From assembly GCF_017939745.1 (NCBI RefSeq), contig NZ_JAGKQQ010000001.1, positions 6,089,299-6,153,298 on the forward strand: a stretch of DNA of 64,000 nt, read 5' to 3'. The notes under the pieces were generated by a model. It saw only the letters and a list, made by a program, of their open reading frames with translations. It did no database searches and had not been told where the DNA came from. A program made the translations under genes and the position numbers. Source of the DNA: Gemmata palustris. Its GTDB lineage: Bacteria; Planctomycetota; Planctomycetia; Gemmatales; Gemmataceae. This document shows, one piece after another, positions 1 through 64,000 of the stretch (positions are counted from its first letter, which is position 1; every line of letters begins with the position of its first letter).

Positions 1-576
1 TTCGACGGCAAGGACTTCTCGAAGTGGGTGAAGCCGAACGGCAAGGACAAAGTGAAGTGGACGCTCCGCGACGGCGGAATCATGGAGGGCGTGAAGGGGC
101 ACGGCGACATCATCACGAAGGAAACGTTCGGCGGGACGTTCAAGTTACACGTCGAGTTTCGCGTGCCCTACGAGCCGGCCGGCGCGGGCCAGGGGCGGGG
201 AAATTCCGGCGTGTACGTGCAAGGTCGGTACGAGGTCCAGATCCTCGACAGCTACGGGCTGAAGAGCGGAAAGAACGATTGCGGCGCGATTTACGGCGTC
301 GCGGCGCCGACGGAGAATGCGTGCAAGGCGCCGACCGTGTGGCAGACTTACGACATCGAATTTTCGGCGCCGAAAGTCGAAAATGGCAAGAAAACCGAAC
401 CTGCCCGCATGACGGTGTCTCATAACGGAATCAAGATTCACGACAACGCGCCCGTGACGAGCGACAACACAACAGCCGGCCTCGGCGGGGACATCGCCAA
501 GCCCGGGCCGATCATGCTTCAGGACCACGGGCACCCGGTGCAGTTTCGGAACATCTGGCTGCTGCCCATCAAGTGA
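1..576 (+). CDS. DUF1080 / 3-keto-disaccharide hydrolase-like domain protein (5' end outside window)
   Basis: Reading frame is open from base 1, in frame with ORF 28..576. Motifs GNSGVYVQGRYEVQILD, NDCGAIYGVAAP, GPIMLQDHGHPVQFRNIWL fit the DUF1080 jelly-roll family. Confidence 0.7.
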   Translation, partial: FDGKDFSKWVKPNGKDKVKWTLRDGGIMEGVKGHGDIITKETFGGTFKLHVEFRVPYEPAGAGQGRGNSGVYVQGRYEVQILDSYGLKSGKNDCGAIYGVAAPTENACKAPTVWQTYDIEFSAPKVENGKKTEPARMTVSHNGIKIHDNAPVTSDNTTAGLGGDIAKPGPIMLQDHGHPVQFRNIWLLPIK

Positions 577-612
577 CTCGCCCGGACCATAAAAACAAGG
601 ACGACGGATCGC

Positions 613-2247
613 ATGGGAATTAATCCGGTTGAACCCTCCCCGACCGAAAGTGCCCAACCCGCCGCCCGTCTCGAATCCGGTGCCGATCCGACCGCTGTTC
701 CGCCCCCGGACCTCGGAATGCCGACCAGCCCGTATTCGGAGCCGGTCGGTGCGAGCGAGGCCGGTGAAACTGCAGCCGCCGAGTGGCACGCGCTCCCACC
801 CGAATCGGACGCGCCCGGCGCGCCGACGGCAGTTCCGGGTGGGTCGAAAGAACTTCTCAAACTCGCCCTGCCACTGATCGTCAGCCAGAGCTTCATGACG
901 GTGCAGGTGTTCGTGGACACCGTGCTCCTGTCGTGGCACGACCCGCTGGAAATGGCCGCGTCGTTCCCCGCGGTGATGTGGTACTGGCTGTTCTTCGGGC
1001 TGCTGCAGGTTACCGCGAGTTACACATCGACGTTCGTCGCGCAGTACACCGGAGCGAAGCGGCCCCACCGCGTCGGCGCGGCCGTGTGGCAGGGGATTCA
1101 CTTCGCGATCGTCGCGGGAATCCTGTTTTTGGTGGTAGCACCGGCGGCGCCGCTCCTCATCGCCTTCACCGGCCACCCGCCGGAGATCCAGCCGCTGGAA
1201 GCCACTTACCTCAAGTGTTTGGCGTTTGCCGCGCTGCCAATGCTCGTGATGGGTGCCGTCAACGGGTTCTTCTCGGGCCGCGGACAGACGTGGACCGTAC
1301 TGGGAATCGAAGCGTTCGGCACAGCGGTGAACATCGCCCTCGCGCTGGTACTGATCTTCGGCCGATTGGGGTTCCCGGAACTCGGCATCGAGGGCGCGGG
1401 TTGGGCGACGGTTGCGGGGTCGTGGGCCGCGGCGCTATTTGCGCTAGCGCTGATGCTCCGCAAGAAGTACCGCGCCGAGTTCGGTACGCTCAGCGGATGG
1501 AAGCCGGAGCGCGAACTGTTTCGCCGACTGATGGTTTACGGCGGCCCGGCCGGGATGCAGGTATTTTTAGATGTATTGGTGTTCCACTGCTTCACGATAC
1601 TCGTCGGGAACCTCGGCTTCGCGGCGCTCGGGGCGACCACACTCACGATCCGGCTGAACATGATCGCGTTCCTGCCGATGATGGGGATGGGGCAGGCGAT
1701 CTGCATTCTCGTCGGTCAGCGGCTCGGCGGGAACCGGCCGGATCTAGCGGAGAAGAGTACCTATACCGGGCTGAAGTGGGCGTTCGGGTACATGTGTCTC
1801 ATCGCGCTCGCCTACGTCACGATCCCGAGCATTCTGGTCGAGCCGTTCCGACCGGACAAGCCGGAGGAGCAAGAGAAGTTCGCCACGATCGTCGCACTCG
1901 TGCCGACGCTCCTGTTATGCGTCGCGGTGTTCTCCGTGGCGGACGCGATCAACGTGTCGTTCGCGTTCGCGCTCCGCGGCGCCGGGGACACGAAGTACGT
2001 CACCAAGCTGACGTTCGCGCTGGCGTGGCCGCTGATGGTGATCCCCACCGCGATCACGGTGTTCGCGGGCGGGAGCGTGTACTGGTGCTGGGTGTTCGCC
2101 ACGCTGCACATTCTCGGTATGAGCGCGTGCTTCTGGTTCCGGTTCCGTAGCGGGAAGTGGAAGTCGATGCGCGTGATCGAATCGGGCGTGGAAGAAGAAA
2201 AGAGTTTCACCGCAGAGGGCACAGAGGGCGCCGAGAAAGGCAAATAG
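613..2247 (+). CDS. MATE family multidrug/oligosaccharide efflux transporter with Pro/Ala-rich N-terminal extension
   Basis: 544 aa with about 12 hydrophobic segments and a typical MATE/NorM repeat architecture (LALPLIVSQ…; second-half repeat). Confidence 0.8.
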   Translation: MGINPVEPSPTESAQPAARLESGADPTAVPPPDLGMPTSPYSEPVGASEAGETAAAEWHALPPESDAPGAPTAVPGGSKELLKLALPLIVSQSFMTVQVFVDTVLLSWHDPLEMAASFPAVMWYWLFFGLLQVTASYTSTFVAQYTGAKRPHRVGAAVWQGIHFAIVAGILFLVVAPAAPLLIAFTGHPPEIQPLEATYLKCLAFAALPMLVMGAVNGFFSGRGQTWTVLGIEAFGTAVNIALALVLIFGRLGFPELGIEGAGWATVAGSWAAALFALALMLRKKYRAEFGTLSGWKPERELFRRLMVYGGPAGMQVFLDVLVFHCFTILVGNLGFAALGATTLTIRLNMIAFLPMMGMGQAICILVGQRLGGNRPDLAEKSTYTGLKWAFGYMCLIALAYVTIPSILVEPFRPDKPEEQEKFATIVALVPTLLLCVAVFSVADAINVSFAFALRGAGDTKYVTKLTFALAWPLMVIPTAITVFAGGSVYWCWVFATLHILGMSACFWFRFRSGKWKSMRVIESGVEEEKSFTAEGTEGAEKGK

Positions 2248-2312
2248 GAGAGTTTAAAGAGCAGTTCTGGTTCTTCTCTCCGTGCTCTCCGCGCCCTCTG
2301 CGGTGAGCACGC

Positions 2313-3200
2313 TTATTTCTTGTCCTTCAGTAGCTTAAGGTGAACGGCGGCCACGTCCCACATGTAGTGGCTGATTTCGTACTTCTCGACGGCTTCCGTG
2401 AGGTGCTCGCGGCACTTCTTCGCGTCGCCCTCGGACTCGTAGTAGAGGGCGACGTAGAGGTTCGCGTAGAACCGGGCCTCCTTGAGCGGTTCGCCCTTGA
2501 GTTTTTCGTTCTCGGCCGCATCAATCACGTCCTTCGGCTTGATCTTCCCCGCGAACAACTCGAGCACCTGCTTCATCGGCACGCGCGCGTCTTTCGTGAC
2601 CGGGATCAGGTCTTCGCGGGCCTTCTTGGGCGTGTTCGCGCGCGCGTTGCAGAGGTAGTGCCACGCGGAGTTCTCGACGTCCTCGCCGTTCACCGTGCGG
2701 TGCTGCTCGAACTGGTCCACGCCGTCCTTGAAGCGGCCCGCGTAGTAGAGCGCGATCCCGCGGCGCCAGTGGTCCGGGGCGAACTTCGGGTCCGACTTGA
2801 GGTACTCGTCGAAGTCCGAGAGGGCTTCCTTGAAGTTGCCGAGTTTCAGTTGCGCGTCGCCGCGGGAATCGTAGGCGCGCACCGCTTTCGGTTCCAGCGC
2901 GAGGAGCTTCGTCCACTCCTTGACGGCTTCCGCGTTCTGGCGGAGTTGCGTGTGTGCGGTGGCCGCGGCGAACGGTGCCGCGGGGTTCTTCGGGTCCAGT
3001 TCGGATGCCTTCTTCGCCAGCGGAATCACGTCCGCGTATTTCTTCGCCTTCATCGCGGTTTCGATGTCGTCGAGCAGCTTGGTTAACTCTTTTTCTTTCT
3101 TCTCGTCCTTCTTATCTTCGGCGCGCGCGCGCCCGAGCGGGCTCACGCTCGTGGTGAGGCAAGCGCCCGCGACGAACGCGGCAACAACGAACACGCGCAT
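2313..3200 (-). CDS. TPR-repeat secreted/lipoprotein
   Basis: ORF 2313..3443 truncated to the internal Met at 3200 (MRVFVVAAFVAGACLTT = signal/lipobox-like). Rest is TPR-like helical repeats (AYDSRGDAQLKLGNFKEALSDFDEYLK). Confidence 0.6.
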   Translation of the reverse strand: MRVFVVAAFVAGACLTTSVSPLGRARAEDKKDEKKEKELTKLLDDIETAMKAKKYADVIPLAKKASELDPKNPAAPFAAATAHTQLRQNAEAVKEWTKLLALEPKAVRAYDSRGDAQLKLGNFKEALSDFDEYLKSDPKFAPDHWRRGIALYYAGRFKDGVDQFEQHRTVNGEDVENSAWHYLCNARANTPKKAREDLIPVTKDARVPMKQVLELFAGKIKPKDVIDAAENEKLKGEPLKEARFYANLYVALYYESEGDAKKCREHLTEAVEKYEISHYMWDVAAVHLKLLKDKK

Positions 3201-3298
3201 GGGTAGCCCTCGTGAGGAAACAATGGGGATGATCCTATTCCGATGGGCGGTCCTATAACAACTTCCATCTTCCTCATTCGCGCTCGCGGAGGCACACG

Positions 3299-4240
3299 GT
3301 GGCGGAACCCAATAAGAGCCAGCCCGAGGGGCTGGACAAACAGAAGATGAAGCAGATCCTCGTACCGGCGCTCGCGGTGGCGGCGATCGTGATACTTGTG
3401 GGGTTGGTGGTGTACGTCTCGGAAGCCGCGGCCCCGAAGACAATGTCCGACGGCTCGAACGGCTCGGTCGATGACCCCGACCTGAAGGAACTCAGCACGG
3501 GCGTCAAATGCCGCGATTTAAGGTTCGGAACGGGCGAATCGTGCCCGCCCGGTGCGGAGGTGAAGATCCACTACACCGGGTGGGTTCCCGACGGCACCGT
3601 GTTCGACAGTAGTAAGGACCGCGGGCAACCCGCGACTTTCAAGCTCGAGGACCTGATCGTCGGGTGGCAAGAAGGTATTCCGGGCATGAAACCCGGGGGG
3701 GTTCGCAAACTGGTGATCGCGCCGGACAAGGGCTACGGAAAGCGGGGGAAAGGGAAAATTCCGCCCGACAGCACACTCGTATTCGAGATCGAGCTAATTG
3801 AAGCGCACAACCATAACCACTCGGAGGCGCCGAAAGACGTTACGGTCGGCTCCGGCAAACCGATGTCCGACGGGTCCAACGGGGGCACCGAGGATCCCGG
3901 TCTCAAAGACATTGGCAGCGGGCTAAAAATCCGCGACTTGAAGGAGGGTACCGGCGAACCCGTTGCGGAGGGTGCGACGGTGACGATGCACTACACGGGC
4001 TGGTTGGTGAACGGGCACCAGTTCGACAGCAGTAAAACGCGGGGCGTACCGTTCGACGCAGTTCTCCGCCCGGGTACCGAAAAATCGGTAATTAGGGGCT
4101 GGGAGCGCGGAATCCCGGGGATGAAGCCCGGTGGCGTGCGGAAGCTCGTGATACCAGCGGATTTGGCCTACGGTCCCAAAGGTCGATCGGGTATTCCCGG
4201 GGGCGCCACACTCATTTTTGAAGTGGAACTCGTCAAGTGA
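3299..4240 (+). CDS. FKBP-type peptidyl-prolyl cis-trans isomerase, two tandem FKBP domains, N-terminal membrane anchor
   Basis: Two copies of the FKBP signature (…HYTGW…DGTVFDSS…GWQEGIPGMKPGGVRKLVIAPD…YG…G.IPP.STLVFE.EL). Confidence 0.85.
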   Translation: MAEPNKSQPEGLDKQKMKQILVPALAVAAIVILVGLVVYVSEAAAPKTMSDGSNGSVDDPDLKELSTGVKCRDLRFGTGESCPPGAEVKIHYTGWVPDGTVFDSSKDRGQPATFKLEDLIVGWQEGIPGMKPGGVRKLVIAPDKGYGKRGKGKIPPDSTLVFEIELIEAHNHNHSEAPKDVTVGSGKPMSDGSNGGTEDPGLKDIGSGLKIRDLKEGTGEPVAEGATVTMHYTGWLVNGHQFDSSKTRGVPFDAVLRPGTEKSVIRGWERGIPGMKPGGVRKLVIPADLAYGPKGRSGIPGGATLIFEVELVK

Positions 4241-4278
4241 TTCGTTAATCGTCCGTATTCAGTTGTTGTCAAAAACCG

Positions 4279-4318
4279 GGCGGGGACCGTCGCGGTACCG
4301 CCCGGTGTTAACTGACAG
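4279..4318. terminator. bidirectional intrinsic terminator between convergent FKBP and PfkB genes
   Basis: aaaaaCCGGGCGGggaccgtcgcggtaCCGCCCGGtgtt. GC stem flanked by an A-run and a T-run. Confidence 0.5.
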
Positions 4319-4337
4319 CAAACGCGAACCGCCTCCG

Positions 4338-5423
4338 TTAGCGCTGCACCCGAGCCCCGGCGCCGGAGGCGAACGCTTCGACCTCCGCGAGCGTGCCCAT
4401 CGTGGTGTCGCCGTGGTACGTGGTGAGCAGCGCGCCGTGTGCCCAGCCGAGATTGAGCGCCTGCTGGGTGTCGCGCCCGCTGAGGAGCCCGTAAATGGTG
4501 CCGGCCGCGAACCCGTCTCCGCCGCCGATGCGGTCGATCACGTCGAGCTGCGTCGTCGGGCTGACGTACCGCTTCCCGTCGAGCCACAGCACCGCGGCCC
4601 AGTCGTGCCGGTTGGCCGAGTGCGTTTCGCGGAGCGTGGTCGCCACCAGTTTGATGTTCGGGAACTCCTTCACCGTGTTCTCGATCATGCCGAAGAACAC
4701 GTCCGGGTTCAGCTTCGATTCCTCTTTCTTCGTCACTTCGGGGCCTTTGACGCCCAGTCCCTTCTGCATATCCTCTTCGTTCCCGATGAGGCAATCGACG
4801 TTCGCGACGATGCGCCGGAGCGTTTCCACCGCGCGCGTCTCGCCGCCGACCGGCTTCCACAGCTTCCCGCGATAGTTCAGGTCGAACGACACGATCGCGC
4901 CCTGCGCTTTCGCGGCCCTCATGCCCTCAATGATGAGCTCCGGGTTGTTTTCGGACAGCGCCGCGAAGATGCCGCCGGAGTGGAACCAGCGCACGCCGCC
5001 GGCCATGATCTTGGCCCAATCGAAGTCGCCGACCTTGAGGAGCGAAGCGGCTTCGTTGGCGCGATTGTAGAAAACGACCGGGGCGCGGACGCCCTGCCCG
5101 CGGTCGCTGTAGACGGTGGCGATGTTCGGCCCGCGCACGCCGTCGTGCTCGAAGTGCTTGTAGAACGGCGTGACGCCCATTTCGCGCACGCGGGCCTGCA
5201 CCAGGTCGCCGACCGGGTAGTTGACCATCGCGCTCGCGACGCCGGTGCGCAAACCGAAACAGTCGGAGAGGTTCGCGGCGACGTTGTACTCGCCGCCGGA
5301 AACGTGAACGTCGAACCCGCGGGCCTTGCGGAACGGCGTGACACCGGGGTCGAGCCGGTGGACCAGTGCTCCGAGCGAGAGGAAGTCGAGCGCGCAGGTG
5401 TCGGTGCGGATCGGAAGAGGCAT
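4338..5423 (-). CDS. PfkB-family carbohydrate kinase (2-keto-3-deoxygluconate kinase-like)
   Basis: C-terminal DRIGGGDGFAAG anion-hole/ATP motif and N-terminal GG dipeptide region typical of the ribokinase/PfkB family. Confidence 0.8.
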   Translation of the reverse strand: MPLPIRTDTCALDFLSLGALVHRLDPGVTPFRKARGFDVHVSGGEYNVAANLSDCFGLRTGVASAMVNYPVGDLVQARVREMGVTPFYKHFEHDGVRGPNIATVYSDRGQGVRAPVVFYNRANEAASLLKVGDFDWAKIMAGGVRWFHSGGIFAALSENNPELIIEGMRAAKAQGAIVSFDLNYRGKLWKPVGGETRAVETLRRIVANVDCLIGNEEDMQKGLGVKGPEVTKKEESKLNPDVFFGMIENTVKEFPNIKLVATTLRETHSANRHDWAAVLWLDGKRYVSPTTQLDVIDRIGGGDGFAAGTIYGLLSGRDTQQALNLGWAHGALLTTYHGDTTMGTLAEVEAFASGAGARVQR

Positions 5424-5503
5424 GAAGGAACTCCGGGAAGCGTCTTGTGTGGTCTACGCTATCGCCGAAGAAAGGACGGACAAGACGGTGCAAAATGAGG
5501 AAA

Positions 5504-5761
5504 TCAGTACGTCCAGAAGTGCGTGACCCGAACGGTGCCGCCCGCGGTATCAACAGTGAACCGAATCGCACACGGTGAATCATACGCGATCCGGCGCCCG
5601 GCCCCTGAGCGCGACTCGCCGAGATCGTTTGGGTCCGCAGCGAGCTGGTTATTGAACCGAATTACAGCCCGTTCGATCGCGTCGCGCGTTGACGTGTTCG
5701 CTTGAACGAAGGCATCCGCCAGTGCGTCAAGAGCCGAATCGCGCCAGATCACCGCGAACAT
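5504..5761 (-). CDS. type II toxin, RelE/ParE superfamily-like
   Basis: 85 aa starting at internal Met (MFAVIWRDSALDALAD…RFTVDTAGGTVRVTHFWTY). Small size, 13-nt overlap with the upstream 79-aa ORF, and pattern similar to ParE toxins. Confidence 0.45.
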   Translation of the reverse strand: MFAVIWRDSALDALADAFVQANTSTRDAIERAVIRFNNQLAADPNDLGESRSGAGRRIAYDSPCAIRFTVDTAGGTVRVTHFWTY

Positions 5762-5988
5762 CGCAGATCCCTCAATTTCGCCCCGACCTCCGCAGCGGTG
5801 TACCACGTGCCAGTGGTCACGTCCTCGCACTGGCGTAGTTCTTCTTCGGAGATGTGCGGTTCTGCACCGTGCATAGAAGCCGGGGTAAACGTCCCCAAGA
5901 TCCGACCGTCACTCGCGCGGAACTCTACCGGCGCGCTGGCTCGGGCGAGTTCAGTAACGAGGAGCGCGTCGGCGATCGTGATGGACAT
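5749..5988 (-). CDS. putative antitoxin partner of the ParE-like toxin
   Basis: 79-aa ORF immediately upstream of, and overlapping, the toxin-like ORF. No recognisable HTH seen; assignment by context. Confidence 0.35.
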   Translation of the reverse strand: MSITIADALLVTELARASAPVEFRASDGRILGTFTPASMHGAEPHISEEELRQCEDVTTGTWYTAAEVGAKLRDLRCSR

Positions 5989-6084
5989 GGCTATCTCCTT
6001 GCGAATAGCCGAATTATATCACCGAGCCAGCCTCCGAACAATCGATCCGCGCTCTTCGGCGCCGGGCGCGGAACTGCAGCCCGG

Positions 6085-9072
6085 TCACTTTTCCGCGGGT
6101 AATTTCGCGGCCTTTTCCCGCCACGACGCGGCTTGTTTTTCGTCCTTTGCGACCCCGATGCCTTTCTCGTAGCACCGGGCCAGGTTGGTCATACCGTTCT
6201 TGTCCCCGTGGTCCGCGGCTTTGCGGTACAGTCGAACCGCTTCCCCGGCGTCCGCGGGTATACCGCGCCCGTGTTCGTAAATGAGACCGAGGTTGTTCGT
6301 GGCCCCGACGTGCCCCTGGGCGACCGCCTTTTCGTACCACTCGCGCGCCTTCACGTGGTCCGGCTTCCCGTTCCCGTCCTTGTGCTTGCCCGAACTGTAG
6401 AGGACACCGAGGTTGTGGAGGGCCTGCGCGTGCCCCTGGGCCGCGGCCTTCTCGTACCACTCTTGCGCCCTGGCGTGGTCGGGTGTGCCGGTCTTGCTGT
6501 CGTGGCGGCCCGTACCGTACAGGAACCCGAGGTACAACTGGGCGTTAGAATCGCCCTGGGCAGCCGCTTTCTCGAACAGTTCGCGCGCTTTGGTGTAGTC
6601 CTGCGTGACACCCAGGGGCCGGTAGTACAGCAGCGCGAGGTGGTACTGGCCGATGGCGTACCCCTGTTCGGCGGCCTTCTCGTACCACTCGCGCGCCGTC
6701 TTGTAGTTCTGGGTGACGCCGAGTCCGCTTTCGTACAGGACGCCCAAGTTATTTTGAGCACCGGGGTGGTTCTGCGACGCGGCCTTTTCGTACCACTCGC
6801 GGGCCTTGGCGTAGTCGGTCGAGACCCCGAGCCCGTTACCGTACAGGAGCCCAAGATTGTTCTGGGCGTTGGAGTACCCCTGTTCGGCCGATTTCTCGTA
6901 CCACGCGTGGGCCTTCGTGGGGTCTTTCTTGACCCCGCGGCCGTGAGCCAAGCAGTACCCCAATTCGTCCATCCCGATCGCGTTACCGCGGTCGGCGGCT
7001 TTGCGGAACCACGCGACCGCCTCCGGTGGGTTCTTCGTCACCCCGGAACCGGTCGCGTAGCAGTACGCCAGTTCGACCATCGCGGCCGGCCCACCGAGAT
7101 CGGCAGCTTTGCGGAACCACTCGGCGGATTCCGCTGAGTCTTTTGTCACCCCGCGCCCGTCCCGGTAACTGACCCCGAGTAAATACATTGCCATCCGGTC
7201 GTCGAGATCAGCGGCTTTGCGGAACCACGCGACCGCTTCGGTTTCGTCCTTCGGAACGCCCTTACCGTCGCGAAAGCACCCGCCCAACTCGGTCATCGCG
7301 ATCGGCTCACCGGCCTCGGCCGCTTTGCGGTACAGCCGGGCCGCCTTCGATTCGCTCTTGGCCGCGCCGATGCCGTTTTCCAGACAGTTCGCGTACAGGA
7401 CCATGCCGTACACGCAATCGCCTTCGGCCGCTTCGCGCCACGCGCGCCACCGGGTCGGCCCGCGCTCTTTGAAGAACGGGTGGGACGTTTCCCCCCCCGA
7501 GGCACTGAGGTAGTCACTCCAGTCGCGCCGGAGGTCCGCATCGATCGCCGGCTTCGGGTCCGGGGCCGCGGGCGCCGGTTCCGGCTTTTTCGGCTCCGGT
7601 TCTGGGGGTTCCGGCTTCAAAGTCGAAACCGGGCGCGGGTCCGGGGCTTCGGAAATGGGTTCGGGCTTAGTGATAACGAGTGTGGATGCGCCCGGATCTG
7701 TTACGGGCGGTTTCGGTGTCGCGCCGTCGCCGAGCGCGACCGGCGGACCCGAGTCCTTCGTGGGTTCCGGCTTCTGCATCACCAGAAGCGCCACTGCCGC
7801 CCCGCCGACCAGTAGCGCTGCGCCCGACACGAGTAACGCAATTACGGGCAGGCGCTGACGGGCTCGCGGTGCGGGCGCCGCAGTTTTTGGCGCGCGTAAT
7901 TCGCGGACCGAACGGGGGAGCGGGGGCGGGACCGGCCGGTGCTTGGCCGAGGATTGTGGCGACCGGCCCACGGGCACGGTGGGGAGTTCGGGAACCTCGT
8001 CGGCGAGGGGCGGCTCCTCGGTGAGTTCCAGCGCGCCACCCAATCGGGGTTCCGCGCTATCAAAAGCGGCCACCGGGAGCGCGCCGCCCCGCTCACTCGA
8101 GCGCAGGTAGGCCCCGAGTGCGGTCGCGAATTCTTTCGCGGAGCGGTAGCGGTCGGCGGGGTGCTTGGCCAGCGCTTTGAGGCACACGGCATCGAGCGCC
8201 GGGTCGAGGTCCCCAACGACCCGCGACGGGGGCACCGGGGCGGTTTCGCAGTGGTCGCGCATCACCTCCCAGACGGACCCGAAAAAGGGCACGCGCCCGG
8301 CGAGCATCTCGTAGAGGATGACGCCGAGGCTGTACACGTCCGACAGCGGCCCGATCTCGGCCACCAGCCCGCGGGCCTGCTCCGGGGACATGTACGCGGG
8401 CGTTCCCTTGGGCACCCCGTTACTGGCCGCGGACCCCTGATCGACGAGCCGGGCCAGCCCGAAGTCGGCGATCAAAACCTCGCGGTGGGTCTCGTCGAAG
8501 AGCACGTTCGCGGGCTTCAGGTCGCGGTGAACGACCTTCTGTGCGTGCGCCGCGGCCAGCCCCAGTGCGAGCTTCCGCGCGATCGCGAGCGCGTGGCGCG
8601 GGGGCACCGGGGCCGCGCGGCGCTGGAGCAGCCCGGCCAGCGTGCCCGGGACCACGCGCATCACGATGTAGGGCAGCGTGCCGTCGGTGCCGACCTCGTA
8701 GACCGGGCACACGTTGGGGTGGTGGATGATGGCGGCCAGTCGGTTCTCGCGGAGGAACGATTCGCGGAACTCCGGGGTCAGTTCGTCGACCTTCGGAACC
8801 TTGATCGCGACCTCTCGTTCGAGTTCCAGGTCGAACCCCAAGTACACGCGCGCGAACGCGCCCTCGCCGAGCAGCGCGCGGACCTCGAAGCGCCCGATGC
8901 GGACGGGCCGGGTGCCCGGGATCGACCGGGCCGGCGCGCTCGGACCGGTGCGCCCGCCCGTGAGCGTCTCGGGGTCCGGCGCGCGGGGCGGAGTTTTGGG
9001 TACGGCAAAATCGGCCGGGTCGAGTTCGGACATGGTGCTCGGCTCGCGGGGGAACGCGGACACGAATAACAA
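6085..9072 (-). CDS. Hanks-type Ser/Thr protein kinase, TM/Pro-rich linker, C-terminal Sel1 (TPR-like) repeats
   Basis: Kinase subdomains: GEGAFARVYLG, AIKVPK, HRDLKPANVLF, DFGLAR, PAYMSPEQ. C-terminal repeats of the form …GxGVxKDxxxAxxWYxKAAxQG… are Sel1. Confidence 0.85.
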   Translation of the reverse strand: MLFVSAFPREPSTMSELDPADFAVPKTPPRAPDPETLTGGRTGPSAPARSIPGTRPVRIGRFEVRALLGEGAFARVYLGFDLELEREVAIKVPKVDELTPEFRESFLRENRLAAIIHHPNVCPVYEVGTDGTLPYIVMRVVPGTLAGLLQRRAAPVPPRHALAIARKLALGLAAAHAQKVVHRDLKPANVLFDETHREVLIADFGLARLVDQGSAASNGVPKGTPAYMSPEQARGLVAEIGPLSDVYSLGVILYEMLAGRVPFFGSVWEVMRDHCETAPVPPSRVVGDLDPALDAVCLKALAKHPADRYRSAKEFATALGAYLRSSERGGALPVAAFDSAEPRLGGALELTEEPPLADEVPELPTVPVGRSPQSSAKHRPVPPPLPRSVRELRAPKTAAPAPRARQRLPVIALLVSGAALLVGGAAVALLVMQKPEPTKDSGPPVALGDGATPKPPVTDPGASTLVITKPEPISEAPDPRPVSTLKPEPPEPEPKKPEPAPAAPDPKPAIDADLRRDWSDYLSASGGETSHPFFKERGPTRWRAWREAAEGDCVYGMVLYANCLENGIGAAKSESKAARLYRKAAEAGEPIAMTELGGCFRDGKGVPKDETEAVAWFRKAADLDDRMAMYLLGVSYRDGRGVTKDSAESAEWFRKAADLGGPAAMVELAYCYATGSGVTKNPPEAVAWFRKAADRGNAIGMDELGYCLAHGRGVKKDPTKAHAWYEKSAEQGYSNAQNNLGLLYGNGLGVSTDYAKAREWYEKAASQNHPGAQNNLGVLYESGLGVTQNYKTAREWYEKAAEQGYAIGQYHLALLYYRPLGVTQDYTKARELFEKAAAQGDSNAQLYLGFLYGTGRHDSKTGTPDHARAQEWYEKAAAQGHAQALHNLGVLYSSGKHKDGNGKPDHVKAREWYEKAVAQGHVGATNNLGLIYEHGRGIPADAGEAVRLYRKAADHGDKNGMTNLARCYEKGIGVAKDEKQAASWREKAAKLPAEK

Positions 9073-9197
9073 TTATTGTGACCGCGAAACGACACGGTGC
9101 CAAGAGGCGAAGCCCGGGCTTTCGGCGGGCCGCGCTACGGAACAGGAAATGATTCGCGCCGGGAACCCGCAGATTTGATCGGAACGGCACCGTTCCC

Positions 9198-9239
9198 GGA
9201 CAAAAACGACACCGCCCCGGCTCACGTGAGCCGGGGCGG
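9198..9239 (-). terminator. intrinsic terminator downstream of the giant surface-protein gene
   Basis: Perfect palindrome CCGCCCCGGCTCACGTGAGCCGGGGCGG (9212-9239), followed on the minus strand by a GTTTTTG tract. Confidence 0.6.
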
Positions 9240-9250
9240 TGGAACCGAAC

Positions 9251-12200
9251 TTACTTGGTACTACCGCCGACGAAGATCCCGGGCGAGGGGGGCATGTTCA
9301 CCGGCACGGCCAGGAAGCTGTCCAGGAGGTCCAGCGTCTGGCCGTCGAAGACCTTGACGTGCGGGGCGCTGCCGCCCGCGCCCGTGAGGATGTCCGCGAG
9401 CCCGTCGCCGTCGCGATCGATCGCCCCGACGCGGACCCCGAACGTTGCACCCGGGTACGCGATGAAGCTCTGCAGCTCCGCACCCGTCAGCGCGTCGAGG
9501 GCCTTCACGTGCGGTGCGTTCGTCGCCCCGGTGATGATCTCGGCGCGCCCGTCGCCGTTCAGGTCCCCGGCCGCGACGTAGATGCCCCCGAGGTACCCGG
9601 CCCCGTATGCGAAGTAGCTCCCGAGGAGTTGCCCGTTGTTCTGCCCCGAGAACGCCTTGACGTGCCCGGCGAACGTGGCCGACCCGGTAATCACGTCGGC
9701 GAGGCCGTCGCCGTTTACGTCGCCCGCGCCCACCGTAACCCCGACCGGGTTCCCGCCGCTCGTCGAGTAGGCGAAGAAGCTCAGGAGCGTGTCCGCGGGG
9801 TTGCGCCCCGAGAACGCCTTGACGTGGTCGTTGGCGATGGCCGTGCCGACGACGATGTCCGCGAACCCGTCGCCGTTCACGTCCCCGGCCGCCACGTTCA
9901 CCCCGCCCGTGTACCCGATGAACGTGAAGAAGCTCGCGAGTTCCGAGTAATCGGACCCGCTGTACACCTTCACGTGCCCGCCGGGCGCCCCCGCCCCCGC
10001 GGACACGATGATATCGCTGATCCCGTCGTTGTTCACGTCCCCGGTCGCCACCTTCACCCCCAACGTGTAACCGTCGAAGGGCGTGAGCACCCGGAGCAGC
10101 GCGCCGGTCCGCGGGTCGAAGACCTGGACCGTGGCGACCGGACCCGCGTCCGTGCCGACCACCAGGCGCGCCTGCCGGTCAACGATCTGGGACGCGGTAC
10201 CGGACCCGGACCGGTAGAACGTGTCGCCCGAGTAGACGGCCGAGATGATGCTCGTGCCCGCACGGATCGTGCTGGTGCTGAGGCTCGCGGCGCCGGTCGC
10301 GTCGAGGGCCACAACTCCCAAGACCTCGCCGGTCGTGGAGTTGATGAAGGTAATCGTGCCGGTCGGGACCGCGAGCCCGGTCTGCCGCGCCACCCGCGCG
10401 ACGAAGCCGACCGTGTCCCCGAAAACGCTCGGCCCGTTCAGTGCCTGCAGGGTCGTCGTCGAGACGACGGTGACCGACTGTATCAAGCGCAGATCGGTCT
10501 GGGTGCGTGCTTCGTAGGTGGACGGGGTCGGCGTGAACGTCGCGGTAACGGTATACGAGCCGGCGTTCGCGAACGTCGTCAAGAACGAGGCCGCCGCCTG
10601 ATTGAGCGTGCCCGTTGCAGCGAGCGCTTGCGTCCCGATCGACACGCCGTTGACGAAGAACTCCACCGTGCCCGCCGGTACAGCGTCACCGGCCGCCGCG
10701 GGTGCGATAGTGACGGTGTATGTCACGGCTTGACCGGGGAGCGACGGGTTGGTATTCGACTGGATCGTCGCGGTCGAAGCGAGGGCGAGCACGCGGACGA
10801 GGACACTGTTCGCGGTGTAGTCGATCTGGTAGGTCCGGGTGCCGATGGTGAAGGTCGCCAGGTCCGCCAGCCCACTGAAAGTACCGGTAACGCCGCCCGT
10901 GGCCGTAAGGATCGTAAACGTGGCGCCCACGTTGGGACTGAAGGTCGGGCTGAACACCAGGGTCGCGCTGTTGTTGAGCGTCGCGATCCCGCTGACCGCG
11001 ACGCTGTCGTAGCCGGACCCGAGCGTCGTGCCGTTCGCCTCCACAACGAAGGTCGAGGAGTAAAAGGTCAGATCCCCGTTGATACTGAGGAGCGCGGGAC
11101 TGAGCCCCGGCGAGAGCGTACCGCCGGAGGTCACCGTGACGCTCCCAACGGTCCCGGTTCCACCGAGCGTGGCGCCGGGGCGCACCTCCACCGGCGCGTT
11201 CCTCAGGTCCGTGTTCACGAACACGGTCCCGCCGACGATGATCGTCGTGCCGGCGTAGCCGAGACTGGCGGGGCCGTCCAGCGTGAGCGTGCCGGTACCG
11301 ACCTTCCCCACCCCGCCGCCCGCGGTACCCGTGATGGTGCCCGAAAAAACCGACGAAGAGTTATCGCCGCCGATTATCAGCGCCCCGGCGCCGAGCACGA
11401 GTGTGCCCGAGCCCGATAGAGAGGCGACCGCGTCCGATTGACCGTTCAAGTCCAGCGTGGTCCCCGGCGCGAGCGCAACGACGGTGCCGTCGGGGAGCGT
11501 GTTGCTCCCGGTCAACTGCAGGGTTCCGCGGGCGACCGTGGTCGTACCACTGTACGTGTTCGCCCCGCTGAGGCGCAGTTCCCCGCCCCCGTCCTTGATG
11601 ATCCCGTCACCGGGGCTCCCGGAGATCACGCCGCTCACCTCGAGGAAACCGTCCTGCGCGGCCGTAACCGTCTTGTTGGGTGTCGGGAGCGTGGCCACCA
11701 CCATCTGGGTCGGAGCCACCGTCGCCGTCTGGCCCTCGTAGAACGTGTCCCCGGTGTACGCGGCGGTGATCGTGTGGGAGCCTTGAGTCAGAGCCGATGT
11801 TGTGAACGACGCCACGCCACCGGTAAGAGGTATTGCGATCGCGCCCGGCATAGCGACCCCGTTATCGAAGAACGTCACCGTCCCGGTCGGCGCGGGGTTA
11901 GCGGCGACCTGGCGCGTGGCGGTGAAGGTGAACGTCACGCTCTGGTTCACCAGGGACGTGTTGGCGCTCGAGCGGAGCTGCACAGTGAGGGGGTTGGTAA
12001 CCGCCTGCTGCGGCCGGAGCTGCACCGTCGTGTCCGCATAGGCAGATCCGGCGCCCGCGGCGTACCTGGCGGTGATGAAGTGCGTGCCGAACGTCAGGTT
12101 CGAGAGACTGAACGAGGCGAAACTGGTGAGCCCACCCGCGGGGGTGGTGAGATTCACCGCCGCGAGCTGCGTCGCCCCGTCGAAGAACGTCACCATCCCA

Positions 12201-15200
12201 CCGGGCACCGGATCACCGGCCTGACGGGTGGCAACGAAATCGAACGTTACAATTTGCCCCGTTGACGACGGGCTGGCGCTCGAGCTGAGCTGGATCTGGA
12301 GCGGGGTGGCCACCACCTGGACCGGCCCGAGGGTCGCGGTCCCGCCCGCGTTGCCCCCGTCCCCGGAGTACACGGCGGTGATGGCGCGTAATCCGGCAGG
12401 CAGCGCGTTAGTGGTAAACGTTGCCACCCCGTTGACCACGTTAACGGGGACGGTGTTGAGCGGGATGCCGGCATCGAAGAAATTCACCTGCCCGGTCGCG
12501 GTCGCGGAGTTGACCTGGAAAGTGAAGGTGATGGCCTGCCCGACCGGGGTCGGGTTGGCGTTGGAACTGAGGAGCAGCACGGGGGCGTTGACCACGATCT
12601 GCCCGCCCAAGAGGACCACCGTTTGGGCCTCGTAGAACGGATCCCCGGAGTACACGGCAGTGATCACGCGGGTGCCCGCGGCCAGGGTCGAGATCAGGTC
12701 CGAGGTCGCCTGGCCGTTCACGAGTGTCTTCGCCACACCGATGATGGTGGCACCATCGAAGAACGTTACTGTCCCGGTCGGCACGGGGCTGCCGAACTGG
12801 TTCGTGGCGGTGAAGTTGAACGTCACACCCTGACCCACGGCGGACGAGTTGGCACTGGACGTGAGCAGAAGTGACGGGGCGTCGACGACGATCTGGCCCC
12901 CAAGGAGGGTGACGCTCGAGGGGGCGTAGTACGCATCACCGGAGTACTGGGCAGTGATGACGTACACCCCGGCACCCAGCCCGGAGTTCAGCGTCGCGAC
13001 CCCGTTGGCGTTCAGGAAAGCGCCACCGATCGGAGTCGTAACCCCGTTTGCCGTGGCAAAGAATGTGACACTCCCGGTTGGGAGCGGGTTGCTCGCCTGC
13101 GACCGGGTGATCGTGAACGTGAACGCCGCGTTCCCGGGGCTGGTCTGGTTCGCGTTCGAGGTGAGGAGTTGCCGCGAGGGGGCCCCGACCACCTCCTGGG
13201 TCGACGGCAGCGCCACGGTCGTGCCCGCGTAGACCGCGTCCCCGGAGTACTCGGCGGTGATCGTGTGGCTCCCGGCCGACAGGTTGCTCGTGGTGAGCGT
13301 GAACGTCGTGACCCCGACGTTGAAAGAGGGAGTGCCGAACCCGAGGGAGGTCGCGCCGTCGAAGAACTCCACCGACCCGCCCGCGGCTGGCCCGCTCCCG
13401 GTGATGATGTTCACGGTGAACGTGACTGCGCTACCGAATTGAGACACGGCCGAACTCGAGAAGAACTCGGTCGCCGCCAGCGACTTCACGCTGAAGGTGC
13501 GCGTGACCCCGCCGAGGGACACGTTACCGGTGATCTTCGCGGTGTCGCCCGCACCAGCAACGAGCACGTCGCTGGCGAGGGTCAGCAACCCGGCCCCAGT
13601 CGTCAACTCGCCGCCGGCGAGGGTCACCGCGCCGAGCGTCTCATTGAACCCGTTCAGGTTGAGTAGCCCGTCCTGCTGGACGCGCACGCGAATCGTGGTC
13701 GCGCTGACCGATTCGGGGATCTGGTTGGACGCTTCCAGGCGCAGCTCGGCCGAGTTATTGGCACCGGTGCCGTCGCCGACGAACACTTGACCGTTCAGCG
13801 CGTTCAGGCCGGGCGTTTTCGCGAGCGTGAGGCGCCCGTCGTCGACGAACGTGGGCTTGACGAACGTGTTATTCGCGGTCCCGCTGAGGCGCAACTCACC
13901 GGCGCCGATCTTGTGGAAATCGGCGTCACCACTCACAACGCCCGAAAACGTGAGCGAGCCGCCGGCGGCCACGTTAATATCGGCCCGGGTCGCGTCAACG
14001 CCGAGGAGAGTGATGAGGCCGGTGATTTGACTGTTGCCCGGGCCGACCACGAGAGCGCCGGTACCGGACACCCCGGTCCCCGAAAGTGTCAAGGCTTCGG
14101 TCATGGTGATCGCATTGGCCACTTGCAGCGTGGCCCCCGCGAACACCCGAGTACCGGCCCCGTTGGTCCCGCCCAGAGACTGGTTGGATTGGATAATGGT
14201 CAGCCCCTGACGCAGGGACGTGGACCCGAGGTACGTGTTGTTCCCAGAGAGGGTCAGGGTTCCGGTCCCGGTCTTTTCCAAGCTCGGAATGGTGCCCCCG
14301 GGGGGCGTCGCGACGTCGCGGATGCTGCCCGAGACAGTCAGCGAACTCCCACCGTCGACGTTGAGAGAGGCCGCAGATCCGAGCGTGGCGGCGCCACTGA
14401 ATGTAATCGCCGACCCGCCGATGATGTGAACCGCGCCACTGGTCTCGAACCCGACACCGTTCAGGACCAGCGGCCGTGCTAATGTGTAATTCCCCTCGAT
14501 TTGAAGGGTACCAACCGCCCCGTCCGTACCCGAAGTCGAGTTAACCGTAACGGTACCACTGGACCCAAGGGCCAGAGCGTTAGCGATCTCCAAGGTGCCG
14601 TTATTGACGTTCGTGTTACCGGTGAAGGGCGTGAAGCCGGTGGGCACCCCGGTCGCACTGTTGTTGCGAGCGATGCGAACATTCCCCTGGTCGGTCTTCG
14701 ACATATCGGCCGCACCACCGAGCGCCCCAGAAAGCAGCAACTCGCTGCCCTGAGTCGCCCCGATGTTTGAAGCGCTCTGCAGGGTAATGGTGCCGAGCCA
14801 CGTGGACGCGCCCACGAAGTCCAAAAGCAGAGCGCCGAGGCGCCGCTGGGCAAGGTCCACGAATATGCCGGGGCCGTTCAGGAAAAGTGTTTCGTTAACG
14901 GCGAGCCCACTGTCGAGCCTCAGAGTTGTGCCGTTGAACACCGTGGTCGAGAAACCGGGCGAGAGCGCATTGTTATCGTAGATCGTGACGCTCCCCCCCC
15001 GAATCAGAGTATTGCCCCCGTAAGTGTTCCCGACCTCCAACTCCAAATCACCGGCGCCCACCTTCGTCAGATTGCCGCTCCCACTGATCCCGGTGGTATC
15101 GACAATGAGCCCCGTCCCAGGGGTTCCCAGCGTAAAGACGTCGACGCCGATGCTCACGTTGCCAATGAGCGCGATCCCCCCGGACCAGGTACCGTGCGGC

Positions 15201-16234
15201 AGTTGCGTGGTCGTAGAACCGCGGAACGTGCGGTACGGGTCATTCATACCGCGGAGGGCCCCCAACCCGCCCACCCCGTCCCCGACGAGGTCGAGCGAGT
15301 CGGAGACGGTGGCCCCGTTCGCAATGCCCATCGTCGCACCGAAGTCCACGACGGTTCCGCGGACCGTGTCGCCGAGTGCGTTGTCGCTCGAGGCGATAAG
15401 GATGCCCTCAGCGACACGCACCCCACCGGTGAACGTGTTGTTCCCGGCCAGCGCGATCGTGCCGGTCCCCCGCTTCAGCAACCCGCCCATCCCCCCGGCC
15501 GGGTCGATGATGTTCGCGTTGATGTACAACACACCGACGCCATCGCTCCGGAACTCCTGGTTGAGGCCGTTCAACTGGACGGTCAGGTTCGAAACGCCGT
15601 TCCCCGGCGTGAACGTCGGCCCGAGCAGCGAGAGCCCGGCGAGCGAACCTACGGTCTGCGGGATGTTGGCAGTCACGCGCCCCAGGATCGTCAGCGTCGT
15701 GCCCGCGGTGAGTGCGTCGATGTGATAATTGTCGTCGTTGATCTGCAGATTGCCGATGATCCAGTTCTTGCGGGTCGCAAAGCTGTGAAACGGGTTATCA
15801 TCGATGATGGAGTTCGCGAGCTTCCCGCCGTCGATCCCTACGGCCGGAGGAGTGGGGGGCGGGTTGTGAGCCCCGTTCGGGAAGATGAACGCGCCGTTGA
15901 CGATCGCCGCAGGGGGCTTGTTGGCGGCCGCGAGCCCGGCCGGGAAGATGACATCGTCCCCGTCCTGGGGAATATTACCGAGCTGCCAGTTGAGGGAATT
16001 GCTCCACAAGGCGGATAAATTCCCACCCGTCGGGGCAGGGATCCCACCACCGGTCCACACCGCGACGGCCATCAGGGCGCGGTCCTCCAGCGCCTCGACC
16101 GTGAGCGCCGGCTGAATCGGGGCGCACGCACCCTGACCGACAAACCGCTTCTTGAGCAATTGGCGAAGCCACGATCGCGACATAGCTGTACCCGCGTGGT
16201 GTTTATGGACTGTATGTTCCGTGTCAAAAACCAA
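9251..16234 (-). CDS. giant (~2,300 aa) secreted cell-surface protein: N-terminal PATR (autotransporter-associated beta-strand) repeats, Ig-like array, C-terminal FG-GAP/VCBS repeats
   Basis: N-terminus …LTVEALEDRALMAV… export motif. Repeated GTGTLTLSGNNTY / LRLSGANTYSGTTTV units (PATR). Many ~100-aa VTFxV…TAxYSGD Ig-like repeats. C-terminal DVNGDGxADIxxG FG-GAP repeats. True start may be the Met at 16183. Confidence 0.8.
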   Translation of the reverse strand: MVFDTEHTVHKHHAGTAMSRSWLRQLLKKRFVGQGACAPIQPALTVEALEDRALMAVAVWTGGGIPAPTGGNLSALWSNSLNWQLGNIPQDGDDVIFPAGLAAANKPPAAIVNGAFIFPNGAHNPPPTPPAVGIDGGKLANSIIDDNPFHSFATRKNWIIGNLQINDDNYHIDALTAGTTLTILGRVTANIPQTVGSLAGLSLLGPTFTPGNGVSNLTVQLNGLNQEFRSDGVGVLYINANIIDPAGGMGGLLKRGTGTIALAGNNTFTGGVRVAEGILIASSDNALGDTVRGTVVDFGATMGIANGATVSDSLDLVGDGVGGLGALRGMNDPYRTFRGSTTTQLPHGTWSGGIALIGNVSIGVDVFTLGTPGTGLIVDTTGISGSGNLTKVGAGDLELEVGNTYGGNTLIRGGSVTIYDNNALSPGFSTTVFNGTTLRLDSGLAVNETLFLNGPGIFVDLAQRRLGALLLDFVGASTWLGTITLQSASNIGATQGSELLLSGALGGAADMSKTDQGNVRIARNNSATGVPTGFTPFTGNTNVNNGTLEIANALALGSSGTVTVNSTSGTDGAVGTLQIEGNYTLARPLVLNGVGFETSGAVHIIGGSAITFSGAATLGSAASLNVDGGSSLTVSGSIRDVATPPGGTIPSLEKTGTGTLTLSGNNTYLGSTSLRQGLTIIQSNQSLGGTNGAGTRVFAGATLQVANAITMTEALTLSGTGVSGTGALVVGPGNSQITGLITLLGVDATRADINVAAGGSLTFSGVVSGDADFHKIGAGELRLSGTANNTFVKPTFVDDGRLTLAKTPGLNALNGQVFVGDGTGANNSAELRLEASNQIPESVSATTIRVRVQQDGLLNLNGFNETLGAVTLAGGELTTGAGLLTLASDVLVAGAGDTAKITGNVSLGGVTRTFSVKSLAATEFFSSSAVSQFGSAVTFTVNIITGSGPAAGGSVEFFDGATSLGFGTPSFNVGVTTFTLTTSNLSAGSHTITAEYSGDAVYAGTTVALPSTQEVVGAPSRQLLTSNANQTSPGNAAFTFTITRSQASNPLPTGSVTFFATANGVTTPIGGAFLNANGVATLNSGLGAGVYVITAQYSGDAYYAPSSVTLLGGQIVVDAPSLLLTSSANSSAVGQGVTFNFTATNQFGSPVPTGTVTFFDGATIIGVAKTLVNGQATSDLISTLAAGTRVITAVYSGDPFYEAQTVVLLGGQIVVNAPVLLLSSNANPTPVGQAITFTFQVNSATATGQVNFFDAGIPLNTVPVNVVNGVATFTTNALPAGLRAITAVYSGDGGNAGGTATLGPVQVVATPLQIQLSSSASPSSTGQIVTFDFVATRQAGDPVPGGMVTFFDGATQLAAVNLTTPAGGLTSFASFSLSNLTFGTHFITARYAAGAGSAYADTTVQLRPQQAVTNPLTVQLRSSANTSLVNQSVTFTFTATRQVAANPAPTGTVTFFDNGVAMPGAIAIPLTGGVASFTTSALTQGSHTITAAYTGDTFYEGQTATVAPTQMVVATLPTPNKTVTAAQDGFLEVSGVISGSPGDGIIKDGGGELRLSGANTYSGTTTVARGTLQLTGSNTLPDGTVVALAPGTTLDLNGQSDAVASLSGSGTLVLGAGALIIGGDNSSSVFSGTITGTAGGGVGKVGTGTLTLDGPASLGYAGTTIIVGGTVFVNTDLRNAPVEVRPGATLGGTGTVGSVTVTSGGTLSPGLSPALLSINGDLTFYSSTFVVEANGTTLGSGYDSVAVSGIATLNNSATLVFSPTFSPNVGATFTILTATGGVTGTFSGLADLATFTIGTRTYQIDYTANSVLVRVLALASTATIQSNTNPSLPGQAVTYTVTIAPAAAGDAVPAGTVEFFVNGVSIGTQALAATGTLNQAAASFLTTFANAGSYTVTATFTPTPSTYEARTQTDLRLIQSVTVVSTTTLQALNGPSVFGDTVGFVARVARQTGLAVPTGTITFINSTTGEVLGVVALDATGAASLSTSTIRAGTSIISAVYSGDTFYRSGSGTASQIVDRQARLVVGTDAGPVATVQVFDPRTGALLRVLTPFDGYTLGVKVATGDVNNDGISDIIVSAGAGAPGGHVKVYSGSDYSELASFFTFIGYTGGVNVAAGDVNGDGFADIVVGTAIANDHVKAFSGRNPADTLLSFFAYSTSGGNPVGVTVGAGDVNGDGLADVITGSATFAGHVKAFSGQNNGQLLGSYFAYGAGYLGGIYVAAGDLNGDGRAEIITGATNAPHVKALDALTGAELQSFIAYPGATFGVRVGAIDRDGDGLADILTGAGGSAPHVKVFDGQTLDLLDSFLAVPVNMPPSPGIFVGGSTK

Positions 16235-16764
16235 TTAGAAAAGAACACAAGAGAACAACACTTAGCGCCCCGCTAAGTTTCGCTTGACGTTACATGCCCT
16301 TGTGTTTGTGCTTGAGCTTGAGGACGGTTCGGTGCAGATTCACTTCCAGTATGCCCGCAGTTTATGAGAAGGCTATGAGCCGGGAGTCTCTTCGCACGAG
16401 AATGCACGGCCGATTCGTTTGTGGAACGCAAATCTCGGAATTGTGCTGTCGAGGCGCGAAACCTTGAATTTCATGGATACAGCGGCGATCTCGGGCGTGT
16501 GTCGCATGAAAATGTGATTATTACTAAACATCGACCAAAGAACGGGTTCCCGAGTCTGTCAACGACGGTACTTGCCTATGATCTGAAGCTAATTCGTCAT
16601 CAATTGCTCTGTCGCCACGCGCACGGCGCCCGATAACCGGACACTTCGTCACGACGATTGTAACAACCCAATTAATACCCCCGTGGGCCGCGGGTCAGGC
16701 GCCCAACGACTATGCCCTACCAGTACAACGATTGTAACAGCCCTCCGCGCCGATCCCGCGCCGC

Positions 16765-16794
16765 TTGACACGACTCGGCCCCCACTCCTATAAA
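16765..16794 (+). promoter_or_regulatory. sigma70-like promoter for rimO (TTGACA-18-TATAAA)
   Basis: TTGACA at 16765-16770, an 18-nt spacer, then TATAAA at 16789-16794, about 25 nt upstream of the rimO ATG. Confidence 0.45.
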
Positions 16795-16819
16795 GACTGT
16801 TCGATCTTTGCCGAACACC

Positions 16820-18247
16820 ATGCCGGGCCGCAACCGAATGTCCGTTAAGAGCCTGCCGCTAACCTCAACGCCCGGTGCCGGCACGTCCCGCGCGCCCGAG
16901 TCCAAGGGGAATTACGCCTTCATTAGCTTGGGCTGCCCGAAGAACACCGTGGACAGCGAGCGGATGCTCGGCAAGCTCGCCCAGGACGGCTACGCTCTCC
17001 AGCCCGGGGCCGACGGCGCGGACGTGGTGATTGTGAACACGTGCGGGTTCATTGAACCGGCCCGGCAGGAATCGCTCGCGGTCATCCGCGAAATGCTCCA
17101 ACTCAAAAAGGCCGGCAAGGTCGGCGCGGTGGTCGTGGCCGGGTGCATGGCCGAGCGCCAGCGCGAGGTGCTCCTCGAACAGGTGCCCGAGGTCGATCAG
17201 ATCGTCGGGGTGTTCGGGCGCGAGGAAATCGCCGACGTCGTGGACCGGGCCGTGTCCCAGCGCGACGAGCAGAAGTCACTGTTCCGCCCGGCCCCGGTTC
17301 GCGCGCTCGAAGACACCGCCCGTCTGCGCATCACCCCGCGCCACTTCGCGTACCTCAAGATCAGCGAGGGGTGCGACCGGGTCTGTACCTACTGCGCGAT
17401 CCCGAAGATGCGCGGGAAGCACGTTACGAAGCCGATCGAAGAGATCGTCCGCGAGGCGCACGAACTCGTGGCCGACGGCGTGCGCGAACTCATCATCGTC
17501 GCACAAGATACTACCTACTACGGAATGGACCTATACGGGCGCACGCGGCTCGCCGAGTTGCTGCGCGAACTCGACAAGGTCGACGGCATCGAGTGGATTC
17601 GCACGCTCTACGCCTACCCCGAGCACATTTCGGACGAACTGATCGAGACGTTCGCCGGCGCGACCAAGATCATTCCGTACCTGGACATGCCGCTCCAGCA
17701 CATTAGCGACCGCGTCCTGAAGCGGATGATCCGCCGCGTGGACCGCGCCGCGACCGAGAACTTGCTCCTGCGCCTGCGCGAGAAATGGCCGGACCTCGCG
17801 ATCCGCACCACGTTCATTACGGGTTTCCCCGGCGAAACGCAGTCGGAGTTCGAGGAACTCAAGCAGTTCGTTGCGGACTTCAAGTTCGAGCGCGCCGGCG
17901 TGTTCCCCTACTCGCTCGAACCCGGCACGCCGGCGGAGAAGCTCGACGGGCACATGCCCGAAGACGTGAAACAGGCGCGCGTGGCCGCGATCATGGAAGT
18001 GCAGCAGCGGGTCGCGTTCGGGTGGGCCGAAGCACAGGTCGGCAAAGAGCACCCCGTCATTATTGACGGCCCGGACCCGGAGTTCGCGAGCCACTTCCGC
18101 GGGCGGACCTTCGCGGACGCGCCGGAGATCGATTGCGAGGTCCGCGTGAAGGGCAAAAACCTGCGCTCCGGCGATTTCGTGCGGGCGAAGATCACCGCCG
18201 CCGACGGCTACGATCTCACCGCGAAGGCACTGGGCAAGTCGTGGTGA
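16820..18247 (+). CDS. rimO: ribosomal protein S12 methylthiotransferase RimO (radical SAM MTTase + TRAM)
   Basis: FISLGCPKNTVDSE N-terminal MTTase motif. Radical-SAM CDRVCTYCAIP motif. C-terminal TRAM-like region. ATG at 16820 preferred over the TTG at 16808. Confidence 0.85.
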   Translation: MPGRNRMSVKSLPLTSTPGAGTSRAPESKGNYAFISLGCPKNTVDSERMLGKLAQDGYALQPGADGADVVIVNTCGFIEPARQESLAVIREMLQLKKAGKVGAVVVAGCMAERQREVLLEQVPEVDQIVGVFGREEIADVVDRAVSQRDEQKSLFRPAPVRALEDTARLRITPRHFAYLKISEGCDRVCTYCAIPKMRGKHVTKPIEEIVREAHELVADGVRELIIVAQDTTYYGMDLYGRTRLAELLRELDKVDGIEWIRTLYAYPEHISDELIETFAGATKIIPYLDMPLQHISDRVLKRMIRRVDRAATENLLLRLREKWPDLAIRTTFITGFPGETQSEFEELKQFVADFKFERAGVFPYSLEPGTPAEKLDGHMPEDVKQARVAAIMEVQQRVAFGWAEAQVGKEHPVIIDGPDPEFASHFRGRTFADAPEIDCEVRVKGKNLRSGDFVRAKITAADGYDLTAKALGKSW

Positions 18248-18322
18248 GGTGAGTGGCGTGGGCAAAGGGCGCCGGTACCGCTAGAATGCCGGTCTTCGCA
18301 TACACATACCGGAGAACCGACA

Positions 18323-18433
18323 ATGGGCATTCAACACGCACCGAAGAGCCAGCGGAACGCTTCCAAGAAGCGCCGCAAGGCCCGCAAGCACAAGCTCCGC
18401 AGCACGAAGAAGTACAAGGGCGGGGTGCGCTAA
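18323..18433 (+). CDS. 36-aa highly basic small protein (bS22-like?), not in the ORF track
   Basis: ATG at 18323 preceded by GGAG 8 nt upstream. Translation MGIQHAPKSQRNASKKRRKARKHKLRSTKKYKGGVR, stop TAA 18431-18433. The Lys/Arg pattern resembles small ribosomal proteins such as bS22. Confidence 0.5.
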   Translation: MGIQHAPKSQRNASKKRRKARKHKLRSTKKYKGGVR

Positions 18434-18545
18434 AGCACCGCAACAGCATTGCAACGCGCGGCCGGGAGGTTCCCGGCCGTTGCTCATTTCACAGCCCGGC
18501 ACAAGGCACTTTGGTTCGCTCCACGATTGGGACGAGAAAAGCCGC

Positions 18546-18776
18546 GGATCAACGCAGATAACGCAGATAACGCAGATCAGACAAAGCAAAAGCAAAAACA
18601 GATTGGCCACAAAAAAGCAGAGGTCAGAAGGCAGAGAGCAGAGGACGAAAAGCAAGGTACCAGATCGGATGCGTATGGTTTCTCTAGCCCCATTCGAGGC
18701 AACAATACCTCTGCCCTCTGCCCCCTGCCCTCTTTTTTGTGGCTATTCCGTCTTCTGTCTTGATCTGCGTTGATCC
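18546..18776. repeat. long imperfect palindrome with purine-rich left arm, pyrimidine-rich right arm, and a 3x CGCAGATAA tandem repeat
   Basis: ggatcaacgcagat (18546-59) pairs with atctgcgttgatcc (18763-76). gccacaaaaaag (18606-17) pairs with cttttttgtggc (18732-43). AG-rich versus CT-rich arms. Local GC is well below the genome average. Confidence 0.6.
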
Positions 18777-18799
18777 GTGGCTCTTCATTCATCCTTGTT

Positions 18800-20110
18800 T
18801 CAATCCGCTTCGCCGATCCGGGCGTCCTTTAGTGAGAAGAGGTACCCCTCGGGGTCCGCGCGGTTGAGGACGAGTGTACCCGTTACCTTGATGAGCCCCT
18901 TGCGGGCCTCGGCGCTTTTGCCCGCTTTCAGTTCCACATTCAGTAGCCCCGTCGGGTCGGGCACTTCGCAGAACCAGCACCCCACCGGGTATTCAAGCAA
19001 CAGGAACTCCCGTGCCGCGAGTTCGTCCTTCACCGGCTGCATGAACCCGGTGAGCGCGACCGTTTTGCCGTCGAGTTGTTCCAGGTACTTCACGAACGCC
19101 GGACGGCCCTTCGCGTTGATGCTGGTCGCGGCGAGAAGGGGCCACGGCAGCGCGTTGGTCTTGTCGCTCTCGATCGCGGGCAAGAGCGCTTCGTCGAACG
19201 CCTTAATCAGCGGGCGCGACGACTTGGTCTTCAGTGTCCCGCGGTGCTGTTCGTGGCCCGGCTTCTTCGCGAGTTCATCGGCCGCGGCGCGGTACACGAG
19301 CCGGCGCTTGCGGAGGTCGGGTGAGCCGAGTGCGAATTCCGTAACACAGCCGTCGAGAGCGGCGGCCGCAGCGCGCACGTCGCCGAGGGCGTTGCACAGC
19401 TCGCCGAATTGCCACAAGAGTCTTGCATCCGCCGGCAGCCACAAACCGAGTTGTTGGACCGTAACCAGCGCATCGGCGGGGAGCTTCTTCAACTCTGCGT
19501 CTGCGAGCGCGCCGGCTTCGGGCGAACCGGACGCGCCGACGAACTTCACGCCGAACAGGTCATCAATCGTCGCCGGCTGGTTCGCGGCCTTACCTTCCTT
19601 GAGTCGGAGGCGCACGAGTTTGAGGTGCGCCTGCTCGAACGGCTTGAGTTTCGCGGGAGCGAGCCGAACGGCTTCTTCGAGTTGCACGCCCGCGCGTTCG
19701 AGGTCGCCGGTCAGTTGGAACGCGGTGCCGAGGTTCGCCGCGATGCGAAAGTGTTCGGAGAACTTGCGAACGGCCGGCGCGAGCACGTTGAGCGCACTGT
19801 CGGTTTTGCCCAGGCGAATATAAACCGCCCCGAGATCCGCGATTTCATCAGCCGTCAGTGCCCGCGTTTTTGCGAGTTTCTCCAGTCGTGTGGCCGCAGC
19901 GAGGTAGTCGTCACGGAGCGGCGAGGGCAACCCGTCGGGGCGCTCGCGCCCGGCGGCCCTCAGCGCGCGCTGGTCGGTCAGGAACCCGGACGGACGGCTC
20001 GGCAGTTCCGCGAACTGCTCACCGGAGTAGTGCAACCCGGCCCGTGCGAGTGCCGGTAGTGAAAGTACGGCGAGGGCACCCACGAGTACGCGCCCGCGGA
20101 ATGAGTTCAT
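18800..20110 (-). CDS. secreted protein, N-terminal TPR-like helical region and conserved C-terminal Cys-containing domain (unknown function)
   Basis: Signal peptide MNSFRGRVLVGALAVLSLPALARA at the internal Met (20110). C-terminal …EYPVGCWFCEVP…GYLFSLKDARI domain. Confidence 0.5.
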   Translation of the reverse strand: MNSFRGRVLVGALAVLSLPALARAGLHYSGEQFAELPSRPSGFLTDQRALRAAGRERPDGLPSPLRDDYLAAATRLEKLAKTRALTADEIADLGAVYIRLGKTDSALNVLAPAVRKFSEHFRIAANLGTAFQLTGDLERAGVQLEEAVRLAPAKLKPFEQAHLKLVRLRLKEGKAANQPATIDDLFGVKFVGASGSPEAGALADAELKKLPADALVTVQQLGLWLPADARLLWQFGELCNALGDVRAAAAALDGCVTEFALGSPDLRKRRLVYRAAADELAKKPGHEQHRGTLKTKSSRPLIKAFDEALLPAIESDKTNALPWPLLAATSINAKGRPAFVKYLEQLDGKTVALTGFMQPVKDELAAREFLLLEYPVGCWFCEVPDPTGLLNVELKAGKSAEARKGLIKVTGTLVLNRADPEGYLFSLKDARIGEAD

Positions 20111-20336
20111 CACGTCTGCTCCTCGTGGTGCCGTTCCCGGTGGTTCCACTATACCCGGTTCGGGCCGCCGAGCCTTGCCGTTCTCGCAGCGTTTCCCAGA
20201 ACATCCGCTGCCTCACAATCAGCGGAGTTCCACGTTTCACGTTCCAAGTTAGCGGCGCGGGCGCCGGGCGGTTCTTGGGTCAGCGGGCCTTCAAACTTGG
20301 AACTCGGACGTCGGAACCCGGAACGCGGAACTCGCA

Positions 20337-21347
20337 ATGCCTCACACGATTCTACTCACCGGTGCGACCGGGTTCGTCGGTTCGCACGTCGCCGAAGCAC
20401 TCATCCGCCGCGGGGACACGGTTCGCACGCTCGCCCGCGCCGGGAGCGATACCACGTTCATCGAATCGCTCGGGCCCACCGTAGTTCGTGGGGATCTCAC
20501 GGACTCGGAAGCGCTTATGCGCGCGGTCGAGGGCTGCGACGTGGTCGTGAACTGCGCCGCGAAGGTCGGCGATTGGGGGCACGTTGACGGCTACCGCGCG
20601 GTGAACGTGGAGGGACTGCGCCACCTGCTCGACGCGACCCTGGGGCGATCGCTCCACCGGGTCGTTCACGTCAGTTCGCTCGGGGTGTACGCGGCCCGGC
20701 ACCACTACGGCACGGACGAAACCGAACCGCTGCCGAACGACCACATCGACGGGTACACGCAATCGAAAGTCGAGGCCGAGCGCCTCGCGCTCCAGTACCA
20801 CCGCAAGCAGAAGGTGCCGGTCGTGATCCTGCGGCCGGGGTTCGTGTACGGCCCGCGCGACCGCACGGTGCTCCCGCGCCTCGCGGACCGACTGAAGGAG
20901 CGGAGCGTCATGTACATCGCGCGCGGGCGCTTCGCGCTGAACACGACGTTCGTGGGCAACATCGCGGACGCGGTACTGCTCGCCATCGACGCACCGGCGG
21001 AAGGCACTGTGGGCGAAGTGTTCAACATCACCGACGGCGAATTCGTGAGCAAGCGCCGGTTCTTCGAGACGGTGGCGGACGGGCTCGGGTTGAAGCGTCC
21101 GCGCGGGTTCCCGCCGGTCCCGGTGTGGCTGGCGCGCATCGGGGCCAACTGGCGCGAGGGGGTGTTCCGCCGAAAGAACAAGCCGCACCCGCCGCGCATC
21201 ACCCAGGCGCAACTGAAGTTCGCCGGGCTGAACCTCGATTTCTCCATCGCGAAGGCCCGAACCAAACTCGGCTACACCCCGCGCGTGCTGTTCGATGAGG
21301 GCATGAAGCAAGCACTCGACTCGTACAAACCAGCAACCCGGGGTTGA
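20337..21347 (+). CDS. NAD(P)-dependent epimerase/dehydratase (extended SDR; 3-beta-HSD-like)
   Basis: N-terminal TGATGFVGSHV Rossmann motif. Active-site YxxSK (YTQSKVEAE). Confidence 0.8.
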   Translation: MPHTILLTGATGFVGSHVAEALIRRGDTVRTLARAGSDTTFIESLGPTVVRGDLTDSEALMRAVEGCDVVVNCAAKVGDWGHVDGYRAVNVEGLRHLLDATLGRSLHRVVHVSSLGVYAARHHYGTDETEPLPNDHIDGYTQSKVEAERLALQYHRKQKVPVVILRPGFVYGPRDRTVLPRLADRLKERSVMYIARGRFALNTTFVGNIADAVLLAIDAPAEGTVGEVFNITDGEFVSKRRFFETVADGLGLKRPRGFPPVPVWLARIGANWREGVFRRKNKPHPPRITQAQLKFAGLNLDFSIAKARTKLGYTPRVLFDEGMKQALDSYKPATRG

Positions 21348-21455
21348 AACCCCGGGCTGCCTTCCGTTGCGCATCACGCGCGTAACAACTCCAACACCCC
21401 GCGCTCCCGGCGCGGTATCATCGCTTGCGAAACGACTCGGTTCCGATTTCGCGAG

Positions 21456-22541
21456 GTGATACCCATGTTCACGCGCGTGATTCCCGCGGCCCTCTTGGTC
21501 GCGGTCGTCGGGTGGACCACATCGATCGCACAACCAACGACCGGCACCGGGAGCCAGCCACCAAAGGACAGCAAATCGGGCGGAGCGAAGTCGAGCGGAC
21601 CGGCCGCGAAAGCCGAACCCAAGAGCGAACCGACCTCGTTCGAGATCCGCATGGTGGACGACACCGTTATGAAGGTGTCGCTGATGGAGCCGGCGCTGGC
21701 GATCGCCACGAAGTACGGCAAGCTGATCGTCCCCGCGGACGAGGTTCGGCGCCTGGAGTTCGGGTTCCGCTACCCGGATGGAACGGAAGCGAAAATCGAC
21801 AAGGCGATCGCCGACCTCGCCGCGCCCGACTTCCGCACGCGCGAGAACGCGGAACAAACACTCGCCAACATCGGCCAGTTCGCGGTCCCGGGGCTGCGCC
21901 GTGCGTCCAAAAGTGAGGACGCGGAAGTGAACCGGCGCTCAAAGGCGGTTCTCAAACTTCTGGAAAGCAAGCTCGCACCGGACCAGTTGGAACTGCGCGA
22001 CCACGACACAATCGAAACGGCCGAGTTCACCATCAAGGGCCGGATGGACATCAGCACGCTAAAGGTGCGCACCAAGTATTTCGGCGACGCGACCGTAAAG
22101 CTCTCGGACATCCGCACGTTCCGGTCCGTCGGGTCCGCGTCGGCCTCGGAGTTCGCACTGGACGCGGCCAAGTACGCCAAGATGAACCAGGCGGATTGGC
22201 TGGAAACGGCCATCGAGGTCAGTTCCGGGCAGCAGCTCGAAGTGACCGCGACGGGCAAGATCGACCAGTGGCCGCAGGGACCGGGGCAGTACATGTCCGA
22301 GGCCGGCGGGCTGCCCGGTCACGCCGGCGGGGGCGTGGTGCTGGGCGGAATGCAGCGGATCGGCGCCCCGGGTCAGGTGGTCGGGCGGATCGGCGCGAAC
22401 GGAACCCCGTTCGTCATCGGCGCATCGTATAAGGGGAAGATCACCGAGAACGGTAAGCTCTACATAAGAATCTCCCCCAGCCCGTGGAACTGCGATTCGA
22501 TCGGCTCGTACAAAATCAGCGCCAACGTCACGACCCCGTGA
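21456..22541 (+). CDS. secreted hypothetical protein with HEAT-like segment and C-terminal beta-rich domain
   Basis: Signal peptide (FTRVIPAALLVAVVG). Low-complexity Ser/Pro/Lys linker. No catalytic motif recognised. Confidence 0.45.
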   Translation: MIPMFTRVIPAALLVAVVGWTTSIAQPTTGTGSQPPKDSKSGGAKSSGPAAKAEPKSEPTSFEIRMVDDTVMKVSLMEPALAIATKYGKLIVPADEVRRLEFGFRYPDGTEAKIDKAIADLAAPDFRTRENAEQTLANIGQFAVPGLRRASKSEDAEVNRRSKAVLKLLESKLAPDQLELRDHDTIETAEFTIKGRMDISTLKVRTKYFGDATVKLSDIRTFRSVGSASASEFALDAAKYAKMNQADWLETAIEVSSGQQLEVTATGKIDQWPQGPGQYMSEAGGLPGHAGGGVVLGGMQRIGAPGQVVGRIGANGTPFVIGASYKGKITENGKLYIRISPSPWNCDSIGSYKISANVTTP

Positions 22542-22615
22542 CCGCACCGGAGTTCGGTTCATAAACTTGACCTTCGACGGGGGCCGCGCGCGGCCCCCGC
22601 GTTCGTTCCTACCTC

Positions 22616-24427
22616 TTGATGAGTGACGCTCCACTGTCACAGTCTTCACCCGCTTCCGTTTACACCGAGCGATTGGCCGCGCGCCGCGCGACCGTGACCG
22701 CACTCGCGGCCCGGCTCGACGCGCTCAGCACCGCGCGCCTCGGGGCGTTCCTGGTGGTACTCGTGGTCGCGGGGCTGACCCTCGGCGCGGACCTCTTTTC
22801 GCCGTGGCTTACGCTGCTCCCGGCGCTCGTGTTCGTGTACTTCGTGGCGACGTTCGAGGCGACGCGCCGGCGCAAAGCGTGGGCCGAGCGCGCGACGCGG
22901 TTCTACGCGGGCGGGCTCGATCGACTGGCCGGTAAGCCCAGCGGGGTGGGTCAAGGCGAGCGCTTCGCTAGCGACGCGCACCCCTACGCCGCGGACCTCG
23001 ACCTCTTTGGTCCCGGATCGGTATTCGAGCGCGTGACCGCCTGCCGCACGCGGGCCGGTGAAGACACCCTCGCGGCATGGTTACTCGCACCGGCTGCCCC
23101 GGCAGAAGTCAAAGCGCGCCAGGAAGCCGTTGCCGATTTGACTACGAAGCTCGATTTGCGCGAAGCTATTGCGGTTGCCGGCGCGGAAGCCCCTGCAGCC
23201 GATTACCACGCCCTAGCGGAATGGGGAACGGTCCCGATCGAATCCCCGCCCGCGTGGAAGCGGTGGGCGGTGGAACTCCTCGGCTGGGCGAACGTGCTCG
23301 CGTGGGCCGGGTGGTTCTTCGTCGGTACGTCCGCCCTGCCGGTGCTCGTGTTCGGGTTACCGTCACTCGCACTGGCGCTTCCGCTCGTGTCGTGGGCACG
23401 GCGCGTACTCGCGCCGCTCGATCGCGCGACCGAGAACCTTTCCCTGTTTGAAGCCGTTCTCGGCCGATTAGAGCGCGAAACCTTCAACGCGGCGCGACTC
23501 AAAGAACTTCAAAACGCGATGCGCGCGGGCGGGTACCTGCCTTCGGAACAAATTCGGCAACTCCGATTACTCCTCGACGGCTACAACGCCCGGCGGAACG
23601 CCTTCTTTATTCCGGTCGCGGTTCTGCGCGTGTGGAACGTGCGGTTCGCGTTCAAGCTCGAAGCGTGGCGGGCGCGGTCCGGCCCTGCAATCGCGCAGTG
23701 GTTGCGCGCGGTCGGCGAAGCGGAAGCGCTCTCATCGCTCGCGGGCTACGCCTACGAGAACCCCACCGACATTTACCCGACGGTCGAAACCGGCCCGGTG
23801 CGACTCACGGCAACCGGGGTGGGTCACCCGCTGATTCCCGCCGAGAAGTGCATTCGGAACGATGTCACCCTCGGCGGCGAATCGGGACCGCGCGTCCTGA
23901 TCGTGAGCGGGTCGAATATGTCGGGTAAGAGCACGATGTTACGCGCGGTCGGCGTGAACGCAGCACTGGCCCTTGCAGGCGGAGTGGTACGTGCAACCAG
24001 CTTCGCGCTGACGCCGCTCGCTCTCGGGGCGACGATGCGAGTGCAGGACTCGCTCCAAGAGGGCAAATCGCGCTTCTTCGCGGAAGTCACGAAGGTGCGG
24101 CTCTTGCTCGACATTGCGACCCGCGAGAGCGGTTTACCGCTCCTCTTCTTGCTCGATGAGCTTTTCGCGGGTACTAACTCGGCGGACCGCGTTGCGGGCG
24201 CAGAAGGCGTAACGCGAGCGCTCCTGGACGCCGGCGCGATCGGCTTCGTGACAACGCACGACCTGAGTCTAACCGCAGTGACCGACACGATTCCCGGCGC
24301 TGTGAACGTCCACTTCTCCGACGGCTTCGGGGGCGGCGAGTTGCAGTTCGACTACACGATGCGTCCCGGCGTCGTGCCACACGGCAACGGCCTCGCCCTC
24401 ATGCGCGCGGTCGGGCTGAAGGTGTAG
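22616..24427 (+). CDS. MutS-family domain V ATPase fused to an N-terminal polytopic membrane domain (MutS2-like paralogue, no mismatch-binding domain)
   Basis: Walker A GSNMSGKST. MutS signature …LLLDIATRESGLPLLFLLDELFAGTNSADR…HDLSL. The first ~300 aa contain several hydrophobic helices. Confidence 0.7.
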   Translation: MMSDAPLSQSSPASVYTERLAARRATVTALAARLDALSTARLGAFLVVLVVAGLTLGADLFSPWLTLLPALVFVYFVATFEATRRRKAWAERATRFYAGGLDRLAGKPSGVGQGERFASDAHPYAADLDLFGPGSVFERVTACRTRAGEDTLAAWLLAPAAPAEVKARQEAVADLTTKLDLREAIAVAGAEAPAADYHALAEWGTVPIESPPAWKRWAVELLGWANVLAWAGWFFVGTSALPVLVFGLPSLALALPLVSWARRVLAPLDRATENLSLFEAVLGRLERETFNAARLKELQNAMRAGGYLPSEQIRQLRLLLDGYNARRNAFFIPVAVLRVWNVRFAFKLEAWRARSGPAIAQWLRAVGEAEALSSLAGYAYENPTDIYPTVETGPVRLTATGVGHPLIPAEKCIRNDVTLGGESGPRVLIVSGSNMSGKSTMLRAVGVNAALALAGGVVRATSFALTPLALGATMRVQDSLQEGKSRFFAEVTKVRLLLDIATRESGLPLLFLLDELFAGTNSADRVAGAEGVTRALLDAGAIGFVTTHDLSLTAVTDTIPGAVNVHFSDGFGGGELQFDYTMRPGVVPHGNGLALMRAVGLKV

Positions 24428-24467
24428 TAAACGCGGGCGCAAATCAGCTTGTGCTAATGCCTTTAAG

Positions 24468-24528
24468 CGAGCCGCGACCGCAGGGAACGGGAAGCGCCTC
24501 CCGGCTCCCTTGCGGTCGCGGCTCGTTG
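24468..24528 (+). terminator. long hairpin downstream of the MutS-like gene
   Basis: gagccgcgaccgcagggaa…tcccttgcggtcgcggctc, a ~17-bp imperfect stem. Confidence 0.4.
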
Positions 24529-24567
24529 TAGACCCGTCCCGTATCGCTTCGCTCACTTCGACAAATC

Positions 24568-24598
24568 TTGATTTTCCTCCTTGAACCTCACGTAACGT
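24568..24598 (+). promoter_or_regulatory. candidate MerR-type promoter with 19-bp spacer upstream of the MerR/TipAS gene
   Basis: TTGATT (24568-73), 19 nt spacer, then TAACGT (24593-98). Over-long spacers are the hallmark of MerR-activated promoters, and ptipA is autoregulated. Confidence 0.3.
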
Positions 24599-24644
24599 CA
24601 GGCTGTACCATGCCCGCGTCGGGTGACTTTGGGAGATCGATGCC

Positions 24645-25415
24645 ATGCCGGAACAACGGTGGAAGATCGGCGAACTGGCCACGCGCACGGGATTGACGGT
24701 GCGCGCGCTGCACCACTACGACGCCATCGGGCTGCTGTGCCCGTCGGACCGCAGCGGGTCGGCGCACGGTTCCGGGCACCGGCGGTACACCGCCGCGGAC
24801 GTGACCAAGTTGCACCAGATCATGTGCCTGAAGCAACTCGGTTTCAGCCTGGAGCAGATCAAAGAGTACATGACGCGGGCCGACTACGACCCGCGCGAAG
24901 TGGTCCGGCTCCACCTCGCGAAAGTGCGCGAGCAGGCCGCGGAACTGGCCCAATTGGGCGATCGACTCCAGGGGCTTTCCGAAACACTCGACGCGGCGAG
25001 CGACGTGCCCGCCGAGACGTTTCTCCAAACGATTGAGGTGATGACCATGATCGAGAAGTATTACACCCCCGAGCAACTGAAACAGCTCGAAGACCGGCGC
25101 AACACCGGCGGACCCGAGATGGAAGAGACCATCCAAAAGGGCCCGCAAATGTGGGCGGATCTACACGCCGACGTGAAGGCCGCGATGGACACGGGCGTCG
25201 ATCCGGCTGATCCGAAGGCGCGGGCACTCGCGGAGCGGTGGCTCGCGCTGGTGATGGGGTTTACCGGCGGCGACCCCGGCATCTTCAATTCTCTGAAGAA
25301 GATGTACGAGAACGAGGACAACGTGCGCGGCATGGACGTGAAGGCCATGCGCCCGCTGAACGAGTACCTCGAGAAAGCGCGTATCGCCGCCGGGATCAAG
25401 CACCCGGGACAATAA
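24645..25415 (+). CDS. MerR-family transcriptional regulator with C-terminal TipAS antibiotic-recognition domain
   Basis: N-terminal HTH WKIGELATRTGLTVRALHHYDAIGLL. C-terminal …ALAERWLALVMGFTGGDPGIFNSLKKMYE… TipAS pattern. Confidence 0.8.
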   Translation: MPEQRWKIGELATRTGLTVRALHHYDAIGLLCPSDRSGSAHGSGHRRYTAADVTKLHQIMCLKQLGFSLEQIKEYMTRADYDPREVVRLHLAKVREQAAELAQLGDRLQGLSETLDAASDVPAETFLQTIEVMTMIEKYYTPEQLKQLEDRRNTGGPEMEETIQKGPQMWADLHADVKAAMDTGVDPADPKARALAERWLALVMGFTGGDPGIFNSLKKMYENEDNVRGMDVKAMRPLNEYLEKARIAAGIKHPGQ

Positions 25416-25523
25416 CCAAAGTGGGTGTGTCGGGCGGGTGGTACGTCGGGTATCACAGTGGGTGAAGACCGCGTGCGTTTTCATCTACTGAACCCGCATA
25501 CCGACTCGCGCCGAGGATGAACC

Positions 25524-26315
25524 GTGAACCTGGGTTTGAATGACAGTGCCGTTATTGTGGTCGGCGGCGCACGCGGATTGGGGCGCGCGATCGCGTCCAC
25601 ATTTGCCGAGGAAGGTTGTCGCGTCGGCATCTGGGACGTGTCCCCGGACGCGCAAACGGCCGCGACCGAACTCGGCGGCACGGGTTGGCAAGTCGATGTC
25701 ACCAACGATTCGGCCGTTCGCGCTGCGACCACTGAGACGTGGGCGAAGTTCGGTGGGGTGGATCACGTCGTGTTCGCGGTGGGGATCGGTTCCGGCAAGT
25801 TCGGCTTCCCGTTCTGGGAAATCGACCCCGGAGTTTGGGCGCGCGTGCTTCAAGTGAACCTCATCGGCGCCGCGATCGTGGCACACCACTTCGCCCCGCG
25901 CCTCGCGGACCGCAAGAAGGGAACGATACTGTTCCTCTCATCCGTTGCTGGGCAAATCGGCTCGCAGACAGACCCGCCTTACAGCGCATCCAAGGCCGGG
26001 CTCATCAACTTCTCTCAGTGCGCGGCCAAGGATCTCGCGCCGTTCGGTGTGCGTGTGAATTGCCTGTGCCCGGGCATGATTAAGACCCCACTGAACCGTT
26101 CGGTGTGGCAATCGTGGGCGGACCGTCAACCGCCGGAGGCGCGCACGGACTACGAAACGTGGGCCGCGGAGAAGATCGCGAAGATCGTGCCCCTAAACAG
26201 GTGGCAAACCCCAGAAGACATCGCGGCGATGGCAGTGTTTCTCGCGAGCGACCGCGCCGCGAACGTCACCGGCCAGACGGTCAACGTGGACGGCGGGTAC
26301 GTGATGCACTGGTGA
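25524..26315 (+). CDS. SDR-family oxidoreductase (3-oxoacyl-ACP reductase-like)
   Basis: GTG start with AGGA 7 nt upstream. VVGGARGLGRAI cofactor motif. YSASKAG catalytic YxxxK. Confidence 0.85.
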   Translation: MNLGLNDSAVIVVGGARGLGRAIASTFAEEGCRVGIWDVSPDAQTAATELGGTGWQVDVTNDSAVRAATTETWAKFGGVDHVVFAVGIGSGKFGFPFWEIDPGVWARVLQVNLIGAAIVAHHFAPRLADRKKGTILFLSSVAGQIGSQTDPPYSASKAGLINFSQCAAKDLAPFGVRVNCLCPGMIKTPLNRSVWQSWADRQPPEARTDYETWAAEKIAKIVPLNRWQTPEDIAAMAVFLASDRAANVTGQTVNVDGGYVMHW

Positions 26316-26366
26316 TTCCGTTCGCTATGCTGTCTTTGCGATTCCCCATCTTACGATGCCACACCC

Positions 26367-27068
26367 ATGAAACACATCTTTGTTCCCGCTGTTGCCGTTC
26401 TGCTGTTTGCGGCCCCACACGCCAGCGCGTTCGAGCCGAGCGAAAACTACAAGAAACGCGAGGTTCAGGGGTTCACGGTGCTCGTGCACCCCGAGGTGGA
26501 GAAGCACGCGGACGAGGCGAAAGTCGCGTTCGAGGAGTTGGATAGCCAGCTCAAGAAGTTGTGCGCGGTCGTGCCCGAAAAGCCGCTCGCGGCACTCAAG
26601 AAGGTCAAGTTCTGGGTGGAGTGGCAAACGAAAAAGAACGGGGCTGCGGAGTTCCACGTGTCGAAGGGGTGGCTCAAGGACAACGGCTACAACCCGGAGA
26701 AGGCCGGCGGCGTGGAGATCAACAACCTCAAGAACTTCGTCGATTGGTCCCGCCGAGCGCAGCCCTGGATGGTGCTTCACGAACTGGCCCATGCGTACCA
26801 TTTCCTCACGCTCGGCGACGCATACGATCCACTCGAATCTGCCTACAAGCAGGCCATCGAGCGGAAGCTCTACGAGAGCGTCGAGTACATCGGGGGCGGG
26901 AAGAAGAAGGCCTACGCGACTACCGACCGGGCGGAATACTTCGCCGAGTTGAGCGAAGCGTACTTCGGCAAGAACGACTTCGCCCCGTACACGCGGAGCG
27001 AACTGGAGAAGCACGATCCCGTCGGCTTCGAGCTCATGAAGAAGGCGTGGGGCGCGCCGGTAAAGTGA
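26367..27068 (+). CDS. secreted putative zinc metallopeptidase-like protein (HExxH + downstream EYFAE; anthrax-lethal-factor/PPEP-like M34 fold suspected)
   Basis: Signal peptide. HELAHAYH and …DRAEYFAELSEAYF… motifs. Paralogous to the first domain of the 50817..52370 gene. Confidence 0.5.
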   Translation: MKHIFVPAVAVLLFAAPHASAFEPSENYKKREVQGFTVLVHPEVEKHADEAKVAFEELDSQLKKLCAVVPEKPLAALKKVKFWVEWQTKKNGAAEFHVSKGWLKDNGYNPEKAGGVEINNLKNFVDWSRRAQPWMVLHELAHAYHFLTLGDAYDPLESAYKQAIERKLYESVEYIGGGKKKAYATTDRAEYFAELSEAYFGKNDFAPYTRSELEKHDPVGFELMKKAWGAPVK

Positions 27069-27121
27069 ACGCGGTTCCCGCGTGTGGTGTCTCATCTGAC
27101 AACCGCACGCGGGACACAGCA

Positions 27122-27661
27122 ATGACTCCCAGTTTACTTGAGAGTGGCTCCATTCGGCTCTCCGCCGACTTCCTGCCCGGTGGCTACGCGCTCTACGAAC
27201 ACCTCGTTGCTTCCGTTGTGTGGGACACACGCATTCGTGCCCGGAAGTCGGCCAGTTTCGGCGTGCCGTACAACTACTCGGGCATCGAGTGGCCTCACAC
27301 CCCGATTCCCGATGTGGTAGCACCGCTATTCGCTCGCGTCACGGGGGAGGTCGGATTCGAGCCGAATAACTGCCTCGCGAACTATTATCCCGATGGCAAA
27401 TCCTCGATGGGCTTTCACTCCGATTCGACCGCGGAGTTGGAACCGAGCACCGGCATTGCGGTCGTCTCGCTCGGCGCAGAACGCACCATCACGTTTCACC
27501 GCATCGACGATAAGACGGTGACCGAGAGCTACCGCCTTTCTTCCGGTTCGCTCTTGTGGATGTGCCCCGAAATGCAAGCCGACTGGCGGCACGCGATTCT
27601 GACAGACCGGGACGCGACCGGCGGTCGGATCAGCCTCACATTTCGTCGCGTAAAAGCGTGA
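27122..27661 (+). CDS. AlkB-like Fe(II)/2-oxoglutarate-dependent dioxygenase
   Basis: 180 aa from the ATG at 27122; the track ORF has a spurious N-terminal extension. HSD…H iron triad (GFHSDSTAE…WRHAI) and RISLTFR 2OG-binding motif. Confidence 0.7.
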   Translation: MTPSLLESGSIRLSADFLPGGYALYEHLVASVVWDTRIRARKSASFGVPYNYSGIEWPHTPIPDVVAPLFARVTGEVGFEPNNCLANYYPDGKSSMGFHSDSTAELEPSTGIAVVSLGAERTITFHRIDDKTVTESYRLSSGSLLWMCPEMQADWRHAILTDRDATGGRISLTFRRVKA

Positions 27662-27720
27662 ACCTCAGCAGCCATTTCGGTGTCCGGGGTTGCAGGCCCA
27701 CTCCCCAATCGAGCCAAAAC

Positions 27721-27921
27721 ATGGCGCGCGATCAAAAGCCCCAAAAGGCCAACAAAAAAAAGTACGCGGACCCGAAAACCGGCGAGTTCCGGCACGCGGA
27801 CGGCGACCGCAGGCACCGGCGCGGGGCCAGTGCGAAGCAAGCGATCAAAAATAAAAAGATCATTCGCGAGTTCGACGGCGGCGCACCGGTCGATGAGCCG
27901 CCGGGTGACGCGAATGAGTGA
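27721..27921 (+). CDS. small (66 aa) Lys/Arg-rich hypothetical protein
   Basis: ATG at 27721. Its stop overlaps the ATG of the next gene by 8 nt (ATGAGTGA). Could instead be an out-of-frame artefact of a longer 27680 ORF. Confidence 0.35.
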   Translation: MARDQKPQKANKKKYADPKTGEFRHADGDRRHRRGASAKQAIKNKKIIREFDGGAPVDEPPGDANE

Positions 27922-28312
27922 ACTGTCTGTTCCCATTCGCCAGCGCGGGGCGGTCGTGAAGGTCGTGGTCCGCGTTGCGGGCACGCTCAACGAATTTGGT
28001 CCGTTCCCGGCGTACCTCGATACGGGCGCGAGCGTCACCGTTCTCGACCCGGGCGTGATTCACGTTCTCGGCGCCGAACCGATTGCGGAAGCCGGGTTGC
28101 ACGTCCTCGGGCGCGACACCGTGAGTCACCACGGCGTGTTCGTGGTGGAAATCGCCCTCGCGGACGCCGGCGAAAAACGGTGGCTCACCCTGGAAGCGCT
28201 CGACGGGCCGATTAACCCCAAAGGCACCGCGGCCGCGTTGGGACGCGACTTCCTCGAACACTTCGTCTTCACCTACGATGGGCCGGGCAACCGTGTTTGC
28301 CTGCGCTGGTGA
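27914..28312 (+). CDS. retropepsin-like (clan AA) aspartic protease domain protein
   Basis: AYLDTGASVTVLD signature plus …GRDFLEHF… flap/C-terminal region. 133 aa from the ATG at 27914. Confidence 0.6.
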   Translation: MSELSVPIRQRGAVVKVVVRVAGTLNEFGPFPAYLDTGASVTVLDPGVIHVLGAEPIAEAGLHVLGRDTVSHHGVFVVEIALADAGEKRWLTLEALDGPINPKGTAAALGRDFLEHFVFTYDGPGNRVCLRW

Positions 28313-28430
28313 ATCGCATTTCACGCATCTGCTTCGCGGGTCCGGGGAAGCGTCACTGTGCCATTGCTGCCCACTTGATACAGCAACGGATACGGCGTCC
28401 GACTTCGCACCACCTGTTTCCACGGCCCTC

Positions 28431-29144
28431 ATGCAGTTACTCGATCTCACATTGCCCGATCCCGCCGTAAACCTCGCGCTCGATGAAGCGCTGCTCGTGT
28501 CCGCGGAAGAAGGTACCGGTGGTGAGGTACTGCGACTCTGGGAGCAACCGACCCACGCGGTTGTGGTCGGGTCCGGTGGGTCGGTCGTGATCGATGTGAA
28601 CTTGTCCGCGTGCGCGGCGGACGGGGTGCCGGTGTTGCGCAGGGCGAGTGGGGGAGGAACGGTCCTGCTCGGTCCCGGGTGCCTGTGCTTCAGTCTCGTG
28701 CTGAGTTACGCCCGCGCCCCCGGGCTGAACGAGATCCCCGCCAGCAACCGGTACATCCTCGCGCGCATCGTGAACGCACTGAAACCGGTGGTCGCTGCGT
28801 CGGTGGAGGGAACGAGTGATCTGGCGGTGACCGGCGTGAAGTTTTCGGGAAACGCCCAGCAGCGCAAGCGCAAGTTCTTCCTCCACCACGGTACGCTGCT
28901 CTGCGGTTCCGACCTCGCACTCGTCGCGAAATACCTGAACCCGCCGGAGCGTCAGCCCGAGTACCGCCGGGACCGCGCGCACGGGGATTTCGTCACGAAC
29001 TTACCTCTGCGCGCGGAGGAGGCCAAGCAACTGCTCATCGCGGAGTGGCGCCCCGAGGGTGACTACGCTCCGGTGCCACTCCCCCAAGCGCACGCACTGG
29101 TCGCCGAAAAATACTCCCGTGTCGAGTGGAACCGGCGCCGTTAG
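28431..29144 (+). CDS. lipoate-protein ligase / octanoyltransferase family protein (BPL_LplA_LipB catalytic domain)
   Basis: RRASGGGTVLLGPG and KFSGNAQ (lysine) motifs of LplA/LipB. Start taken at the internal ATG 28431 (MQLLDL…). Confidence 0.7.
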   Translation: MQLLDLTLPDPAVNLALDEALLVSAEEGTGGEVLRLWEQPTHAVVVGSGGSVVIDVNLSACAADGVPVLRRASGGGTVLLGPGCLCFSLVLSYARAPGLNEIPASNRYILARIVNALKPVVAASVEGTSDLAVTGVKFSGNAQQRKRKFFLHHGTLLCGSDLALVAKYLNPPERQPEYRRDRAHGDFVTNLPLRAEEAKQLLIAEWRPEGDYAPVPLPQAHALVAEKYSRVEWNRRR

Positions 29145-29338
29145 CTATCAGATCTGCGGCATACAAATTGCCCCTGAGTTCACTTCTCGCGGATCGCAAC
29201 TCATAGAGCGGTCCTATCGATCCCGTTGGTTCGTGGTGATTTACCAATCCATCGAATTGTAGTACAACTCGTTTCAGGTTCGCGGACCGCGCCGACGCGG
29301 TGCCGGTCGGTTCGTGCCCCCTCTCCGAGGAACCTTCC

Positions 29339-30775
29339 ATGAGTCGCGTTCGGAACTCGGGCTGGACCCTGCCGGTGATAGCCGCCGGGAGTCTGATTGC
29401 GCTCGCGGCGTGGCAACTGGTGCCCGCCAACCAACCGCCTGCGCCGAAGCCGGACCAACCACTGGTCGCGGAGCCGGCTGCGGCCCAACCGCCGGCGGCC
29501 AACGACTTCGCCGCGGTCATGGCGAAGATGAAGGCCGCGAAAGCCGACATCGCGAAGAAGCATAACGAAATGCTGGCCGCGCGGTACGACCTCGCGGAGC
29601 GCGCCGCGGCGGACGGGAAGATGACGCGCGGCAAGGCCGTGCAGCAGGGGCCGCGCGCGAAGCTGGCCGCCGGGACCACGTGGGCCGCACTCGCGGACAT
29701 GAAGCCGGAAGAGATCCGCGAGAAGGGGCTGTTCCCCGCCGGGTACCTACCGCTGCCGCACCCGAACCACCCCGAAGGCGGGATGCTGTTCCCGAAGTTC
29801 CACATCGACGAAATCAAGAAACAAGAGGCGCGCGACCTGACGCGGTTCGATCTCGATTTCGACCTTCCCGACCACTTCCTGCCCGAGTTCCCGCCGCCGA
29901 TCTTCCTGACCACCCGACTCGACCTCGGCGACATCTCGAAGGGTAAGCTCGTCACCATCGACAACTTCGAGGAGCTGTTCAAGGACGCACTGAACCCGAA
30001 ACAACTGGAAGGGCTGCGGTTGCTCGTTACCCCGTTCCCGCAACAGCAGTTCAACATGACCGCCGACCGGCGCAGCGAGAAGGCGCACCGCGGTGTCACG
30101 TGCTTCGACTGTCACGTGAACGGCCACACGAACGCGGCCACGCACTTGGTCGGCGACATCCGACCGCAAGAGTTCCGGCACCGCATCGACGTGCCCTCGC
30201 TGCGTGGCGTGAACGTGCAGCGGCTGTTCGGCTCGCAGCGCGCACTGAAGAGTATCGAGGACTTCACCGAGTTCGAGCAACGGGCCGCGTACTTCGACGG
30301 CGACCACACGCAGGCCGCGCGGAAGGGCGTCAACCCGCTGGACCGCGGCACCCAGGTCCACTTCATGGCAGAGTTCCAGGATCTGGTCGACTTCCCGCCC
30401 GCACCGAAGCTGGATTTGTTCGGGAAACTCGATCAATCGAAGGCGACCGACAGCGAGAAGCGCGGCGAGGCGCTGTTCGTCGGTAAGGCGAAGTGTTCGA
30501 CGTGCCACCCGGCCCCGTACTACACCGACAATACGCTACACAACTTGCAGACCGAACGGTTCTTTAAGCCGGTGACGGTACTCGGGCGGACGGCGAGCGT
30601 AGACGGGCCGATCAAGACGTTCCCGCTCCGCGGTATCAAGGACAGCCCGCCGTACCTGCACGACGGCCGGTTGCTCACGCTCGAAGACACGGTCGAGTTC
30701 TTCAACCTGATTCTCGAAACGAAACTCACCGAGGACGAGAAGAAAGATCTGGTCGCGTTTATGAAGTGCCTGTAA
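29339..30775 (+). CDS. di-haem cytochrome c peroxidase-family protein (signal-anchored)
   Basis: Two CxxCH haem motifs (CFDCH, CSTCH). N-terminal TM/signal. Confidence 0.7.
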   Translation: MSRVRNSGWTLPVIAAGSLIALAAWQLVPANQPPAPKPDQPLVAEPAAAQPPAANDFAAVMAKMKAAKADIAKKHNEMLAARYDLAERAAADGKMTRGKAVQQGPRAKLAAGTTWAALADMKPEEIREKGLFPAGYLPLPHPNHPEGGMLFPKFHIDEIKKQEARDLTRFDLDFDLPDHFLPEFPPPIFLTTRLDLGDISKGKLVTIDNFEELFKDALNPKQLEGLRLLVTPFPQQQFNMTADRRSEKAHRGVTCFDCHVNGHTNAATHLVGDIRPQEFRHRIDVPSLRGVNVQRLFGSQRALKSIEDFTEFEQRAAYFDGDHTQAARKGVNPLDRGTQVHFMAEFQDLVDFPPAPKLDLFGKLDQSKATDSEKRGEALFVGKAKCSTCHPAPYYTDNTLHNLQTERFFKPVTVLGRTASVDGPIKTFPLRGIKDSPPYLHDGRLLTLEDTVEFFNLILETKLTEDEKKDLVAFMKCL

Positions 30776-30781
30776 TCCGGA

Positions 30782-31132
30782 TTTCGTTGGGATTTTGTAG
30801 GGTGGGTCCAGGCTTTGCGCAGGCCCACCAGCCGGTCTTTGGCTTGCTGGTAGGCCCGGGGCTTGCGAGGCATTTTTGGTCTTGTGGGTCTTGTAGGGTG
30901 GGTCCGGGCTCTGCGCCGGCCCCTATCCGGTCTTCGACTCGTCAATGAGGAGCTTGCGAGCGCTTCGTTTATATTCGCGCTCGCAAGCAGGTGTGGTGGG
31001 TCTGCGCAGAGCCTGGACCCACCCTACAACTACAACAAAGAGCTTGCGGGCGCTTCGTTTGTATTCGCGCTCGCAAGCGGGTGTGGTGGGCCTGCGCAAA
31101 GCCTGGACCCACCCTACAAAATCCCAACGAAA
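30782..31132. mobile_element. 351-bp MITE-like / nested REP-like element with perfect 48-bp terminal inverted repeats
   Basis: tttcgttgggattttgtagggtgggtccaggctttgcgcaggcccacc (30782-30829) is the exact reverse complement of 31085-31132. Internal imperfect inverted pair at 30891-30923 / 30995-31030. Two ~90-bp direct units each carrying a 12-bp-stem hairpin gcttgcgagcgc…gcgctcgcaagc (30951-30987, 31041-31077). Confidence 0.65.
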
Positions 31133-31135
31133 CCC

Positions 31136-32866
31136 TTACCCGACCTTCGCGTGTGTGCCGTTCGTGCTCGGCGGCTTGCTCTCGGTGGGTGATTCGCTGG
31201 TGAGCTTCGCGAGGTACTCGGGCACCTCCACGCCGCCGATGTCCTTCATCACTTGCATCATCGGCGGCATCATCCGGGCCATGTTCTGAAGGAACGAAGC
31301 CGTGCTCGACGTGCCGGCGGCCGCGTTCCCTCCCCCACCACCTTCCCACACCACCACCTTGTCGAACTTGATGTTCGAGATGGCCTTCGCGGAGGCGTCC
31401 GCGAGCGCGTCCATGTGTTCGAGCATGAGCAACTGGAACGCGGCCTGTGGGCTGCCGCACGCATCGATGATCTTCTTCAACCCCTCGCCCTTCTTCGCCA
31501 GGATCTCGAATTGGCCGCGGGCCTCGGCTTCGAGCTTCGCGTAGATGGTCGCGGCGGCGGCTTGCGCTTCGAGCTTCACGCGCTCCGCAGCGGCCTCGGC
31601 GTCCACGATTATCTTCGCCTTCTGAGCCTTCGCGGGAGCTTCGAGCGCGGCGCGCTGTTCGGCTTCGATCTTCTCGGCCTGTGCGAGTGCGGCCCGGGCC
31701 ATCGCCTTGTTCTGCGCTTCCAGAACCGCGGCTTCCGCTTCGCGCTTCTTCGTTTCGGAAATTTGATACGCCTCGGCGTTCTTCACCGCGAGCGTGGCCT
31801 GCGCGCCCGCGATACTGGCTTGCGCAGTGGCCTCACCGCCGATCGCTGTGGCATTGGCTTCAGCCAAACGCACGCGCTTGTCGCGGTCGGCCTCGGCGAT
31901 GCGCGATTCCCGCTCGAACACGGCTTGCTGCTCGCCGACCTTCTGGTCGCGGTCGAGTTCGGCGATGCGGATCGCTTGCTGGCGCTGCGATTCCTTGATG
32001 AGCGTTTCTTGTTCGAGCAGCGCGGTCTGCTCGCCGACCTCCCGGTCCTTGTCGAGTTGGGCGACCTTGATGGCCTGCTCGCGGGTCGCTTCGCGGGTGC
32101 CGATCTCGCGCACCTTCGTCGCGTTCGCGACCGAGATGGCCCGCTCGCGCTCGGCCTCCGCGACGCCGATCTGCCCCTTCTTCTCTTGTTCCGCCACGTC
32201 GATTTTCGCTTGCTGGATCGCGACCGCGGCCGCCTTCCGGCCGATGGCCTCGATGTAGCCGCTCTCGTCCGTGATGTCGGTGATGTTCACGTTGATGAGC
32301 ACGAGGCCGATCTTCTTCAGCTCCGGTTCGAGCGACTTCTGCACGCTCTCCAAGAACTGGTCGCGGTTGCGGTTGATGTCCTCGATCCGCATGGACGCGA
32401 TCACCTGCCGCAGTTGGCCGAAGATGATGTCGCGCGCCTGTTCCTTGATCTCCTGGGTGCCGAGACCGAGGAGCCGGATCGCGGCGTTCTGCATCGTTTC
32501 CGGGTCGGTGCCGATGGCGACGGTGAACACGCTGGGCACGTTCACGCGGATGTTCTCGATCGAGAGGGCGCCCTTGAGCGGCACTTCGATCTGGATCGGG
32601 TCGAGGTTGAGGTAGGCGTAGTCCTGAACGAGGGGCAGCACGAACGCCGCACCGCCGTGGACGCACTTGGCCGCGTTCCCGCCGCCGGTCTTACCGTAGA
32701 TCACGAGGATGCGGTTCGAGGGGCAGCGCTTGTAGCGCCTCACGAGGAGCATGAGGAGGCTGAAGAGGACCAGCCCGGCGGCCAGTGCGGTGACGACCGG
32801 CCACGGGACGTCCGCGAGGTTCGGGTCGCCGGATTTCGATTGAGCGAGGAGAGCGAGCGACAACAT
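31136..32866 (-). CDS. floT: flotillin-like SPFH/band-7 protein (YqiK/FloT type)
   Basis: N-terminal TM, SPFH domain, long Ala/Glu/Lys coiled-coil repeats. Start at MLSL… with GGAG 7 nt upstream. Confidence 0.85.
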   Translation of the reverse strand: MLSLALLAQSKSGDPNLADVPWPVVTALAAGLVLFSLLMLLVRRYKRCPSNRILVIYGKTGGGNAAKCVHGGAAFVLPLVQDYAYLNLDPIQIEVPLKGALSIENIRVNVPSVFTVAIGTDPETMQNAAIRLLGLGTQEIKEQARDIIFGQLRQVIASMRIEDINRNRDQFLESVQKSLEPELKKIGLVLINVNITDITDESGYIEAIGRKAAAVAIQQAKIDVAEQEKKGQIGVAEAERERAISVANATKVREIGTREATREQAIKVAQLDKDREVGEQTALLEQETLIKESQRQQAIRIAELDRDQKVGEQQAVFERESRIAEADRDKRVRLAEANATAIGGEATAQASIAGAQATLAVKNAEAYQISETKKREAEAAVLEAQNKAMARAALAQAEKIEAEQRAALEAPAKAQKAKIIVDAEAAAERVKLEAQAAAATIYAKLEAEARGQFEILAKKGEGLKKIIDACGSPQAAFQLLMLEHMDALADASAKAISNIKFDKVVVWEGGGGGNAAAGTSSTASFLQNMARMMPPMMQVMKDIGGVEVPEYLAKLTSESPTESKPPSTNGTHAKVG

Positions 32867-32891
32867 GATGTAACTCCGGTTGGGTGCGGCA

Positions 32892-33455
32892 TCAGGCCGC
32901 TTCGACTTCAACGGTGTCCGAGTTGATTACGGCGACGACTTTGATCGGTTTGCCGGTCGCGAGTTCGGTGCCCGCGGTCATCGCCTGGCACTCAACGGTG
33001 CGGTTCTGGAGCGCGAGGTGAACTTTCCCCGAACCCTCTTTCGCGCCGGGGACGCGCAGGTACACGGTACCCGTACAGCCGACCGAGCGCTCGACGCGAA
33101 CGGTGCCGTCGGCCTTGAGTTGCTTCAGCGTGTTCATCGCGGTCGCGACGAGGTAGAAGGTGGCTGCGCCCGAACCGAGGGCCGCGCCGAAGGCCGCGAG
33201 TTCGCTCGCCCCGTAATAGCGCGCCGTCAGCCCACCGAGACCGAAGAACAGCAGCCCGGACGTGAGGGTCCGAACGGACAACATCCCGAAGAACCAGTTA
33301 CTAACGCCTTTTTCGTGCAGCCCGTCGTGGGCGGTATCGTGACCCGTGTCGTGATCGGTATCGTGATCGCCGCCGAACCCGATCATCCCCGCAACAAGCA
33401 GACAAACAACGAGCGTGCCGCCCGTAACCGCACAAACCAAGAAAATCGTTTCCAT
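32892..33455 (-). CDS. nfeD: NfeD-like (YqiJ) membrane protein, operon partner of flotillin
   Basis: Membrane helices plus a C-terminal OB-fold-like beta domain. Located immediately upstream of the flotillin gene on the same strand. Confidence 0.7.
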   Translation of the reverse strand: METIFLVCAVTGGTLVVCLLVAGMIGFGGDHDTDHDTGHDTAHDGLHEKGVSNWFFGMLSVRTLTSGLLFFGLGGLTARYYGASELAAFGAALGSGAATFYLVATAMNTLKQLKADGTVRVERSVGCTGTVYLRVPGAKEGSGKVHLALQNRTVECQAMTAGTELATGKPIKVVAVINSDTVEVEAA

Positions 33456-33686
33456 AATGGTCTCCGCCGGAGATTTCCGCTCGCACCCTGACGAAAATCG
33501 AGCGCTGCTACCCGGGCATTCGTTGGAACACCCTGATGATTTGAGAAGTTCGGGGAGGAGTCAACGAAAACCCGCAATCTGCCCAATCGAACGAAGCTTC
33601 ACAACCGAAAAAAACGACAGAACACGGGCAATCGGCGGCCGGGACATTCATTCGCGCCAGACACGCGGCGTGGTATCCTGTCAGCC

Positions 33687-35915
33687 ATGAAAACCACCAT
33701 CGCGCTCGCCCTAACCCTATCCAGTGCCGCCTTCGCGCACGCGGCCGACCCTACCCCAAGTAAATCCGTGGACACGTCGTTCCTGAAGAAGTTCGCGGAG
33801 ACGCGGCGGTTCATGTTGGGCCGCCCGCAAAACCCCAAAATCGCGCCCGATGGCAAGACGGTGCTGTTCCTCCGCGCCGAGGTCGACAAGCCCACGCTCA
33901 AGCTGTTCGAGTTCGATGTCGCGACCGCGCGGACGAAAGAAATTCTCTCTCCGGAGTCGCTGCTCAAAGGAAGTGCGGAGAACCTCACGCCCGAGGAGAA
34001 GGCCCGACGCGAGCGGATGCGGCTCTCCGCCGGCGGCTTCGCGGACTTCCACTTCGACAAAGACGGGACGAACATTCTTCTGCCGCTATCGGGCAAGTTG
34101 TTCGTGTACGAGCGCGCGACCGGGAAGGTCACCCAACTGAAGACCGGCGAGGGCGGCTCGGTCGTCGATCCGAAGTGGTCGCCGGACGGGAAGAAGGTCG
34201 CGTATGTTCGCGGGTTCGATGTGTTCGTGTGCGACCTCGCCACAAACACAGAGACCGCGGTCACGAAGGGCGGCACCGCGATCAAAACGCACGGACTGGC
34301 CGAGTTCGTGGCGCAAGAAGAAATGGGGCGGTTTACCGGGTACTGGTGGGCGCCCGATGGCAAGCACATCGCTTACGAAGAAGCCGACCACACCGGCGTC
34401 GAGACGTGGTTCGTCGCGGACCCGTTCAAACCGGACGCGAAACCGGCCGAGCAGTTCTACCCGCGCCCGGGCAAGAAGAACGTGAGCGTGCGATTGGGCG
34501 TGGTTCCAGTTGGGGGCGGGAAGACGGAATGGGTCGCGTGGGATCGTGAGAAGTACGAGTATTTGGCCGCAGTCAAGTGGGACAAGCGGGGCGGATTGAC
34601 CGCTCAACTTCAGAGCCGCAAGCAAAACAACATCGCACTGTATCAGGTTCAACCGGGAAGCGGGGAACTGAAGTTACTACTCAACGACGACACTCCCGGG
34701 GCCTGGACCAACTTACGGGGGTCGTTCCCGTGGTGGCTCGATAGTGACCGCTTTTTGTGGATCACAGAAAATGACGGCGACGCGCGGCTCGCCCTGTTCG
34801 ATCTCACACGGCCTTCCGAGAAGCCGGCGCGCTTCATCACCCCGTCCGACCTTCAAGTGACAGACATTGCTCAGCTCGATGAGAAAACAGGCGGCTTGCT
34901 CATTCAGGCAACGGACGACCCGTCACAGTCGAAGCTGTGGGCCGTCGGTACCAACCGGCCGGACGGCTCGGTAATCGCGCAAATCGACCGCACGGCCGCT
35001 CCAGGTATTCGCACAGCAGTCTACTCACCCGACATCAACATTAGCGTTCAGACCACGACCACACTTCAGCAGATGCCGAAATCCGTGGTGGGGTTTGAAG
35101 GCAATCGTGCGCTGGGCGAGTTACCGTCCGTCGCGATCGAACCAGACATCAAACTGAACGTGAAAATCGAGAAGGTCGGCGACTACTGGACCGCGGTCGT
35201 GCGGCCCCGCAACTTCGACCCGAAGAAAAAGTACCCGGTGATTGTGGACGTGTACGGCGGGCCGAAGCACCTGCACGTTGTCCAGGCGATGCGGAACTGG
35301 CTCGTCCCGCAATGGCTCGCGGATCAGGGGTTCGTTGTGGTCGCGGTTGATAATCGCGGAACGCCCGGCCGCGGGCGCGAGTGGGAGCGGAGCATCTACC
35401 AGAAGTTCGGTACCGTGCCCTTGGAAGATCAGGTGAAGGGGCTGAACCTCCTGTGCGCCAAGTTCCCGGAATTGGACAAGGACCGCGTGGGGATCGTGGG
35501 GTGGTCGTTCGGCGGGTACATGGCCGCGAACGGCGTGCTCCGCGCACCGGAAGTGTTCAAGGCCGCTGTTGCGGGCGCCCCGGTCACCGACTGGGAGGAC
35601 TACGACACGCACTACACCGAGCGCTACATGGGCTTACTTCCCGAATCCAGAAAGCAGTACGACGACGCGAGCCTGCTCCCGCTCGCCAAAGACCTAAAGC
35701 GCCCGCTGTTGCTGGTCCACGGCACCGCGGACGACAACGTGTACTACCGCCACACGCTGAAGCTCTCGAACGCACTGTTCCGTGCCGGCCGCGACTTTGA
35801 ATCACTGCCGTTACCGGGCGTCACGCACATGTACACGTCCGACCCGGTGGTGATGGAGCGCTTGTGGGCGAAGACCGCCACGTTCTTCAAAACTCACTTG
35901 GGCGAACCGAAGTGA
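33687..35915 (+). CDS. S9-family serine peptidase (dipeptidyl-peptidase IV-like), secreted
   Basis: Signal peptide, N-terminal beta-propeller region, C-terminal alpha/beta hydrolase with GWSFGGY nucleophile elbow. Confidence 0.85.
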   Translation: MKTTIALALTLSSAAFAHAADPTPSKSVDTSFLKKFAETRRFMLGRPQNPKIAPDGKTVLFLRAEVDKPTLKLFEFDVATARTKEILSPESLLKGSAENLTPEEKARRERMRLSAGGFADFHFDKDGTNILLPLSGKLFVYERATGKVTQLKTGEGGSVVDPKWSPDGKKVAYVRGFDVFVCDLATNTETAVTKGGTAIKTHGLAEFVAQEEMGRFTGYWWAPDGKHIAYEEADHTGVETWFVADPFKPDAKPAEQFYPRPGKKNVSVRLGVVPVGGGKTEWVAWDREKYEYLAAVKWDKRGGLTAQLQSRKQNNIALYQVQPGSGELKLLLNDDTPGAWTNLRGSFPWWLDSDRFLWITENDGDARLALFDLTRPSEKPARFITPSDLQVTDIAQLDEKTGGLLIQATDDPSQSKLWAVGTNRPDGSVIAQIDRTAAPGIRTAVYSPDINISVQTTTTLQQMPKSVVGFEGNRALGELPSVAIEPDIKLNVKIEKVGDYWTAVVRPRNFDPKKKYPVIVDVYGGPKHLHVVQAMRNWLVPQWLADQGFVVVAVDNRGTPGRGREWERSIYQKFGTVPLEDQVKGLNLLCAKFPELDKDRVGIVGWSFGGYMAANGVLRAPEVFKAAVAGAPVTDWEDYDTHYTERYMGLLPESRKQYDDASLLPLAKDLKRPLLLVHGTADDNVYYRHTLKLSNALFRAGRDFESLPLPGVTHMYTSDPVVMERLWAKTATFFKTHLGEPK

Positions 35916-35924
35916 GGATTAATT

Positions 35925-36524
35925 GTGATTCGGAGTGAGATTTCGGGACGAAAACGGCTCTTGAAAGGGTGTGCCATTGCGTGGACGGTGGCGCACCTCT
36001 TCCCAGACTATTCATGTCGGCGGGCTCTTCTTGTCGCAGAAAAACTCGCTGACGGGAACGCAACCAGCGATGACTGGTCGGCTGCTATCTCGCAATGCGG
36101 TGCGCACCTCTATCACCTGCGAATGACGGAGGACGCGAAAGTTGCAGCCGACATGGTGTGTTGGATTCACCTTTGTGGTAGAACACCGCCCGATCAACTT
36201 TACGAACGACTACTACACACCGCGGCAGGCGCACTCGCCCGACCAACCCAGGAGCGAGATTATTGGCTGAGCCATTTTCAATCTCTTTTTAACGATATTG
36301 AAACACATTCAGGACCATTTTCTCCATCGTGGCGTACCGGAACTGTCGGATCACTTGCTCGTGTAATGTACGAGTCACGCGACTTCAGCGCGATGCCGAT
36401 CCTGGCCGACGCACTTCAGGACGCCGGCTGCGACAACGCCGACATTCTTTCTCACTGCCGCGATACGTCGCTGACACACGTCCGCGGGTGCTGGGTTGTT
36501 GACCTCGCACTCGGCAAGCAGTGA
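35925..36524 (+). CDS. hypothetical protein (conserved C-terminal MPILADALQDAGC…HCR…HVRGCWVVDL motif)
   Basis: 199-aa ORF with lower GC than its surroundings. Family not securely identified. Confidence 0.45.
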   Translation: MIRSEISGRKRLLKGCAIAWTVAHLFPDYSCRRALLVAEKLADGNATSDDWSAAISQCGAHLYHLRMTEDAKVAADMVCWIHLCGRTPPDQLYERLLHTAAGALARPTQERDYWLSHFQSLFNDIETHSGPFSPSWRTGTVGSLARVMYESRDFSAMPILADALQDAGCDNADILSHCRDTSLTHVRGCWVVDLALGKQ

Positions 36525-36551
36525 CGTTAATCTCACGGTGAGGAGGCTCAT

Positions 36552-37145
36552 ATGACTGCTAACCCACCCCCATCATCGGAACGCTCGCGCCGGTTGACCC
36601 GAGAGCAGTATTACGAACTCGGTAACCGCGGCTTCTTCGACGGTAAGCGGGTCGAACTCATTTTCGGAGAGGTCGTCGAAATGAGTCCGATCAACTGGCC
36701 CCACGCGCTCGGTGTAGGACTCGTCACGGACATACTCCGGGTTGCTTTCACACCAGACTACTGGATCAACGTCCAGCAACCGTTCTCGGTGTTGGGCTTG
36801 GCTTTTGGTTCGGAACCACAACCGGACGTGGCCGTAATTCCGGGCACGAAACGAGACTACACCGATCACCCGACCGTCGCGGCCCTGATCGTCGAAGTCG
36901 CGGACGCAACCCTGTCTAACGACCTCACGACGAAGGCCGAACTGTACGCGACCGCGCACGTCCCCGAATATTGGGTGTTGGACGTGGCGAACCGACAACT
37001 CCACGTCTTCCGCAACCCGGCGCCTCTCGCCGCCGGATTAGACGCCACGGCCTACGGCTCGCACGCGACACTGGCACCCACAGACACCGTTTCGCCGCTC
37101 GCGGCCCCCGGCGCATCGATCCGGGTTAGCGATCTTCTGCCGTGA
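36552..37145 (+). CDS. Uma2-family (DUF820) putative restriction-endonuclease-like protein
   Basis: Typical Uma2 layout: …LTREQYYEL……PDVAVIPG…YWVLDV… PD-(D/E)xK-like core. Confidence 0.75.
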   Translation: MTANPPPSSERSRRLTREQYYELGNRGFFDGKRVELIFGEVVEMSPINWPHALGVGLVTDILRVAFTPDYWINVQQPFSVLGLAFGSEPQPDVAVIPGTKRDYTDHPTVAALIVEVADATLSNDLTTKAELYATAHVPEYWVLDVANRQLHVFRNPAPLAAGLDATAYGSHATLAPTDTVSPLAAPGASIRVSDLLP

Positions 37146-37241
37146 ACACGAACCACCGCGTTGTCGCGGGGCGCCGCGTCCACTATGCTTATTAAACGAG
37201 CGAACTTGCAGACACTTTCGGGTGCCGGGTGAGTGCGCCAC

Positions 37242-37328
37242 GGAGAGGTGGCAGAGTGGTCGATTGTGCAGCACTGGAAATGCTGTGTACGGGAAACCGT
37301 ACCGAGGGTTCGAATCCCTCCCTCTCCG
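37242..37328 (+). tRNA. tRNA-Ser (anticodon GGA)
   Basis: Acceptor GGAGAGG/CCTCTCC. Anticodon stem CAGCA/TGCTG with loop CTGGAAA. Long variable arm GTACGGGAAACCGTAC. T-loop GAGGG-TTCGAAT-CCCTC. Discriminator G. Confidence 0.9.
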
Positions 37329-37654
37329 CTTGACGGTTCACATCACGCGCCCCGATGTCATTCCCGCGAACCCGTTTCGCCGGGTTCATAGTCCCACTTC
37401 ACAGAATCATAATTCGTCCGTGACACGTTCCGCACAGAACACGGTCTCCGGGCACGAAATCCCTTGCGATCGCCAGAACCGGACCTTACGTTAAACCCTG
37501 TTCCAACGATCCCGTCACCCGGTGGCGAGTACCGCACCGTTCGCACGTTCCCAACACAGCACGAGGAGAAGGTACGACACCGGCCCGTCCGAGTTCTATT
37601 CCCGCTCGCGGCTCCGTGCCCCGTAGAGACCGATAGAGGAAGCCCCTAATCGCT

Positions 37655-40579
37655 ATGGCAAGTTGGCCGACCCAATCCGACTACAAGGACGCGCTCCAGA
37701 ACCCGGACACCGCGTTCCGCGACCCGGACCTGCGCCAGAGCCGGGCGGAGCGCAGCCCGATGGGGGTTCCGCGCGCGCGGTCGGGTGCGTTCGCCAGCGT
37801 GTACAAGATGACCGGGCCGAAGGGCGTGGTCGCGCTCAAGTTGTTCAACTTCCCCAACGAGGACCGCGCGCGGCGCTACCGGGCCGTTTCCGATTACCTC
37901 GAACTCACGCTCGGCCCCAAGAAGCCGCCGTGCGTGGTCAAGTTCCGGTACCACGCGGACGGAATCCGGGTCGGGAAGCTGTGGTACCCCACGCTCACGA
38001 TGGCCTGGGTCAAAGGCGTGTCCCTCGGCGAGTGGGTGCGGCAAGCCGTCGAGCGCAAGGGGCCCGGCCTCGCGGACGTCCGAAAGATGGCCGATAGCTG
38101 GGTCGCCCTCACGGAACAGCTCCGAAGCACGAAGATCGCGCACGGCGACCTCCAGCACGACAACATCATGGTGGTGGGCGACGCGCCGGTGCTGGTCGAC
38201 TACGACGGCATGTGCGTGCCCGCGCTCGACCCGGCCGACCCGACGAAGAAGCTCGAACAACTCGAATTCGGCAAGCCCGCGTACCAGCACCCGGCCCGGG
38301 CCGTCGAGCGCCTCGGCAGCACCCTCGACCAGTTCTCGGCGTGGGTCATCTTCATCGCCCTCCGCGCGATCGTGGCCGACCCGCAGTTGTACGCGAAGTA
38401 CGTGCTCAAGACCGATAACGAGAACCTGCTGTTCACGCCGGCCGACATGCAGCACCCGGCCGCGTCGGAACTGTGGCCGGACCTGATCGCGTGCAAAGAT
38501 CCCGAGATCAGCGGATGGGCACGGGCACTGCGGGAATCACTCGACAAGCCGTTCAACAAGATCCCCCCGTTCACGCTCGATCCGTTCGTCCGGTTGCGGA
38601 AGCTCGCCGGGGCGGGCACGCGCGACTGGGTTCAGATCGAGGCCGAAACGGAGCGCCTCAAGAAAACCGGTAAGGACGTACCCGTGGACCTCTGGGACCG
38701 GGTGAACCCGGTCGGCGCGCTGAGGGAACTGTGCGCGGCGCGGGTCAAGGATTGGGTGAAGATCGCGGGCGAGGGCGAACGGCTGCTCGCGACCGGGCGC
38801 TTACTGCCGACCGATGTGAAGCCCGTGTACGAGGGCGCCCGCAAGCGCGTCGCCGCGCGCAACGCGGTAAAGAAGGCCCTGGATGATCGCAACCCCCGGG
38901 CGGCCGTAACCGCGTACCAGGCGGCTCTGATCGACGACTGGGCGGACCCGAAGCTCGTTACGGGGGCCAAAGCCGCGGCCGAACAGGTGCCCCTGCTTAA
39001 CGAGCTGAAGGCCGCGGTCGCGGCACCGGGGGACGGTCGGGCACTCGTGAAACTCTGGGACGCCCACGCCCCGAAACTCGCGACCGTTGCGGAAGCGCGG
39101 ATCTACGAGGCGGCCGCGGCCGGGTGGCGCACGCGCATCAAAGCGGCCGACACCTTCCTCCGCGTGTTCGCCAAATCCCCGCAGACCGAGCGCGAGGTTG
39201 CTGAAGCATGGCAAGCCGTTCTCGCGGCCGGGCCGTTGCACCCCAGCGTGACCGAAGTACACCGCCAGCGCGGAACGGATGCGCTCCGCTGGTGGCCGCT
39301 TTTGGAGCGGCTCCGGCGCTTACCGAATGCCGCAGCCCACGAGAACGATACCCAGTTGCTCACCGCCTGGGGAAACGGTTCCGCGCTCGCCGGGTGCGCG
39401 GAGGCGATCCCGTTCGCTCACCGCGCGATCGAAGCGCGCGAGCGGGTCGCGCTCGTGGACGCGCTCGAACGCGCGATCAAACAGGCCGAACAGGGCGGTC
39501 CCGAAGACGCCGTCGTTGCGGCCGCGAAAAAGTTGCCCGCGGGCTACCCGCACCCGCACGCGAACCGCGCCGGCGAGGGGTCCGAGGGGCTCTGGCTCAT
39601 GGCCGAAGTCCAGCGCGCGATCGACCGCCCGCGCCCGTCGGACCGCGCGATCGCCGCCGCGTATGACAAGCTCAAAGAGAAGAACCCGCGGCTCGCGGAC
39701 CGGCTCGAGCGCGTGAACCCGGCGCTGTACGCCGAGGGCGAGAAGGCAACTCAGCGGCGGCAGTTGCTCGACCGGTTCGCGCGCATCGACGCCGAAGAGC
39801 TCCGCGTGGACAAACAGGACCAGAGGTGGCTCGCGCTGTGGTCCGAGCACGGCAAGGCACTCAGCGACCGGGCCGACCGCGAGGAACTCCGCGCCCGGCT
39901 CACTCTGGCCCGCGACCGGCTCGAGAAATGGAGCAAGATCGCCGAAGCGCTCGCGGCCCGCGACGTGTTCGCGCTCCGCAAGCAGTTCGCAGCCCACAGC
40001 GCGGCCCTCGCCAACTACCCGCCGTTCGCGGACCGTCTGGGCGAGATTCAGGAACTGCTGGCGCGGGCCGATCGGATCACCAGTATCCAGCAAAAGATCG
40101 ACGCGACGGCCGCGCTCGCGCCCGACGACCTGGCGTTTCTGCGAGACAATCACAGCGTGTTCGATGCGGACACCAAATCGGCGATCGAAACTCAGGTGCG
40201 TGCGCGGTTGGCCGGCGAAGCGCGGCTCGTGCCGGCGTTCCCGGCGTATTCGAGCGCGGGCAAGCGCGGCGGACTGGTGAAAGCGTGTTGGTCGTGGGGC
40301 GGGCACGGGCTGATTTCGCACTGCATCGTCGCGGTGGACGGGCGCCGCTTCCTCGCGGACCCGTCCGAGGCGGACCCGTATTCGCGCATCAACTGTCTGC
40401 CCGAGAACCACCAGCGCGAGGGCGGGGGAATCACGCTCGTACCGCCCAACGGTGCGCCGCAGGCGTATGTGACGATCTGGCCGGTCGTGGAATTGGGGTG
40501 GAAGACGATCTACGGGGCGCCGTTGACCATCGGTCCCGTGCCCGTCGGTAGCACCAGCCCGAGCGCGAGCCGGTGGTGA
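37655..40579 (+). CDS. large (974 aa) protein with N-terminal protein-kinase-like/APH-like domain and long Ala/Arg-rich helical C-terminal region
   Basis: GAFASVYK…VVALKLF (Gly-loop / Lys). IAHGDLQHDNIMV (catalytic loop). LVDYDGM (DFG-like). About 650 aa of predicted helical repeats and a unique C-terminal domain. Confidence 0.6.
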   Translation: MASWPTQSDYKDALQNPDTAFRDPDLRQSRAERSPMGVPRARSGAFASVYKMTGPKGVVALKLFNFPNEDRARRYRAVSDYLELTLGPKKPPCVVKFRYHADGIRVGKLWYPTLTMAWVKGVSLGEWVRQAVERKGPGLADVRKMADSWVALTEQLRSTKIAHGDLQHDNIMVVGDAPVLVDYDGMCVPALDPADPTKKLEQLEFGKPAYQHPARAVERLGSTLDQFSAWVIFIALRAIVADPQLYAKYVLKTDNENLLFTPADMQHPAASELWPDLIACKDPEISGWARALRESLDKPFNKIPPFTLDPFVRLRKLAGAGTRDWVQIEAETERLKKTGKDVPVDLWDRVNPVGALRELCAARVKDWVKIAGEGERLLATGRLLPTDVKPVYEGARKRVAARNAVKKALDDRNPRAAVTAYQAALIDDWADPKLVTGAKAAAEQVPLLNELKAAVAAPGDGRALVKLWDAHAPKLATVAEARIYEAAAAGWRTRIKAADTFLRVFAKSPQTEREVAEAWQAVLAAGPLHPSVTEVHRQRGTDALRWWPLLERLRRLPNAAAHENDTQLLTAWGNGSALAGCAEAIPFAHRAIEARERVALVDALERAIKQAEQGGPEDAVVAAAKKLPAGYPHPHANRAGEGSEGLWLMAEVQRAIDRPRPSDRAIAAAYDKLKEKNPRLADRLERVNPALYAEGEKATQRRQLLDRFARIDAEELRVDKQDQRWLALWSEHGKALSDRADREELRARLTLARDRLEKWSKIAEALAARDVFALRKQFAAHSAALANYPPFADRLGEIQELLARADRITSIQQKIDATAALAPDDLAFLRDNHSVFDADTKSAIETQVRARLAGEARLVPAFPAYSSAGKRGGLVKACWSWGGHGLISHCIVAVDGRRFLADPSEADPYSRINCLPENHQREGGGITLVPPNGAPQAYVTIWPVVELGWKTIYGAPLTIGPVPVGSTSPSASRW

Positions 40580-40629
40580 TTCGGCGGGCGGGCCGCGCCA
40601 ATTCCTTCAGCACGTCATCCGGTCAAAGT

Positions 40630-41568
40630 TCACTCCGCGGGAAGCGCCTTGCCCTTCGCGGCGAGGAGGCGCCCGAGTTGATCGGCGCTCAGGCGCGGAT
40701 CGTCGGTGAGCAGCGCGCCGAGTTCCGTTAAAACGAAGTCTTCCAAATCGTCACCGGCCCAGCCCTCGGCAATGAGCTTTCCGCCGACGTGTTCGAGCGC
40801 ACGGTCGCGGAGCTTGTCCGTGCGCCGGGTGAGCGTGCCCTCGTTCAAATTGAACAGCTTCGCGGCCTCGCGCTGGCTCAACCGGTACCGCCACCGGAGG
40901 CCGAGCAGCAGGCGCTCGTCGTCATCAATGGTGCCGAGCCACTCGCGCGCCGCGGAGACGAACGTCTCGTGCCACCGGTCCGAACCGTTCGCCTTCGGCG
41001 CGTCCATCGGGAGCGCGATTTCATCGTCCGGGAGGGCCGTGACACCGGTGGTCTGGCGCAACTTCGAGAGGTGCCAGTTCTGGAACACGCGGATCAGCCA
41101 CGGGGCCAGCGGGCGCTGGCCGTCGTACCGCGCGAGCACGGGGAGCGTGCCCTCGCTCTCGGGCGCGATCAGATTGCTCCAGAACTCCGTTACGGCCGTG
41201 TCCTGGCGCTCTTCGTTGCGCGGGTAGAGGCGCACCGCTCGGGCGCGGAGCGCGTCCACGAGCAGGCAATCACTGCGCCCGGTGCGGGCGTTGAACAGCG
41301 CCTCCCACGCGGCGTTCTGCCCGTCCAGGCACCCGACGCAGACGAGCCAATCGACCGCGTACAGGCCCTCCAGGTACCCCGCCCAGGAGAGCGGGCCGGG
41401 GGCCTTCGGGAGGAAAATGCGGAGCGTGCGCTGGAGGTGCGTGAGGAACGCCGGTTCGGAGAGCTTGACTGCGGGCATTTGGAGCCGCGCGAAGTGGTAG
41501 AGCAGCGTGACGCGGCCCTTGTCCGCGGGGCTGAGCGGCGGCAGTTCCGGGGGTGCAATCACGGCCAA
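40630..41568 (-). CDS. sigma-70/ECF-like DNA-binding regulator (region-4-type HTH at C-terminus)
   Basis: C-terminal …LLLGLRWRYRLSQREAAKLFNLNEGTLTRRTDKLR… resembles sigma region 4. N-terminal part is atypical. Confidence 0.4.
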   Translation of the reverse strand: MAVIAPPELPPLSPADKGRVTLLYHFARLQMPAVKLSEPAFLTHLQRTLRIFLPKAPGPLSWAGYLEGLYAVDWLVCVGCLDGQNAAWEALFNARTGRSDCLLVDALRARAVRLYPRNEERQDTAVTEFWSNLIAPESEGTLPVLARYDGQRPLAPWLIRVFQNWHLSKLRQTTGVTALPDDEIALPMDAPKANGSDRWHETFVSAAREWLGTIDDDERLLLGLRWRYRLSQREAAKLFNLNEGTLTRRTDKLRDRALEHVGGKLIAEGWAGDDLEDFVLTELGALLTDDPRLSADQLGRLLAAKGKALPAE

Positions 41569-41695
41569 TCCAGGGAGCGGATGAATCTCAAGACAAGGAC
41601 ATTCTACGCGCCCGGAAACGGCTTGCGCGGGCCGGGCGCCTCCACACTATTTTCGTCTCTTTCCGCGCCCGGGATTTGAGTTTCGCAATTTCTTT

Positions 41696-42898
41696 TTACC
41701 GCGGTGTGAACATCAATATCTGCACGTTCGAGGGGGCGTTCGGGTCCGGGTCGGTGGGCGAGAGATTCATTCCCATTCCCAACGGAATGATCTTGCGCCG
41801 GGAAAAGGCGCCCAGTTTGTGGGCACCGGCGGCCTTCAGGTACTCGGCCACCACCTCGGCCTGTTTCTTGGTTAACTCCTGTGCAACAGCGGACGTCGTC
41901 ACTTTATCTTTCGGGTCGTGGAACCCGACCACGACGATTTCGGACCCGGCCGCTTTGTTTCCCTTGAGAGTGCTCGCCACGCCGTCCAGGTGTCGGCGGC
42001 CGTCACCGGTGAGTGTGGCGGTACCGGGCTCGAAGACGTCTTTGGACTGATAAAGCATCTGCGTGCGGGACATCGTCGGGCGGACGAGCAGGGCCACGGA
42101 GTCCTCGACGTAACTGCGCACGATCGGCAGTTTGCTCAGCGCTTCACTTCCCTGCTTCACGGACTTCAGTGTATCGCGGCCGTCGGAGACGAACCCGCGG
42201 AGATTGCCCATCTCATTTTCCATCGTGCCCACGGCCTTATCCGTTCGGCCGACCAACTTGCGCAAGTCACCGAGCGTTCCGCGCGCGTCCTCGTACAAAT
42301 CGTCGTCGCGGATGAGTTTCGCGAACGTGCCGTTGCTCTCCTCGACGCCGCTGATGAATCCCTTCGCCGCCGCCACGGTTTCGCGTGCTTCCGAAGCGAG
42401 CAACTTCACCTCGGAAGCGGTGCCCTTCGCTTCTTTCGCCAGGTCGCGCACTTCGGCGATCGCGTCTTCGAGCGCGAACGGCTTCACGCCCCGGAGCCGG
42501 CCGTCGGCGAGAGCCCCTTTATTCGGGTCGCCGGGTTGAATGCTGATAACCTTCGAGCCCAGCATCCCGGTTCCGTGGATCTGAGCCGAAGCGTTAGAGT
42601 ACAATCGGCTGGCGAACTTTGCTTGCAGGCGCATTCGGACGGTCACTTCCGCGCCGGGGCCGTCGTGATCGGGATATTCGACCGTAATTACCTGCCCCGC
42701 GTCCACGCCGCGGATGCGCACCGGCGTACCCGGGGTAACGTCGTGTGCTTCGGGGAACCCCGCCGTAACTTCGACGGTGTCGGCCCACAATCCTTGTTTG
42801 TCGGCGATGCGCGCGACGCCGTAACTGCCCAGAGCGAGCGCGGCGACCACCACCAACCCTAACGTGACCGCCTGCCAGCGCGAAAGCGATTGCGACAC
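41696..42898 (-). CDS. MCE/MlaD-domain protein with C-terminal OmpA-like domain
   Basis: N-terminal TM, MlaD beta-barrel region (…VRIRGVDAGQV…), coiled-coil segment, C-terminal OmpA-like (…EIVVVGFHD…). Confidence 0.65.
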   Translation of the reverse strand: MSQSLSRWQAVTLGLVVVAALALGSYGVARIADKQGLWADTVEVTAGFPEAHDVTPGTPVRIRGVDAGQVITVEYPDHDGPGAEVTVRMRLQAKFASRLYSNASAQIHGTGMLGSKVISIQPGDPNKGALADGRLRGVKPFALEDAIAEVRDLAKEAKGTASEVKLLASEARETVAAAKGFISGVEESNGTFAKLIRDDDLYEDARGTLGDLRKLVGRTDKAVGTMENEMGNLRGFVSDGRDTLKSVKQGSEALSKLPIVRSYVEDSVALLVRPTMSRTQMLYQSKDVFEPGTATLTGDGRRHLDGVASTLKGNKAAGSEIVVVGFHDPKDKVTTSAVAQELTKKQAEVVAEYLKAAGAHKLGAFSRRKIIPLGMGMNLSPTDPDPNAPSNVQILMFTPR

Positions 42899-43052
42899 GA
42901 CACAGCTCCCCGAAATTGGTTCCGCGGCATTATACTCTTCGACGTGTCGCCCCGCGGATTACCGTTGTACTTCGGCGAGAAAAGACGATCGGCGGCGTGG
43001 ACAACCACGCCGCCGATCGTGAAATCAGGTGCGTACTACCAAGCACTGACGT

Positions 43053-43317
43053 TCACACTTCCTCTGGCCCCTGCTCGTAACCAATGCACACGGCCGCCCG
43101 CACCCACTCCCATTCCGCTGTTTCTCCCCGAAGAAACCACCCGGCCTGAAGTTCCGTCTCCACGTCACAGAACTCCCGACCCCGATATTGCGATTGGGCG
43201 CGCGCCCCGTACCGCATCGCCCGCCGCAAAGACGCGGGGTCGATCGATGGTGGCTGTACCACCTCCTGGAACAGATTGATTGTCAAATCGGTCGCGTCGT
43301 CGGAATTCCTCGACATG
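43053..43317 (-). CDS. possible 88-aa hypothetical protein
   Basis: Only the C-terminal 88 codons of track ORF 43053..43715 avoid overlap with the well-supported LapA-like gene. No RBS or motif support. Confidence 0.2.
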
Positions 43318-43451
43318 AGCGACTCCACTGCGTGGGGGTGAATACAGACCGAAACATGCGAATGGGGTGCCACATTTAAGGATCGGCACTCCGTTCGCAT
43401 CACCGTGAGCGTCGAATTGGCGAAAACCTCATCCCTATTCGGGAGAAAACC

Positions 43452-43685
43452 ATGCGGCTCATTAGCGGCTTGTTCCTGATCGCGTTGATCGCTGTTCTCG
43501 GCGTTCTGACTTACGAAAACTCCAGCGTCACGCGCGTGAATGCGTGGTCGTGGAACTGGGACGTACCGCTGCCGCTGCTCGTGGGGAGCGTATACGTACT
43601 CGGCATGGTGAGTGGATGGTGGCTCATCGGGCTGACAAAGCGTTCCTGGCAACGGGTGACCGAACCCGACCGCGCCCGAGCGTGA
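43452..43685 (+). CDS. small LapA/DUF1049-like inner-membrane protein
   Basis: GGGAGAAAACC-ATG strong RBS. Two hydrophobic helices flanking a short loop; 77 aa. Confidence 0.6.
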   Translation: MRLISGLFLIALIAVLGVLTYENSSVTRVNAWSWNWDVPLPLLVGSVYVLGMVSGWWLIGLTKRSWQRVTEPDRARA

Positions 43686-43718
43686 AATCGAAGCACCGCC
43701 GTCGGTCGCATACATGAT

Positions 43719-43759
43719 TAAACGTCGAGGGGGCGCAAAGTTTGCGCCCCCTCGACGTT
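43719..43759. terminator. bidirectional intrinsic terminator (perfect 20-bp-stem palindrome) between the LapA-like gene and ligA
   Basis: AAACGTCGAGGGGGCGCAAA-g-TTTGCGCCCCCTCGACGTTT. Confidence 0.75.
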
Positions 43760-43772
43760 TCGACGACTCGGT

Positions 43773-45818
43773 TCACCCCGCGCCAATGATCTGGCGGAAC
43801 TCGTCCTCGTTGATGATCTTCACCCCGAGCTCCTTTGCCTTGGCGTGCTTACTACCGGGGTTTTCGCCGAGTAGCAGGAAATCCGTCTTCTTCGACACGC
43901 TCCCGCTCGCCTTCCCGCCCGCGTCCTTGATCGCGGTCTCGATACTAACGCGGTCGTAATTCACGAGCGTACCCGTAACCACGATCGTCTTGCCCGCGAG
44001 AGGAAGCCCGCCGACCGGCGCGGCCTTCTTGTCGTGCGTCATCTTGATGCCGAGTTCTTTCAGCTCCGCGATGAGCTTCTGACCGTTCTCGCCGTCGAAG
44101 TACGCGCGCAGGTACTTTGCCCGCTCCGGCCCCCAACCCTTCACTCGTGCCAGATCTTCCGGCTTCGCGGCGATGATGAGGTCGACATCGGGGAACTCTT
44201 CGACGAGGTCGTCGGCCATCTTCTCGCCGACGCTGTAAATCGCCAGCGCCGGGAGCAGTCGAGCCAGTCCGCGGTCCTTACTCGCAGCGATCCCGTCGAG
44301 TAGCTTCTGAGCCTTGGTGTCTGCGAACTTCTCCAGTGCGAGGAGCTGTTTCTTGGTCAACCGGTAGAGGTCGGCGACCGACTTCACCAGCCCGGATTCG
44401 ACGAGTTGAATCGCGACCTCGCGGCCAAGTCCATCAATCTCCATTCGCGTTTTGCGGGCGTAGCCTTCGAGTCGTTTCCACATCCCGCCGGAGCACGATT
44501 CCGAGTTACCACAAATGAAGTTGTAACTGCTCGCGGATTCTTGCTTGACGACCGGTCCGCCGCACTCCGGGCAGTTCTCCGGCCACGTGATGACCTGCTC
44601 TGCACCCGTGCGGTCGGCCTTGATGACGTCCACGACTTGCGGGATGATCTCGCCCTTTTTCTCGACCACGACCGTGTCGCCGATTCGGACGTCCATCTCC
44701 GCGACCCACGACGCATTGTGCATGCTCGCGTGCGTGACCGTGGTGCCGGCCAGTTGCACCGGAGGGTCGAACGTCGCGACCGGGGTCAGCTCGCCGAACT
44801 TCCCGATGTGGAACACGACCGCGCCGAGCTTCGTCGTCCCCTGCTCGGCCTCGAACTTGAACGCCCGCGCCCACTTCGGTACCTTCGCCGTGTACCCGAT
44901 CCGCTCGCGCTGCGCCCAATCGTTCACCTTCACCACGATGCCGTCGGTGTCGTAGGGCAACTCCTTCCGCTTCGTGTCCCACTCCTTGCAGTACGCGATC
45001 ACCTCATCAATGCTCGCACACAGCCGCTCGTGCGGGTTCACGGGGAACCCGAACTCCTTGAGTTTCGCGAGCATCTCCGATTGCTTCTTGATGACCAGTC
45101 CGTCGATCGCGCCGGACCCGTAAGCGAACATGCTGAGCTTCCGCTTCGCGCACTCGCGGGGGTCGAGCAGTTTGAGCGTACCGGCGCTGAGATTGCGGGC
45201 GTTCTTGTACGGCTCCTGTTTGTTCTTGGTCTGCTCGGAATTGATTCGGGCCAGTTCGCTGCGGGTCATGTAGACTTCGCCGCGCGCCTCGAAGATTGTC
45301 GGCGGGTTGGCGGTGTTGAGTTTCAGCGGGATGGCGGCGATCGTCTTGACGTTGTGCGTCACGTCGTCGCCGACACTTCCGCTACCGCGCGTGGCCGCGA
45401 ACGCGAGCTTGCCGTTCTCGTAGGTGATCGACATCGACACGCCGTCGATCTTCAGTTCCACGACGTATTCCACAACCGCGCTCGGCCCGAGGGCTTTCTT
45501 CACGTCCGCATCGAATTTCCGCAAGTCGCCCTCGTCGTAGCTGTTCTCGATGGACAGCATCGGCACCTTGTGCGTGACCTGCTTGAACCCCGGGATCGGC
45601 GCCCCACCGACGCGCTGCGTCGGGCTGTCCGGGGTGACGAGTTCCGGGTGCGCCTTTTCGATGGCGGCGAGTTCCTGGAGCAACTTGTCGAACTCGCGGT
45701 CCGAAATGACCGGCGCGGCTTCGACGTAGTACAGGTGGTTGTGGTGATCGAGTTGCTTGCGGAGTTCGGCCGCCCGGTCCGCGGGTGCGACGGGCGAAGC
45801 GGTAGTGGTTTTGGCCAC
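43773..45818 (-). CDS. ligA: NAD+-dependent DNA ligase
   Basis: KxDG adenylation motif region (ELKIDGVSM), Cys4 zinc finger (CPECGGPV…C), HhH and C-terminal BRCT. Confidence 0.95.
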   Translation of the reverse strand: MAKTTTASPVAPADRAAELRKQLDHHNHLYYVEAAPVISDREFDKLLQELAAIEKAHPELVTPDSPTQRVGGAPIPGFKQVTHKVPMLSIENSYDEGDLRKFDADVKKALGPSAVVEYVVELKIDGVSMSITYENGKLAFAATRGSGSVGDDVTHNVKTIAAIPLKLNTANPPTIFEARGEVYMTRSELARINSEQTKNKQEPYKNARNLSAGTLKLLDPRECAKRKLSMFAYGSGAIDGLVIKKQSEMLAKLKEFGFPVNPHERLCASIDEVIAYCKEWDTKRKELPYDTDGIVVKVNDWAQRERIGYTAKVPKWARAFKFEAEQGTTKLGAVVFHIGKFGELTPVATFDPPVQLAGTTVTHASMHNASWVAEMDVRIGDTVVVEKKGEIIPQVVDVIKADRTGAEQVITWPENCPECGGPVVKQESASSYNFICGNSESCSGGMWKRLEGYARKTRMEIDGLGREVAIQLVESGLVKSVADLYRLTKKQLLALEKFADTKAQKLLDGIAASKDRGLARLLPALAIYSVGEKMADDLVEEFPDVDLIIAAKPEDLARVKGWGPERAKYLRAYFDGENGQKLIAELKELGIKMTHDKKAAPVGGLPLAGKTIVVTGTLVNYDRVSIETAIKDAGGKASGSVSKKTDFLLLGENPGSKHAKAKELGVKIINEDEFRQIIGAG

Positions 45819-45898
45819 GGGCGGGAACCTCGGTTGGTGTGTGTTTCAACACCGGGATTGTGCCGTGAAAAATAGGCGAGAGCAAGCTTGGGAGTTGT

Positions 45899-46321
45899 TC
45901 AAGCCACGGGCGAATTGGTCGCCCAATTTTCCGTGTGTAGCCCCGGCACCGCAGAGAGATCGGAATCCGTGGTGACAACGGTACACCTGCCGAGCACGAG
46001 CGCGATTGCGGCAATCTGGATGTCAATCTGCTGCATCGGGCGCCCGATGCGCCGTAGTTCGGCGGCCAAGCGCCCGTATTCTTCTGCGGCATCGTTCGCG
46101 TACGGCCAGATCTTCAGCGACGGCAACGCAGCGCGAAGTTCGCGAAGTGCTCGTTCCCGTGATGCACTGTGTTCTGCACCGTAGTGAAGTTCTCCGAGAA
46201 CCGGAACGCAGATACCGATAACGTTCCCCTTTCACACTTCATCCCGGGCGCGAGCGAAAACCGGATCGCGGCGAGCGATGTACGCTCCAGCAATGCCGGT
46301 GTCGAGGAGGTAACGTTTCAC
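45899..46321 (-). pseudogene. vapC: vapC-like PIN-domain toxin gene interrupted by an in-frame TGA
   Basis: GTG start at 46321 overlapping the antitoxin stop (GTGA). Reads VKRYLLDTGIAGAYIARRDPVFARARDEV-TGA(46232-46234)-KGNVIGICVPVLGELHYGAEHS…IDIQIAAIALVLGRCTVVTTDSDLSAVPGL. Complete PIN acidic residues apart from the stop. Confidence 0.6.
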
Positions 46322-46620
46322 TCCCACGATTCCGCGGCCTCCTGATTCCACTTTTCCCACTGACTGAGTTGAAACGCCTTATCTTCCGCGCGCATCTTCT
46401 CCCACTCGGCGAACTCTTCCGGCGTCATCCAGGCTTGAAACTGGTCCATTAGCGCGAGGCGCTTTTCAATCGCTTCGGGACTGTTGCCATCATCATCGGG
46501 AAGCGACTCTTCCACACTCGGCGCGACCAGATCAACAACCACTCGCGTTCCATCGGGTAAGTCGGGTGGTGTGTCGAAAACGACTTTACCACCGCGAATC
46601 GTTCCGTGAATTGTGCTCAT
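46318..46620 (-). CDS. vapB: VapB-type antitoxin (AbrB/DUF104-like N-terminal swapped-hairpin domain)
   Basis: 100 aa from the internal Met: MSTIHGTIRGGKVVFDTPPDLPDGTRVVV…. Sits directly upstream of the PIN ORF with a 4-nt overlap. Confidence 0.55.
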   Translation of the reverse strand: MSTIHGTIRGGKVVFDTPPDLPDGTRVVVDLVAPSVEESLPDDDGNSPEAIEKRLALMDQFQAWMTPEEFAEWEKMRAEDKAFQLSQWEKWNQEAAESWE

Positions 46621-46717
46621 GCGTTGCCCTCCCGAAAACTTCGCCCTCATTATACCACAAGGGCGGCCTCGACTCCTCGGAGCCAGAAGCCGCCCTCGAT
46701 TGCGCGTCACGGAGTGA

Positions 46718-47008
46718 TTATCGGCGGAAAGTTTGCTTGCTGAACTGACCCGAGAGCGGGTTGTAGACCGTGCCGGTGTACTTCGACTTGTGCGTGAACG
46801 GGTTGGTGAAGTGCCCCGTGCGCTGAACCGAACCGATGACCGGTTGCAGTTTCGCAGCGGCCGGAACAAAGCCCCCACCACGGGGATCGACAACCGCCGT
46901 GCGCGTGGTCGTCCCGCGCGTGCCCACTTTCGATGGCGACAATCCGCCCGCGCTGGCAGTGCCTGCAAATACCAACGTCACCAGCGCCGCAATCAGCGTG
47001 TTTCTCAT
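46718..47008 (-). CDS. small secreted hypothetical protein
   Basis: 96 aa with a clear signal peptide MRNTLIAALVTLVFAGTASA. Confidence 0.4.
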   Translation of the reverse strand: MRNTLIAALVTLVFAGTASAGGLSPSKVGTRGTTTRTAVVDPRGGGFVPAAAKLQPVIGSVQRTGHFTNPFTHKSKYTGTVYNPLSGQFSKQTFRR

Positions 47009-47151
47009 GGCTCCGCCCCCTGTGATGTCACGTCCGCCCCAACTTCACCATCTTTCGACCGGGAGCGGCACCAAAAGCAAAGCCTTCCGATCGCGGGTGC
47101 AATCAGAAGGCGGGAGCAGTTCGGTTTGTGCGAGCTGGCGCGAATACCTTG

Positions 47152-47598
47152 TTACGCGACCCAGTTCGCGTCCGTCGAAGTGAACGCGACCAGCTCTTCC
47201 GGGGTGAACCACAGCGCGATTTCGATCGCGGCGTTCTCGGTGCTGTCGCTGCCGTGAACGAGGTTGTTCTGCACACTCAGCGCGAAATCCCCGCGGATCG
47301 TGCCAGGCGCCGACTTCGCACCGTCGGTCACGCCCATGAGGTTACGGCACACCGCGACCGCTTCGCGCCCCTCCCACACCAGCGCGACCGTCGGCCCGCT
47401 CGTGAGGAACGTGAGCAGGCTCTCGTAGAACGGCTTGCCCTTGTGGACGGCGTAGTGCTTTTCGGCGAGCTCGCGCGACACCTGCACCAACTTCAACCCC
47501 GCGAGCCGCAAACCCTTGCGCTCGAACCGAGTGATGATGTCGCCGACCAACCGGCGCTGCACCGCGTCCGGCTTCAACAGAATGAGGGTTCGTTGCAT
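47152..47598 (-). CDS. ndk: nucleoside diphosphate kinase
   Basis: [19 protein letters not shown]…NLVHGSDS (active-site His). Start at the internal Met 47598. Confidence 0.95.
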
Positions 47599-47828
47599 GG
47601 CGGGTCTCATTTTATTTGGGAGAACACAACGTCGCGTACCGGTCATGGTGCGGAACGGGCGCGGGTTCGTCCACCGACGACGGAGTTCCAAGTTCCCGAA
47701 CCCCGAGTTCCGGGTTCAAAACGCCCCATAACTTCGCGCCCTCGGTCTTCAACCTGGAACCCGGGAAAATCGTTCAACCATTCGCTTCGGTCTTCCCTTT
47801 TTTCGCGCGCACCGGTATTCCGCGGGTC

Positions 47829-48812
47829 ATGAGGCCGCACTCCCGCTCGACCCGTGTCGCGTTTCGCAGTGCGGTGGGTGCGTCCGTTGCCATTCACGTT
47901 GTCGTTGCAATAGCGCTTTTCGTTCTGTCGCGCTCCGAAGAGCAAAAGCCGCGCGAAGCGGCGATCAACACCCGCGCTTCGGCCGACCCGGACGTGCGGA
48001 TGCGCTTCACCGAGGACGCAGCCGGAGTCGAGGTCTCGCCACAGCCGGTTCCACCAACGCCTCCGACACCGACACCACCAAGCACGACTCCCGAGATCAC
48101 ACCCACGAAACCCGCGCCCACCGCACCACAACCGCCCGAAGCATTAACGGGTACGAGTGCGGATCAGGCGCTGTCGGCGGGACCGTTTAAACCCGCTGTG
48201 CCCAAGGCACTTCCGCCCGAACTTGTTGCGCTGATCCGCAAACCGGGCGCGATCACGACTTCGCCCCCCGCGCCTCCATCAGCTGTCCACGACCCCAACG
48301 TGAAGCCCGCGAGCGGCATCAGTGGAGCGAAGCCCGGTACATCTGCCGCGCGCGCGATACACGGCGCATTGGGTCCGACGCAAACGGTGGTGTACGTCCT
48401 CGACACTTCGGGCAGCATGGGTGCAGCGGGGAAATTCGATGCGGCCCGTGCCGCGCTCGTCGCCACACTCAAACAGCAGCCCGCGACCGTGCGGTTCCAG
48501 GTGGTTGTTTACGACAGCAGCGCTTACCCGCTCCTCGCGTCCAACGGCACCGCGCTAGCCGCGACCGACGCGAACGTCCGCGCCGCGACCACCGCACTCG
48601 CGGCACTGAACTCGCGGGGGAAGAGCAACCACCTCGTCGCGGTGCGTACCGCGCTCGACTTCGGCCCCGACATCATCGTGCTGCTCACGGACGCGGACGA
48701 CCTGACCGCCCGTACTCTCAAACCTGTGTTGTCATCAGTTCCGAAACCGCCCCTGGTCTGTGTCGGACTTGTCACCGCGGAGGGCGTACAACAGCCACGC
48801 GAGTTGAAATAA
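47829..48812 (+). CDS. membrane-anchored von Willebrand factor A (vWA) domain protein with Pro-rich linker
   Basis: TM helix (VAIHVVVAIALFVL), PTPPTPTPP linker, MIDAS motif VLDTSGSM plus downstream vWA fold. Confidence 0.7.
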   Translation: MRPHSRSTRVAFRSAVGASVAIHVVVAIALFVLSRSEEQKPREAAINTRASADPDVRMRFTEDAAGVEVSPQPVPPTPPTPTPPSTTPEITPTKPAPTAPQPPEALTGTSADQALSAGPFKPAVPKALPPELVALIRKPGAITTSPPAPPSAVHDPNVKPASGISGAKPGTSAARAIHGALGPTQTVVYVLDTSGSMGAAGKFDAARAALVATLKQQPATVRFQVVVYDSSAYPLLASNGTALAATDANVRAATTALAALNSRGKSNHLVAVRTALDFGPDIIVLLTDADDLTARTLKPVLSSVPKPPLVCVGLVTAEGVQQPRELK

Positions 48813-48822
48813 CGGAGGCGAC

Positions 48823-49602
48823 ATGCCGAGCAAGCTCGTTTCGTGGCCGCGCCCGCATTTCGTACCCGGGGGCGGTGACCCGTTCCTGTTCTTCGTGGTG
48901 TTCGGCGACTTCGATCTGACCAAGCCGTTCAGTGCGCTAAAGTACCGCTCCCACGGCCCGGGTACGTGGTTGGAGGTCGTTCGGCTCACCCGCGCCGAAG
49001 CCCCGACCGAGGCCGCGGAGTACCAGTCCGGCCCACTGTGGGAACAGATCCGGCGCGACGCGCCGGTAACGGCATCTGAAGCGGAACGTGCCCCGCACAC
49101 GGTGGTCGTTCGCGGCACTGCGACCGATCCGAACACGCTCGACTACTTCCGCGACGCGATCGGCGTCGTCTCGTGGCTGCTCGATTGCGGCGGGACGTCG
49201 GTTTACGACCCGCAGCGCTTGTGGTTGTGGTCCGCCGACGAGTGGCGGGACGAAGTGTTCGCGCTGGGCGAATCGCAACCGCTGGCCCACACCGTGATCC
49301 TGGTGTCGGACGACGACAAGCCCGAAACGACGTGGCTCCACACGCGCGGGATGCGCCAGTACGGGCGCCCGGACCTGAGTGTTCGCGGCGTCGGCCCGAC
49401 TCACATTGATGCGGTCACGGAGATGATCGAGCGCTTCACCGCGTTTCAGGCGCTCGGCGGCGTGATTAGTGAGGGCGAAAGCATCCGAATGGAAGCGCTC
49501 CCGCCGGGCGGTGTGTGCCACCCGCGCGGGACCCTCGAAGACCCCGATTTCAACAACGTTCACGTCGCAATCGAGTGGGCGAACGGTGCGATTGGGGACT
49601 AA
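48823..49602 (+). CDS. hypothetical protein
   Basis: 259-aa ORF with native GC and no recognisable motif. Translationally close to the vWA gene (10-nt gap). Confidence 0.4.
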   Translation: MPSKLVSWPRPHFVPGGGDPFLFFVVFGDFDLTKPFSALKYRSHGPGTWLEVVRLTRAEAPTEAAEYQSGPLWEQIRRDAPVTASEAERAPHTVVVRGTATDPNTLDYFRDAIGVVSWLLDCGGTSVYDPQRLWLWSADEWRDEVFALGESQPLAHTVILVSDDDKPETTWLHTRGMRQYGRPDLSVRGVGPTHIDAVTEMIERFTAFQALGGVISEGESIRMEALPPGGVCHPRGTLEDPDFNNVHVAIEWANGAIGD

Positions 49603-49603
49603 A

Positions 49604-49680
49604 AGCGTCACAGGTCGCAGGTCCGGAAGTCGTAAAGTCGAAGAACAGATCGCGACCCGACTTTACGACTTCCGGCCCTG
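49604..49680. terminator. long-stem hairpin (bidirectional terminator) between convergent genes
   Basis: gtcacaggtcgcaggtccggaagtcgtaaagtcg … cgactttacgacttccggccctgcgatctgtgac; ~34-bp stem with 2-3 mismatches. Confidence 0.6.
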
Positions 49681-49697
49681 CGATCTGTGACGGGTCT

Positions 49698-50612
49698 TCA
49701 AGCCAGCTGATCTTCGTACTCGTCAGCGTCCTCGTTCGTCCCGTCTTGCGGCGGAGTGTTCGCGAACTCGGCGCTCGACGGGTTGTGCGCATCGATCGAC
49801 CGGAGCAACTTCGCCGCCTCTTCCAGTTCGTTCCCCATGCAGCACACGCTGATGACCACTTCCGCGAGCGCCGCGAACGGGAGGTCGTTTGTGAGTTCAA
49901 CCCAGCGCGCGAGTTCGGTCGCGGTGAGTTCCGGCAACTTGCGGGCGAGGTACGCTTCGCGCATCCGGGCGTCCGGGGCGTCGATGCGCAGGATGCGGTC
50001 GAAGCGACGGGGGCGCGAGATGATGCGCCGGTCGAGTTTCTCCGGGTAGTTGGTCGTCGCGAGGTTCACGGCCTTGTCGACTTGGTGGTTGCCGTCGAGC
50101 CACTGGAGCAGTTCGGAGTCGCCGTACTGCTCGATGATGGCGTCGATGTCCTCGAACACGCACACGATCGGTCGGGTCGGTTCCACCTCGCGGAACTTCT
50201 GCATGCAGTGGATAAAGTGGCCGGGGTACTGGCAGTAAAACGCGAGGTGCCCGTCGGCGACCACATCCGAGATGATCTGGTTGACCAGCGACGACTTCCC
50301 GCACCCCTGCTTGCCGTAGAGCAGGTACCCGCGCCGGTGCAGGTACCCGTAGCGCGCGAACCGGTCGCCCAGCGCCCAGAACTTCTTGATCTCGTTCTGC
50401 ACTTGAGCCGGGAGGCTGTCCGGGAAGTGGATCAGTTCGTCCGCCTGGACGTCGCGGCCCTGGTAGTTCGGGTGCCCGCAACTATCGAGGAACACGGTGT
50501 ACGCGCCGGCCGGGAGCACGTCGGCCGTGCGCCCGCACACCTGGTACTTGTTCGGCCCGGTAATCATCCACTGGTAGCCGTACTCGTTGCGGACCGGGAG
50601 ACGGTTCACCAT
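49698..50612 (-). CDS. classic-clade AAA ATPase with ~135-aa unknown N-terminal domain
   Basis: Walker A GKQGCGKS. Walker B IVCVFEDID. Sensor-1/Arg-finger region NLATTNYPEKLDRRIISRPRRFDRIL. Start preferred at Met 50612 (GAGG RBS); alternative GTG at 50816. Confidence 0.75.
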   Translation of the reverse strand: MVNRLPVRNEYGYQWMITGPNKYQVCGRTADVLPAGAYTVFLDSCGHPNYQGRDVQADELIHFPDSLPAQVQNEIKKFWALGDRFARYGYLHRRGYLLYGKQGCGKSSLVNQIISDVVADGHLAFYCQYPGHFIHCMQKFREVEPTRPIVCVFEDIDAIIEQYGDSELLQWLDGNHQVDKAVNLATTNYPEKLDRRIISRPRRFDRILRIDAPDARMREAYLARKLPELTATELARWVELTNDLPFAALAEVVISVCCMGNELEEAAKLLRSIDAHNPSSAEFANTPPQDGTNEDADEYEDQLA

Positions 50613-50816
50613 TGTGCCCTCGAAGGGTGAGAATTCGCGAACAGGACCGCTGAAGTTGGTTCGTGGTTCGCGCGCGGAAATTGGGGAGCGGAGAAATTTG
50701 TAACCCAGCGCGGGGCCGAACGCAGTGTCGGTAGTCGGGCGAAAATCTTTGAGTCGCGGGCGCGCCCCGCGTAACGTAGCCGGGAACCGTTTCGCTACTC
50801 GCTCCCGGAGCCGCAC

Positions 50817-52370
50817 ATGCGTTACCGCGCGCTATTCGCGCTTCTCGCCGTCACCTTTTTTCTCACCAGTGCTTCGGCCCAGCCCAAGGTGGCCGCGCCG
50901 CCGGACGCGGTGTTCGACAAGTACCGCGCGGGCGACAAGGAGGCCGCCCGCAAGTTCTACAAGAAGCACATCGACATGAACGGGCTGTCGATCCTCGCGG
51001 CGAACGAGGTCGCGGACGAGGCGCTCGTGCGCACGCACCACATCGTCACGCACATGCTCGCGGGGCGCCCGGACGTACTGGAAGCGATGGCGAAGCACGG
51101 CACGCGGCTCATCATCATCGGCAAGGACCAAGTCTACACCGACATGCCGGAGTACCGGAACACCCCGAACCCGGCGTACATGAACGAGCGCGTGCGCGGG
51201 ACCGGCGGGCTCGGGGTCACGAGCTTCGGCGAGGAGAACCTGTTGAACCTCGCGGGCGACCGGTACGACGACGAGAGCATCGGCGTCCACGAGTTCCTGC
51301 ACACGGTTGATGCGGCCCTCGGGCGCGTCGACGTGGGCTGGCGCAACCGCCTGGGCGAAACGTACAAGGGTGCGCTGGAGAAGGGCTTGTGGAAGAACAC
51401 CTACGCGGCCTCGAACCCGGCAGAATATTGGGCCGAGATCGCGCAGTGCTACTTCGACTGCAACCGCGTGAACAACTGGAACCACGGGCCGATCGCGACG
51501 CGCGAGCAACTGAAGCAGCACGACCCGGACGGCTACGAACTCGTGAGGAAGACGATGAACCTGAAGCCGGAGACCGACTGGCGGTACGCCCCGGTGCGCA
51601 AGCAGCCGAGCGTGATTGCCCCGCCCGCGCGGTTCAAGTTCGACGGGTACTACACCAAGTTCACATTCGCCCGCGAGTTCCCGGTGCTGGGGTCGAAACA
51701 GGTAAGCGACGCGGCCCTGCTCGCGGCGAACGATACCGTGCGCAAGATGTTCGCGTACCGGCACGACATCCTGAAAGCGATGATCGCGGACGGCGCGCGA
51801 CTCGTGGTCCTCGGTCGCACGGAGAAGCTGAGCGACCTGCCCGAGTTCGCCGGCGCGAAGAACAAGACGGAACTCGATCTCGTGCGGTACCTCGACTACG
51901 CGCCGGCGCTGAAGCTGATGGTCGTCCCGGAGGAGAGCGTGCTCAAAGCGCCCGACGAGCCGTTCGCCGGGAAGTGCATGGTGGTGAGCGTGTTCGCGAA
52001 GGGGCTGTACCACGTCACCGCGACGCGCCCGGCAGACCCGGAGTTCGAGAACCGGCGCGAGAAGCAACAGTACGAACTGCGCGTGAAGCGACTGGACATC
52101 GAGTTCGACAAGAAGCTCACCACACTATTCGACGCGGCCAAAGACAAGAAGTTGTGGAAAGGCACGGCGGCGGCACGCGACCGCGCCGAATATTGGACCG
52201 CGGGCGTGGAGGCGTATTTCGACGCGGTCGGGACCGGAGTCGCTCCGAATGGGGCCGACCGACCCATCACGACGCGCGAGATGCTGAAGGCTTACGACCC
52301 TGAATTGTTCGCGCTGGTGGACGAGACGATGGCCTACAAGGAGCGCGTCGATTGGCGGGTGAAGCGGTAA
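50817..52370 (+). CDS. secreted protein with two tandem M34/ATLF-like metallopeptidase-like domains (first has HExxH, second lacks it)
   Basis: Signal peptide. Domain 1: HEFLHTVD…NPAEYWAEIAQCYFD. Domain 2: GLYHV…DRAEYWTAGVEAYFD. Paralogous to the 26367..27068 protein. Confidence 0.5.
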   Translation: MRYRALFALLAVTFFLTSASAQPKVAAPPDAVFDKYRAGDKEAARKFYKKHIDMNGLSILAANEVADEALVRTHHIVTHMLAGRPDVLEAMAKHGTRLIIIGKDQVYTDMPEYRNTPNPAYMNERVRGTGGLGVTSFGEENLLNLAGDRYDDESIGVHEFLHTVDAALGRVDVGWRNRLGETYKGALEKGLWKNTYAASNPAEYWAEIAQCYFDCNRVNNWNHGPIATREQLKQHDPDGYELVRKTMNLKPETDWRYAPVRKQPSVIAPPARFKFDGYYTKFTFAREFPVLGSKQVSDAALLAANDTVRKMFAYRHDILKAMIADGARLVVLGRTEKLSDLPEFAGAKNKTELDLVRYLDYAPALKLMVVPEESVLKAPDEPFAGKCMVVSVFAKGLYHVTATRPADPEFENRREKQQYELRVKRLDIEFDKKLTTLFDAAKDKKLWKGTAAARDRAEYWTAGVEAYFDAVGTGVAPNGADRPITTREMLKAYDPELFALVDETMAYKERVDWRVKR

Positions 52371-52449
52371 GTCACGTTCGGCGCGCTGTGGTTACGCAGC
52401 GCGCCGAACAGTTCCGATCAGTAGTTGAGCGCACGACATAGGTCGTGGG

Positions 52450-53760
52450 TCACTGAGCCGGCTTGATCTCGAACTTACGGGCGACGGGCGCGGCGAGCTT
52501 GTAGATCTCGGCTTGCGCGGCATCGATCTTTTCCATCCGCTTCTTCAGTTCACTCGCCCGCCGCTCGGCCGCGGTCTCGGCGAGATCCTTCAGCCACTCC
52601 TTGTTCGGGAACTGGAACATCACCACGTCGTAGAACCGCTGCGCCACGATGCCGTTCTTCGCGTTGATCGCTTGCAGCACCTTGTTGCTCTGCTCCCACA
52701 CCGGGCCGGTGGTGACGTTACCGAGGTTCACGCCCTTGCCCAGTTCCGCCGCGGAGAACTTGCCCACCGCAGTACCGTCGATGCTCACGGTGTAGTCGCC
52801 GTCCTTCAAACCTTGCACGGTCAGACCGTAGTAGTTCAGGTCTTTGAGTTCGTTCGTGTACGGCAGCATCGGCAGCCAGTCCTTCTGGACCGGGAGCGGC
52901 AGGGCATCGTCGGTGCGGGTGAAGGCTACGCTCGTAGGCGTGACTTCCAGACCGTCCACTTTGCATCCCTTACCGGCCGCTTGCGAGCTCTTCACTTCCA
53001 CTGAAACGTCGCTCACGAGCGCCGGCGCCTTCAGGCCGGTGAGGATGGCGTGGGCCATGAGCATCCCGCCCGGAGGGGAGGTGTGGAACCCGTCGTAGTA
53101 CGGCACGGCCTTCTTCGCCGCCGGGTCGTCCACTTCCATTTTGTCGGTCGCGGCGCGCGTGAGTGCGTACTGATCGACGAAGCTCACCTTGTGCTTGGCC
53201 GCGAGATCCTTGAGCGGCGCGTAGAACTCCTTCTGCGTTTCGACGTACTGCTTGCCGTTGCTCTTGTTGCGACGGTCCACCGCGTTGGGCGAGAGCAGCG
53301 CGACACGCGCCCCGGCCTTGTTCGCCATGTCGAGCATGGCCGCGGTCTTCTCGACGAACACCTTGTTCGTTTGTGGATTGAACGCGCCGTACCCGCCGTC
53401 GTTCATGCCGAAGTTGATCGTGATGGCTGTGGGTTTTTCGGCGAGAACGTGGGTTTGAAACCGGTTCGCGCCGCCGTTGGCGGTGTCGCCACCGATGCCC
53501 GCGTTGATGAACGCGAAGTTCCCCTTGGGCATCCGCGTGGTGAGGTACAGCTCGATGTAGGTCGAATACTGGTACTGCGCGGTGATGCTGTCACCGAGGA
53601 AGACGATGCGGTCGTTCGGTTTGAAGAAGAAGTCTTTTGCCGCCCCCTCTCCCGATGCGGCGGCCAGTTTGGGGTCAGCGGCGCGGAGGGTGGGTGGAGT
53701 AGGTGCGAGTCCGACAACAAATGCAGACACAAACGCGGCCGAAGCGAGCAAGCGAACCAT
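52450..53760 (-). CDS. SGNH/GDSL-family hydrolase with C-terminal extension, secreted
   Basis: Signal peptide. Block I FLGDSIT. Block III GxND (FGMNDGG). Block V DGFH (YYDGFHTS). Confidence 0.75.
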   Translation of the reverse strand: MVRLLASAAFVSAFVVGLAPTPPTLRAADPKLAAASGEGAAKDFFFKPNDRIVFLGDSITAQYQYSTYIELYLTTRMPKGNFAFINAGIGGDTANGGANRFQTHVLAEKPTAITINFGMNDGGYGAFNPQTNKVFVEKTAAMLDMANKAGARVALLSPNAVDRRNKSNGKQYVETQKEFYAPLKDLAAKHKVSFVDQYALTRAATDKMEVDDPAAKKAVPYYDGFHTSPPGGMLMAHAILTGLKAPALVSDVSVEVKSSQAAGKGCKVDGLEVTPTSVAFTRTDDALPLPVQKDWLPMLPYTNELKDLNYYGLTVQGLKDGDYTVSIDGTAVGKFSAAELGKGVNLGNVTTGPVWEQSNKVLQAINAKNGIVAQRFYDVVMFQFPNKEWLKDLAETAAERRASELKKRMEKIDAAQAEIYKLAAPVARKFEIKPAQ

Positions 53761-53916
53761 CGGGTAAACCTCGTGCGGAAAGGTGGCACGAGGCGGATTG
53801 TAGCCGGTCGCGAGCCATTTGGACCGAAGAAAGGTGAGCGCTGCCCTTGTTCTTGGTAAAATGAGTTGAGAAGCTCAAAGCGAGGTGCAGAAACCGTGCT
53901 CAAGGCAAGTGAATTC

Positions 53917-54618
53917 ATGCCGATTGCGTTTGAAGCGACCGCCGTCGGCTTCAATTTGAGCGCCTCGAGAAGTAAGCTCGCCGCCCGTCTGCTCAATCAC
54001 TACGGCGACCGTATCGACGACATCACCGAGTTAGGTTTTACCCGACGGAAGCAATCCTACTCGGATGAGTTCCAAATCATGTTTGGGAGCGTGGGATTTC
54101 TTACGGTCGATCACATCAGGGCGAAGGTTGAATGCGGTTTTCCCGCCGAATCTGGTCCGGGAAAGAAATGGATACCCGAGCGCGTGAACTGGGCGGTCGA
54201 TCTCCTCTCGCTGATCTTAGACTTTCACAAGCAACGAGCGTGCTCCTTGTGGTTTGAAATGACTTGGCTTCTTTGGGAGGAATCTTCCACGACTCGTCTG
54301 ATAGATCAGCTGGGGTTAACTCGCTCCTTGAACGGGTTCTTTGCCGCGTCCCAAGAGTTTGAAATTCGTGGCGACTCGCAAACGGAATTGCCGGGGCTGT
54401 TCCCGGTAACGTGCGAGCTCACGATGGGGCGCATGGTAAACTACGAGCCGCCCGAAGATATTGGGGTTCAATTAAAGTACCGAAGCCCAGACAATCGACA
54501 CGATGATGATTACCCTGTTGACTACTCTCGGGAGACACTCGACCTGTTCTTTGCAACTGCTCCAGAGGTCATGTATCAACAGTTCGATCGTTTGTTCCCG
54601 GATGGAGAAGCTCCATGA
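53917..54618 (+). CDS. hypothetical protein A of low-GC three-gene operon
   Basis: ATG 53917; the track allows TTG 53866. About 53% GC with AT-rich third codon positions. No recognisable motif. Confidence 0.5.
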   Translation: MPIAFEATAVGFNLSASRSKLAARLLNHYGDRIDDITELGFTRRKQSYSDEFQIMFGSVGFLTVDHIRAKVECGFPAESGPGKKWIPERVNWAVDLLSLILDFHKQRACSLWFEMTWLLWEESSTTRLIDQLGLTRSLNGFFAASQEFEIRGDSQTELPGLFPVTCELTMGRMVNYEPPEDIGVQLKYRSPDNRHDDDYPVDYSRETLDLFFATAPEVMYQQFDRLFPDGEAP

Positions 54619-55124
54619 ATACTTGGCCCCGGCAGGACAATCTCACTTTCGCCCTCTCGGACCGGTCGCGGCACAGTTCTGAACCTATCCGAGAGAAAAA
54701 ATTCCGAGTCGTGCGCGGAGCTAAGGGGGCTTCGCGATTCCAGTTTTGTCGCACGAACGCGCGCGCGGACGACCAAGGCAAGATAGATGAACACCTCGCG
54801 TACTTGAAGCGCATGGCGACCGATGCGGTCGTGTCGCCCGCACTCGCGCACCGGGCCAAAGTTGTCTGGCATGTTGCTTGGATCTCTTTGGAAGGTGCAT
54901 TGCCCGTTCCGGCAGCTGCCGCAATTACCGATGGACCTGTCGAGTATTTCTGGGAGATCGGGGCGCATCAGATGTCGGTCGAAATTCCGGTCGAAGGTGC
55001 GTGCCACTGGTTCTACCGGAACAAGACCACCGGCGAAGTGTGGGGCGGTGATAACCCAACCGACGACGTATTGCCCTTGCGCATCGTTCGCTATTTAGAG
55101 CGCCTCGTAGCGAGCAAACACTGA
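54615..55124 (+). CDS. hypothetical protein B of low-GC three-gene operon
   Basis: Start overlaps the gene A stop (ATGA). 169 aa with no recognisable motif. Confidence 0.5.
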   Translation: MNTWPRQDNLTFALSDRSRHSSEPIREKKFRVVRGAKGASRFQFCRTNARADDQGKIDEHLAYLKRMATDAVVSPALAHRAKVVWHVAWISLEGALPVPAAAAITDGPVEYFWEIGAHQMSVEIPVEGACHWFYRNKTTGEVWGGDNPTDDVLPLRIVRYLERLVASKH

Positions 55125-55726
55125 TGCCGTCGGACGCCCAGCCCGAACCAATTATTCCTGGCCTGGACGGGACTCCCGTGCCTGGAGGGATACGCGCTAT
55201 CCGCATGGGCAATGAACCCAAGCTCGACAATCTCAGTCCCGAAGCACTTCGACGAGTTCAAGAAGGGAAGGCGATCCCGTCTTTCTTTAAGTTGTCATCC
55301 GAAGACGAGAAGCAAATCGTCCCGCGCCTTTCCGTCTGGCTTGAACCATTGACCAGTGTAGCTCAAGCCTGGATTTTAGTTGGTGCGAATTTAAAACGTC
55401 GCTGGGTGTTATTCCTGAAGATCGACCAAATTCGCACTGTCATCGCACCGGCGGTAGAGAAGTTCCCGCAAACGCCGCCACTTGAAGTTGAATGGGAGCG
55501 TGCGACCCGGCTGACGGAAGCTGGTGATCGCGTTCCAGAAACCCGCACCGGGTGGGAAGGGCACGCAGGAATCACGAATCTGAACAAGGGAAACAAAACA
55601 CAGCGAGAGGCAATCCGCTGGCAACTGGCCGATCTCGCTGTGGTACAAATCCTATCGGAAGAAGATTTGACTTCGTTTATCAATGAGCAGAAGTCAGACC
55701 ATAAATCTTCCTCTACACCTTCTTAA
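55124..55726 (+). CDS. hypothetical protein C of low-GC three-gene operon
   Basis: Start overlaps the gene B stop (TGATG). 200 aa, about 52% GC, no recognisable motif. Confidence 0.5.
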   Translation: MPSDAQPEPIIPGLDGTPVPGGIRAIRMGNEPKLDNLSPEALRRVQEGKAIPSFFKLSSEDEKQIVPRLSVWLEPLTSVAQAWILVGANLKRRWVLFLKIDQIRTVIAPAVEKFPQTPPLEVEWERATRLTEAGDRVPETRTGWEGHAGITNLNKGNKTQREAIRWQLADLAVVQILSEEDLTSFINEQKSDHKSSSTPS

Positions 55727-56567
55727 ACTGTGTGGTGAGTTCAAAGGTGCCGTCGGGCAGCGGAACTTTCTGGTAATCGCCAAAGAGGTTAGGCGCGTCC
55801 TTCTGGAGCACGTCGAGGACCGCCCCCGCGAGCTTGCGAATCTCGGGTTCGGCGAACGCGGACCCGCGTTGCTCGAAGAAGTGCCGCAGCGCGCGGGCGT
55901 TGGCGGTGATGAAAATCTTCGTCTCGGTCGCGTTCGGCAGCACGCTGCGTGCGGCTTGGCGCGCGGTCTTGCGCCGGGTGGTGCGGTCCGAATCGGGTGG
56001 GAGCATTGCAGCCGTGGCCGCTGCGGGATCGGCCAGTTTCGTGTTCAGCGCTTCGGCCAGTTTGACGTAGGCCGCGTGCGACTGCTTCACGGTTTCGAGC
56101 CAGATCGCGTGCAACTCGGGGTCGTTCGCGATGATGTCCGGCTCGACGTACTCGGCCACCGACTCATCCACATAGCGCTGTGAAAGTTGCGAGAACCCGA
56201 ACCCCGCGCGGTGCCGCACCAGTTCGTGCGTGAGCGAACGCGACACCCCCGTGAGGAGCAAGTTCCACACGGCGTGCTCGAGCACGCTGCCGTGGCCGAC
56301 TTCCTTGATGTGCGTGAGGTACGCCGCGTTCCCGCCCGGGCGGGGCTTCGCGAAGCTCATGTAGCACACGCGCCCGGCCGTTTCGGTGAGCACCTCGCCG
56401 GCGACCTCGCTGTCGCTCTCCCAGCTCACGCCGTGGTCCGCGAGGAAGCGATCGAGTTCGGCGTCGTCCACCGTTTGCTTGCCGAGAACGTACACCGACG
56501 GCTCGGTAATGACGCGAATGCCGGTATCCACTGTGGAAACTGTGGGGTGAGGAGTTGGCACAACCAT
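55713..56567 (-). CDS. thyX: flavin-dependent thymidylate synthase
   Basis: ThyX signature RHRAGFGFSQLSQRY (RHRx7-8S-x-RY). Confidence 0.85.
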   Translation of the reverse strand: MVVPTPHPTVSTVDTGIRVITEPSVYVLGKQTVDDAELDRFLADHGVSWESDSEVAGEVLTETAGRVCYMSFAKPRPGGNAAYLTHIKEVGHGSVLEHAVWNLLLTGVSRSLTHELVRHRAGFGFSQLSQRYVDESVAEYVEPDIIANDPELHAIWLETVKQSHAAYVKLAEALNTKLADPAAATAAMLPPDSDRTTRRKTARQAARSVLPNATETKIFITANARALRHFFEQRGSAFAEPEIRKLAGAVLDVLQKDAPNLFGDYQKVPLPDGTFELTTQFKKV

Positions 56568-56640
56568 GTGCGAGGTCCGTCCATAAGGTACGATGTAATC
56601 ATCTTAATCGACTGTTCCGATTGTGTGAATTGAGTCCGAG

Positions 56641-57531
56641 TTGCCCATGTCACGTTTCGACGTGTCGCAGGCCGCGCCACACGAACTGTTGCCCGCGTGC
56701 CGGCTGTTGTTCGCCCGATCTGGTGCCGCAGACCGCGATCAGTTCGTGGAGCGCTGTCACGACCGGCTCCTTTCGGACGGCGAAGCGTCGCGCATTTTTG
56801 TCGCACGAGAAAGCGGGCGACTACGGGCGGCGGCCCTCGTTCAAACGCTACCGGGAGCACTCGGAATCGCGTTACCACCGCGCGGTCATTCCCGACAATT
56901 CGAGGACGCAGTTACGGCCGCCGCGTGCGCGTGGCTCCGCGAACGCGGCGTGAAGGTTTGCCAGGCGTTTGCCGCCCAGAACGAACGCGACGAAATGGCC
57001 CCACTCGAGCGCCACGGTTTCAAACACACCACGCAGTTGGTGTTCTTGCGGCACTCGGGCACCCGAACAAAAAGCTCGGCGCAACCAACCCCTCGGTTAA
57101 CGTTCGCGTTCAGTGCGCCCCCGCTCGTCGATCACATGGAAGACACGCTCCTCGCCACACACATAGACAGCCTCGACTGCCCCGAGCTGAACCGCCCGCG
57201 AACCGCCGCCGAGATCATGCGGGGCTTCGCCGAGACCCCTCATTCCGAATGGTATCTCGCGACGCGGGGCGACGAGCACGTCGGCTTGGCGATCATCGAA
57301 CCGGGCGCGGAGGGGGCGATTGATTTGACGTACCTGGGCATCGAACCCACGAAGCGCGGGCGCGGATTCGGTTCGGAATTATTGAACTTTGTTATCACCT
57401 CGGTTGCGTACTCCGGCCCGCTGAACGTATCCGTCGATGCCCGGAACGCACCGGCCATGCGCCTCTACGCACGGCACGGGTTCGCCGAGTACGATCGGCG
57501 CGAGGTTTGGCTCGCGTCGTGGAGCATCTAA
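56641..57531 (+). CDS. GNAT-family N-acetyltransferase (two-lobed)
   Basis: C-terminal acetyl-CoA motif IEPTKRGRGFGSELL…ARNAPAMRLYARHGF. Confidence 0.7.
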   Translation: MPMSRFDVSQAAPHELLPACRLLFARSGAADRDQFVERCHDRLLSDGEASRIFVARESGRLRAAALVQTLPGALGIALPPRGHSRQFEDAVTAAACAWLRERGVKVCQAFAAQNERDEMAPLERHGFKHTTQLVFLRHSGTRTKSSAQPTPRLTFAFSAPPLVDHMEDTLLATHIDSLDCPELNRPRTAAEIMRGFAETPHSEWYLATRGDEHVGLAIIEPGAEGAIDLTYLGIEPTKRGRGFGSELLNFVITSVAYSGPLNVSVDARNAPAMRLYARHGFAEYDRREVWLASWSI

Positions 57532-57764
57532 CTTCACTCTGATTTCGTTCAAGTACACCTTCGCGCTTTCAACTGGGGCACTTGCGCCAAACGGCGCCAT
57601 ATTGCGCCTTCTGGCGCGATTACTGCGCGCATACCCGGCGCGCGTGACTCTGCCGGCCGCGCCAAGCCCCGTTCCCGGATACCGCCACTTACCGACCTTC
57701 CTGCGCGTAGGCGCGGGGCTCGGGGCGCAGATATTGAAAGGAACTCAGAATCGCACCGGGGAGT

Positions 57765-59372
57765 TTGTCTGTGCCACCCCGACTCGCTACTCGTGCTCTC
57801 GCATACCAGGACACGCCGGTTTCGGCCGCCCCCGTGCGGACGGGACCGTCCGTGCAAGCCCTGGCCGACGCGGTCTCGTCCCGCGTCGGGGCCGCGCGCT
57901 TCAACCTCTGGTTCCAGGGGAACGCGACGTTCGTCCCGCTCGGCGGCCGGATCGTCGTCGCGACCCGGAACCAGCACATGCAGGAGTGGCTCGAGCACAC
58001 ATTCGGCACGGCCGTGAAAGCGGCGGTCGCCGAAGTCTACGGCGCGGACACGACTCTGCGGTGGGCTGTGGACAACCTCCCCCTCGAAGAAACGCGGAGC
58101 GAGGAAAACGGAGCGCGGAGCGAAGACAAGAAGAGCGAGAACCGGGATCGTGGGGCCGCGCGGAGCGAAGACAAGAAAGCCGCGGATTCTGCTTCCAAAT
58201 CTGCCCTCCGCGCTCCGCACCCCGCGATTCCCCAAGTCGACTTGTTCGGCGACCCGGTCTCGCAACCGAAGCCGAAGGTCAAGCGCCCCGATCCGGAAGC
58301 GGAAGCCCTCGCTCGGCCGATCTCGTCGCAGCGCACCGGGCGCCGGTGGAAGTCGCTCGCGGACTTCGTCAGCGGCCCGTGTAACCGCGTCGCGCACGCT
58401 TCAGCGCTCAGCGTGATCGAAGAACCGGGGCAGGGGGCGAACCCGCTCGTGGTTCACGGCCCGGTCGGGACCGGTAAGACGCACCTCCTCGAAGGCATCT
58501 ACGCGGGGATGAAGCGGCAGAGCGATCAGCGCCCGTGCTACGTAACCGCGGAAGAGTTCACCACGCGGTTCGTGCAGGCGTCGCGGCTCGGCAAGATGTC
58601 CGCGTTCCGGCGCCAGTTCCGCGAGTGCAGCACGCTGCTCCTCGACGATCTGCACTTCCTCGCGACCAAGAAGGCCACGCAGGAAGAGTTCCTCCACACG
58701 TTCGATGCGCTCGTGGCCGATGGTCGGCAGGTCGTGGTGACAATGGATTGCCACCCGCGCCTGGCCGACGAACTGATGCCGGAGTTGCTCGACCGGCTCC
58801 TCGGCGGCGCGGTGTGGGGCCTGATGCCCCCGGACCCGGAGACGCGGCTCGAAATCCTCCGCAAGAAGTCGTGCGGCCCCGGGCCGATGATTCCCGACGC
58901 CGTGCTGAAGGCGCTCGCGAACACGCTCCGCGGGAACGTGCGGGAACTCGAGGGCGCGGTGAACAGCGTGCGCCACTATGCGAAGGTGACCGGGCGCCCG
59001 GCAGACATGGCGACGGCCCGTGAAGCGCTCGGCGACCTGCTCCGGCACGCGGTGCGGGTGGTTACCGTTGCGGACGTGGACGCGGCCGTGTGTACGACGC
59101 TCCGGCTCGCCGCGGGTACGCTGCAATCAAAGGCCCGCACCTGGGCCGTCAGTCACCCGCGCATGATCGCGATTTACCTGTCCCGCAAGCACACGGCCGC
59201 GACCTATGGCGAAGTGAGCAAGCACTTCGGCGCGAAGACGCACAGCACGGCGGTGGCGGCGGAGAAGAAGGTGCGGGCCTGGCTCGACAAGAACGCGAGC
59301 GTGGCCATCGGCGACCGCGAATGGTCGGTGAAGGAACTGGTCGACCGCATCGAGCGCGAACTGCAGCGCTGA
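57765..59372 (+). CDS. dnaA: chromosomal replication initiator protein DnaA
   Basis: Domain I (FNLWFQG…). Low-complexity linker with ARSEDKK repeats. AAA+ domain III (GPVGTGKTHLL, LLLDDLHFL). Domain IV DNA-binding (HPRMIAIYLSRKHT…FGAKTHSTAVAA). Confidence 0.9.
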   Translation: MSVPPRLATRALAYQDTPVSAAPVRTGPSVQALADAVSSRVGAARFNLWFQGNATFVPLGGRIVVATRNQHMQEWLEHTFGTAVKAAVAEVYGADTTLRWAVDNLPLEETRSEENGARSEDKKSENRDRGAARSEDKKAADSASKSALRAPHPAIPQVDLFGDPVSQPKPKVKRPDPEAEALARPISSQRTGRRWKSLADFVSGPCNRVAHASALSVIEEPGQGANPLVVHGPVGTGKTHLLEGIYAGMKRQSDQRPCYVTAEEFTTRFVQASRLGKMSAFRRQFRECSTLLLDDLHFLATKKATQEEFLHTFDALVADGRQVVVTMDCHPRLADELMPELLDRLLGGAVWGLMPPDPETRLEILRKKSCGPGPMIPDAVLKALANTLRGNVRELEGAVNSVRHYAKVTGRPADMATAREALGDLLRHAVRVVTVADVDAAVCTTLRLAAGTLQSKARTWAVSHPRMIAIYLSRKHTAATYGEVSKHFGAKTHSTAVAAEKKVRAWLDKNASVAIGDREWSVKELVDRIERELQR

Positions 59373-59380
59373 GCGGCCCG

Positions 59381-61795
59381 CTACTTTTTCTCCCATCGCC
59401 CGATCGCGCGCTTTGCTTCCTGAGTGCGGAACGCTCCCGCGTGACCGGCGGCCAACTCCTTCAACAGCGTGCGCGAACTGTCAGTGCCAAGCGCTTCGAG
59501 TAACTCGATCGCGCGGCAATCGGTGACCTTGCTCTCATCGGTTTCGCGCTCCCCCCTTGCGGCCGGTTTGAGGCGCATCCTCACGATCTTAACCGCCGCC
59601 TCCGGTTCGCGGGCGAGGCGCGCCATCGCGAGGTACGCATCTTTTGCGTTGGGGGCTGTGAGCGTGTCCCATAACTTCGCTGCGCTCGTTTCTTTCTTGA
59701 GCGCGTCCGGCAACGGCACGGACTGGAGCCGCACGTCCCACACGAGAACGGTGTGATCCCCGCCCGCGGTGAGGAGCTTCGTCCCGTCGGGGGTGAACCC
59801 GAGTACGCGAACTTCGCCGCGGTGTCCCTGCAACGTGCGGCGAAGTTCGCTAGTGACGGTTTCGCTCAAATGAAGGACGTCCGGCTCATCCAGGTTCCAT
59901 AACCAGGCGTATTGACCGGTACTTGGTGCCAGCGCGACACCGCGCGGATCGCCTTGGCTCCCGTCATACTCGTCCCGAACAGTATGTACCTCCGACATTA
60001 GCCGGCCGGTTCCGGCTTCCAGGGTGCGCAACCCCTTGAGGGACCGATCGATTAATAACCGCGGGTTCGGGCGCAGTGAGAGCAACGTGAGGGGTCGGTT
60101 GGGGGCGTCCTTCCATGCGGTAGTTAGCTCCTTGCCAGTTTTCGCGTCCCAGCACTGCGGCGAACAGCCGTCCGCAAATACTGCAGCGCCGTCGAATGTG
60201 AACCCGGGCGTACCCTCACTTAATAGCCCTTCCAAGGCAAACCGCTTCTTGCCACTCGGCCAGTCCCATACTGTGAGGTATTTCGGGTTCCCGGTCCATG
60301 TCAGCGCTGCTTTGCCGTCGGGAGCGAACACGACGAAGTGCGGTTCTAGTTCCGCCATGCCGCCGGGCAGCGGCACTTCCAAACTGGCGAGCAAATCGCG
60401 CGCGACCAAGTGGGTTTTCGTGCTGTAAAGCACCGTCGTCCCGTCCGGCGTAAACGTCGGTCGGTTGAGGTAACGGTTCGTATCGAATAGTCCCGGTGCG
60501 CCGGCAAACGCGCGCAGTTCCTTTCCTGTCGCAACGTCCCACAGCCGCACGGTTTCGTCTTCGGCCCACGTCAGAAGGCGTTTGCCATCGGGCGACAGTT
60601 CCGCGTGCTCGACCGGCGCCCGGTGCCCGGTTACTTCTTCAAAGGGGCGCAGTGTATTCGCGCCCCACAGCCGGACCAACCCGTAACAATCCGCGGTCGC
60701 AATCGTGGCGCCATCGGCCGACACCGCAACCGCGCGCGGCGCATCGGCGTGCCCTTCGAGCCGGCCGAGTTCCTTCCCGGTTTTCAGGTCGATGACGAAC
60801 GTCTGGCGGTCGATGGCGACGAACACCTCGCACCCGCTCGGAGCGAACACGAACGCGCCCCTGTCGTCCGGCCCGCCGTCAAGTTGAGCTGCCGTGTACC
60901 GCCACCGGGTCAGCGCGCGGCGCTTGCCGGTCGCAAAATCGAACAGATCGAAGCCCCATTCTTCTTGTTCAGCCGTATACACGACGATCGCGCTGGCGTC
61001 GGGCGCGAGCATGAGGCGATTTGCGCCCGGCGCTCGTACCGGCTTCCCCGGCCTGCCCGTGGCCACGTCCCACACGGTCGCGGTGCATTCCCGGGTACCG
61101 GGGTTCGCAAGCGCGCGGAACGTGACGATCTTCTTGCCGTCCGCAGAGAGGTGTACCGCGTCGGCTCCTTCTGCACCGAGATCGATCGCGCCAATTCGTG
61201 TGAGTTTGGCTGCAGTGGGCGCCGATTTCAGTTCAAACACGTGAACCGCGTGCCGCCCGTCTGCGGACTTCCACCGCGCCGCACCCCGCGTGCCGTCGGC
61301 GCTGAACTCGAAGTCGGTGTACTCGGGGCCGTGTTTCGGACGCACCACGTTGAGCCAATCACCCAATTCAAAATAAGGAGTGACCGATATTACGGGCGGC
61401 GGAACAATTTTCGGATCAGTGAAGTCCCACACGCGGAAATCGTCCGGGAACAGCTCGCCGGTCCCATTTTTCGGCCCCGGTTCGGCGCGGCACACAACAG
61501 CGAACGCGCCGCCTTTTCCCCACACCAACCCCCGGAACAATTCGCTGTTCACTTTCTGTTCGCGGATCGGCTTTCCGGTGCTCGCGTCCCACGTTGTCAC
61601 TGCCAGTAACCCGATTCCGGCCTCTCTCACCGTAACAAACTGCTTACCATCGGGCGAAAGGGCGAGGTGCGTAACCACCCCACCGGCGCGGAAGCGGTCG
61701 TCGCCCAGGCGCGCGACGGCGCCCGGCGGCAGGTCGGCCGCGGACGCGATTTGTGCGAGAAACAGCAGAGCGATCGACAGCGCGGCACGCGACAT
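59381..61795 (-). CDS. secreted WD40/beta-propeller repeat protein with C-terminal helical domain
   Basis: Signal peptide. Multiple WD-like repeats (GHRAPVEHAELSPDGKRLLTWAEDETVRLWDV; GHRGEVRVLGFTPDGTKLLTAGGDHTVLVWDV). Confidence 0.75.
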   Translation of the reverse strand: MSRAALSIALLFLAQIASAADLPPGAVARLGDDRFRAGGVVTHLALSPDGKQFVTVREAGIGLLAVTTWDASTGKPIREQKVNSELFRGLVWGKGGAFAVVCRAEPGPKNGTGELFPDDFRVWDFTDPKIVPPPVISVTPYFELGDWLNVVRPKHGPEYTDFEFSADGTRGAARWKSADGRHAVHVFELKSAPTAAKLTRIGAIDLGAEGADAVHLSADGKKIVTFRALANPGTRECTATVWDVATGRPGKPVRAPGANRLMLAPDASAIVVYTAEQEEWGFDLFDFATGKRRALTRWRYTAAQLDGGPDDRGAFVFAPSGCEVFVAIDRQTFVIDLKTGKELGRLEGHADAPRAVAVSADGATIATADCYGLVRLWGANTLRPFEEVTGHRAPVEHAELSPDGKRLLTWAEDETVRLWDVATGKELRAFAGAPGLFDTNRYLNRPTFTPDGTTVLYSTKTHLVARDLLASLEVPLPGGMAELEPHFVVFAPDGKAALTWTGNPKYLTVWDWPSGKKRFALEGLLSEGTPGFTFDGAAVFADGCSPQCWDAKTGKELTTAWKDAPNRPLTLLSLRPNPRLLIDRSLKGLRTLEAGTGRLMSEVHTVRDEYDGSQGDPRGVALAPSTGQYAWLWNLDEPDVLHLSETVTSELRRTLQGHRGEVRVLGFTPDGTKLLTAGGDHTVLVWDVRLQSVPLPDALKKETSAAKLWDTLTAPNAKDAYLAMARLAREPEAAVKIVRMRLKPAARGERETDESKVTDCRAIELLEALGTDSSRTLLKELAAGHAGAFRTQEAKRAIGRWEKK

Positions 61796-62015
61796 CGGGA
61801 ACCCTCCGGCCGCATGGTAGCCGAACGACGCAGTTCGCCGCGAGACGAACCTGTTACCGGTGGAATGTGCTGTGGGTGCCGCACGTTGGCGAGTCCGGCA
61901 CTAGTTCTGCTTTACCCCATTTCGGCCGCAGTCCGCCGGCCCCTTGCGGCGCGTGTTGTGCGTCGGTATCCCAACCCCGACCGACCGCCCATCACGCATC
62001 ACAACGGAGGCGCGC

Positions 62016-62951
62016 GTGCGCACGCTCATCACCGGCGGAGCCGGGTTCATCGGGTCTCACCTGTGCGAACGGTTCCTCGCCGAGGGGCACGAAGTCATCG
62101 CCGTGGACAACATGATTACCGGCGACCTCGCGAACCTCGACCCGTTCCGCACGAACCCGCGGTTCCGGTTCATCGGGCACGACATCTCCGCGCCGCTGAA
62201 AGTGAAGCAGAAGCTCGATAACGTTCTGCACTTCGCCAGCCCCGCCAGCCCGGTCGATTACCTCGAGCACCCGATCCCGACGCTGAAGGTCGGCTCGCTG
62301 GGCACGCACAACACGCTCGGTCTCGCCAAGACGCACGGCGCGCGCTACCTGCTCGCCAGCACCAGCGAGGTGTACGGCGACCCGCTCGAGCACCCGCAGA
62401 AGGAGAGCTATTGGGGCAACGTGAACCCGATCGGCGTGCGCGGGTGCTACGACGAAGCGAAGCGGTTCGCCGAATCCATCACGATGGCCTACCACCGCGC
62501 CCACGGCGTGAACACGCACATCATTCGCATCTTCAACACGTATGGCGAGCGCATGCGGCTCAACGACGGGCGCGTGCTGCCGAACTTCATGTACCAGGCG
62601 CTGATGGGCGAGCCGATCACCGTGTACGGCGCCGGGGGACAGACGCGGAGCTTTCAGTACGTGTCCGACTTGGTCGAGGGGATCTGGCGGTTGCTGTTCA
62701 CGGACTTCCACGACCCGGTGAACCTCGGCAACCCGGCCGAAATCACCATTTTGGAGTTCGCAGAGGAGATTCGGAAGCTCGCGGGCAGCAAGAGCGAAAT
62801 TGTGTTCAAACCGCTGCCACAGGACGACCCGAAGGTGCGTCAGCCGGACATCACCCGCGCGCGGCATCTTCTGGGCTGGGAACCGAAGGTCGGCCGCGAC
62901 GAGGGGTTGAAGCGGACGATGGACTTCTTCCGCAACAAGTTGGGGAAGTGA
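62016..62951 (+). CDS. UDP-glucuronate decarboxylase (UDP-xylose synthase-like extended SDR)
   Basis: GTG 62016 with GGAGG 5 nt upstream. [10 protein letters not shown] motif. [36 protein letters not shown] is a UXS-type signature. Confidence 0.8.
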
Positions 62952-62957
62952 GTCTTC

Positions 62958-63395
62958 TCACCGGAGCCGCAGGAACTTGTTCATGCGGCGCTCCAGGCGC
63001 TCCCAGACCGCGCCCGTGGGCGTGCTCACGGCCGGGAGCCGTTCGGGAAAGTGCGTGAGTTTACCGTCCGGGTTCACCTGGGCGAAGCCGAAGAGCGCTT
63101 CCGCCCACGGGCCGTTATCGTCCCACGGGGCGCCCACCAGTCCGCACACCAAATAGGCTGCCGTTCGGTGCAGTACGGCACCCTGGATCTCCACCACGAT
63201 GCCCACCGGCACCGGGCGCAGGCACTCCATGTTCAGCACGCGCCGCAGCACGAGGTTCGCTTCCGGGCCAATGTGCTTCCACGCGGTCGCGTAGCCCGCT
63301 TCGAGCACGAGCCGGAGCATCGCGCCCGCGTACAGCGTGCCGTGGTGGTTCGCGTCGGCGGGGAGAACGAGTTTGTGGCTGTGTGTGATGGCCAT
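62958..63395 (-). CDS. hotdog-fold acyl-CoA thioesterase (YciA-like)
   Basis: MAITHSHKLVLPADANHHGTLYAGAMLRLVLEAG… from the internal Met 63395. Confidence 0.7.
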   Translation of the reverse strand: MAITHSHKLVLPADANHHGTLYAGAMLRLVLEAGYATAWKHIGPEANLVLRRVLNMECLRPVPVGIVVEIQGAVLHRTAAYLVCGLVGAPWDDNGPWAEALFGFAQVNPDGKLTHFPERLPAVSTPTGAVWERLERRMNKFLRLR

Positions 63396-64000
63396 GACGG
63401 GCAATCGGTTGACCGGCTCGGGTCCGGTGGAATCGCCTACTCGATGAACGGGTTCACCACTGCGCCGCGGTTCGCGGACCGCGCCAGTGGTAACTGCGGG
63501 TCCACCCGACCGTGCTACTTCTGCCCGAACGAGTGCCACCCCGTGAACGACCGGTTCGGTTTCCACTGTCGCTCCCTCGTACCCATCGACGTGACACAAA
63601 ACAGCGGTTCACCTTCGAGCGGCGGAAGTTCGACACGCGAAGCGGACCCGGCAATTGTTCGCAGCGCGCTCACGGGCAGTTTCAACCGTGCCGCACGTGA
63701 CGGAGCGAGTGGAACGTTCAATTCCCACGCGGCGGATACCGCACTGCGTTCGGAGGCGATGCAACGGAACCGGTCAACACCGGCGCCACCGGGCACACAA
63801 ATCGTACACACCGTCCGCGCGTATCTTTCACCCGGCAGCGCCCTTTTACCGACGCGCCGGCGGCGAAACAAGGGCACCTGCGCAACGGATTTCCGGTTCC
63901 CAGGAGGGCGTACCCGCTCTCCTGGGAACCGTTCTTCGCGTCGAAAGAAGAATGCGGGCACGGCGCCCGCGGTTCCAAGAAATGTCGCACGGTCAGTTGT

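What the first reader, a model, noticed from the sequence alone, without database searches (positions are those of the whole stretch)
18323..18433. Unlisted 36-aa highly basic ORF with strong RBS downstream of rimO (possible small ribosomal protein, bS22-like)
ATG at 18323 is preceded by GGAG with 8-nt spacing and encodes MGIQHAPKSQRNASKKRRKARKHKLRSTKKYKGGVR (14 Lys/Arg in 36 aa). It falls below the 60-aa ORF cut-off. Its composition and the KKRRK…KHKL…T pattern recall tiny ribosomal proteins such as actinobacterial bS22.
Basis: partly seen in the sequence, partly recalled or inferred. Interest (0 to 1): 0.5.

Follow-up and report, generated by a model that had tools for sequence, protein, structure and literature searches.

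The report
Conserved tiny basic protein gene, Gemmata
The 36-codon reading frame is a real, strongly conserved gene with its own promoter in Gemmata-type planctomycetes; it encodes a very basic helical peptide that looks like the tiny proteins buried in ribosomal RNA, but it matches no known ribosomal protein family and its function is untested.

Summary
The ORF at 18323-18433 (+) exists exactly as described, except that it has 15 Lys/Arg, not 14. It is a genuine gene. An intact ATG-started 33-37-codon version occurs in all 46 related loci fetched, and more than 120 protein clusters belong to the family. Every named organism is a Gemmataceae. Third codon positions vary at 29 of 30 codons, against 14 and 13 at positions 1 and 2, and dN/dS is about 0.2-0.3. 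Eight loci encode the identical peptide through synonymous changes only, some in quite different gene neighbourhoods. A -10-like box, a Shine-Dalgarno site and a downstream GC hairpin travel with the ORF, so it is a single-gene transcription unit. GenBank already lists it as "hypothetical protein". No Pfam, NCBIfam or PDB sequence hit was found, including the bS22 and bL37 models. Similarity to bS22, bL37, eL41 and THX does not exceed composition-matched shuffles, but the two accepted bS22 sequence types fail the same test against each other. AlphaFold2 predicts one long helix. Best reading (about 0.5): an rRNA-embedded ribosomal micro-protein that works like bS22/eL41 but belongs to a new sequence family. 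It needs ribosome cryo-EM or mass spectrometry.

The parts
18259..18287 (+). Promoter-like site: TGGGCA (18259-18264), 17-nt spacer, TAGAAT (18282-18287), inside the 75-nt rimO-ORF spacer. The implied 5' UTR is about 29 nt.
   Evidence: This is the only sigma-70-like site found in 18100-18900, against 0.1 expected in shuffles. CCGCTAGAATGCC is invariant in the 7-sequence alignment even where the flanks are unrelated. A TAnnnT box lies 28-60 nt before the ATG in 44 of 45 distinct loci.
18311..18314 (+). Shine-Dalgarno GGAG, 8 nt upstream of the ATG.
   Evidence: Read directly from the sequence. An SD-like motif lies 5-10 nt upstream in 43 of 45 distinct loci.
18323..18433 (+). Coding sequence for a 36-aa peptide: 4.2 kDa, 42% Lys+Arg, no Asp or Glu, predicted single alpha-helix over residues 8-30.
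   Evidence: Translation. Identical product called as a gene in at least 39 collection blocks. Intact ORF in 46 of 46 loci. dN/dS about 0.2-0.3, and variable columns by codon position are 14/13/29. Only synonymous differences separate it from 8 loci with the same peptide. AF2 pLDDT is 82.5.
18456..18483 (+). GC-rich hairpin (GGCCGGGA-GGT-TCCCGGCC core) 23 nt after the stop, followed by a weak T-rich tail. It is a probable intrinsic terminator.
   Evidence: RNA fold gives -26.9 kcal/mol for 18434-18500; the z-score is only -1.6. The stem is kept in L001-L004 with a G-C to A-T swap of the outer pair. Most other loci have a strong hairpin, often with a T run, within 70 nt of the stop. The simple terminator scan did not flag it because of the weak T tail.
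16808..18247 (+). Context only: rimO, the methylthiotransferase that modifies ribosomal protein S12. It is the upstream neighbour on the same strand.
   Evidence: TIGR01125 at 510.6 bits. rimO is the upstream neighbour in 14 of 47 loci, all in the Gemmata/Frigoriglobus clade, and not elsewhere.

Best explanation
The ORF is a genuine gene transcribed on its own, with its own promoter, short 5' UTR, Shine-Dalgarno site, 36 codons and a terminator hairpin. It encodes a 4.2-kDa, acid-free, 42% Lys/Arg peptide that folds as one long alpha-helix preceded by a conserved non-basic N-terminal cap (MGIQH). The family is 33-37 aa with consensus MGIQHxxKxxR[NT]xxK[KR]Rx[KR]xRKHK[LN]RS[TL]KKxK. As far as these searches can detect, it is confined to Gemmataceae/Gemmatales planctomycetes. 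The most likely function is a ribosome-bound micro-protein whose helix is buried among rRNA helices and neutralises phosphate charge, as bS22, eL41 and bL37 do. It may occupy the h44/h45/h27 inter-subunit pocket. Shown here: the gene is real, its protein sequence is under purifying selection, its expression signals are conserved, and it has the right physico-chemical class and a predicted helix. Inferred only: ribosome binding and the site of binding. It is not a detectable sequence member of any named ribosomal protein family.
For: The gene is real:
- The identical peptide is encoded in different gene neighbourhoods (downstream of ndk in L005, another context in L006), where flanking DNA is unalignable but the ORF differs only by synonymous changes. 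These include a TCC->AGC serine switch and stop-codon swaps.
- The ORF is intact and ATG-started in 46 of 46 loci.
- Mean pN/pS is 0.32 and median dN/dS is 0.21. Third positions vary at 29 of 30 codons, against 14 and 13 at positions 1 and 2.
- 179 protein clusters match the family profile.

It is expressed as its own unit:
- The -10 box, SD site and downstream hairpin are conserved.
- It sits in more than 20 different neighbourhoods.

It belongs to the ribosomal-peptide class:
- It is 36 aa with 15 K/R, 0 D/E and GRAVY -1.84, comparable to bS22, bL37 and eL41.
- AF2 predicts a single helix over residues 8-30, with pLDDT 82.5.
- Non-basic residues are strictly conserved (G2, Q4, H5 and S27 nearly invariant; N12, H23 and T28 well conserved), which argues for a specific structured binding site and against generic charge.
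- There is precedent. Both the F. johnsoniae and the Borrelia bS22 were unannotated or 'hypothetical' tiny ORFs until cryo-EM density revealed them (PMC7797042; PMC10618245).
- NCBIfam already holds a planctomycete-type bL37 (NF047429), so such micro-proteins do exist in this phylum.
- Weak contextual hints: the neighbour is rimO in one clade and an ABC-F ribosome-binding ATPase in another.
Against: - There is no direct evidence of ribosome association.
- No profile, PDB-sequence or fold hit was found.
- Similarity to every known tiny ribosomal protein is within the range of shuffles, and hhalign probability is 1-2%.
- The K+R fraction (42%) is lower than in bS22 and eL41 (55-68%).
- The detectable distribution is one family or order, which is narrower than for known lineage-specific ribosomal proteins. 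The exhaustive phmmer search found only 7 clusters at 50% identity.
- The two translation-related neighbours are about what chance would give among roughly 50 neighbour slots.
- Codon usage is only mildly shifted toward major codons.
Confidence: 0.5

Rival explanations
1. It is a true but highly diverged homologue of bS22, either the actinobacterial/mitochondrial DUF1713 type or the Bacteroidetes/Borrelia type, and sits in the same 30S pocket by descent.
For: The size is the same (33 aa is typical for the family and for M. smegmatis bS22), both begin with MG, and both have a KKRRK...KH.KL.R.T-like string. The accepted bS22 types are themselves not detectably similar to each other (SW p = 0.29; hhalign 0.9%), so lack of signal does not exclude common function or descent.
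Against: No hit to NF047430 or PF08213 for any of 32 members at E <= 10, while the positive control scores 62.6 bits. The family HMM scores real bS22 sequences below the mean of their shuffles (z = -0.8 to -1.3). SW p = 0.68-0.92. hhalign gives 0.9% and 1.9%. The conserved N-terminal MGIQHxxKxxRN segment has no counterpart in either bS22 type, and the spacing from KH to T differs.
Confidence: 0.15
2. It is a nucleic-acid-binding peptide that is not part of the ribosome. It could be a protamine-like or nucleoid-associated protein contributing to the unusually condensed Gemmata nucleoid, or a general RNA chaperone.
For: The charge is extreme with no acidic residues. The distribution is restricted to Gemmataceae, a group known (from my own background knowledge, not tested here) for a condensed nucleoid. 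There is no fixed association with translation genes.
Against: Protamine-like and generic polycationic binders usually evolve fast and vary in length. Here non-basic positions are nearly invariant and length is fixed at 33-37 aa. This is an inference, not a test.
Confidence: 0.2
3. It is a regulatory leader peptide (attenuation uORF) for a downstream gene such as the ABC-F ATPase.
For: In L023, L026, L027 and L031 the ORF lies 30-36 nt upstream of an ABC-F gene on the same strand, with a hairpin plus T run between them. That layout is typical of antibiotic-sensing leader ORFs.
Against: In the window the next gene is convergent, on the minus strand. More than 40 loci have no ABC-F downstream. 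The whole 33-aa sequence is conserved, not just a stalling motif.
Confidence: 0.03
4. It is not a protein-coding gene: a chance ORF lying over a conserved non-coding element or small RNA.
For: It is short, there are many chance ORFs in this GC-rich DNA, and the antisense frame is also open in 41 of 42 variants.
Against: The codon-position pattern is 14/13/29. Only synonymous changes occur among identical-peptide loci, including a two-base Ser codon switch. Start, length and stop are conserved in 46 of 46 loci. An SD site sits at a fixed distance. There is no Rfam hit at gathering score.
Confidence: 0.02

Closest known systems
bS22, actinobacterial type (M. smegmatis MSMEG_0945; NCBIfam NF047430; Pfam PF08213/DUF1713; related to mitochondrial mS38/Cox24)
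   Same: It is a stand-alone gene encoding about 33 aa, with no acidic residues and a helical fold. It starts with MG and contains a KKRRK run followed by KH..L..T. It was long missed or left unnamed by annotation.
   Different: There is no profile hit, and similarity is no greater than shuffles. The K/R fraction is 42% against 55%. The window peptide has a conserved 14-residue N-terminal segment (MGIQHxxKxxRNxx) that bS22 lacks, and it lacks the C-terminal RVQRRKLGK. Ribosome binding is unproven here.
bS22, Bacteroidetes/Borrelia type (F. johnsoniae Fjoh_1533; B. burgdorferi bb0822)
   Same: It is a tiny basic peptide previously annotated as hypothetical or not annotated at all, highly conserved within its lineage, with an HK[VIL]..T[HK]K-like core. 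It was recognised only through cryo-EM density (PMC7797042, PMC10618245).
   Different: There is no significant similarity. It has no MP.G[KR]KRK start and no C-terminal RxNRHKKK helix. NCBIfam has no model for this type either.
bL37 (M. smegmatis, NF047428; planctomycete type, NF047429)
   Same: It is a tiny basic stand-alone gene sharing an RKH tripeptide. A planctomycete version of bL37 is already curated, showing that this phylum carries such micro-proteins.
   Different: None of 32 family members hits either bL37 model at E <= 10. The KANHGKRP motif is absent from the window peptide, and no NHG[KR]RP string occurs in any frame of the 400 kb held.
eL41/eS32 (eukaryotic and archaeal 25-aa helix in the same pocket as bS22)
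   Same: The predicted fold is a single uninterrupted helix of about 23 residues with positive charge on all faces.
   Different: There is no sequence relationship above shuffles. eL41 is 68% K/R and has no N-terminal cap.

Membership tests
bS22 actinobacterial/mS38 type (NF047430, PF08213) | Scores above the curated cutoff of the family HMM (NF047430: 34 bits) | tested here: not met
   None of 32 family members hit at E <= 10 in NCBIfam or Pfam. The control, M. smegmatis bS22, scores 62.6 bits.
bS22 actinobacterial/mS38 type (NF047430, PF08213) | Sequence similarity beyond shared composition | tested here: not met
   The family HMM against bS22 gives z = -1.3 relative to 1000 shuffles. SW p = 0.76-0.92. 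hhalign gives 0.9%. The caveat is that the test also fails between the two accepted bS22 types.
bS22 (any type) | About 30-33 aa, very basic, alpha-helical | tested here: met
   The family is 33-37 aa. The window peptide has 42% K+R and no D/E. AF2 predicts a helix over residues 8-30.
bS22 (any type) | Bound in the 30S pocket formed by 16S h2/h27/h44/h45, contacting 23S H68/H70 | not testable with these tools
   This needs a Gemmata ribosome structure. None was found in the literature library.
bS22 Bacteroidetes/Borrelia type (Fjoh_1533, bb0822) | Sequence similarity to MP[SC]G[KR]KRK..K[VI][AS]THK[RK][RK]K.R..NRHKKK | tested here: not met
   HMM z = -0.8 to -0.9. SW p = 0.68-0.86. hhalign gives 1.9%. 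The positive control, Fjo against Bbu, gives p = 0.000.
bL37 (NF047428 mycobacterial, NF047429 planctomycete) | Scores above the HMM cutoff (30 and 40 bits); KANHGKRP-type core | tested here: not met
   No hit at E <= 10. The control, M. smegmatis bL37, scores 51.8 and 17.4 bits. The motif is absent.
eL41, bTHX, bL34, bL36 | Pfam/NCBIfam hit, or similarity above shuffles | tested here: not met
   No Pfam or NCBIfam hits. HMM z-scores range from -0.6 to +1.0.
Unnamed Gemmataceae 'MGIQH' micro-protein family (GenBank hypothetical proteins VT84_00250, GobsT_75710, FTUN_3818) | MGIQH start; K8, R11, K15, R26 and K29 invariant; RKHK[LN]RS[TL]KK core; 33-37 aa | tested here: met
   The window peptide is identical to AMV22808.1 and UniRef A0A6P2DL40 and is the first row of alignments A2 and A4.

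The most novel reading that the evidence does not exclude
Gemmataceae ribosomes carry a previously unrecognised ribosomal protein that belongs to no named family. It would either be a third, independently evolved sequence solution for filling the bS22/eL41 pocket at the decoding-centre side of the subunit interface, or the occupant of a new rRNA site. Its conserved MGIQH N-terminus could reach a functional centre.
Probability: 0.4. Interest if true: 0.6.

Novelty: new member of a known kind. Interest (0 to 1): 0.45.

Why it matters
Tiny, highly basic ribosomal proteins (bS22, bL37, bL38, THX) have repeatedly been missed by annotation and found only when a lineage's ribosome was solved. bS22 sits beside the decoding centre and changes aminoglycoside sensitivity in mycobacteria (PMC10081302). 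No planctomycete ribosome structure was found in the literature library. This gene gives a concrete, sequence-defined candidate to look for in Gemmata ribosome maps and mass spectra. If confirmed, it would add a new family to the bacterial ribosomal protein list and show that such rRNA-pocket peptides arise or diverge beyond recognition repeatedly. If it is not ribosomal, it is still a strongly constrained, lineage-specific nucleic-acid-binding peptide in a group with unusual cell biology. At the least, the family deserves a name and an HMM so that it stops being called 'hypothetical protein' or being dropped by length filters.

Tried and rejected
- **Profile libraries.** Pfam and NCBIfam scans of the peptide and of 32 family members found nothing. 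The only match was P53_C at E = 0.024 for 5 members, which is basic-region noise.
- **Solved structures.** phmmer against PDB sequences gave 0 hits at E <= 10. Foldseek of the AF2 model against PDB gave 0 hits, as expected for a single helix.
- **Exhaustive sequence search.** phmmer against 1.84 billion cluster representatives returned only 7 clusters, all the same family, so no bridge to other families was found.
- **Comparison with known tiny ribosomal proteins.** The family HMM, Smith-Waterman and hhalign against bS22 (both types), bL37, eL41, THX, bL34 and bL36 all fall within the shuffle range. The control shows these tests cannot link the two accepted bS22 types either, so the negative result bears on family membership only.
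- **Gene neighbourhood.** rimO and ABC-F neighbours each occur in one clade. Given more than 20 different contexts, I judged them not significant. No tRNA genes lie nearby.
- **Promoter motif elsewhere.** The motif CCGCTAGAATGCC has only this one copy in the window.
- **Viral contigs.** No relative was found.
- **Other basic ORFs.** A search for a second bS22- or bL37-like ORF in the 400 kb held found none. This covers only about 4% of a Gemmata genome and is not informative about absence.
- **Literature.** Nothing was found on planctomycete ribosome structures, on bS22 or bL37 in Planctomycetes, or on the locus tags.
- **Tool limits.** The first homologous-protein run failed because the query is under 40 aa. 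It was redone with an alignment headed by a 49-aa gene call. P0011, a 390-aa glycosyltransferase in the peptide's 90% cluster, does not contain the motif and is a clustering artefact.

Full report
**Observation**

The window's + strand carries ATG at 18323 and TAA at 18431-18433. The translation is MGIQHAPKSQRNASKKRRKARKHKLRSTKKYKGGVR. GGAG lies at 18311-18314, 8 nt before the ATG. The upstream same-strand gene 16808-18247 is rimO (TIGR01125, 510.6 bits; UPF0004, Radical_SAM and TRAM_2 domains). The peptide has 9 Lys and 6 Arg, so 15 basic residues and not 14. It has no Asp or Glu and weighs 4.2 kDa. A 36-codon ORF alone is uninformative in this roughly 64% GC DNA, where there are 103 ORFs of at least 25 aa in 9 kb. 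The question is therefore one of conservation.

**It is a real gene**

An exact-sequence look-up found the identical 36-aa product called as a gene in at least 39 blocks of public assemblies.
- Four loci (L001-L004: Gemmata sp. SH-PL17, Gemmata sp. IIL30/G. massiliana, and others) share the window's synteny: a giant PATR/FG-GAP protein, rimO, the small ORF, and a convergent TPR/DUF3299 gene.
- L005 (downstream of ndk) and L006 are in quite different neighbourhoods.

In the DNA alignment the flanks of L005 and L006 are unalignable, yet the ORF is preserved. Every nucleotide difference between the window ORF and eight loci encoding the same peptide is synonymous. These differences include a TCC->AGC serine switch and TAA->TGA/TAG stop changes.

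A pattern scan of one genome per GTDB species returned 40 loci. With the earlier six, all 46 carry an intact ATG-started ORF of 33-37 codons and none is frameshifted. Over 42 distinct coding sequences:
- mean pN/pS is 0.32 and median dN/dS is 0.21;
- variable columns number 14, 13 and 29 at codon positions 1, 2 and 3.

A profile search found 179 protein clusters. All that carry a name are 'hypothetical protein', from Gemmata, Frigoriglobus, Fimbriiglobus or 'Gemmataceae bacterium'. The window itself is 97% identical to a 9.2-Mb ENA assembly (L003) and about 83% identical to Gemmata sp. SH-PL17, so it comes from a Gemmata species.

**It is its own transcription unit**

- **Promoter.** A sigma-70-like site (TGGGCA, 17-nt spacer, TAGAAT; 18259-18287) is squeezed into the 75-nt rimO-ORF spacer. 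CCGCTAGAATGCC is invariant across the seven-sequence alignment, including the non-syntenic loci. Across 45 distinct loci, 44 have a TAnnnT box 28-60 nt before the ATG, mostly TAGAAT, TACAAT or TATAAT at -39 to -51. The one exception is truncated.
- **Ribosome-binding site.** 43 of the 45 loci have an SD-like motif 5-10 nt upstream.
- **Terminator.** Most loci have a strong GC hairpin within 70 nt of the stop, often followed by a T run. In the window the hairpin is at 18456-18483. The fold energy is -26.9 kcal/mol for the 67-nt stretch, with a modest z-score and a weak T tail.
- **Neighbourhoods.** rimO is upstream in 14 of 47 loci, all in one clade. An ABC-F ATPase lies 30-36 nt downstream in four loci of another clade (NF000355, 413 bits against a cutoff of 380). 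More than 20 other contexts occur.

Both rimO and ABC-F proteins act on the ribosome. With about 50 neighbour slots, however, two translation-related partners are roughly what chance predicts, so I give this little weight. No tRNA genes are nearby, and no copy occurs in viral contigs.

**What the peptide looks like**

The family consensus is MGIQHxxKxxR[NT]xxK[KR]Rx[KR]xRKHK[LN]RS[TL]KKxK. K8, R11, K15, R26 and K29 are invariant, and M1, G2, Q4, H5, R17, R21, K22, K24, S27 and K30 are at least 90% conserved in 73 sequences. AlphaFold2 with that alignment gives pLDDT 82.5 (91-94 over the first 20 residues), a short N-terminal turn and one helix spanning residues 8-30. Charge is distributed around the helix and there is no hydrophobic face of the kind seen in membrane-active peptides (GRAVY -1.84). 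Codon usage is typical for the genome, with a mild shift to major codons (CGC 0.60 against 0.48; GGC 0.77 against 0.52; no AGA or AGG).

**Is it bS22?**

I recovered the reference sequences:
- M. smegmatis bS22, [33 protein letters not shown] (PDB chains);
- F. johnsoniae bS22, MPSGKKRKRHKVATHKRKKRARANRHKKKK;
- B. burgdorferi bS22, MPCGRKRKLKKISTHKKRKKRRKNRHKKKNK (PMC10618245 supplement).

The NCBIfam controls work on such short basic sequences. M. smegmatis bS22 hits NF047430 at 62.6 bits, and M. smegmatis bL37 hits NF047428 at 51.8 bits. M. smegmatis bL37 also hits, weakly, a planctomycete-type bL37 model, NF047429. None of 32 members of the window's family hits any Pfam or NCBIfam ribosomal model at E <= 10, and phmmer against PDB sequences finds nothing.

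An HMM built from 126 unique family members scores real bS22 (both types), bL37, eL41, THX, bL34 and bL36 no better than 1000 composition-matched shuffles of each (z from -1.3 to +1.0). Smith-Waterman gives p = 0.57-0.98. hhalign gives 0.9% and 1.9%. The 'KKRRK...KHKL...T' resemblance is therefore what any two K/R-rich peptides show.

The same tests also fail between the actinobacterial and Bacteroidetes bS22 types (SW p = 0.29; hhalign 0.9%), although cryo-EM places both in the same 30S pocket (PMC7797042). Failing the sequence tests therefore rules out filing this peptide under NF047430, PF08213, the Fjoh_1533 type or bL37. It does not rule out that it works the same way.

**Most likely mechanism**

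Highly basic, acid-free, helical peptides of 24-46 aa that are strongly conserved in bacteria are, in known cases, overwhelmingly ribosomal: bS22, bL37, THX, bL34, bL36. That statement is established background, not something tested here. Two of them (F. johnsoniae and Borrelia bS22) were 'hypothetical' or unannotated until density maps revealed them. The near-invariance of non-basic residues and the fixed length argue for a defined structured binding site and against generic polyanion binding.

My estimates:

| Reading | Probability |
|---|---|
| rRNA-embedded ribosomal micro-protein (about half of this for the bS22/eL41 pocket specifically) | 0.5 |
| True but diverged bS22 homologue | 0.15 |
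| Non-ribosomal nucleic-acid binder (nucleoid-associated or RNA chaperone) | 0.2 |
| Leader peptide | 0.03 |
| Non-coding | 0.02 |

The leader-peptide reading is excluded in the window by the convergent downstream gene. The non-coding reading is contradicted by the codon-position evidence.

**Novelty and verdict**

The ORF is not new to databases, since GenBank lists it as a hypothetical protein in several Gemmata genomes. The family is, however, unnamed and has no Pfam or NCBIfam model. It appears in none of the literature searched, and no planctomycete ribosome structure was found. I rate it a new member of a known kind, the lineage-restricted tiny basic peptide genes of the bS22/bL37/eL41 sort. 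Its interest is moderate and there is a clear experimental test. The detectable distribution is narrow (Gemmataceae/Gemmatales). This counts somewhat against a core ribosomal role, or else reflects how quickly 33-aa sequences drift beyond detection.

Noticed in passing
window 18482-18790: A roughly 280-bp imperfect palindrome lies just downstream of the small gene's terminator. Its arms are 18536-18559/18763-18786 (92% complementary) and 18582-18617/18732-18767 (72%). It contains three tandem ACGCAGAT[A/C] 9-mers at about 18552-18578. It produces spurious miRNA-precursor Rfam matches. It is an insertion relative to Gemmata sp. SH-PL17 (blastn gap; the intergenic distance is 465 nt against 192 nt) and is shared with L003. 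It looks like a MITE-type element, with only one copy in the window.
   Followed up: partly
L023, L026, L027, L031 (about 4100-6050 in each): In one Gemmataceae clade the small gene lies 30-36 nt upstream of an ABC-F (EttA/Uup-like, ribosome-binding) ATPase on the same strand, with a hairpin plus T run between them. This may be coincidence or a read-through or attenuation arrangement.
   Followed up: partly
NCBIfam library (not in the window): NCBIfam holds NF047429 'ribo_Plancto_bL37' (32 positions), so a planctomycete-type bL37 micro-protein is already curated. The window's family does not hit it. No NCBIfam model hit the F. johnsoniae or Borrelia bS22 sequences.
   Followed up: partly
window 18329-18331 (codon 3) and the same codon in L001-L046: Ile3 is encoded by ATT in 73% of family members, against 14% ATT among Ile codons of neighbouring long ORFs. 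This is nucleotide-level constraint at the 5' end, possibly to keep the initiation region unstructured.
   Followed up: no
L017, L027, L035, L044, L045: MAGs labelled Singulisphaera, Isosphaera or 'uncultured Alcaligenaceae' carry the gene. Either the labels or bins are wrong, or the family extends beyond Gemmataceae. Their taxonomy was not checked.
   Followed up: no
window 9251-16234 (-): A giant 2327-aa ORF lies divergent from rimO. Its counterparts in related loci carry PATR, Big_3_5 and FG-GAP domains.
   Followed up: no
protein collection, cluster of the 36-aa peptide: P0011, a 390-aa 'dolichol-phosphate mannosyltransferase', is listed as a member of the peptide's 90%-identity cluster but does not contain the peptide sequence. 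It is a clustering artefact.
   Followed up: yes
window 37242-37329 (+): tRNA-Ser(GGA) is the only tRNA or Rfam-level RNA gene in the window. Its upstream region shows no copy of the small gene's promoter motif.
   Followed up: partly

Follow-up and report, generated by a model that had tools for sequence, protein, structure and literature searches.

A nested tandem-repeat hairpin beside the 3′ end of a DUF3299/TPR gene in Gemmata palustris and its relatives across phyla

Between rimO with its small downstream ORF and a convergent DUF3299/TPR gene, the 64-kb window (the whole stretch of 64,000 nucleotides that was analysed) carries a composite hairpin in which a second hairpin is nested. We interpret this element as a dispersed, REP/MITE-like hairpin with two layers of tandem repeats, which would act as a terminator or 3′-end hairpin mainly for the minus-strand gene; to this reading we assign a probability of about one half. 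The initial annotation had described a palindrome too long for a plain terminator and had proposed a structured sRNA, triplex-forming DNA or a protein-binding locus. Its anatomy and its argument from size hold, whereas none of the three proposed roles gained support.

Locus and anatomy of the composite hairpin

The setting between rimO with its small ORF and a convergent gene is borne out by the gene coordinates (Table 1). The protein encoded by the DUF3299/TPR gene is 100% identical to an NCBI entry of Gemmata sp. G18 named DUF3299 domain-containing protein. On the other side, 103 nt separate the stop codon of the 36-aa ORF from the composite hairpin, and a compact hairpin belonging to this ORF intervenes. 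In relatives, where the compact hairpin is conserved, one stem pair has changed on both sides, from G:C to A:T, and the T-tract TTTTCGTTTTCT is stronger; the hairpin is likely the own terminator of the rimO/36-aa-ORF transcript, and the DUF3299/TPR gene is likely the main client of the composite hairpin. Throughout the 64-kb window, each convergent gene junction with a gap of more than 40 nt is occupied by a hairpin.

Table 1. Features of the locus; positions are those of the window
Feature	Position	Strand	Remarks
RimO gene	16808-18247	+	TIGR01125, 510 bits
36-aa very basic ORF, 3′ of rimO	18323-18433	+	
Compact GC-rich hairpin GCGGCCGGGA-GGT-TCCCGGCCGT, then TTGCTCATTT	18456-18483	+	Inverted repeats; kept in relatives
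Composite imperfect hairpin, 251 nt	18536-18786		Inner hairpin nested at apex of outer; inverted repeats and folding
CTTTTCTCGT at outer-stem foot	18532-18541	-	Second candidate termination point, minus-strand transcript
Outer left purine-rich arm GAAAAG-GCCGCGGATC-(AACGCAGAT)x3-CAGAC	18536-18582	+	GCCGC family head, then 9-nt tandem units
(AACGCAGAT)x3	18551-18577	+	Perfect tandem repeat
A-tract linker AAAGCAAAAGCAAAAACAGATTG	18583-18605	+	Imperfect pairing with 18744-18762
Inner hairpin module	18606-18743		GCCAC-A6-G, purine heptamer-like array, 63-nt loop, pyrimidine array, C-T6-GTGGC
T6 (A6 on plus strand) directly 3′ of inner stem	18611-18616	-	First candidate termination point, DUF3299-gene transcript
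Left heptamer-like array GCAGAGG TCAGAAG GCAGAGA GCAGAGG	18617-18644	+	Direct repeats
Apical loop, 63 nt	18645-18707		Small local stems; folding
Right pyrimidine array CCTCTGC CCTCTGC CCCCTGC CCTC	18708-18732	+	Direct repeat
T6 directly 3′ of inner stem	18733-18738	+	Candidate termination point, plus-strand transcription
Outer right pyrimidine-rich arm TATTCCGTCTTCTGTCTTG-ATCTGCGTTGATCCGTGGC-TCTTC	18744-18786	+	Inverted repeats
DUF3299/TPR gene, convergent	18800-20110	-	Stop codon 18802-18800, 13 nt from composite hairpin

The imperfect palindrome with tandem repeats is real, and everything described for it earlier is present; its size, given as ~230 nt, was measured as about 250 nt. Its outermost arms (18536-18559 and 18763-18786) comprise 24 nt each and are 92% complementary, and the outer hairpin begins at its 5′ end with GCCGCGGAT. 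Both perfect sub-stems noted before were recovered, the 14-bp one formed by GGATCAACGCAGAT (18546-18559) with ATCTGCGTTGATCC (18763-18776) and the 12-bp one by GCCACAAAAAAG (18606-18617) with CTTTTTTGTGGC (18732-18743). The threefold 9-nt repeat was likewise confirmed and is the sole such array in 64 kb, with a chance expectation of 0.03; a generic unit-array pattern matches at 18543-18576, for which 0.06 matches are expected from shuffles. As the right arm holds approximately one unit complementary to this array, two units bulge out. The nesting of two hairpins, the A6-stem-T6 layout of the inner one and the membership of the outer motif in a dispersed hairpin-repeat family go beyond the earlier description.

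Composition sets the element apart from its surroundings. The reported drop in GC content was reproduced (0.46-0.53 at the element vs. about 0.65), as was the strand asymmetry: purines make up 74% of the left arm, in which 120 nt contain just 7 T, and pyrimidines 77% of the right arm, in which 81 nt contain just 4 A. Nowhere else in the window does the purine fraction over 120 nt reach 0.72 or more, or fall to 0.28 or less. Results of the folding check, which had been suggested at the outset, were clear for both strands. The whole element folds with -122 kcal/mol on the plus strand (z -10.2) and with -133.6 kcal/mol on the minus strand (z -9.2), and 0 of 200 shuffles folded as well in either case. 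The inner module folded alone gives -71.4 kcal/mol on the minus (z -7.3) and -65.0 on the plus strand (z -6.0). For the element as a whole, the minus strand folds better than the plus strand by about 10-12 kcal/mol.

Several features expected of an intrinsic terminator are present, namely a GC-rich stem-loop, a T6 tract after the inner stem on both strands and a position just 3′ of the stop codon of the minus-strand gene; compactness is lacking, as the element totals 251 nt and has a 63-nt loop. On the minus strand the 3′ arm reads ...ctctgc-tttttt-gtggccaatctg-ttttt-gc-tttt-gc-ttt-g...gcggc-ttttctcgt, in which the linker at 18583-18605 supplies the T5, T4 and T3 tracts. The foot of the outer stem is followed by CTTTTCTC on the minus strand and by the weaker tail CTCTTCATTC on the plus strand. 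A consensus terminator scan of the region did not detect the long stems and reported only local 5-pair stems within the arms.

Of the stem mismatches, 7 read as G:U on the minus strand vs. 2 on the plus strand, a bias that is not significant alone. A Frigoriglobus copy after the same gene (L134) gave 5:2 in favour of the sense strand, and the G:U vs. A:C count in L004 was 3:1. Among 27 co-directional family hairpins, oriented by crude ORF calls, the counts were 68 vs. 64, with no sense-strand bias.

Orthologous sites and the dispersed repeat family

A strong hairpin stands at the orthologous position, directly after the gene, in 11 of 12 Gemmataceae lineages, and its sequences are unrelated between lineages. 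Within Gemmata, the G18 and SH-PL17 clades differ at two pairs of the basal stem, and each time both sides have changed (C:G to A:T and T:A to G:C), which preserves the pairing. The initial annotation had staked its reading on conservation of the palindrome and covariation of the arms in relatives; on both counts, the outcome favours a maintained structure.

Other parts of the element vary at short range. The inner module occurs in G18 and in the close relative L002 and is absent from the orthologous hairpin in L001, L003, L005 and L006 (SH-PL17/massiliana-type), its boundaries being too unclean to prove an insertion; the 63-nt apical loop has no counterpart in relatives that lack the module. 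The window carries 3 AACGCAGAT units vs. 2 in L002, and about 3 copies of CCCTCTG vs. about 17 in L002, where they have expanded on the right arm only. This one-sided expansion shows that the structure is not tightly maintained. In an all-against-all comparison of family loci, the one informative orthologous pair (L043/L084) had a different repeat hairpin as a replacement, not an empty site.

The outer layer of the element belongs to a hairpin-repeat family present in at least 10 phyla and apparently undescribed. Its basal motif, GCCGC-N(1-4)-GAT[AC]AAC[AG]CAGA[GT]AA, matched at least 120 stretches, which come from 10 phyla or more, among them Planctomycetota, Acidobacteriota, Betaproteobacteria, Gemmatimonadota, Chloroflexota, Nitrospira, Cyanobacteria and others. 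Members share the head GCC[GA]C, units of 9-10 nt (for example AGATAAACGC), a conserved GATCAGA-like inner junction and the strict polarity of a 5′ purine and a 3′ pyrimidine arm; the unit period is 9 nt in the window element and 10 nt in most members. Among the matches listed, the complementary arm lies downstream of the motif for 76 of 131 and upstream for 6, and an ungapped partner arm is lacking in about 42%, some of these being solo arrays or serial left arms. The flank consensus of the family is A-rich...TTTA-GCCGC ... GCGGC-TAAA...T-rich. Again among the matches listed, A or T runs have terminator polarity in 46 cases vs. the reverse in 22 (random rate, 5% per window), and only 26% of the hairpins have a clear T-run no more than 25 nt from their 3′ end.

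Copies are multiple within genomes. The window has a second family-like hairpin at 2207-2306 (two in 64 kb), related Gemmataceae carry several paralogues, and one Frigoriglobus-like MAG has at least 4 with the lineage-specific signature GCCGCACGAT. One of the latter, L085, shows the same outer-then-inner order as the window element at an unrelated locus, and nesting of modules was found among family loci of several phyla. Many copies occupy very short gaps between co-directional genes. Crude ORF calls placed 35 hairpins between tandem, 14 between convergent and 10 between divergent genes and 9 inside an ORF; as Pfam left the ORF call of one "divergent" case unsupported on one side, these counts were not used as evidence.

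Rfam searches with eight family loci returned no real matches, only generic miRNA-precursor noise. Nothing relevant came from a full-text literature search for the repeat sequences as literal strings, and nothing useful from the literature on Gemmata repeats, hairpins or terminators.

Proposed mode of action and competing explanations

We propose that transcription of the minus-strand DUF3299/TPR gene runs into the element, which forms the 3′ end of this mRNA, and that read-through on the plus strand transcribes it to a smaller degree. The purine- and A-rich arm would leave the polymerase first, unable to fold on itself, and the long stem would zip up once the pyrimidine- and U-rich arm follows. 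Each U-rich tract lying directly behind a completed stem segment would then give an opportunity for intrinsic termination, on the minus strand in the order T6, T5/T4/T3 and finally CTTTTCTC. The completed hairpin could also block 3′-to-5′ exonucleases. Replication slippage would shift the number of tandem units, and selection or inter-arm template switching may roughly uphold the complementarity of the arms. Of the possible polarities, only 5′-purine/3′-pyrimidine lets U-tracts follow the stem whichever strand is transcribed. Against termination, stems of 36 to about 90 bp and a 63-nt loop are far beyond those of characterised intrinsic terminators, and a strong terminator in the many short co-directional gaps would cut off the downstream gene. 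Nor does a terminator role explain why 10-nt units are near-identical across phyla.

A selfish or neutral palindromic repeat of MITE or REPIN type is an explanation without host function that we consider rather unlikely. Here modules would spread within and between genomes and preferentially land, or survive, at gene 3′ ends and in the loops of hairpins already present; the tandem-unit arms would drift by slippage, and the resemblance to a terminator would be inherited from the sites occupied. The near-identical motif in at least 10 phyla with several copies per genome is consistent with such spread, as are the lineage-specific subfamilies with their four or more paralogues in one MAG, the composite order repeated at an unrelated locus and the nested modules of several phyla. 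The restriction of the inner module to G18 and L002, with none in sister clades, the one-sided expansion of CCCTCTG to about 17 copies in L002, the complete sequence turnover at orthologous sites and the lack of a family-wide sense-strand G:U bias point the same way.

Signs of mobility were sought around the family copies, with results that speak against a selfish repeat. No target-site duplications were found at the flanks outside GCCGC...GCGGC: where these are not TA sequences they are complementary, as in an extension of the stem (AACAG|...|CTGTT, CTTGA|...|TCAAA), and not direct repeats, and the common flank TTA|...|TAA does not tell the two apart, TA being a palindrome. Eight sampled flanking ORFs included no transposase or RAYT and had ordinary domains only (aminotransferase, pirin, sigma-70), and a non-systematic look through 120 stretches of up to 8 kb gave no autonomous element with the same ends. 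Phages and plasmids were rejected as vehicles, since the family is nearly absent from viral contigs (one match) and plasmids (two cyanobacterial records). Finally, the strict 5′-purine polarity (76 vs. 6 among the matches listed) and the A/T-tract flanks need a directional constraint, which selfishness alone would not provide. The selfish-repeat explanation concerns origin and is compatible with later co-option as a terminator. A combined and more speculative proposal, which we hold only tentatively, is that such undescribed cross-phylum nested hairpins, with a spread targeting gene 3′ ends or the loops of hairpins already present, are mobile, stackable, bidirectional terminators.

We regard as very improbable that the element works at the DNA level, as H-DNA/triplex, as a cruciform or as a periodic protein-binding array of iterated 9-10-nt sites. 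The purine/pyrimidine asymmetry is extreme and unique in the 64-kb window, the units recur about once per helical turn (every 9 nt in the window element, every 10 nt in the majority of the family), and a palindrome of this length could extrude as a cruciform. H-DNA calls for a homopurine-homopyrimidine mirror repeat of about 15 nt or more; the left arm has no homopurine run of 8 nt or longer, the longest homopyrimidine run is 11 nt, and the arms are inverted and not mirror repeats, so that this structure is not favoured. Unit sequence and number vary among close relatives, and the full sequence turnover between lineages argues against a specific protein-binding site. The element moreover sits at gene 3′ ends and not in promoter regions, and no candidate binding protein was found. 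Resemblance to the consensus sequences of DnaA box, IHF site, KOPS and Pho-box was judged by eye, and none fitted.

Least probable of all is a structured sRNA or cis-regulatory RNA gene transcribed independently within the intergenic region: the fold is very stable and basal-stem pairing is retained across Gemmata clades, but Rfam matches were generic miRNA precursors below threshold (best MIR1858, 32.3 bits vs. a gathering cutoff of 137), a sigma-70-type scan of 18200-18900 found its sole promoter-like site at 18259-18287, upstream of the 36-aa ORF and not inside the element, the loop and inner module are unconserved even within the genus, other lineages have unrelated sequences at the site, and the arms are low-complexity tandem repeats.

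Two further identities were tried and rejected. Integron attC sites have R″ (RYYYAAC) and R′ (GTTRRRY) boxes and stand in cassette arrays of one orientation; direct reading of the repeats showed the ends TTAGCC...GGCTAA, opposite to the attC arrangement, with ordinary neighbours in mixed orientation. A three-frame stop-codon device would suit many family members, in which TAA recurs every 10 nt or some heptamers contain TAG or TGA; it was dropped as a general explanation, as the 9-nt unit of the window element and the stop-free heptamers do not fit it.

Relation to known repeats and implications

The closest comparison is with the GGGAATC heptamer repeats of Xanthomonas, which are intergenic and in many cases form convergent array pairs able to adopt stem-loops, with 70-75 inverted pairs per genome (Rehm et al. 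2015, PMC4692102). They usually lie between the same genes in related species at variable length, are not associated with insertion sequences, have no known function and were studied for G-quadruplex formation (PMC4692102). The window element resembles them in its intergenic arrays of 7-nt (here also 9-nt) units with the G- or purine-rich array first. In contrast to the single G-rich unit of Xanthomonas, its units are not G4-prone and several types are nested in one hairpin; further differences are the GCC[GA]C head on each module and the recurrence of the outer motif across phyla. As in SSR/STRR inverted pairs, we found head-to-tail units of 5-11 nt, convergent intergenic arrays and copy-number differences, here relative to L002. 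The cyanobacterial STRR heptamers, reportedly described by Mazel et al. in 1990, are related repeats.

Bidirectional intrinsic terminators, reportedly treated by Ju et al. in 2019, directly follow the stop codons of convergent genes and look alike from either side, with a GC-rich stem between an A-tract and a T-tract. The inner module has exactly this layout. In characterised intrinsic terminators the stem measures about 5-14 bp and the loop 3-8 nt, unlike the 36-90 paired positions, long loop, tandem-repeat arms and two nested layers found here.

REP and BIME sequences of E. coli are the classical stabilisers of mRNA 3′ ends and can protect upstream mRNA from exonucleases. REPs are imperfect palindromes of 20-40 nt with a GTAG head, mobilised by RAYT transposases; Bertels and Rainey reportedly treated the REP/BIME/REPIN elements in 2011. 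The family is similar to REP/REPIN in forming extragenic hairpins with lineage-specific subfamilies, mostly at gene 3′ ends or in co-directional gaps. REPs have many copies per genome; of the family, two such hairpins lie in the 64 kb of the window and at least 4 in one related MAG. Unlike REPs, its arms are tandem repeats that are not self-palindromic, and the head is GAAAAG-GCCGC in the window element and, in the consensus of the family, (TTA)GCCGC. The window also contains a true REP-like cluster with GTAG heads at 30797-31117, which looks quite unlike the element at 18536-18786.

MITEs such as the Correia elements of Neisseria are intergenic long hairpins of 100-250 bp, co-transcribed with their neighbours, and can serve as terminators or as substrates of RNase III. 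They are bounded by defined terminal inverted repeats, flanked by target-site duplications and have a cognate transposase. Our element shares the character of a long, dispersed intergenic hairpin, whereas the flanks of the family are complementary and not duplicated.

What can be concluded in practice for the locus at 18536-18786 alone is modest: it holds a non-coding element that readily mutates in length and probably marks where the DUF3299/TPR transcript ends. The repeat family has no record in Rfam or in the literature searched, and a single near-identical 10-nt unit in at least 10 phyla, with subfamilies and nesting, would make it a widespread family of small repeats. If our interpretation is correct, the strict purine-first polarity would have the simple explanation that U-tracts then come behind the stem whichever strand is transcribed. 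Standard terminator predictors and annotation would miss such hairpins, as the consensus scan did here. In Gemmataceae, and apparently in many bacteria of soil and fresh water, long tandem-repeat hairpins would then mark the ends of genes in place of compact terminators.

Anatomy of the element and its gene neighbours

The 367-nt gap separating two gene ends was found to hold an imperfect palindrome of 251 nt (Table), somewhat longer than the ~230 nt of the initial annotation, with the tandem repeats and both perfect sub-stems described there. The reported drop in GC was recovered (from about 0.65 to 0.46-0.53), and so was the strand asymmetry: purines make up 74% of the left arm, which is nearly T-free, pyrimidines make up 77% of the right arm, which is nearly A-free, and this skew is unmatched elsewhere in the 64-kb window. 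Folding of the whole element as RNA gave -122 kcal/mol on the plus strand (z -10.2) and -133.6 kcal/mol on the minus strand (z -9.2).

The inner module alone folds with -71.4 kcal/mol (-) and -65.0 kcal/mol (+), and reads from either strand as A-tract, GC-rich stem and T6 tract, which in sequence terms is the layout of a putative bidirectional intrinsic terminator. Beyond the inner stem, the minus-strand 3′ arm carries tracts of T5, T4 and T3 and has GCGGC-TTTTCTCGT at its end.

On the plus strand, a sigma-70-like site (TGGGCA-17-TAGAAT) lies just 5′ of the 36-aa ORF, and the operon has a compact hairpin of its own with a T-rich tail. This hairpin is kept in relatives, where one stem pair is changed on both sides (G:C to A:T) and the T-tract is clearer. 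The 36-aa protein is extremely basic (MGIQHAPKSQRNASKKRRKARKHKLRSTKKYKGGVR) and had no match in NCBIfam. Identical copies occur in 39 blocks of the genome collection, with several Gemmataceae among the contigs listed; the upstream neighbour is rimO as a rule, and at times ndk or other genes. Farther upstream, a 2327-aa PATR/Big_3_5/FG-GAP repeat protein differs widely in length among close relatives (1679-2355 aa at syntenic loci).

Coordinates of the element, its neighbours and other hairpins (window positions unless a comparison locus, L, from another genome is named)
Feature	Position	Strand	Details
PATR/Big_3_5/FG-GAP protein gene	9251-16234	-	
rimO	16808-18247	+	TIGR01125, 510 bits
Sigma-70-like site	18259-18287	+	
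36-aa basic ORF	18323-18433	+	3′ of rimO
Compact hairpin	18456-18483	+	
Composite element	18536-18786		fills convergent junction
Outer left arm			GAAAAG-GCCGCGGATC-(AACGCAGAT)x3-CAGAC; two units in excess of right arm
Perfect tandem repeat	18551-18577		(AACGCAGAT)x3
Perfect sub-stem	18546-18559 / 18763-18776		14 bp
A-tract linker			AAAGCAAAAGCAAAAACAG; pairs loosely with CCGTCTTCTGTCTTG
Inner hairpin (apex)	18606-18743		GCCAC-A6-G ... T6-GTGGC
Perfect sub-stem	18606-18617 / 18732-18743		12 bp
Inner left array			four heptamer-like purine units, GCAGAGG TCAGAAG GCAGAGA GCAGAGG
Inner loop			63 nt
Inner right array			pyrimidine complement, CCTCTGC CCTCTGC CCCCTGC CCTC, then T6-GTGGC
Outer right arm			GTCTTG-ATCTGCGTTGATCCGTGGC-TCTTC, partner of left arm
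DUF3299/TPR gene	18800-20110	-	stop codon faces element; product 100% identical to an NCBI protein of Gemmata sp. G18
Junction hairpin	2207-2306		9-nt units GCAGAGGGC ACAGAGGGC GCCGAGAAA and complement
Gene-end hairpin	24468-24525		near-perfect
Junction hairpins	30779-31135		GTAG-headed cluster, 30797-31117
Junction hairpin	43720-43760		near-perfect
Junction hairpin	49606-49692		near-perfect
Junction hairpin	52376-52409		near-perfect
Gemmataceae intergenic hairpins	L004 1735-1842; L008 122-192; L008 2131-2227; L007 4137-4236		70-110 nt, perfect heptamer-array arms
Left-arm arrays of 450-nt run (L043/L084 pair)			GCCGCCAAG..., CGCAGGACGCCGAGGACGCAGAGG, GCCGATGAACGCCGAT, CCACGGAACCACACGGAAAACACGG, GCCGCAGATAAACGCAGATAAAC, ACGCAAAGACGCAGAGGACGCAAAGG

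The same gene end in relatives

Syntenic loci were found through the 36-aa protein, which is identical in several Gemmataceae genomes. The closest relative (L002) has the same composite hairpin, with two AACRCAGAT units vs. three in the window. Its right arm contains about 17 perfect CCCTCTG copies (10378-10500) vs. about 3 in the window, and no matching expansion was seen in its left arm; this is a length change of the slippage type, and it breaks the symmetry. The CCCTCTG array looks like a hypermutable heptamer microsatellite within a palindrome.

Relatives of the SH-PL17 and massiliana types (L001, L003, L005, L006) have only a ~105-nt hairpin at this site (GAAGAGCCGCGGATAAACACAGAGAACACGGATCAGGC...GCTTAATCCGTGTTCTCTGTGTTTATCCGTGGCGCCTTC), in which a short loop replaces the inner module. 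Compared with the window and L002, their basal stem is still paired, with two positions changed on both sides (GGATCAAC/GTTGATCC to GGATAAAC/GTTTATCC, and CAGAT/ATCTG to CAGAG/CTCTG). A hairpin of the same family lies directly 3′ of the orthologous gene in Frigoriglobus tundricola, where the opposing gene differs, and directly 3′ of the 36-aa ORF in L008. At L130, L131, L133, L137, L139 and L140, strong hairpins of unrelated sequence follow the same gene, and only at L138 was no hairpin found after the ortholog. A hairpin at the DUF3299-gene end is kept in 11 of 12 lineages, but its sequence turns over. The initial observation is confirmed: the palindrome is a genuine hairpin that has been maintained.

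A family of dispersed hairpins

A scan of one genome per species with the outer basal motif, GCCGC-N(1-4)-GAT[AC]AAC[AG]CAGA[GT]AA, gave at least 131 matches in at least 120 stretches. The matches listed come nearly all from metagenome-assembled genomes (MAGs), some with several copies, and their hosts include Betaproteobacteria, several Acidobacteriota orders, Gemmataceae, Phycisphaerae, Gemmatimonadales, Chloroflexota, Nitrospira, Cyanobacteria, Obscuribacterales, Bacteroidota and others. A typical member reads A-rich...TTTA-GCCGCAGATAAACGCAGATAAACGCGGAT...loop...ATCCGCGTTTATCTGCGTTTATCTGCGGC-TAAA...T-rich and is built on a unit of 10 nt. Among the matches listed, 76 have the complementary arm 3′ of the purine arm and 6 have it on the 5′ side, so the polarity in the window is a family rule; with spans of 55-415 nt (median near 100) in the same set, the window element is long without being unique. 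About 42% of the matches listed are without an ungapped partner arm, some being solo arrays and some several left arms in series. A second, GCCAC-headed module is nested in the first in other phyla too (L040, L057, L019). At least four paralogous copies, marked by a lineage-specific GCCGCACGAT signature, occur in a single Frigoriglobus-like MAG; in one copy (L085) the outer array is followed by CAGACAGAAGG and then by a TGGCCAYAAAAAG inner hairpin, the same order as in the window, yet at an unrelated locus.

A relaxed pattern for unit arrays found one extra member in the window, at 2207-2306, vs. 0.06 matches in shuffles. It overlaps both convergent gene ends (613-2247, +; 2313-3443, -) and folds with -63 kcal/mol (+; z -6.7) and -60 kcal/mol (-; z -8.1). 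Other Gemmataceae hairpins are built on very different heptamers (TAGTGGT, GTGCTGA, GTTCCAG, CCTCTGT). Some of the heptamer hairpins in L004, L007 and L008 fill gaps of <10 nt before the next co-directional gene. In two related proteobacterial MAGs, the same gene end (L043 6890-7200, L084 about 4560-4700) carries different structures: a (GCAAGTA)n hairpin in one, and in the other five or six distinct left-arm arrays, one after another over 450 nt, with a single right arm.

A solo array (GCCGCAGATAAACGCAGATAAACACAGAT) at about 150-215 of L036 lies a few bases 5′ of what looks like a ribosome-binding site and of the ATG of a signal-peptide-like ORF, which places some family arrays in 5′ leaders instead of 3′ ends. 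The 10-nt consensus unit of the family stretches, GATAAACGCA, has TAA in all three frames across three units, and the heptamers TAGTGGT, GTGCTGA and GCAAGTA likewise give all-frame stops via TAG or TGA. In many such 5′ arms, translation would therefore meet a stop whatever the frame; this pattern is missing from the window element's 9-nt unit.

Candidate role and known counterparts

The best-supported mechanism, to which we give a probability of about one half, is that the element acts as a terminator or 3′-end hairpin. Evidence for it comes from the A6-stem-T6 inner module, the serial U-tracts in the 3′ arm of the minus strand, a location 13 nt from the DUF3299/TPR stop codon with a hairpin kept at that gene end, and the hairpins filling every convergent junction of the window with a gap of >40 nt. 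The A-rich and T-rich flanks of the family point the same way: A/T runs have terminator polarity in 46 cases vs. the reverse in 22, the random level being about 5% per window. As a palindrome is the same from both strands, only a purine-first order would put U-rich tracts 3′ of the stem both ways, and a purine-only 5′ arm would not misfold on itself while awaiting its partner; termination could thus account for the polarity rule. We favour the minus-strand gene as the probable main client, since the operon on the plus strand possesses a terminator-like hairpin itself, and the minus strand offers the better fold and the better U-tracts, with G:U pairs on that strand at 7 of 9 transition mismatches.

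Several findings oppose termination. The size is well past that of characterised terminators, as the initial annotation had objected; a clear T-run accompanies only a quarter of the family hairpins; and the sense-strand G:U bias is absent family-wide (68 vs. 64). Copies also occupy very short intervals separating co-directional genes, where strong termination would do harm and a REP-type stabilising hairpin is more plausible.

The main rival holds that these are selfish or neutral repeats that resemble terminators owing to the sites they occupy. Mobility would fit the dispersal and its lineage-specific subfamilies, the nesting, the recurrence of the composite order and the rapid turnover, but no target-site duplication was found (the flanks are complementary, not direct), no linked transposase was found among sampled neighbours, and viral contigs and plasmids are nearly free of copies. 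Origin and present function are separate matters, so this rival overlaps with the terminator or 3′-end reading. A periodic protein-binding array fits poorly given the turnover at orthologous sites. Of the earlier suggestions, an sRNA gene is without support, and H-DNA is disfavoured by the absence of long homopurine runs and by symmetry that is inverted, not mirror.

Four other long, near-perfect hairpins (Table) lie exactly at gene 3′ ends of the window, with unrelated sequences. In L002, an additional outer hairpin (16230-16397) encloses the counterpart of the hairpin at 24468-24525, so nesting differs between relatives at another site as well. Between the convergent genes 29300-30775 and 31136-32911, the entire gap is taken up by four GTAG-headed palindromes (GTAGGGTGGGTCCRGGCTYTGCGC...GGCCCACC), two per strand, in what appears by sequence to be a REP/BIME-like arrangement.

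REP/BIME/REPIN elements and MITEs are the closest functional analogues. The element differs from the former in having neither a GTAG head nor a self-palindromic unit, the GTAG-headed cluster being what true REP-like elements look like in this genome, and from MITEs in having no target-site duplication. Cyanobacterial STRR heptamers are a related tandem-repeat phenomenon. So are the direct TAACTGA heptamer arrays 5′ of start codons in Beggiatoaceae (PMC4679880). The closest description found concerns Xanthomonas GGGAATC heptamer arrays in inverted pairs, which are intergenic, often convergently paired, flanked by the same genes in two species with varying lengths, without link to insertion sequences and of unknown function (Rehm et al. 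2015, PMC4692102). Rfam and a literal-sequence literature search, the latter with most subscription journals outside its scope, both came up without the GCCGC-(AGATAAACGC)n motif.

The element is of a known general kind, the intergenic inverted short-tandem-repeat arrays, REP/MITE-like, at gene 3′ ends. It is a nested variant, and the cross-phylum spread of its outer motif seems undescribed. The most interesting loose end is that the 10-nt unit is nearly identical in different phyla.

Follow-up and report, generated by a model that had tools for sequence, protein, structure and literature searches.

The window analysed here is a 64,000-nt stretch of the Gemmata palustris genome (GCF_017939745.1, NZ_JAGKQQ010000001.1:6089299-6153298), in which the gap between two convergent genes is filled by a composite palindrome of 357 bp (30779-31135, 60 % G+C). 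The gene upstream of the palindrome (29339-30775, + strand) encodes a 478-aa protein identical to Gemmata palustris G18 protein P0001; its homologues are labelled cytochrome c peroxidase (CCP) or 'cytochrome B6' by their sources, and it has no Pfam match. The gene downstream (31136-32866, - strand, stop codon 31136-31138) encodes a 576-aa flotillin-like protein with an SPFH/Band_7 domain. The names cytochrome-c peroxidase and flotillin given to these genes in the original prediction are both sustained, the former by the names of homologues and the latter by the Pfam match. The palindrome starts 3 nt past the stop of the + strand gene (30775) and directly abuts position 31136, in agreement with the earlier statement that the element occupies the whole of the convergent gap.

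The outer arms of the palindrome (30779-30830, + orientation, and 31084-31135, - orientation) are complementary at 51 of 52 nt (98 %, one mismatch), and each consists of a 36-nt unit, which we call R, and a 17-nt extension on its outer side (GGATTTCGTTGGGATTT in the left arm). Within the arms, the exact inverted stretch measures 49 nt (30782-30830 and 31084-31132), so that the 48-nt exact terminal repeat of the original prediction was right to within 1 nt, and the imperfect internal pair of the same motif was likewise recovered, as 41 nt of 83 % identity at 30882-30922 and 30998-31038. The locus thus contains nested inverted pairs, with units R1 and R4 outside and R2 and R3 inside, giving the order + + - -. 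When a 376-nt stretch covering the element was folded, the + strand reached -257.5 kcal/mol (z = -19.7) and the - strand -235.5 kcal/mol (z = -16.8), and on neither strand did any shuffled sequence fold as well.

R1 (30795-30830, +; TTGTAGGGTGGGTCCAGGCTTTGCGCAGGCCCACCA) and R4 (31084-31119, -) are identical 36-nt units carrying a GTAG tag. R3 (30994-31029, -) has 2 differences from R1, one of which turns the stem pair T.G into T-A, and R2 (30891-30926, +) is the most diverged, with decay in the 3' stem half (GGCCCCTAT; the 3' half of the R unit is GGCTTTGCGCAGGCCCACC). A 14-nt core, TGTAGGGTGGGTCC, occurs in all four units (30796 and 30892 on the + strand, 31028 and 31118 on the - strand), against a chance expectation of 0.34 occurrences, and nowhere in the rest of the 64-kb window. 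Folded singly, an R unit leaves TTGTAG unpaired and forms an 8-bp imperfect stem, GGTGGGTC / GGCCCACC (GGTGGGtC / GgCCCACC), placed directly after the GTAG and closed by a 13-nt loop. To the four units of the window we added two from each of two doublets in other planctomycetes (L010 and L030, described below) and one diverged unit from locus L036; in the consensus fold of these nine, columns 1-8, which end in GTAG, are unpaired, the stem is formed by columns 9-16 and 30-37, and one stem pair varies in a compensatory manner, being U.G in six units, U-A in one (R3) and A-U in one (L036). R is therefore an imperfect palindrome within the 20-40-nt range with an unpaired GTAG at its 5' foot. It is by such an unpaired GTAG, at the base of a stem of 6-13 bp, that the GTAG REP super-family is defined, and this super-family is already recorded from the planctomycetes Rhodopirellula baltica and Planctomyces, the former of which also has RAYTs (PMC3733652). 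The imperfection of the stem and its G.T pairs are shared with these REPs as well, whereas the 13-nt loop of R is large.

The interior of the palindrome holds two copies of a spacer hairpin, H. In H1 (30952-30988), a perfect stem of 12 bp (GCTTGCGAGCGC) encloses a loop of 13 nt; H2 (31042-31078) has one G:T pair in its stem (GCTTGCGGGCGC / GCGCTCGCAAGC) and is followed on the - strand by TCTTTGTTG. Each copy belongs to one of two tandem 90-bp units, consisting of H and an R unit on the - strand, which span 30943-31119 and are 91-93 % identical; direct comparison of 30943-31029 with 31033-31119 gave 91 % identity over 87 nt at a spacing of 90, and TRF gave a period of 90, 1.9 copies and 93 % matches. 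Accordingly, the two direct units of about 90 bp in the original prediction stand, and the perfect 12-bp stem ascribed to both of them holds for H1 and fails for H2. The left half contains an older pair of tandem units of ~96 bp, absent from that description, which cover 30790-30981 on the + strand and consist of R and a spacer ending in GCTTGCGAG; this weaker 96-nt period is carried by 30790-30826 and 30886-30922, with 86 % identity over R and ~70 % beyond. The sequence GCTTGCGAG itself recurs in 90-nt phase, at 30861, 30952 and 31042, and no further copy of hairpin H was found in the ~340 kb of DNA examined.

The original prediction had proposed a comparison with empty sites in related strains, and syntenic loci were available from three relatives: L012, from an ENA assembly, with 96.2-97.3 % DNA identity (about 96.5 %), L013, with 82-93 %, and L014, from G. 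massiliana, with 84-94 %. All three retain full synteny, lack the R element, and carry in the gap an unrelated hairpin made of heptad repeats, of 91 bp in L012 (11438-11528), 111 bp in L013 (11432-11542) and 167 bp in L014 (11435-11601), whose arms are tandem (GCAGAGA)n facing (CCTCTGT)n. A hairpin of the same heptad type is found elsewhere in the window, at about 18536-18790, and in the family as a whole the arms are (GCAGAGG/GCAGAGA)n facing (CCTCTGC/CTTCTGT)n; the L014 hairpin has ~10 additional heptads on one arm only, and the window's copy is nested in an outer inverted repeat carrying (AACGCAGAT)x3. At the studied gap, homology to the relatives ends 1 nt past the CCP stop codon and restarts at the flotillin stop codon. 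On both flanks the window differs from L012 to an even degree (0-15 mismatches per 150 nt), and the lack of any tract of elevated divergence at the junctions led us to reject import of the region by recombination from a distant donor; an assembly artefact was rejected as well, since synteny runs on at both sides and both stop codons are intact. In a more distant Gemmataceae contig (L030, 4388-4437), the CCP-like and Band_7 genes have 50 nt in common where their 3' ends overlap and leave no gap, which indicates that a hairpin between them is not obligatory. Since L012, L013 and L014 share the heptad hairpin and L030 has no gap, the heptad hairpin appears to be the ancestral state for Gemmata proper, with the R cluster as a derived state.

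Long hairpins are present in four of the eight convergent gaps of the window (2207-2306, 18536-18786, 49606-49692 and the R cluster), and a further one lies directly after a stop codon at 43720-43760, so that transcript ends in this DNA seem usually to carry a long hairpin. That hairpin-filled convergent gaps are so common here supports a shared structural role. The R cluster stands apart from the other hairpins, as its module is a different one and is shared with other genomes. The hairpins at 2207-2306, 49606-49692 and 43720-43760 are unique, with arms of 30-35 nt or a perfect 20-nt palindrome, and two of them contain or begin with CGTC, by which the other REP super-family in the literature is tagged.

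Several other differences and repeats were recorded in the same comparisons. Locus L036 carries at 7975-8070, 3' of a 145-aa gene, a long hairpin of CGCAGAT-type nonamers (GCCGCAGATAAACGCAGAAATCGCAGATCAG...) that resembles the (AACGCAGAT)x3 arm at 18551-18577 of the window, and in L030 the equivalent neighbourhood has an R doublet instead. The hairpin at 24468-24525 of the window is conserved in L012 (window 24427-24556 versus L012 4997-5209), where it is wrapped by an additional 26-nt inverted pair, GCGAACGGCCGGCATGAGCCGGCTGG / CCAGCCGGCTCACGCCGGCCGTTCGC, and this is another gain or loss of a nested palindrome between the two strains. Just upstream of a tRNA gene (37242-37328), the window (35917-36365) and L012 (16311-16830) differ by a replacement with unrelated sequence, ~450-520 bp long, which takes up the initial two thirds of an ORF (199 aa versus 243 aa); the last part of the ORF and the next gene, which encodes a Uma2-family protein, remain homologous. 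The best match of this Uma2-family protein (36552-37145) in a collection of 5.8 billion protein clusters is 91 % identical and none is identical, from which it follows that proteins of the source are only partly represented in that collection, given that the neighbouring CCP protein does have an identical entry. Finally, the stretch 53866-55726 has a low G+C content (0.56 versus ~0.64) and a run of three + strand ORFs (250, 169 and 200 aa), none of which has a Pfam match, and it may be foreign DNA.

We scanned 185,579 species genomes for exact matches to a 19-nt pattern from the head of R, TTGTAGGGTGGGTCCNGGC. The scan returned 11 loci, 3 of them from planctomycete MAGs that have one locus each; it returned no locus with the window's own four matches, the window, and perhaps the genome as a whole, being masked or absent in that collection. 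Locus L010, from a Singulisphaera MAG, contains an 85-bp head-to-head doublet with its GTAG ends pointing outward, located between two co-directional genes. It is identical to the window at 40 of 40 nt, the rest of the 8-kb locus bears no resemblance to the window, and the 85 nt fold at -46 kcal/mol (z = -12). A second doublet, of 88 bp, was detected with an R-unit profile in the Gemmataceae contig represented by L030, L034 and L035, a locus chosen for another reason. It fills the convergent gap between an aldose-epimerase gene and a 142-aa gene, beginning 1 nt past one stop codon and ending ~6 nt short of the other, and its units match R1 at 35 of 36 nt, while the neighbouring coding DNA is 77.5-82 % identical and the CCP gene of the same contig encodes a protein with 81 % identity to that of the window. 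The single variant, C->A (GTAGGGTGGGTCMRGGC), is present in both arms of this doublet, which is what copying of the whole doublet as one unit would produce. Since the exact 19-nt pattern could not find the L030 variant, scans of this kind underestimate the R family.

Two further Gemmataceae MAGs (L005, 5061-5111, and L006, 4036-4080) contain a single palindrome, TTGTAGGGTGGGTCCGGGCGGTAC-GGA-GTACCGCCCGGACCCACCCTAC, that has the 19-nt head of R, a different inner part and a perfect 23-bp stem, in L005 in a divergent gap beside queC and in L006 3' of a stop codon; L036 has its diverged R-like singlet directly 3' of a stop codon. R is thus found at unrelated, extragenic sites (the CCP/flotillin gap, L010, L030, L005 and L006), and in L010, in L030 and in the pairs of the window it forms inverted doublets whose short spacer allows them to fold as one hairpin. 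What the window has in common with L010 and L030 is the 36-40-nt R unit only, to the exclusion of the outer 17 nt and the interior of the element. The 97-100 % conservation of R across Gemmataceae and Isosphaeraceae points to a putative sequence-specific partner or to recent horizontal spread. The pattern TTGTAGGGTGGGTCCNGGC also led to three Rhizobium halophilum contigs, which share GTAAGCCGCTTCGGTCAGAGCCCTGCGTGGACCCTTCAAGTTGTAGGGTGGGTCCGGGCTTC (L002 2172-2232, L003 6924-6984, L009 1-62), adjoining an end of the recovered locus DNA in L003 and L009; this sequence resembles the terminus of an insertion element that is unrelated and multi-copy, and it matched the pattern by chance.

All available counts point to a low copy number for the R family. 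REPs occur at a density of ~1 per 7-8 kb in E. coli and P. putida, which would predict ~8 in 64 kb, and there are 0 further R copies in the window outside the element. About 140 kb of other Gemmataceae DNA contained one R doublet and one relic, and a metagenome scan with the same 19-nt pattern gave 10 matches, all by chance and none with a palindrome partner; two scans of viral contigs gave chance matches or none, and the whole element had no blastn match in plasmids and phages. At the protein level, one reading frame of the element had only low-identity matches to long repetitive proteins among 1.84 billion representatives, and a concatenated six-frame translation of the H+R unit had none at E <= 10 among 5.8 billion clusters; the 12-aa translation of a single R could not score, so that these searches exclude only ORFs with doublets or with H+R. 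No RAYT/Y1 transposase (PF01797) was detected by Pfam in the four genes around the element, in ten other ORFs of the window, most of them located where a GC3-based choice of ORFs had assigned none, or in the ORFs beside the L010 doublet, and no locus in the 185,579 species genomes had two matches ~1 kb apart, the pattern of a REP-flanked RAYT gene. The R family may be low-copy or decaying, or G18 may hold many copies.

The explanation that we favour, with a probability of about 0.6, is that four GTAG-tagged REP-like units make up the element, as a cluster of the REP/REPIN/BIME type in a loose sense. A clustered REP/BIME-type array was among the possibilities named in the original prediction, and it is supported by a 36-nt GTAG-tagged imperfect palindrome that is found in head-to-head doublets at unrelated intergenic sites. 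In GTAG REPs, the spacers of head-to-head dimers measure 20-100 bp and can include small stem-loops, a REP located between convergent genes is <20 bp away from each of the two stop codons, and tandem reiteration of units together with the DNA beside them gives rise to clusters (Di Nocera et al. 2013, PMC3733652); the R cluster agrees on each of these points, with inverted dimers whose GTAG ends point outward, as in GTAG REPs and E. coli BIMEs, and with units <=20 bp from the convergent stop codons. The order + + - - speaks against this assignment, as it places some units head to tail, and head-to-tail neighbours are rare in REP families (PMC3733652). The R cluster also differs from GTAG REPs in that tens to hundreds of copies are not in evidence, as counted in the 64-kb window, and in that its outer arms pair perfectly over 49 nt, 14 of which lie past the unit, and R is conserved over two planctomycete families, whereas REP families are usually species- or genus-specific.

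In a REP/REPIN-type cluster, the propagating unit would most likely be the head-to-head doublet (R - short spacer - R', GTAG outward). Such a doublet would have entered the gap between the convergent genes in this lineage and taken the place of the ancestral heptad-repeat hairpin, and local growth to two nested head-to-head pairs could then have proceeded by tandem duplication of 90-96 bp, by insertion of a doublet into a doublet, or by both; REPIN clusters are known to arise also through insertion of REPINs into REPINs (PMC3116915). Movement would probably proceed via single-stranded DNA, with a RAYT-type HUH/Y1 transposase acting in trans, a route that would leave no target duplication. The element is not flanked by a target-site duplication (left flank ...TAATCC, right flank TTACCC...), and the three sites in the window, L010 and L030 share no flanking direct repeat except a 3-nt GAC in L030 that is probably due to chance, which fits the HUH/Y1 route and not a DDE transposon. 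As in the REPIN/RAYT system (Bertels & Rainey 2011, PMC3116915; Nunvar et al. 2010), an inverted doublet with its spacer appears to be the replicating hairpin, a variant is common to both arms of the L030 doublet, and clusters are nested or tandem and lack target duplications; the differences are that no RAYT gene or RAYT-adjacent cluster was present among the ORFs scanned and that the population is probably small.

Once in place, the cluster would probably serve as a two-way transcript-end or 3'-protecting structure for both convergent mRNAs, a role that long hairpins of unrelated sequence would fill in this genome's other convergent gaps and, in the relatives, in this same gap. Each of these mRNAs meets a sense-oriented R <=20 nt from its stop codon, followed by a very stable hairpin, and this proximity, the T-rich runs after sub-hairpins on both strands and the fact that the displaced structure was also a hairpin are what suggest such a role to us. 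One T-rich run, ATTTTTGG, was seen by eye at 30872-30879 on the + strand (T5 at 30873-30877). Like bidirectional intrinsic terminators, the element is a G+C-rich hairpin between two stops with T-rich runs after its sub-hairpins; unlike them, it is far larger than needed (357 bp, about -250 kcal/mol), and a consensus terminator scan found no canonical stem-loop with a T-run inside it.

Two other histories of the palindrome have to be weighed against that of a REP/REPIN-type cluster. The hairpin could have grown in place by local duplication, inversion and homogenisation of its arms, with no dedicated mobility, in a gap that is selected for a long hairpin, and the matches to R elsewhere would then stem from recombination or from short stretches of DNA that were captured occasionally. 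The relatives do fill the same gap with a long hairpin of unrelated sequence, unique long hairpins are found in several other convergent gaps of the window, tandem duplication has clearly taken place locally in the interior, hairpin H is confined to this locus within the ~340 kb, and all evidence on copy number is low. We nevertheless consider this history unlikely, since doublets matching at 40/40 nt in a Singulisphaera MAG and at 35/36 nt in Gemmataceae, in different gene contexts, cannot arise independently, the build of a GTAG foot plus stem is that of a known mobile class, and the overlapping genes of L030 manage with no hairpin. A second history, also raised by the original prediction, is that of a classical MITE, a non-autonomous derivative of 351-357 bp of a DDE-type IS with terminal inverted repeats of 49-52 bp, mobilised in trans by the transposase of its parent. 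Its terminal inverted repeats are long and nearly perfect (51/52 nt), it has no coding capacity, it is present in one strain and absent from a relative of 96.5 % identity, and, like Correia elements, ERIC/IRU, RUP and Nezha, it is small and intergenic and forms a strong hairpin. A 9-bp direct repeat, GCTTGCGAG / GCTTGCGGG, moreover brackets the inner 172 bp (30870-31041) and could be the target duplication of a nested insertion, but this repeat is in phase with the 90-nt tandem period and so needs no transposition. The outer ends lack a target-site duplication (flanks TCC and TTA), neither the window nor plasmids or phages yielded a further complete copy, and no pair of ends at the spacing of an IS, nor a parent IS, was found in the 185,579 species genomes or the metagenome set. 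Other genomes share R and neither the outer 17 nt nor the interior, R occurs there as 85-88-bp doublets lacking target duplications, and the interior of the element consists of more terminal units, so that we regard a MITE as rather improbable.

The third suggestion of the original prediction, a structured RNA locus, such as a non-coding RNA gene or a cis-regulatory RNA in the gap, could draw on the extremely stable predicted folding of both strands and on the G.U pairs that R and H2 have on their sense strands. Both strands fold equally well, however, as would those of any DNA palindrome, and there is no Rfam match to 30650-31250, either at the gathering score or at E <= 1 (over the whole window, Rfam 15 at the gathering score matched only the tRNA at 37242-37328). 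No promoter-like site was found, and close relatives, including the one of 96.5 % identity, lack the element while retaining the genes on either side, all of which makes an RNA locus highly improbable. A CRISPR-like array was rejected, given the facing orientation of the units and the homology among the 'spacers', and so was an operator or transcription-factor site, as there are four copies in a convergent gap with no promoter. We also considered a more far-reaching scheme, in which CAGAG heptads, AACGCAGAT nonamers and R would be interchangeable 'hairpin cassettes' of Gemmataceae gaps, and a dedicated protein partner would recognise R, keep it 97-100 % identical and install doublets at resident hairpins or transcript ends by stop-to-stop replacement. 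Although we find this scheme quite doubtful, if true it would amount to a hairpin-targeted, replacement-type mobility that is not described for REP/RAYT systems.

We conclude that the R cluster probably belongs to the known REP/REPIN class and does not represent a new class of system. Such elements are well studied in Proteobacteria and hardly in Planctomycetes, and we found no description of REP/REPIN-type elements from Gemmata in the literature. Two features are mildly unusual: a 36-nt unit that is nearly invariant across Gemmataceae and Isosphaeraceae, where coding DNA is ~20 % diverged, and the clean replacement of another type of hairpin between the stop codons. In practice, the element can serve as a strain marker and is a likely source of trouble in replication or assembly. 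The locus also provides a clean before-and-after pair, in which two genomes of 96.5 % identity differ by the stop-to-stop exchange of one hairpin type for another, and this pair should be useful for following how a palindrome arrives, how a cluster grows, and whether the newcomer takes over the 3'-end function of the structure that it displaced.
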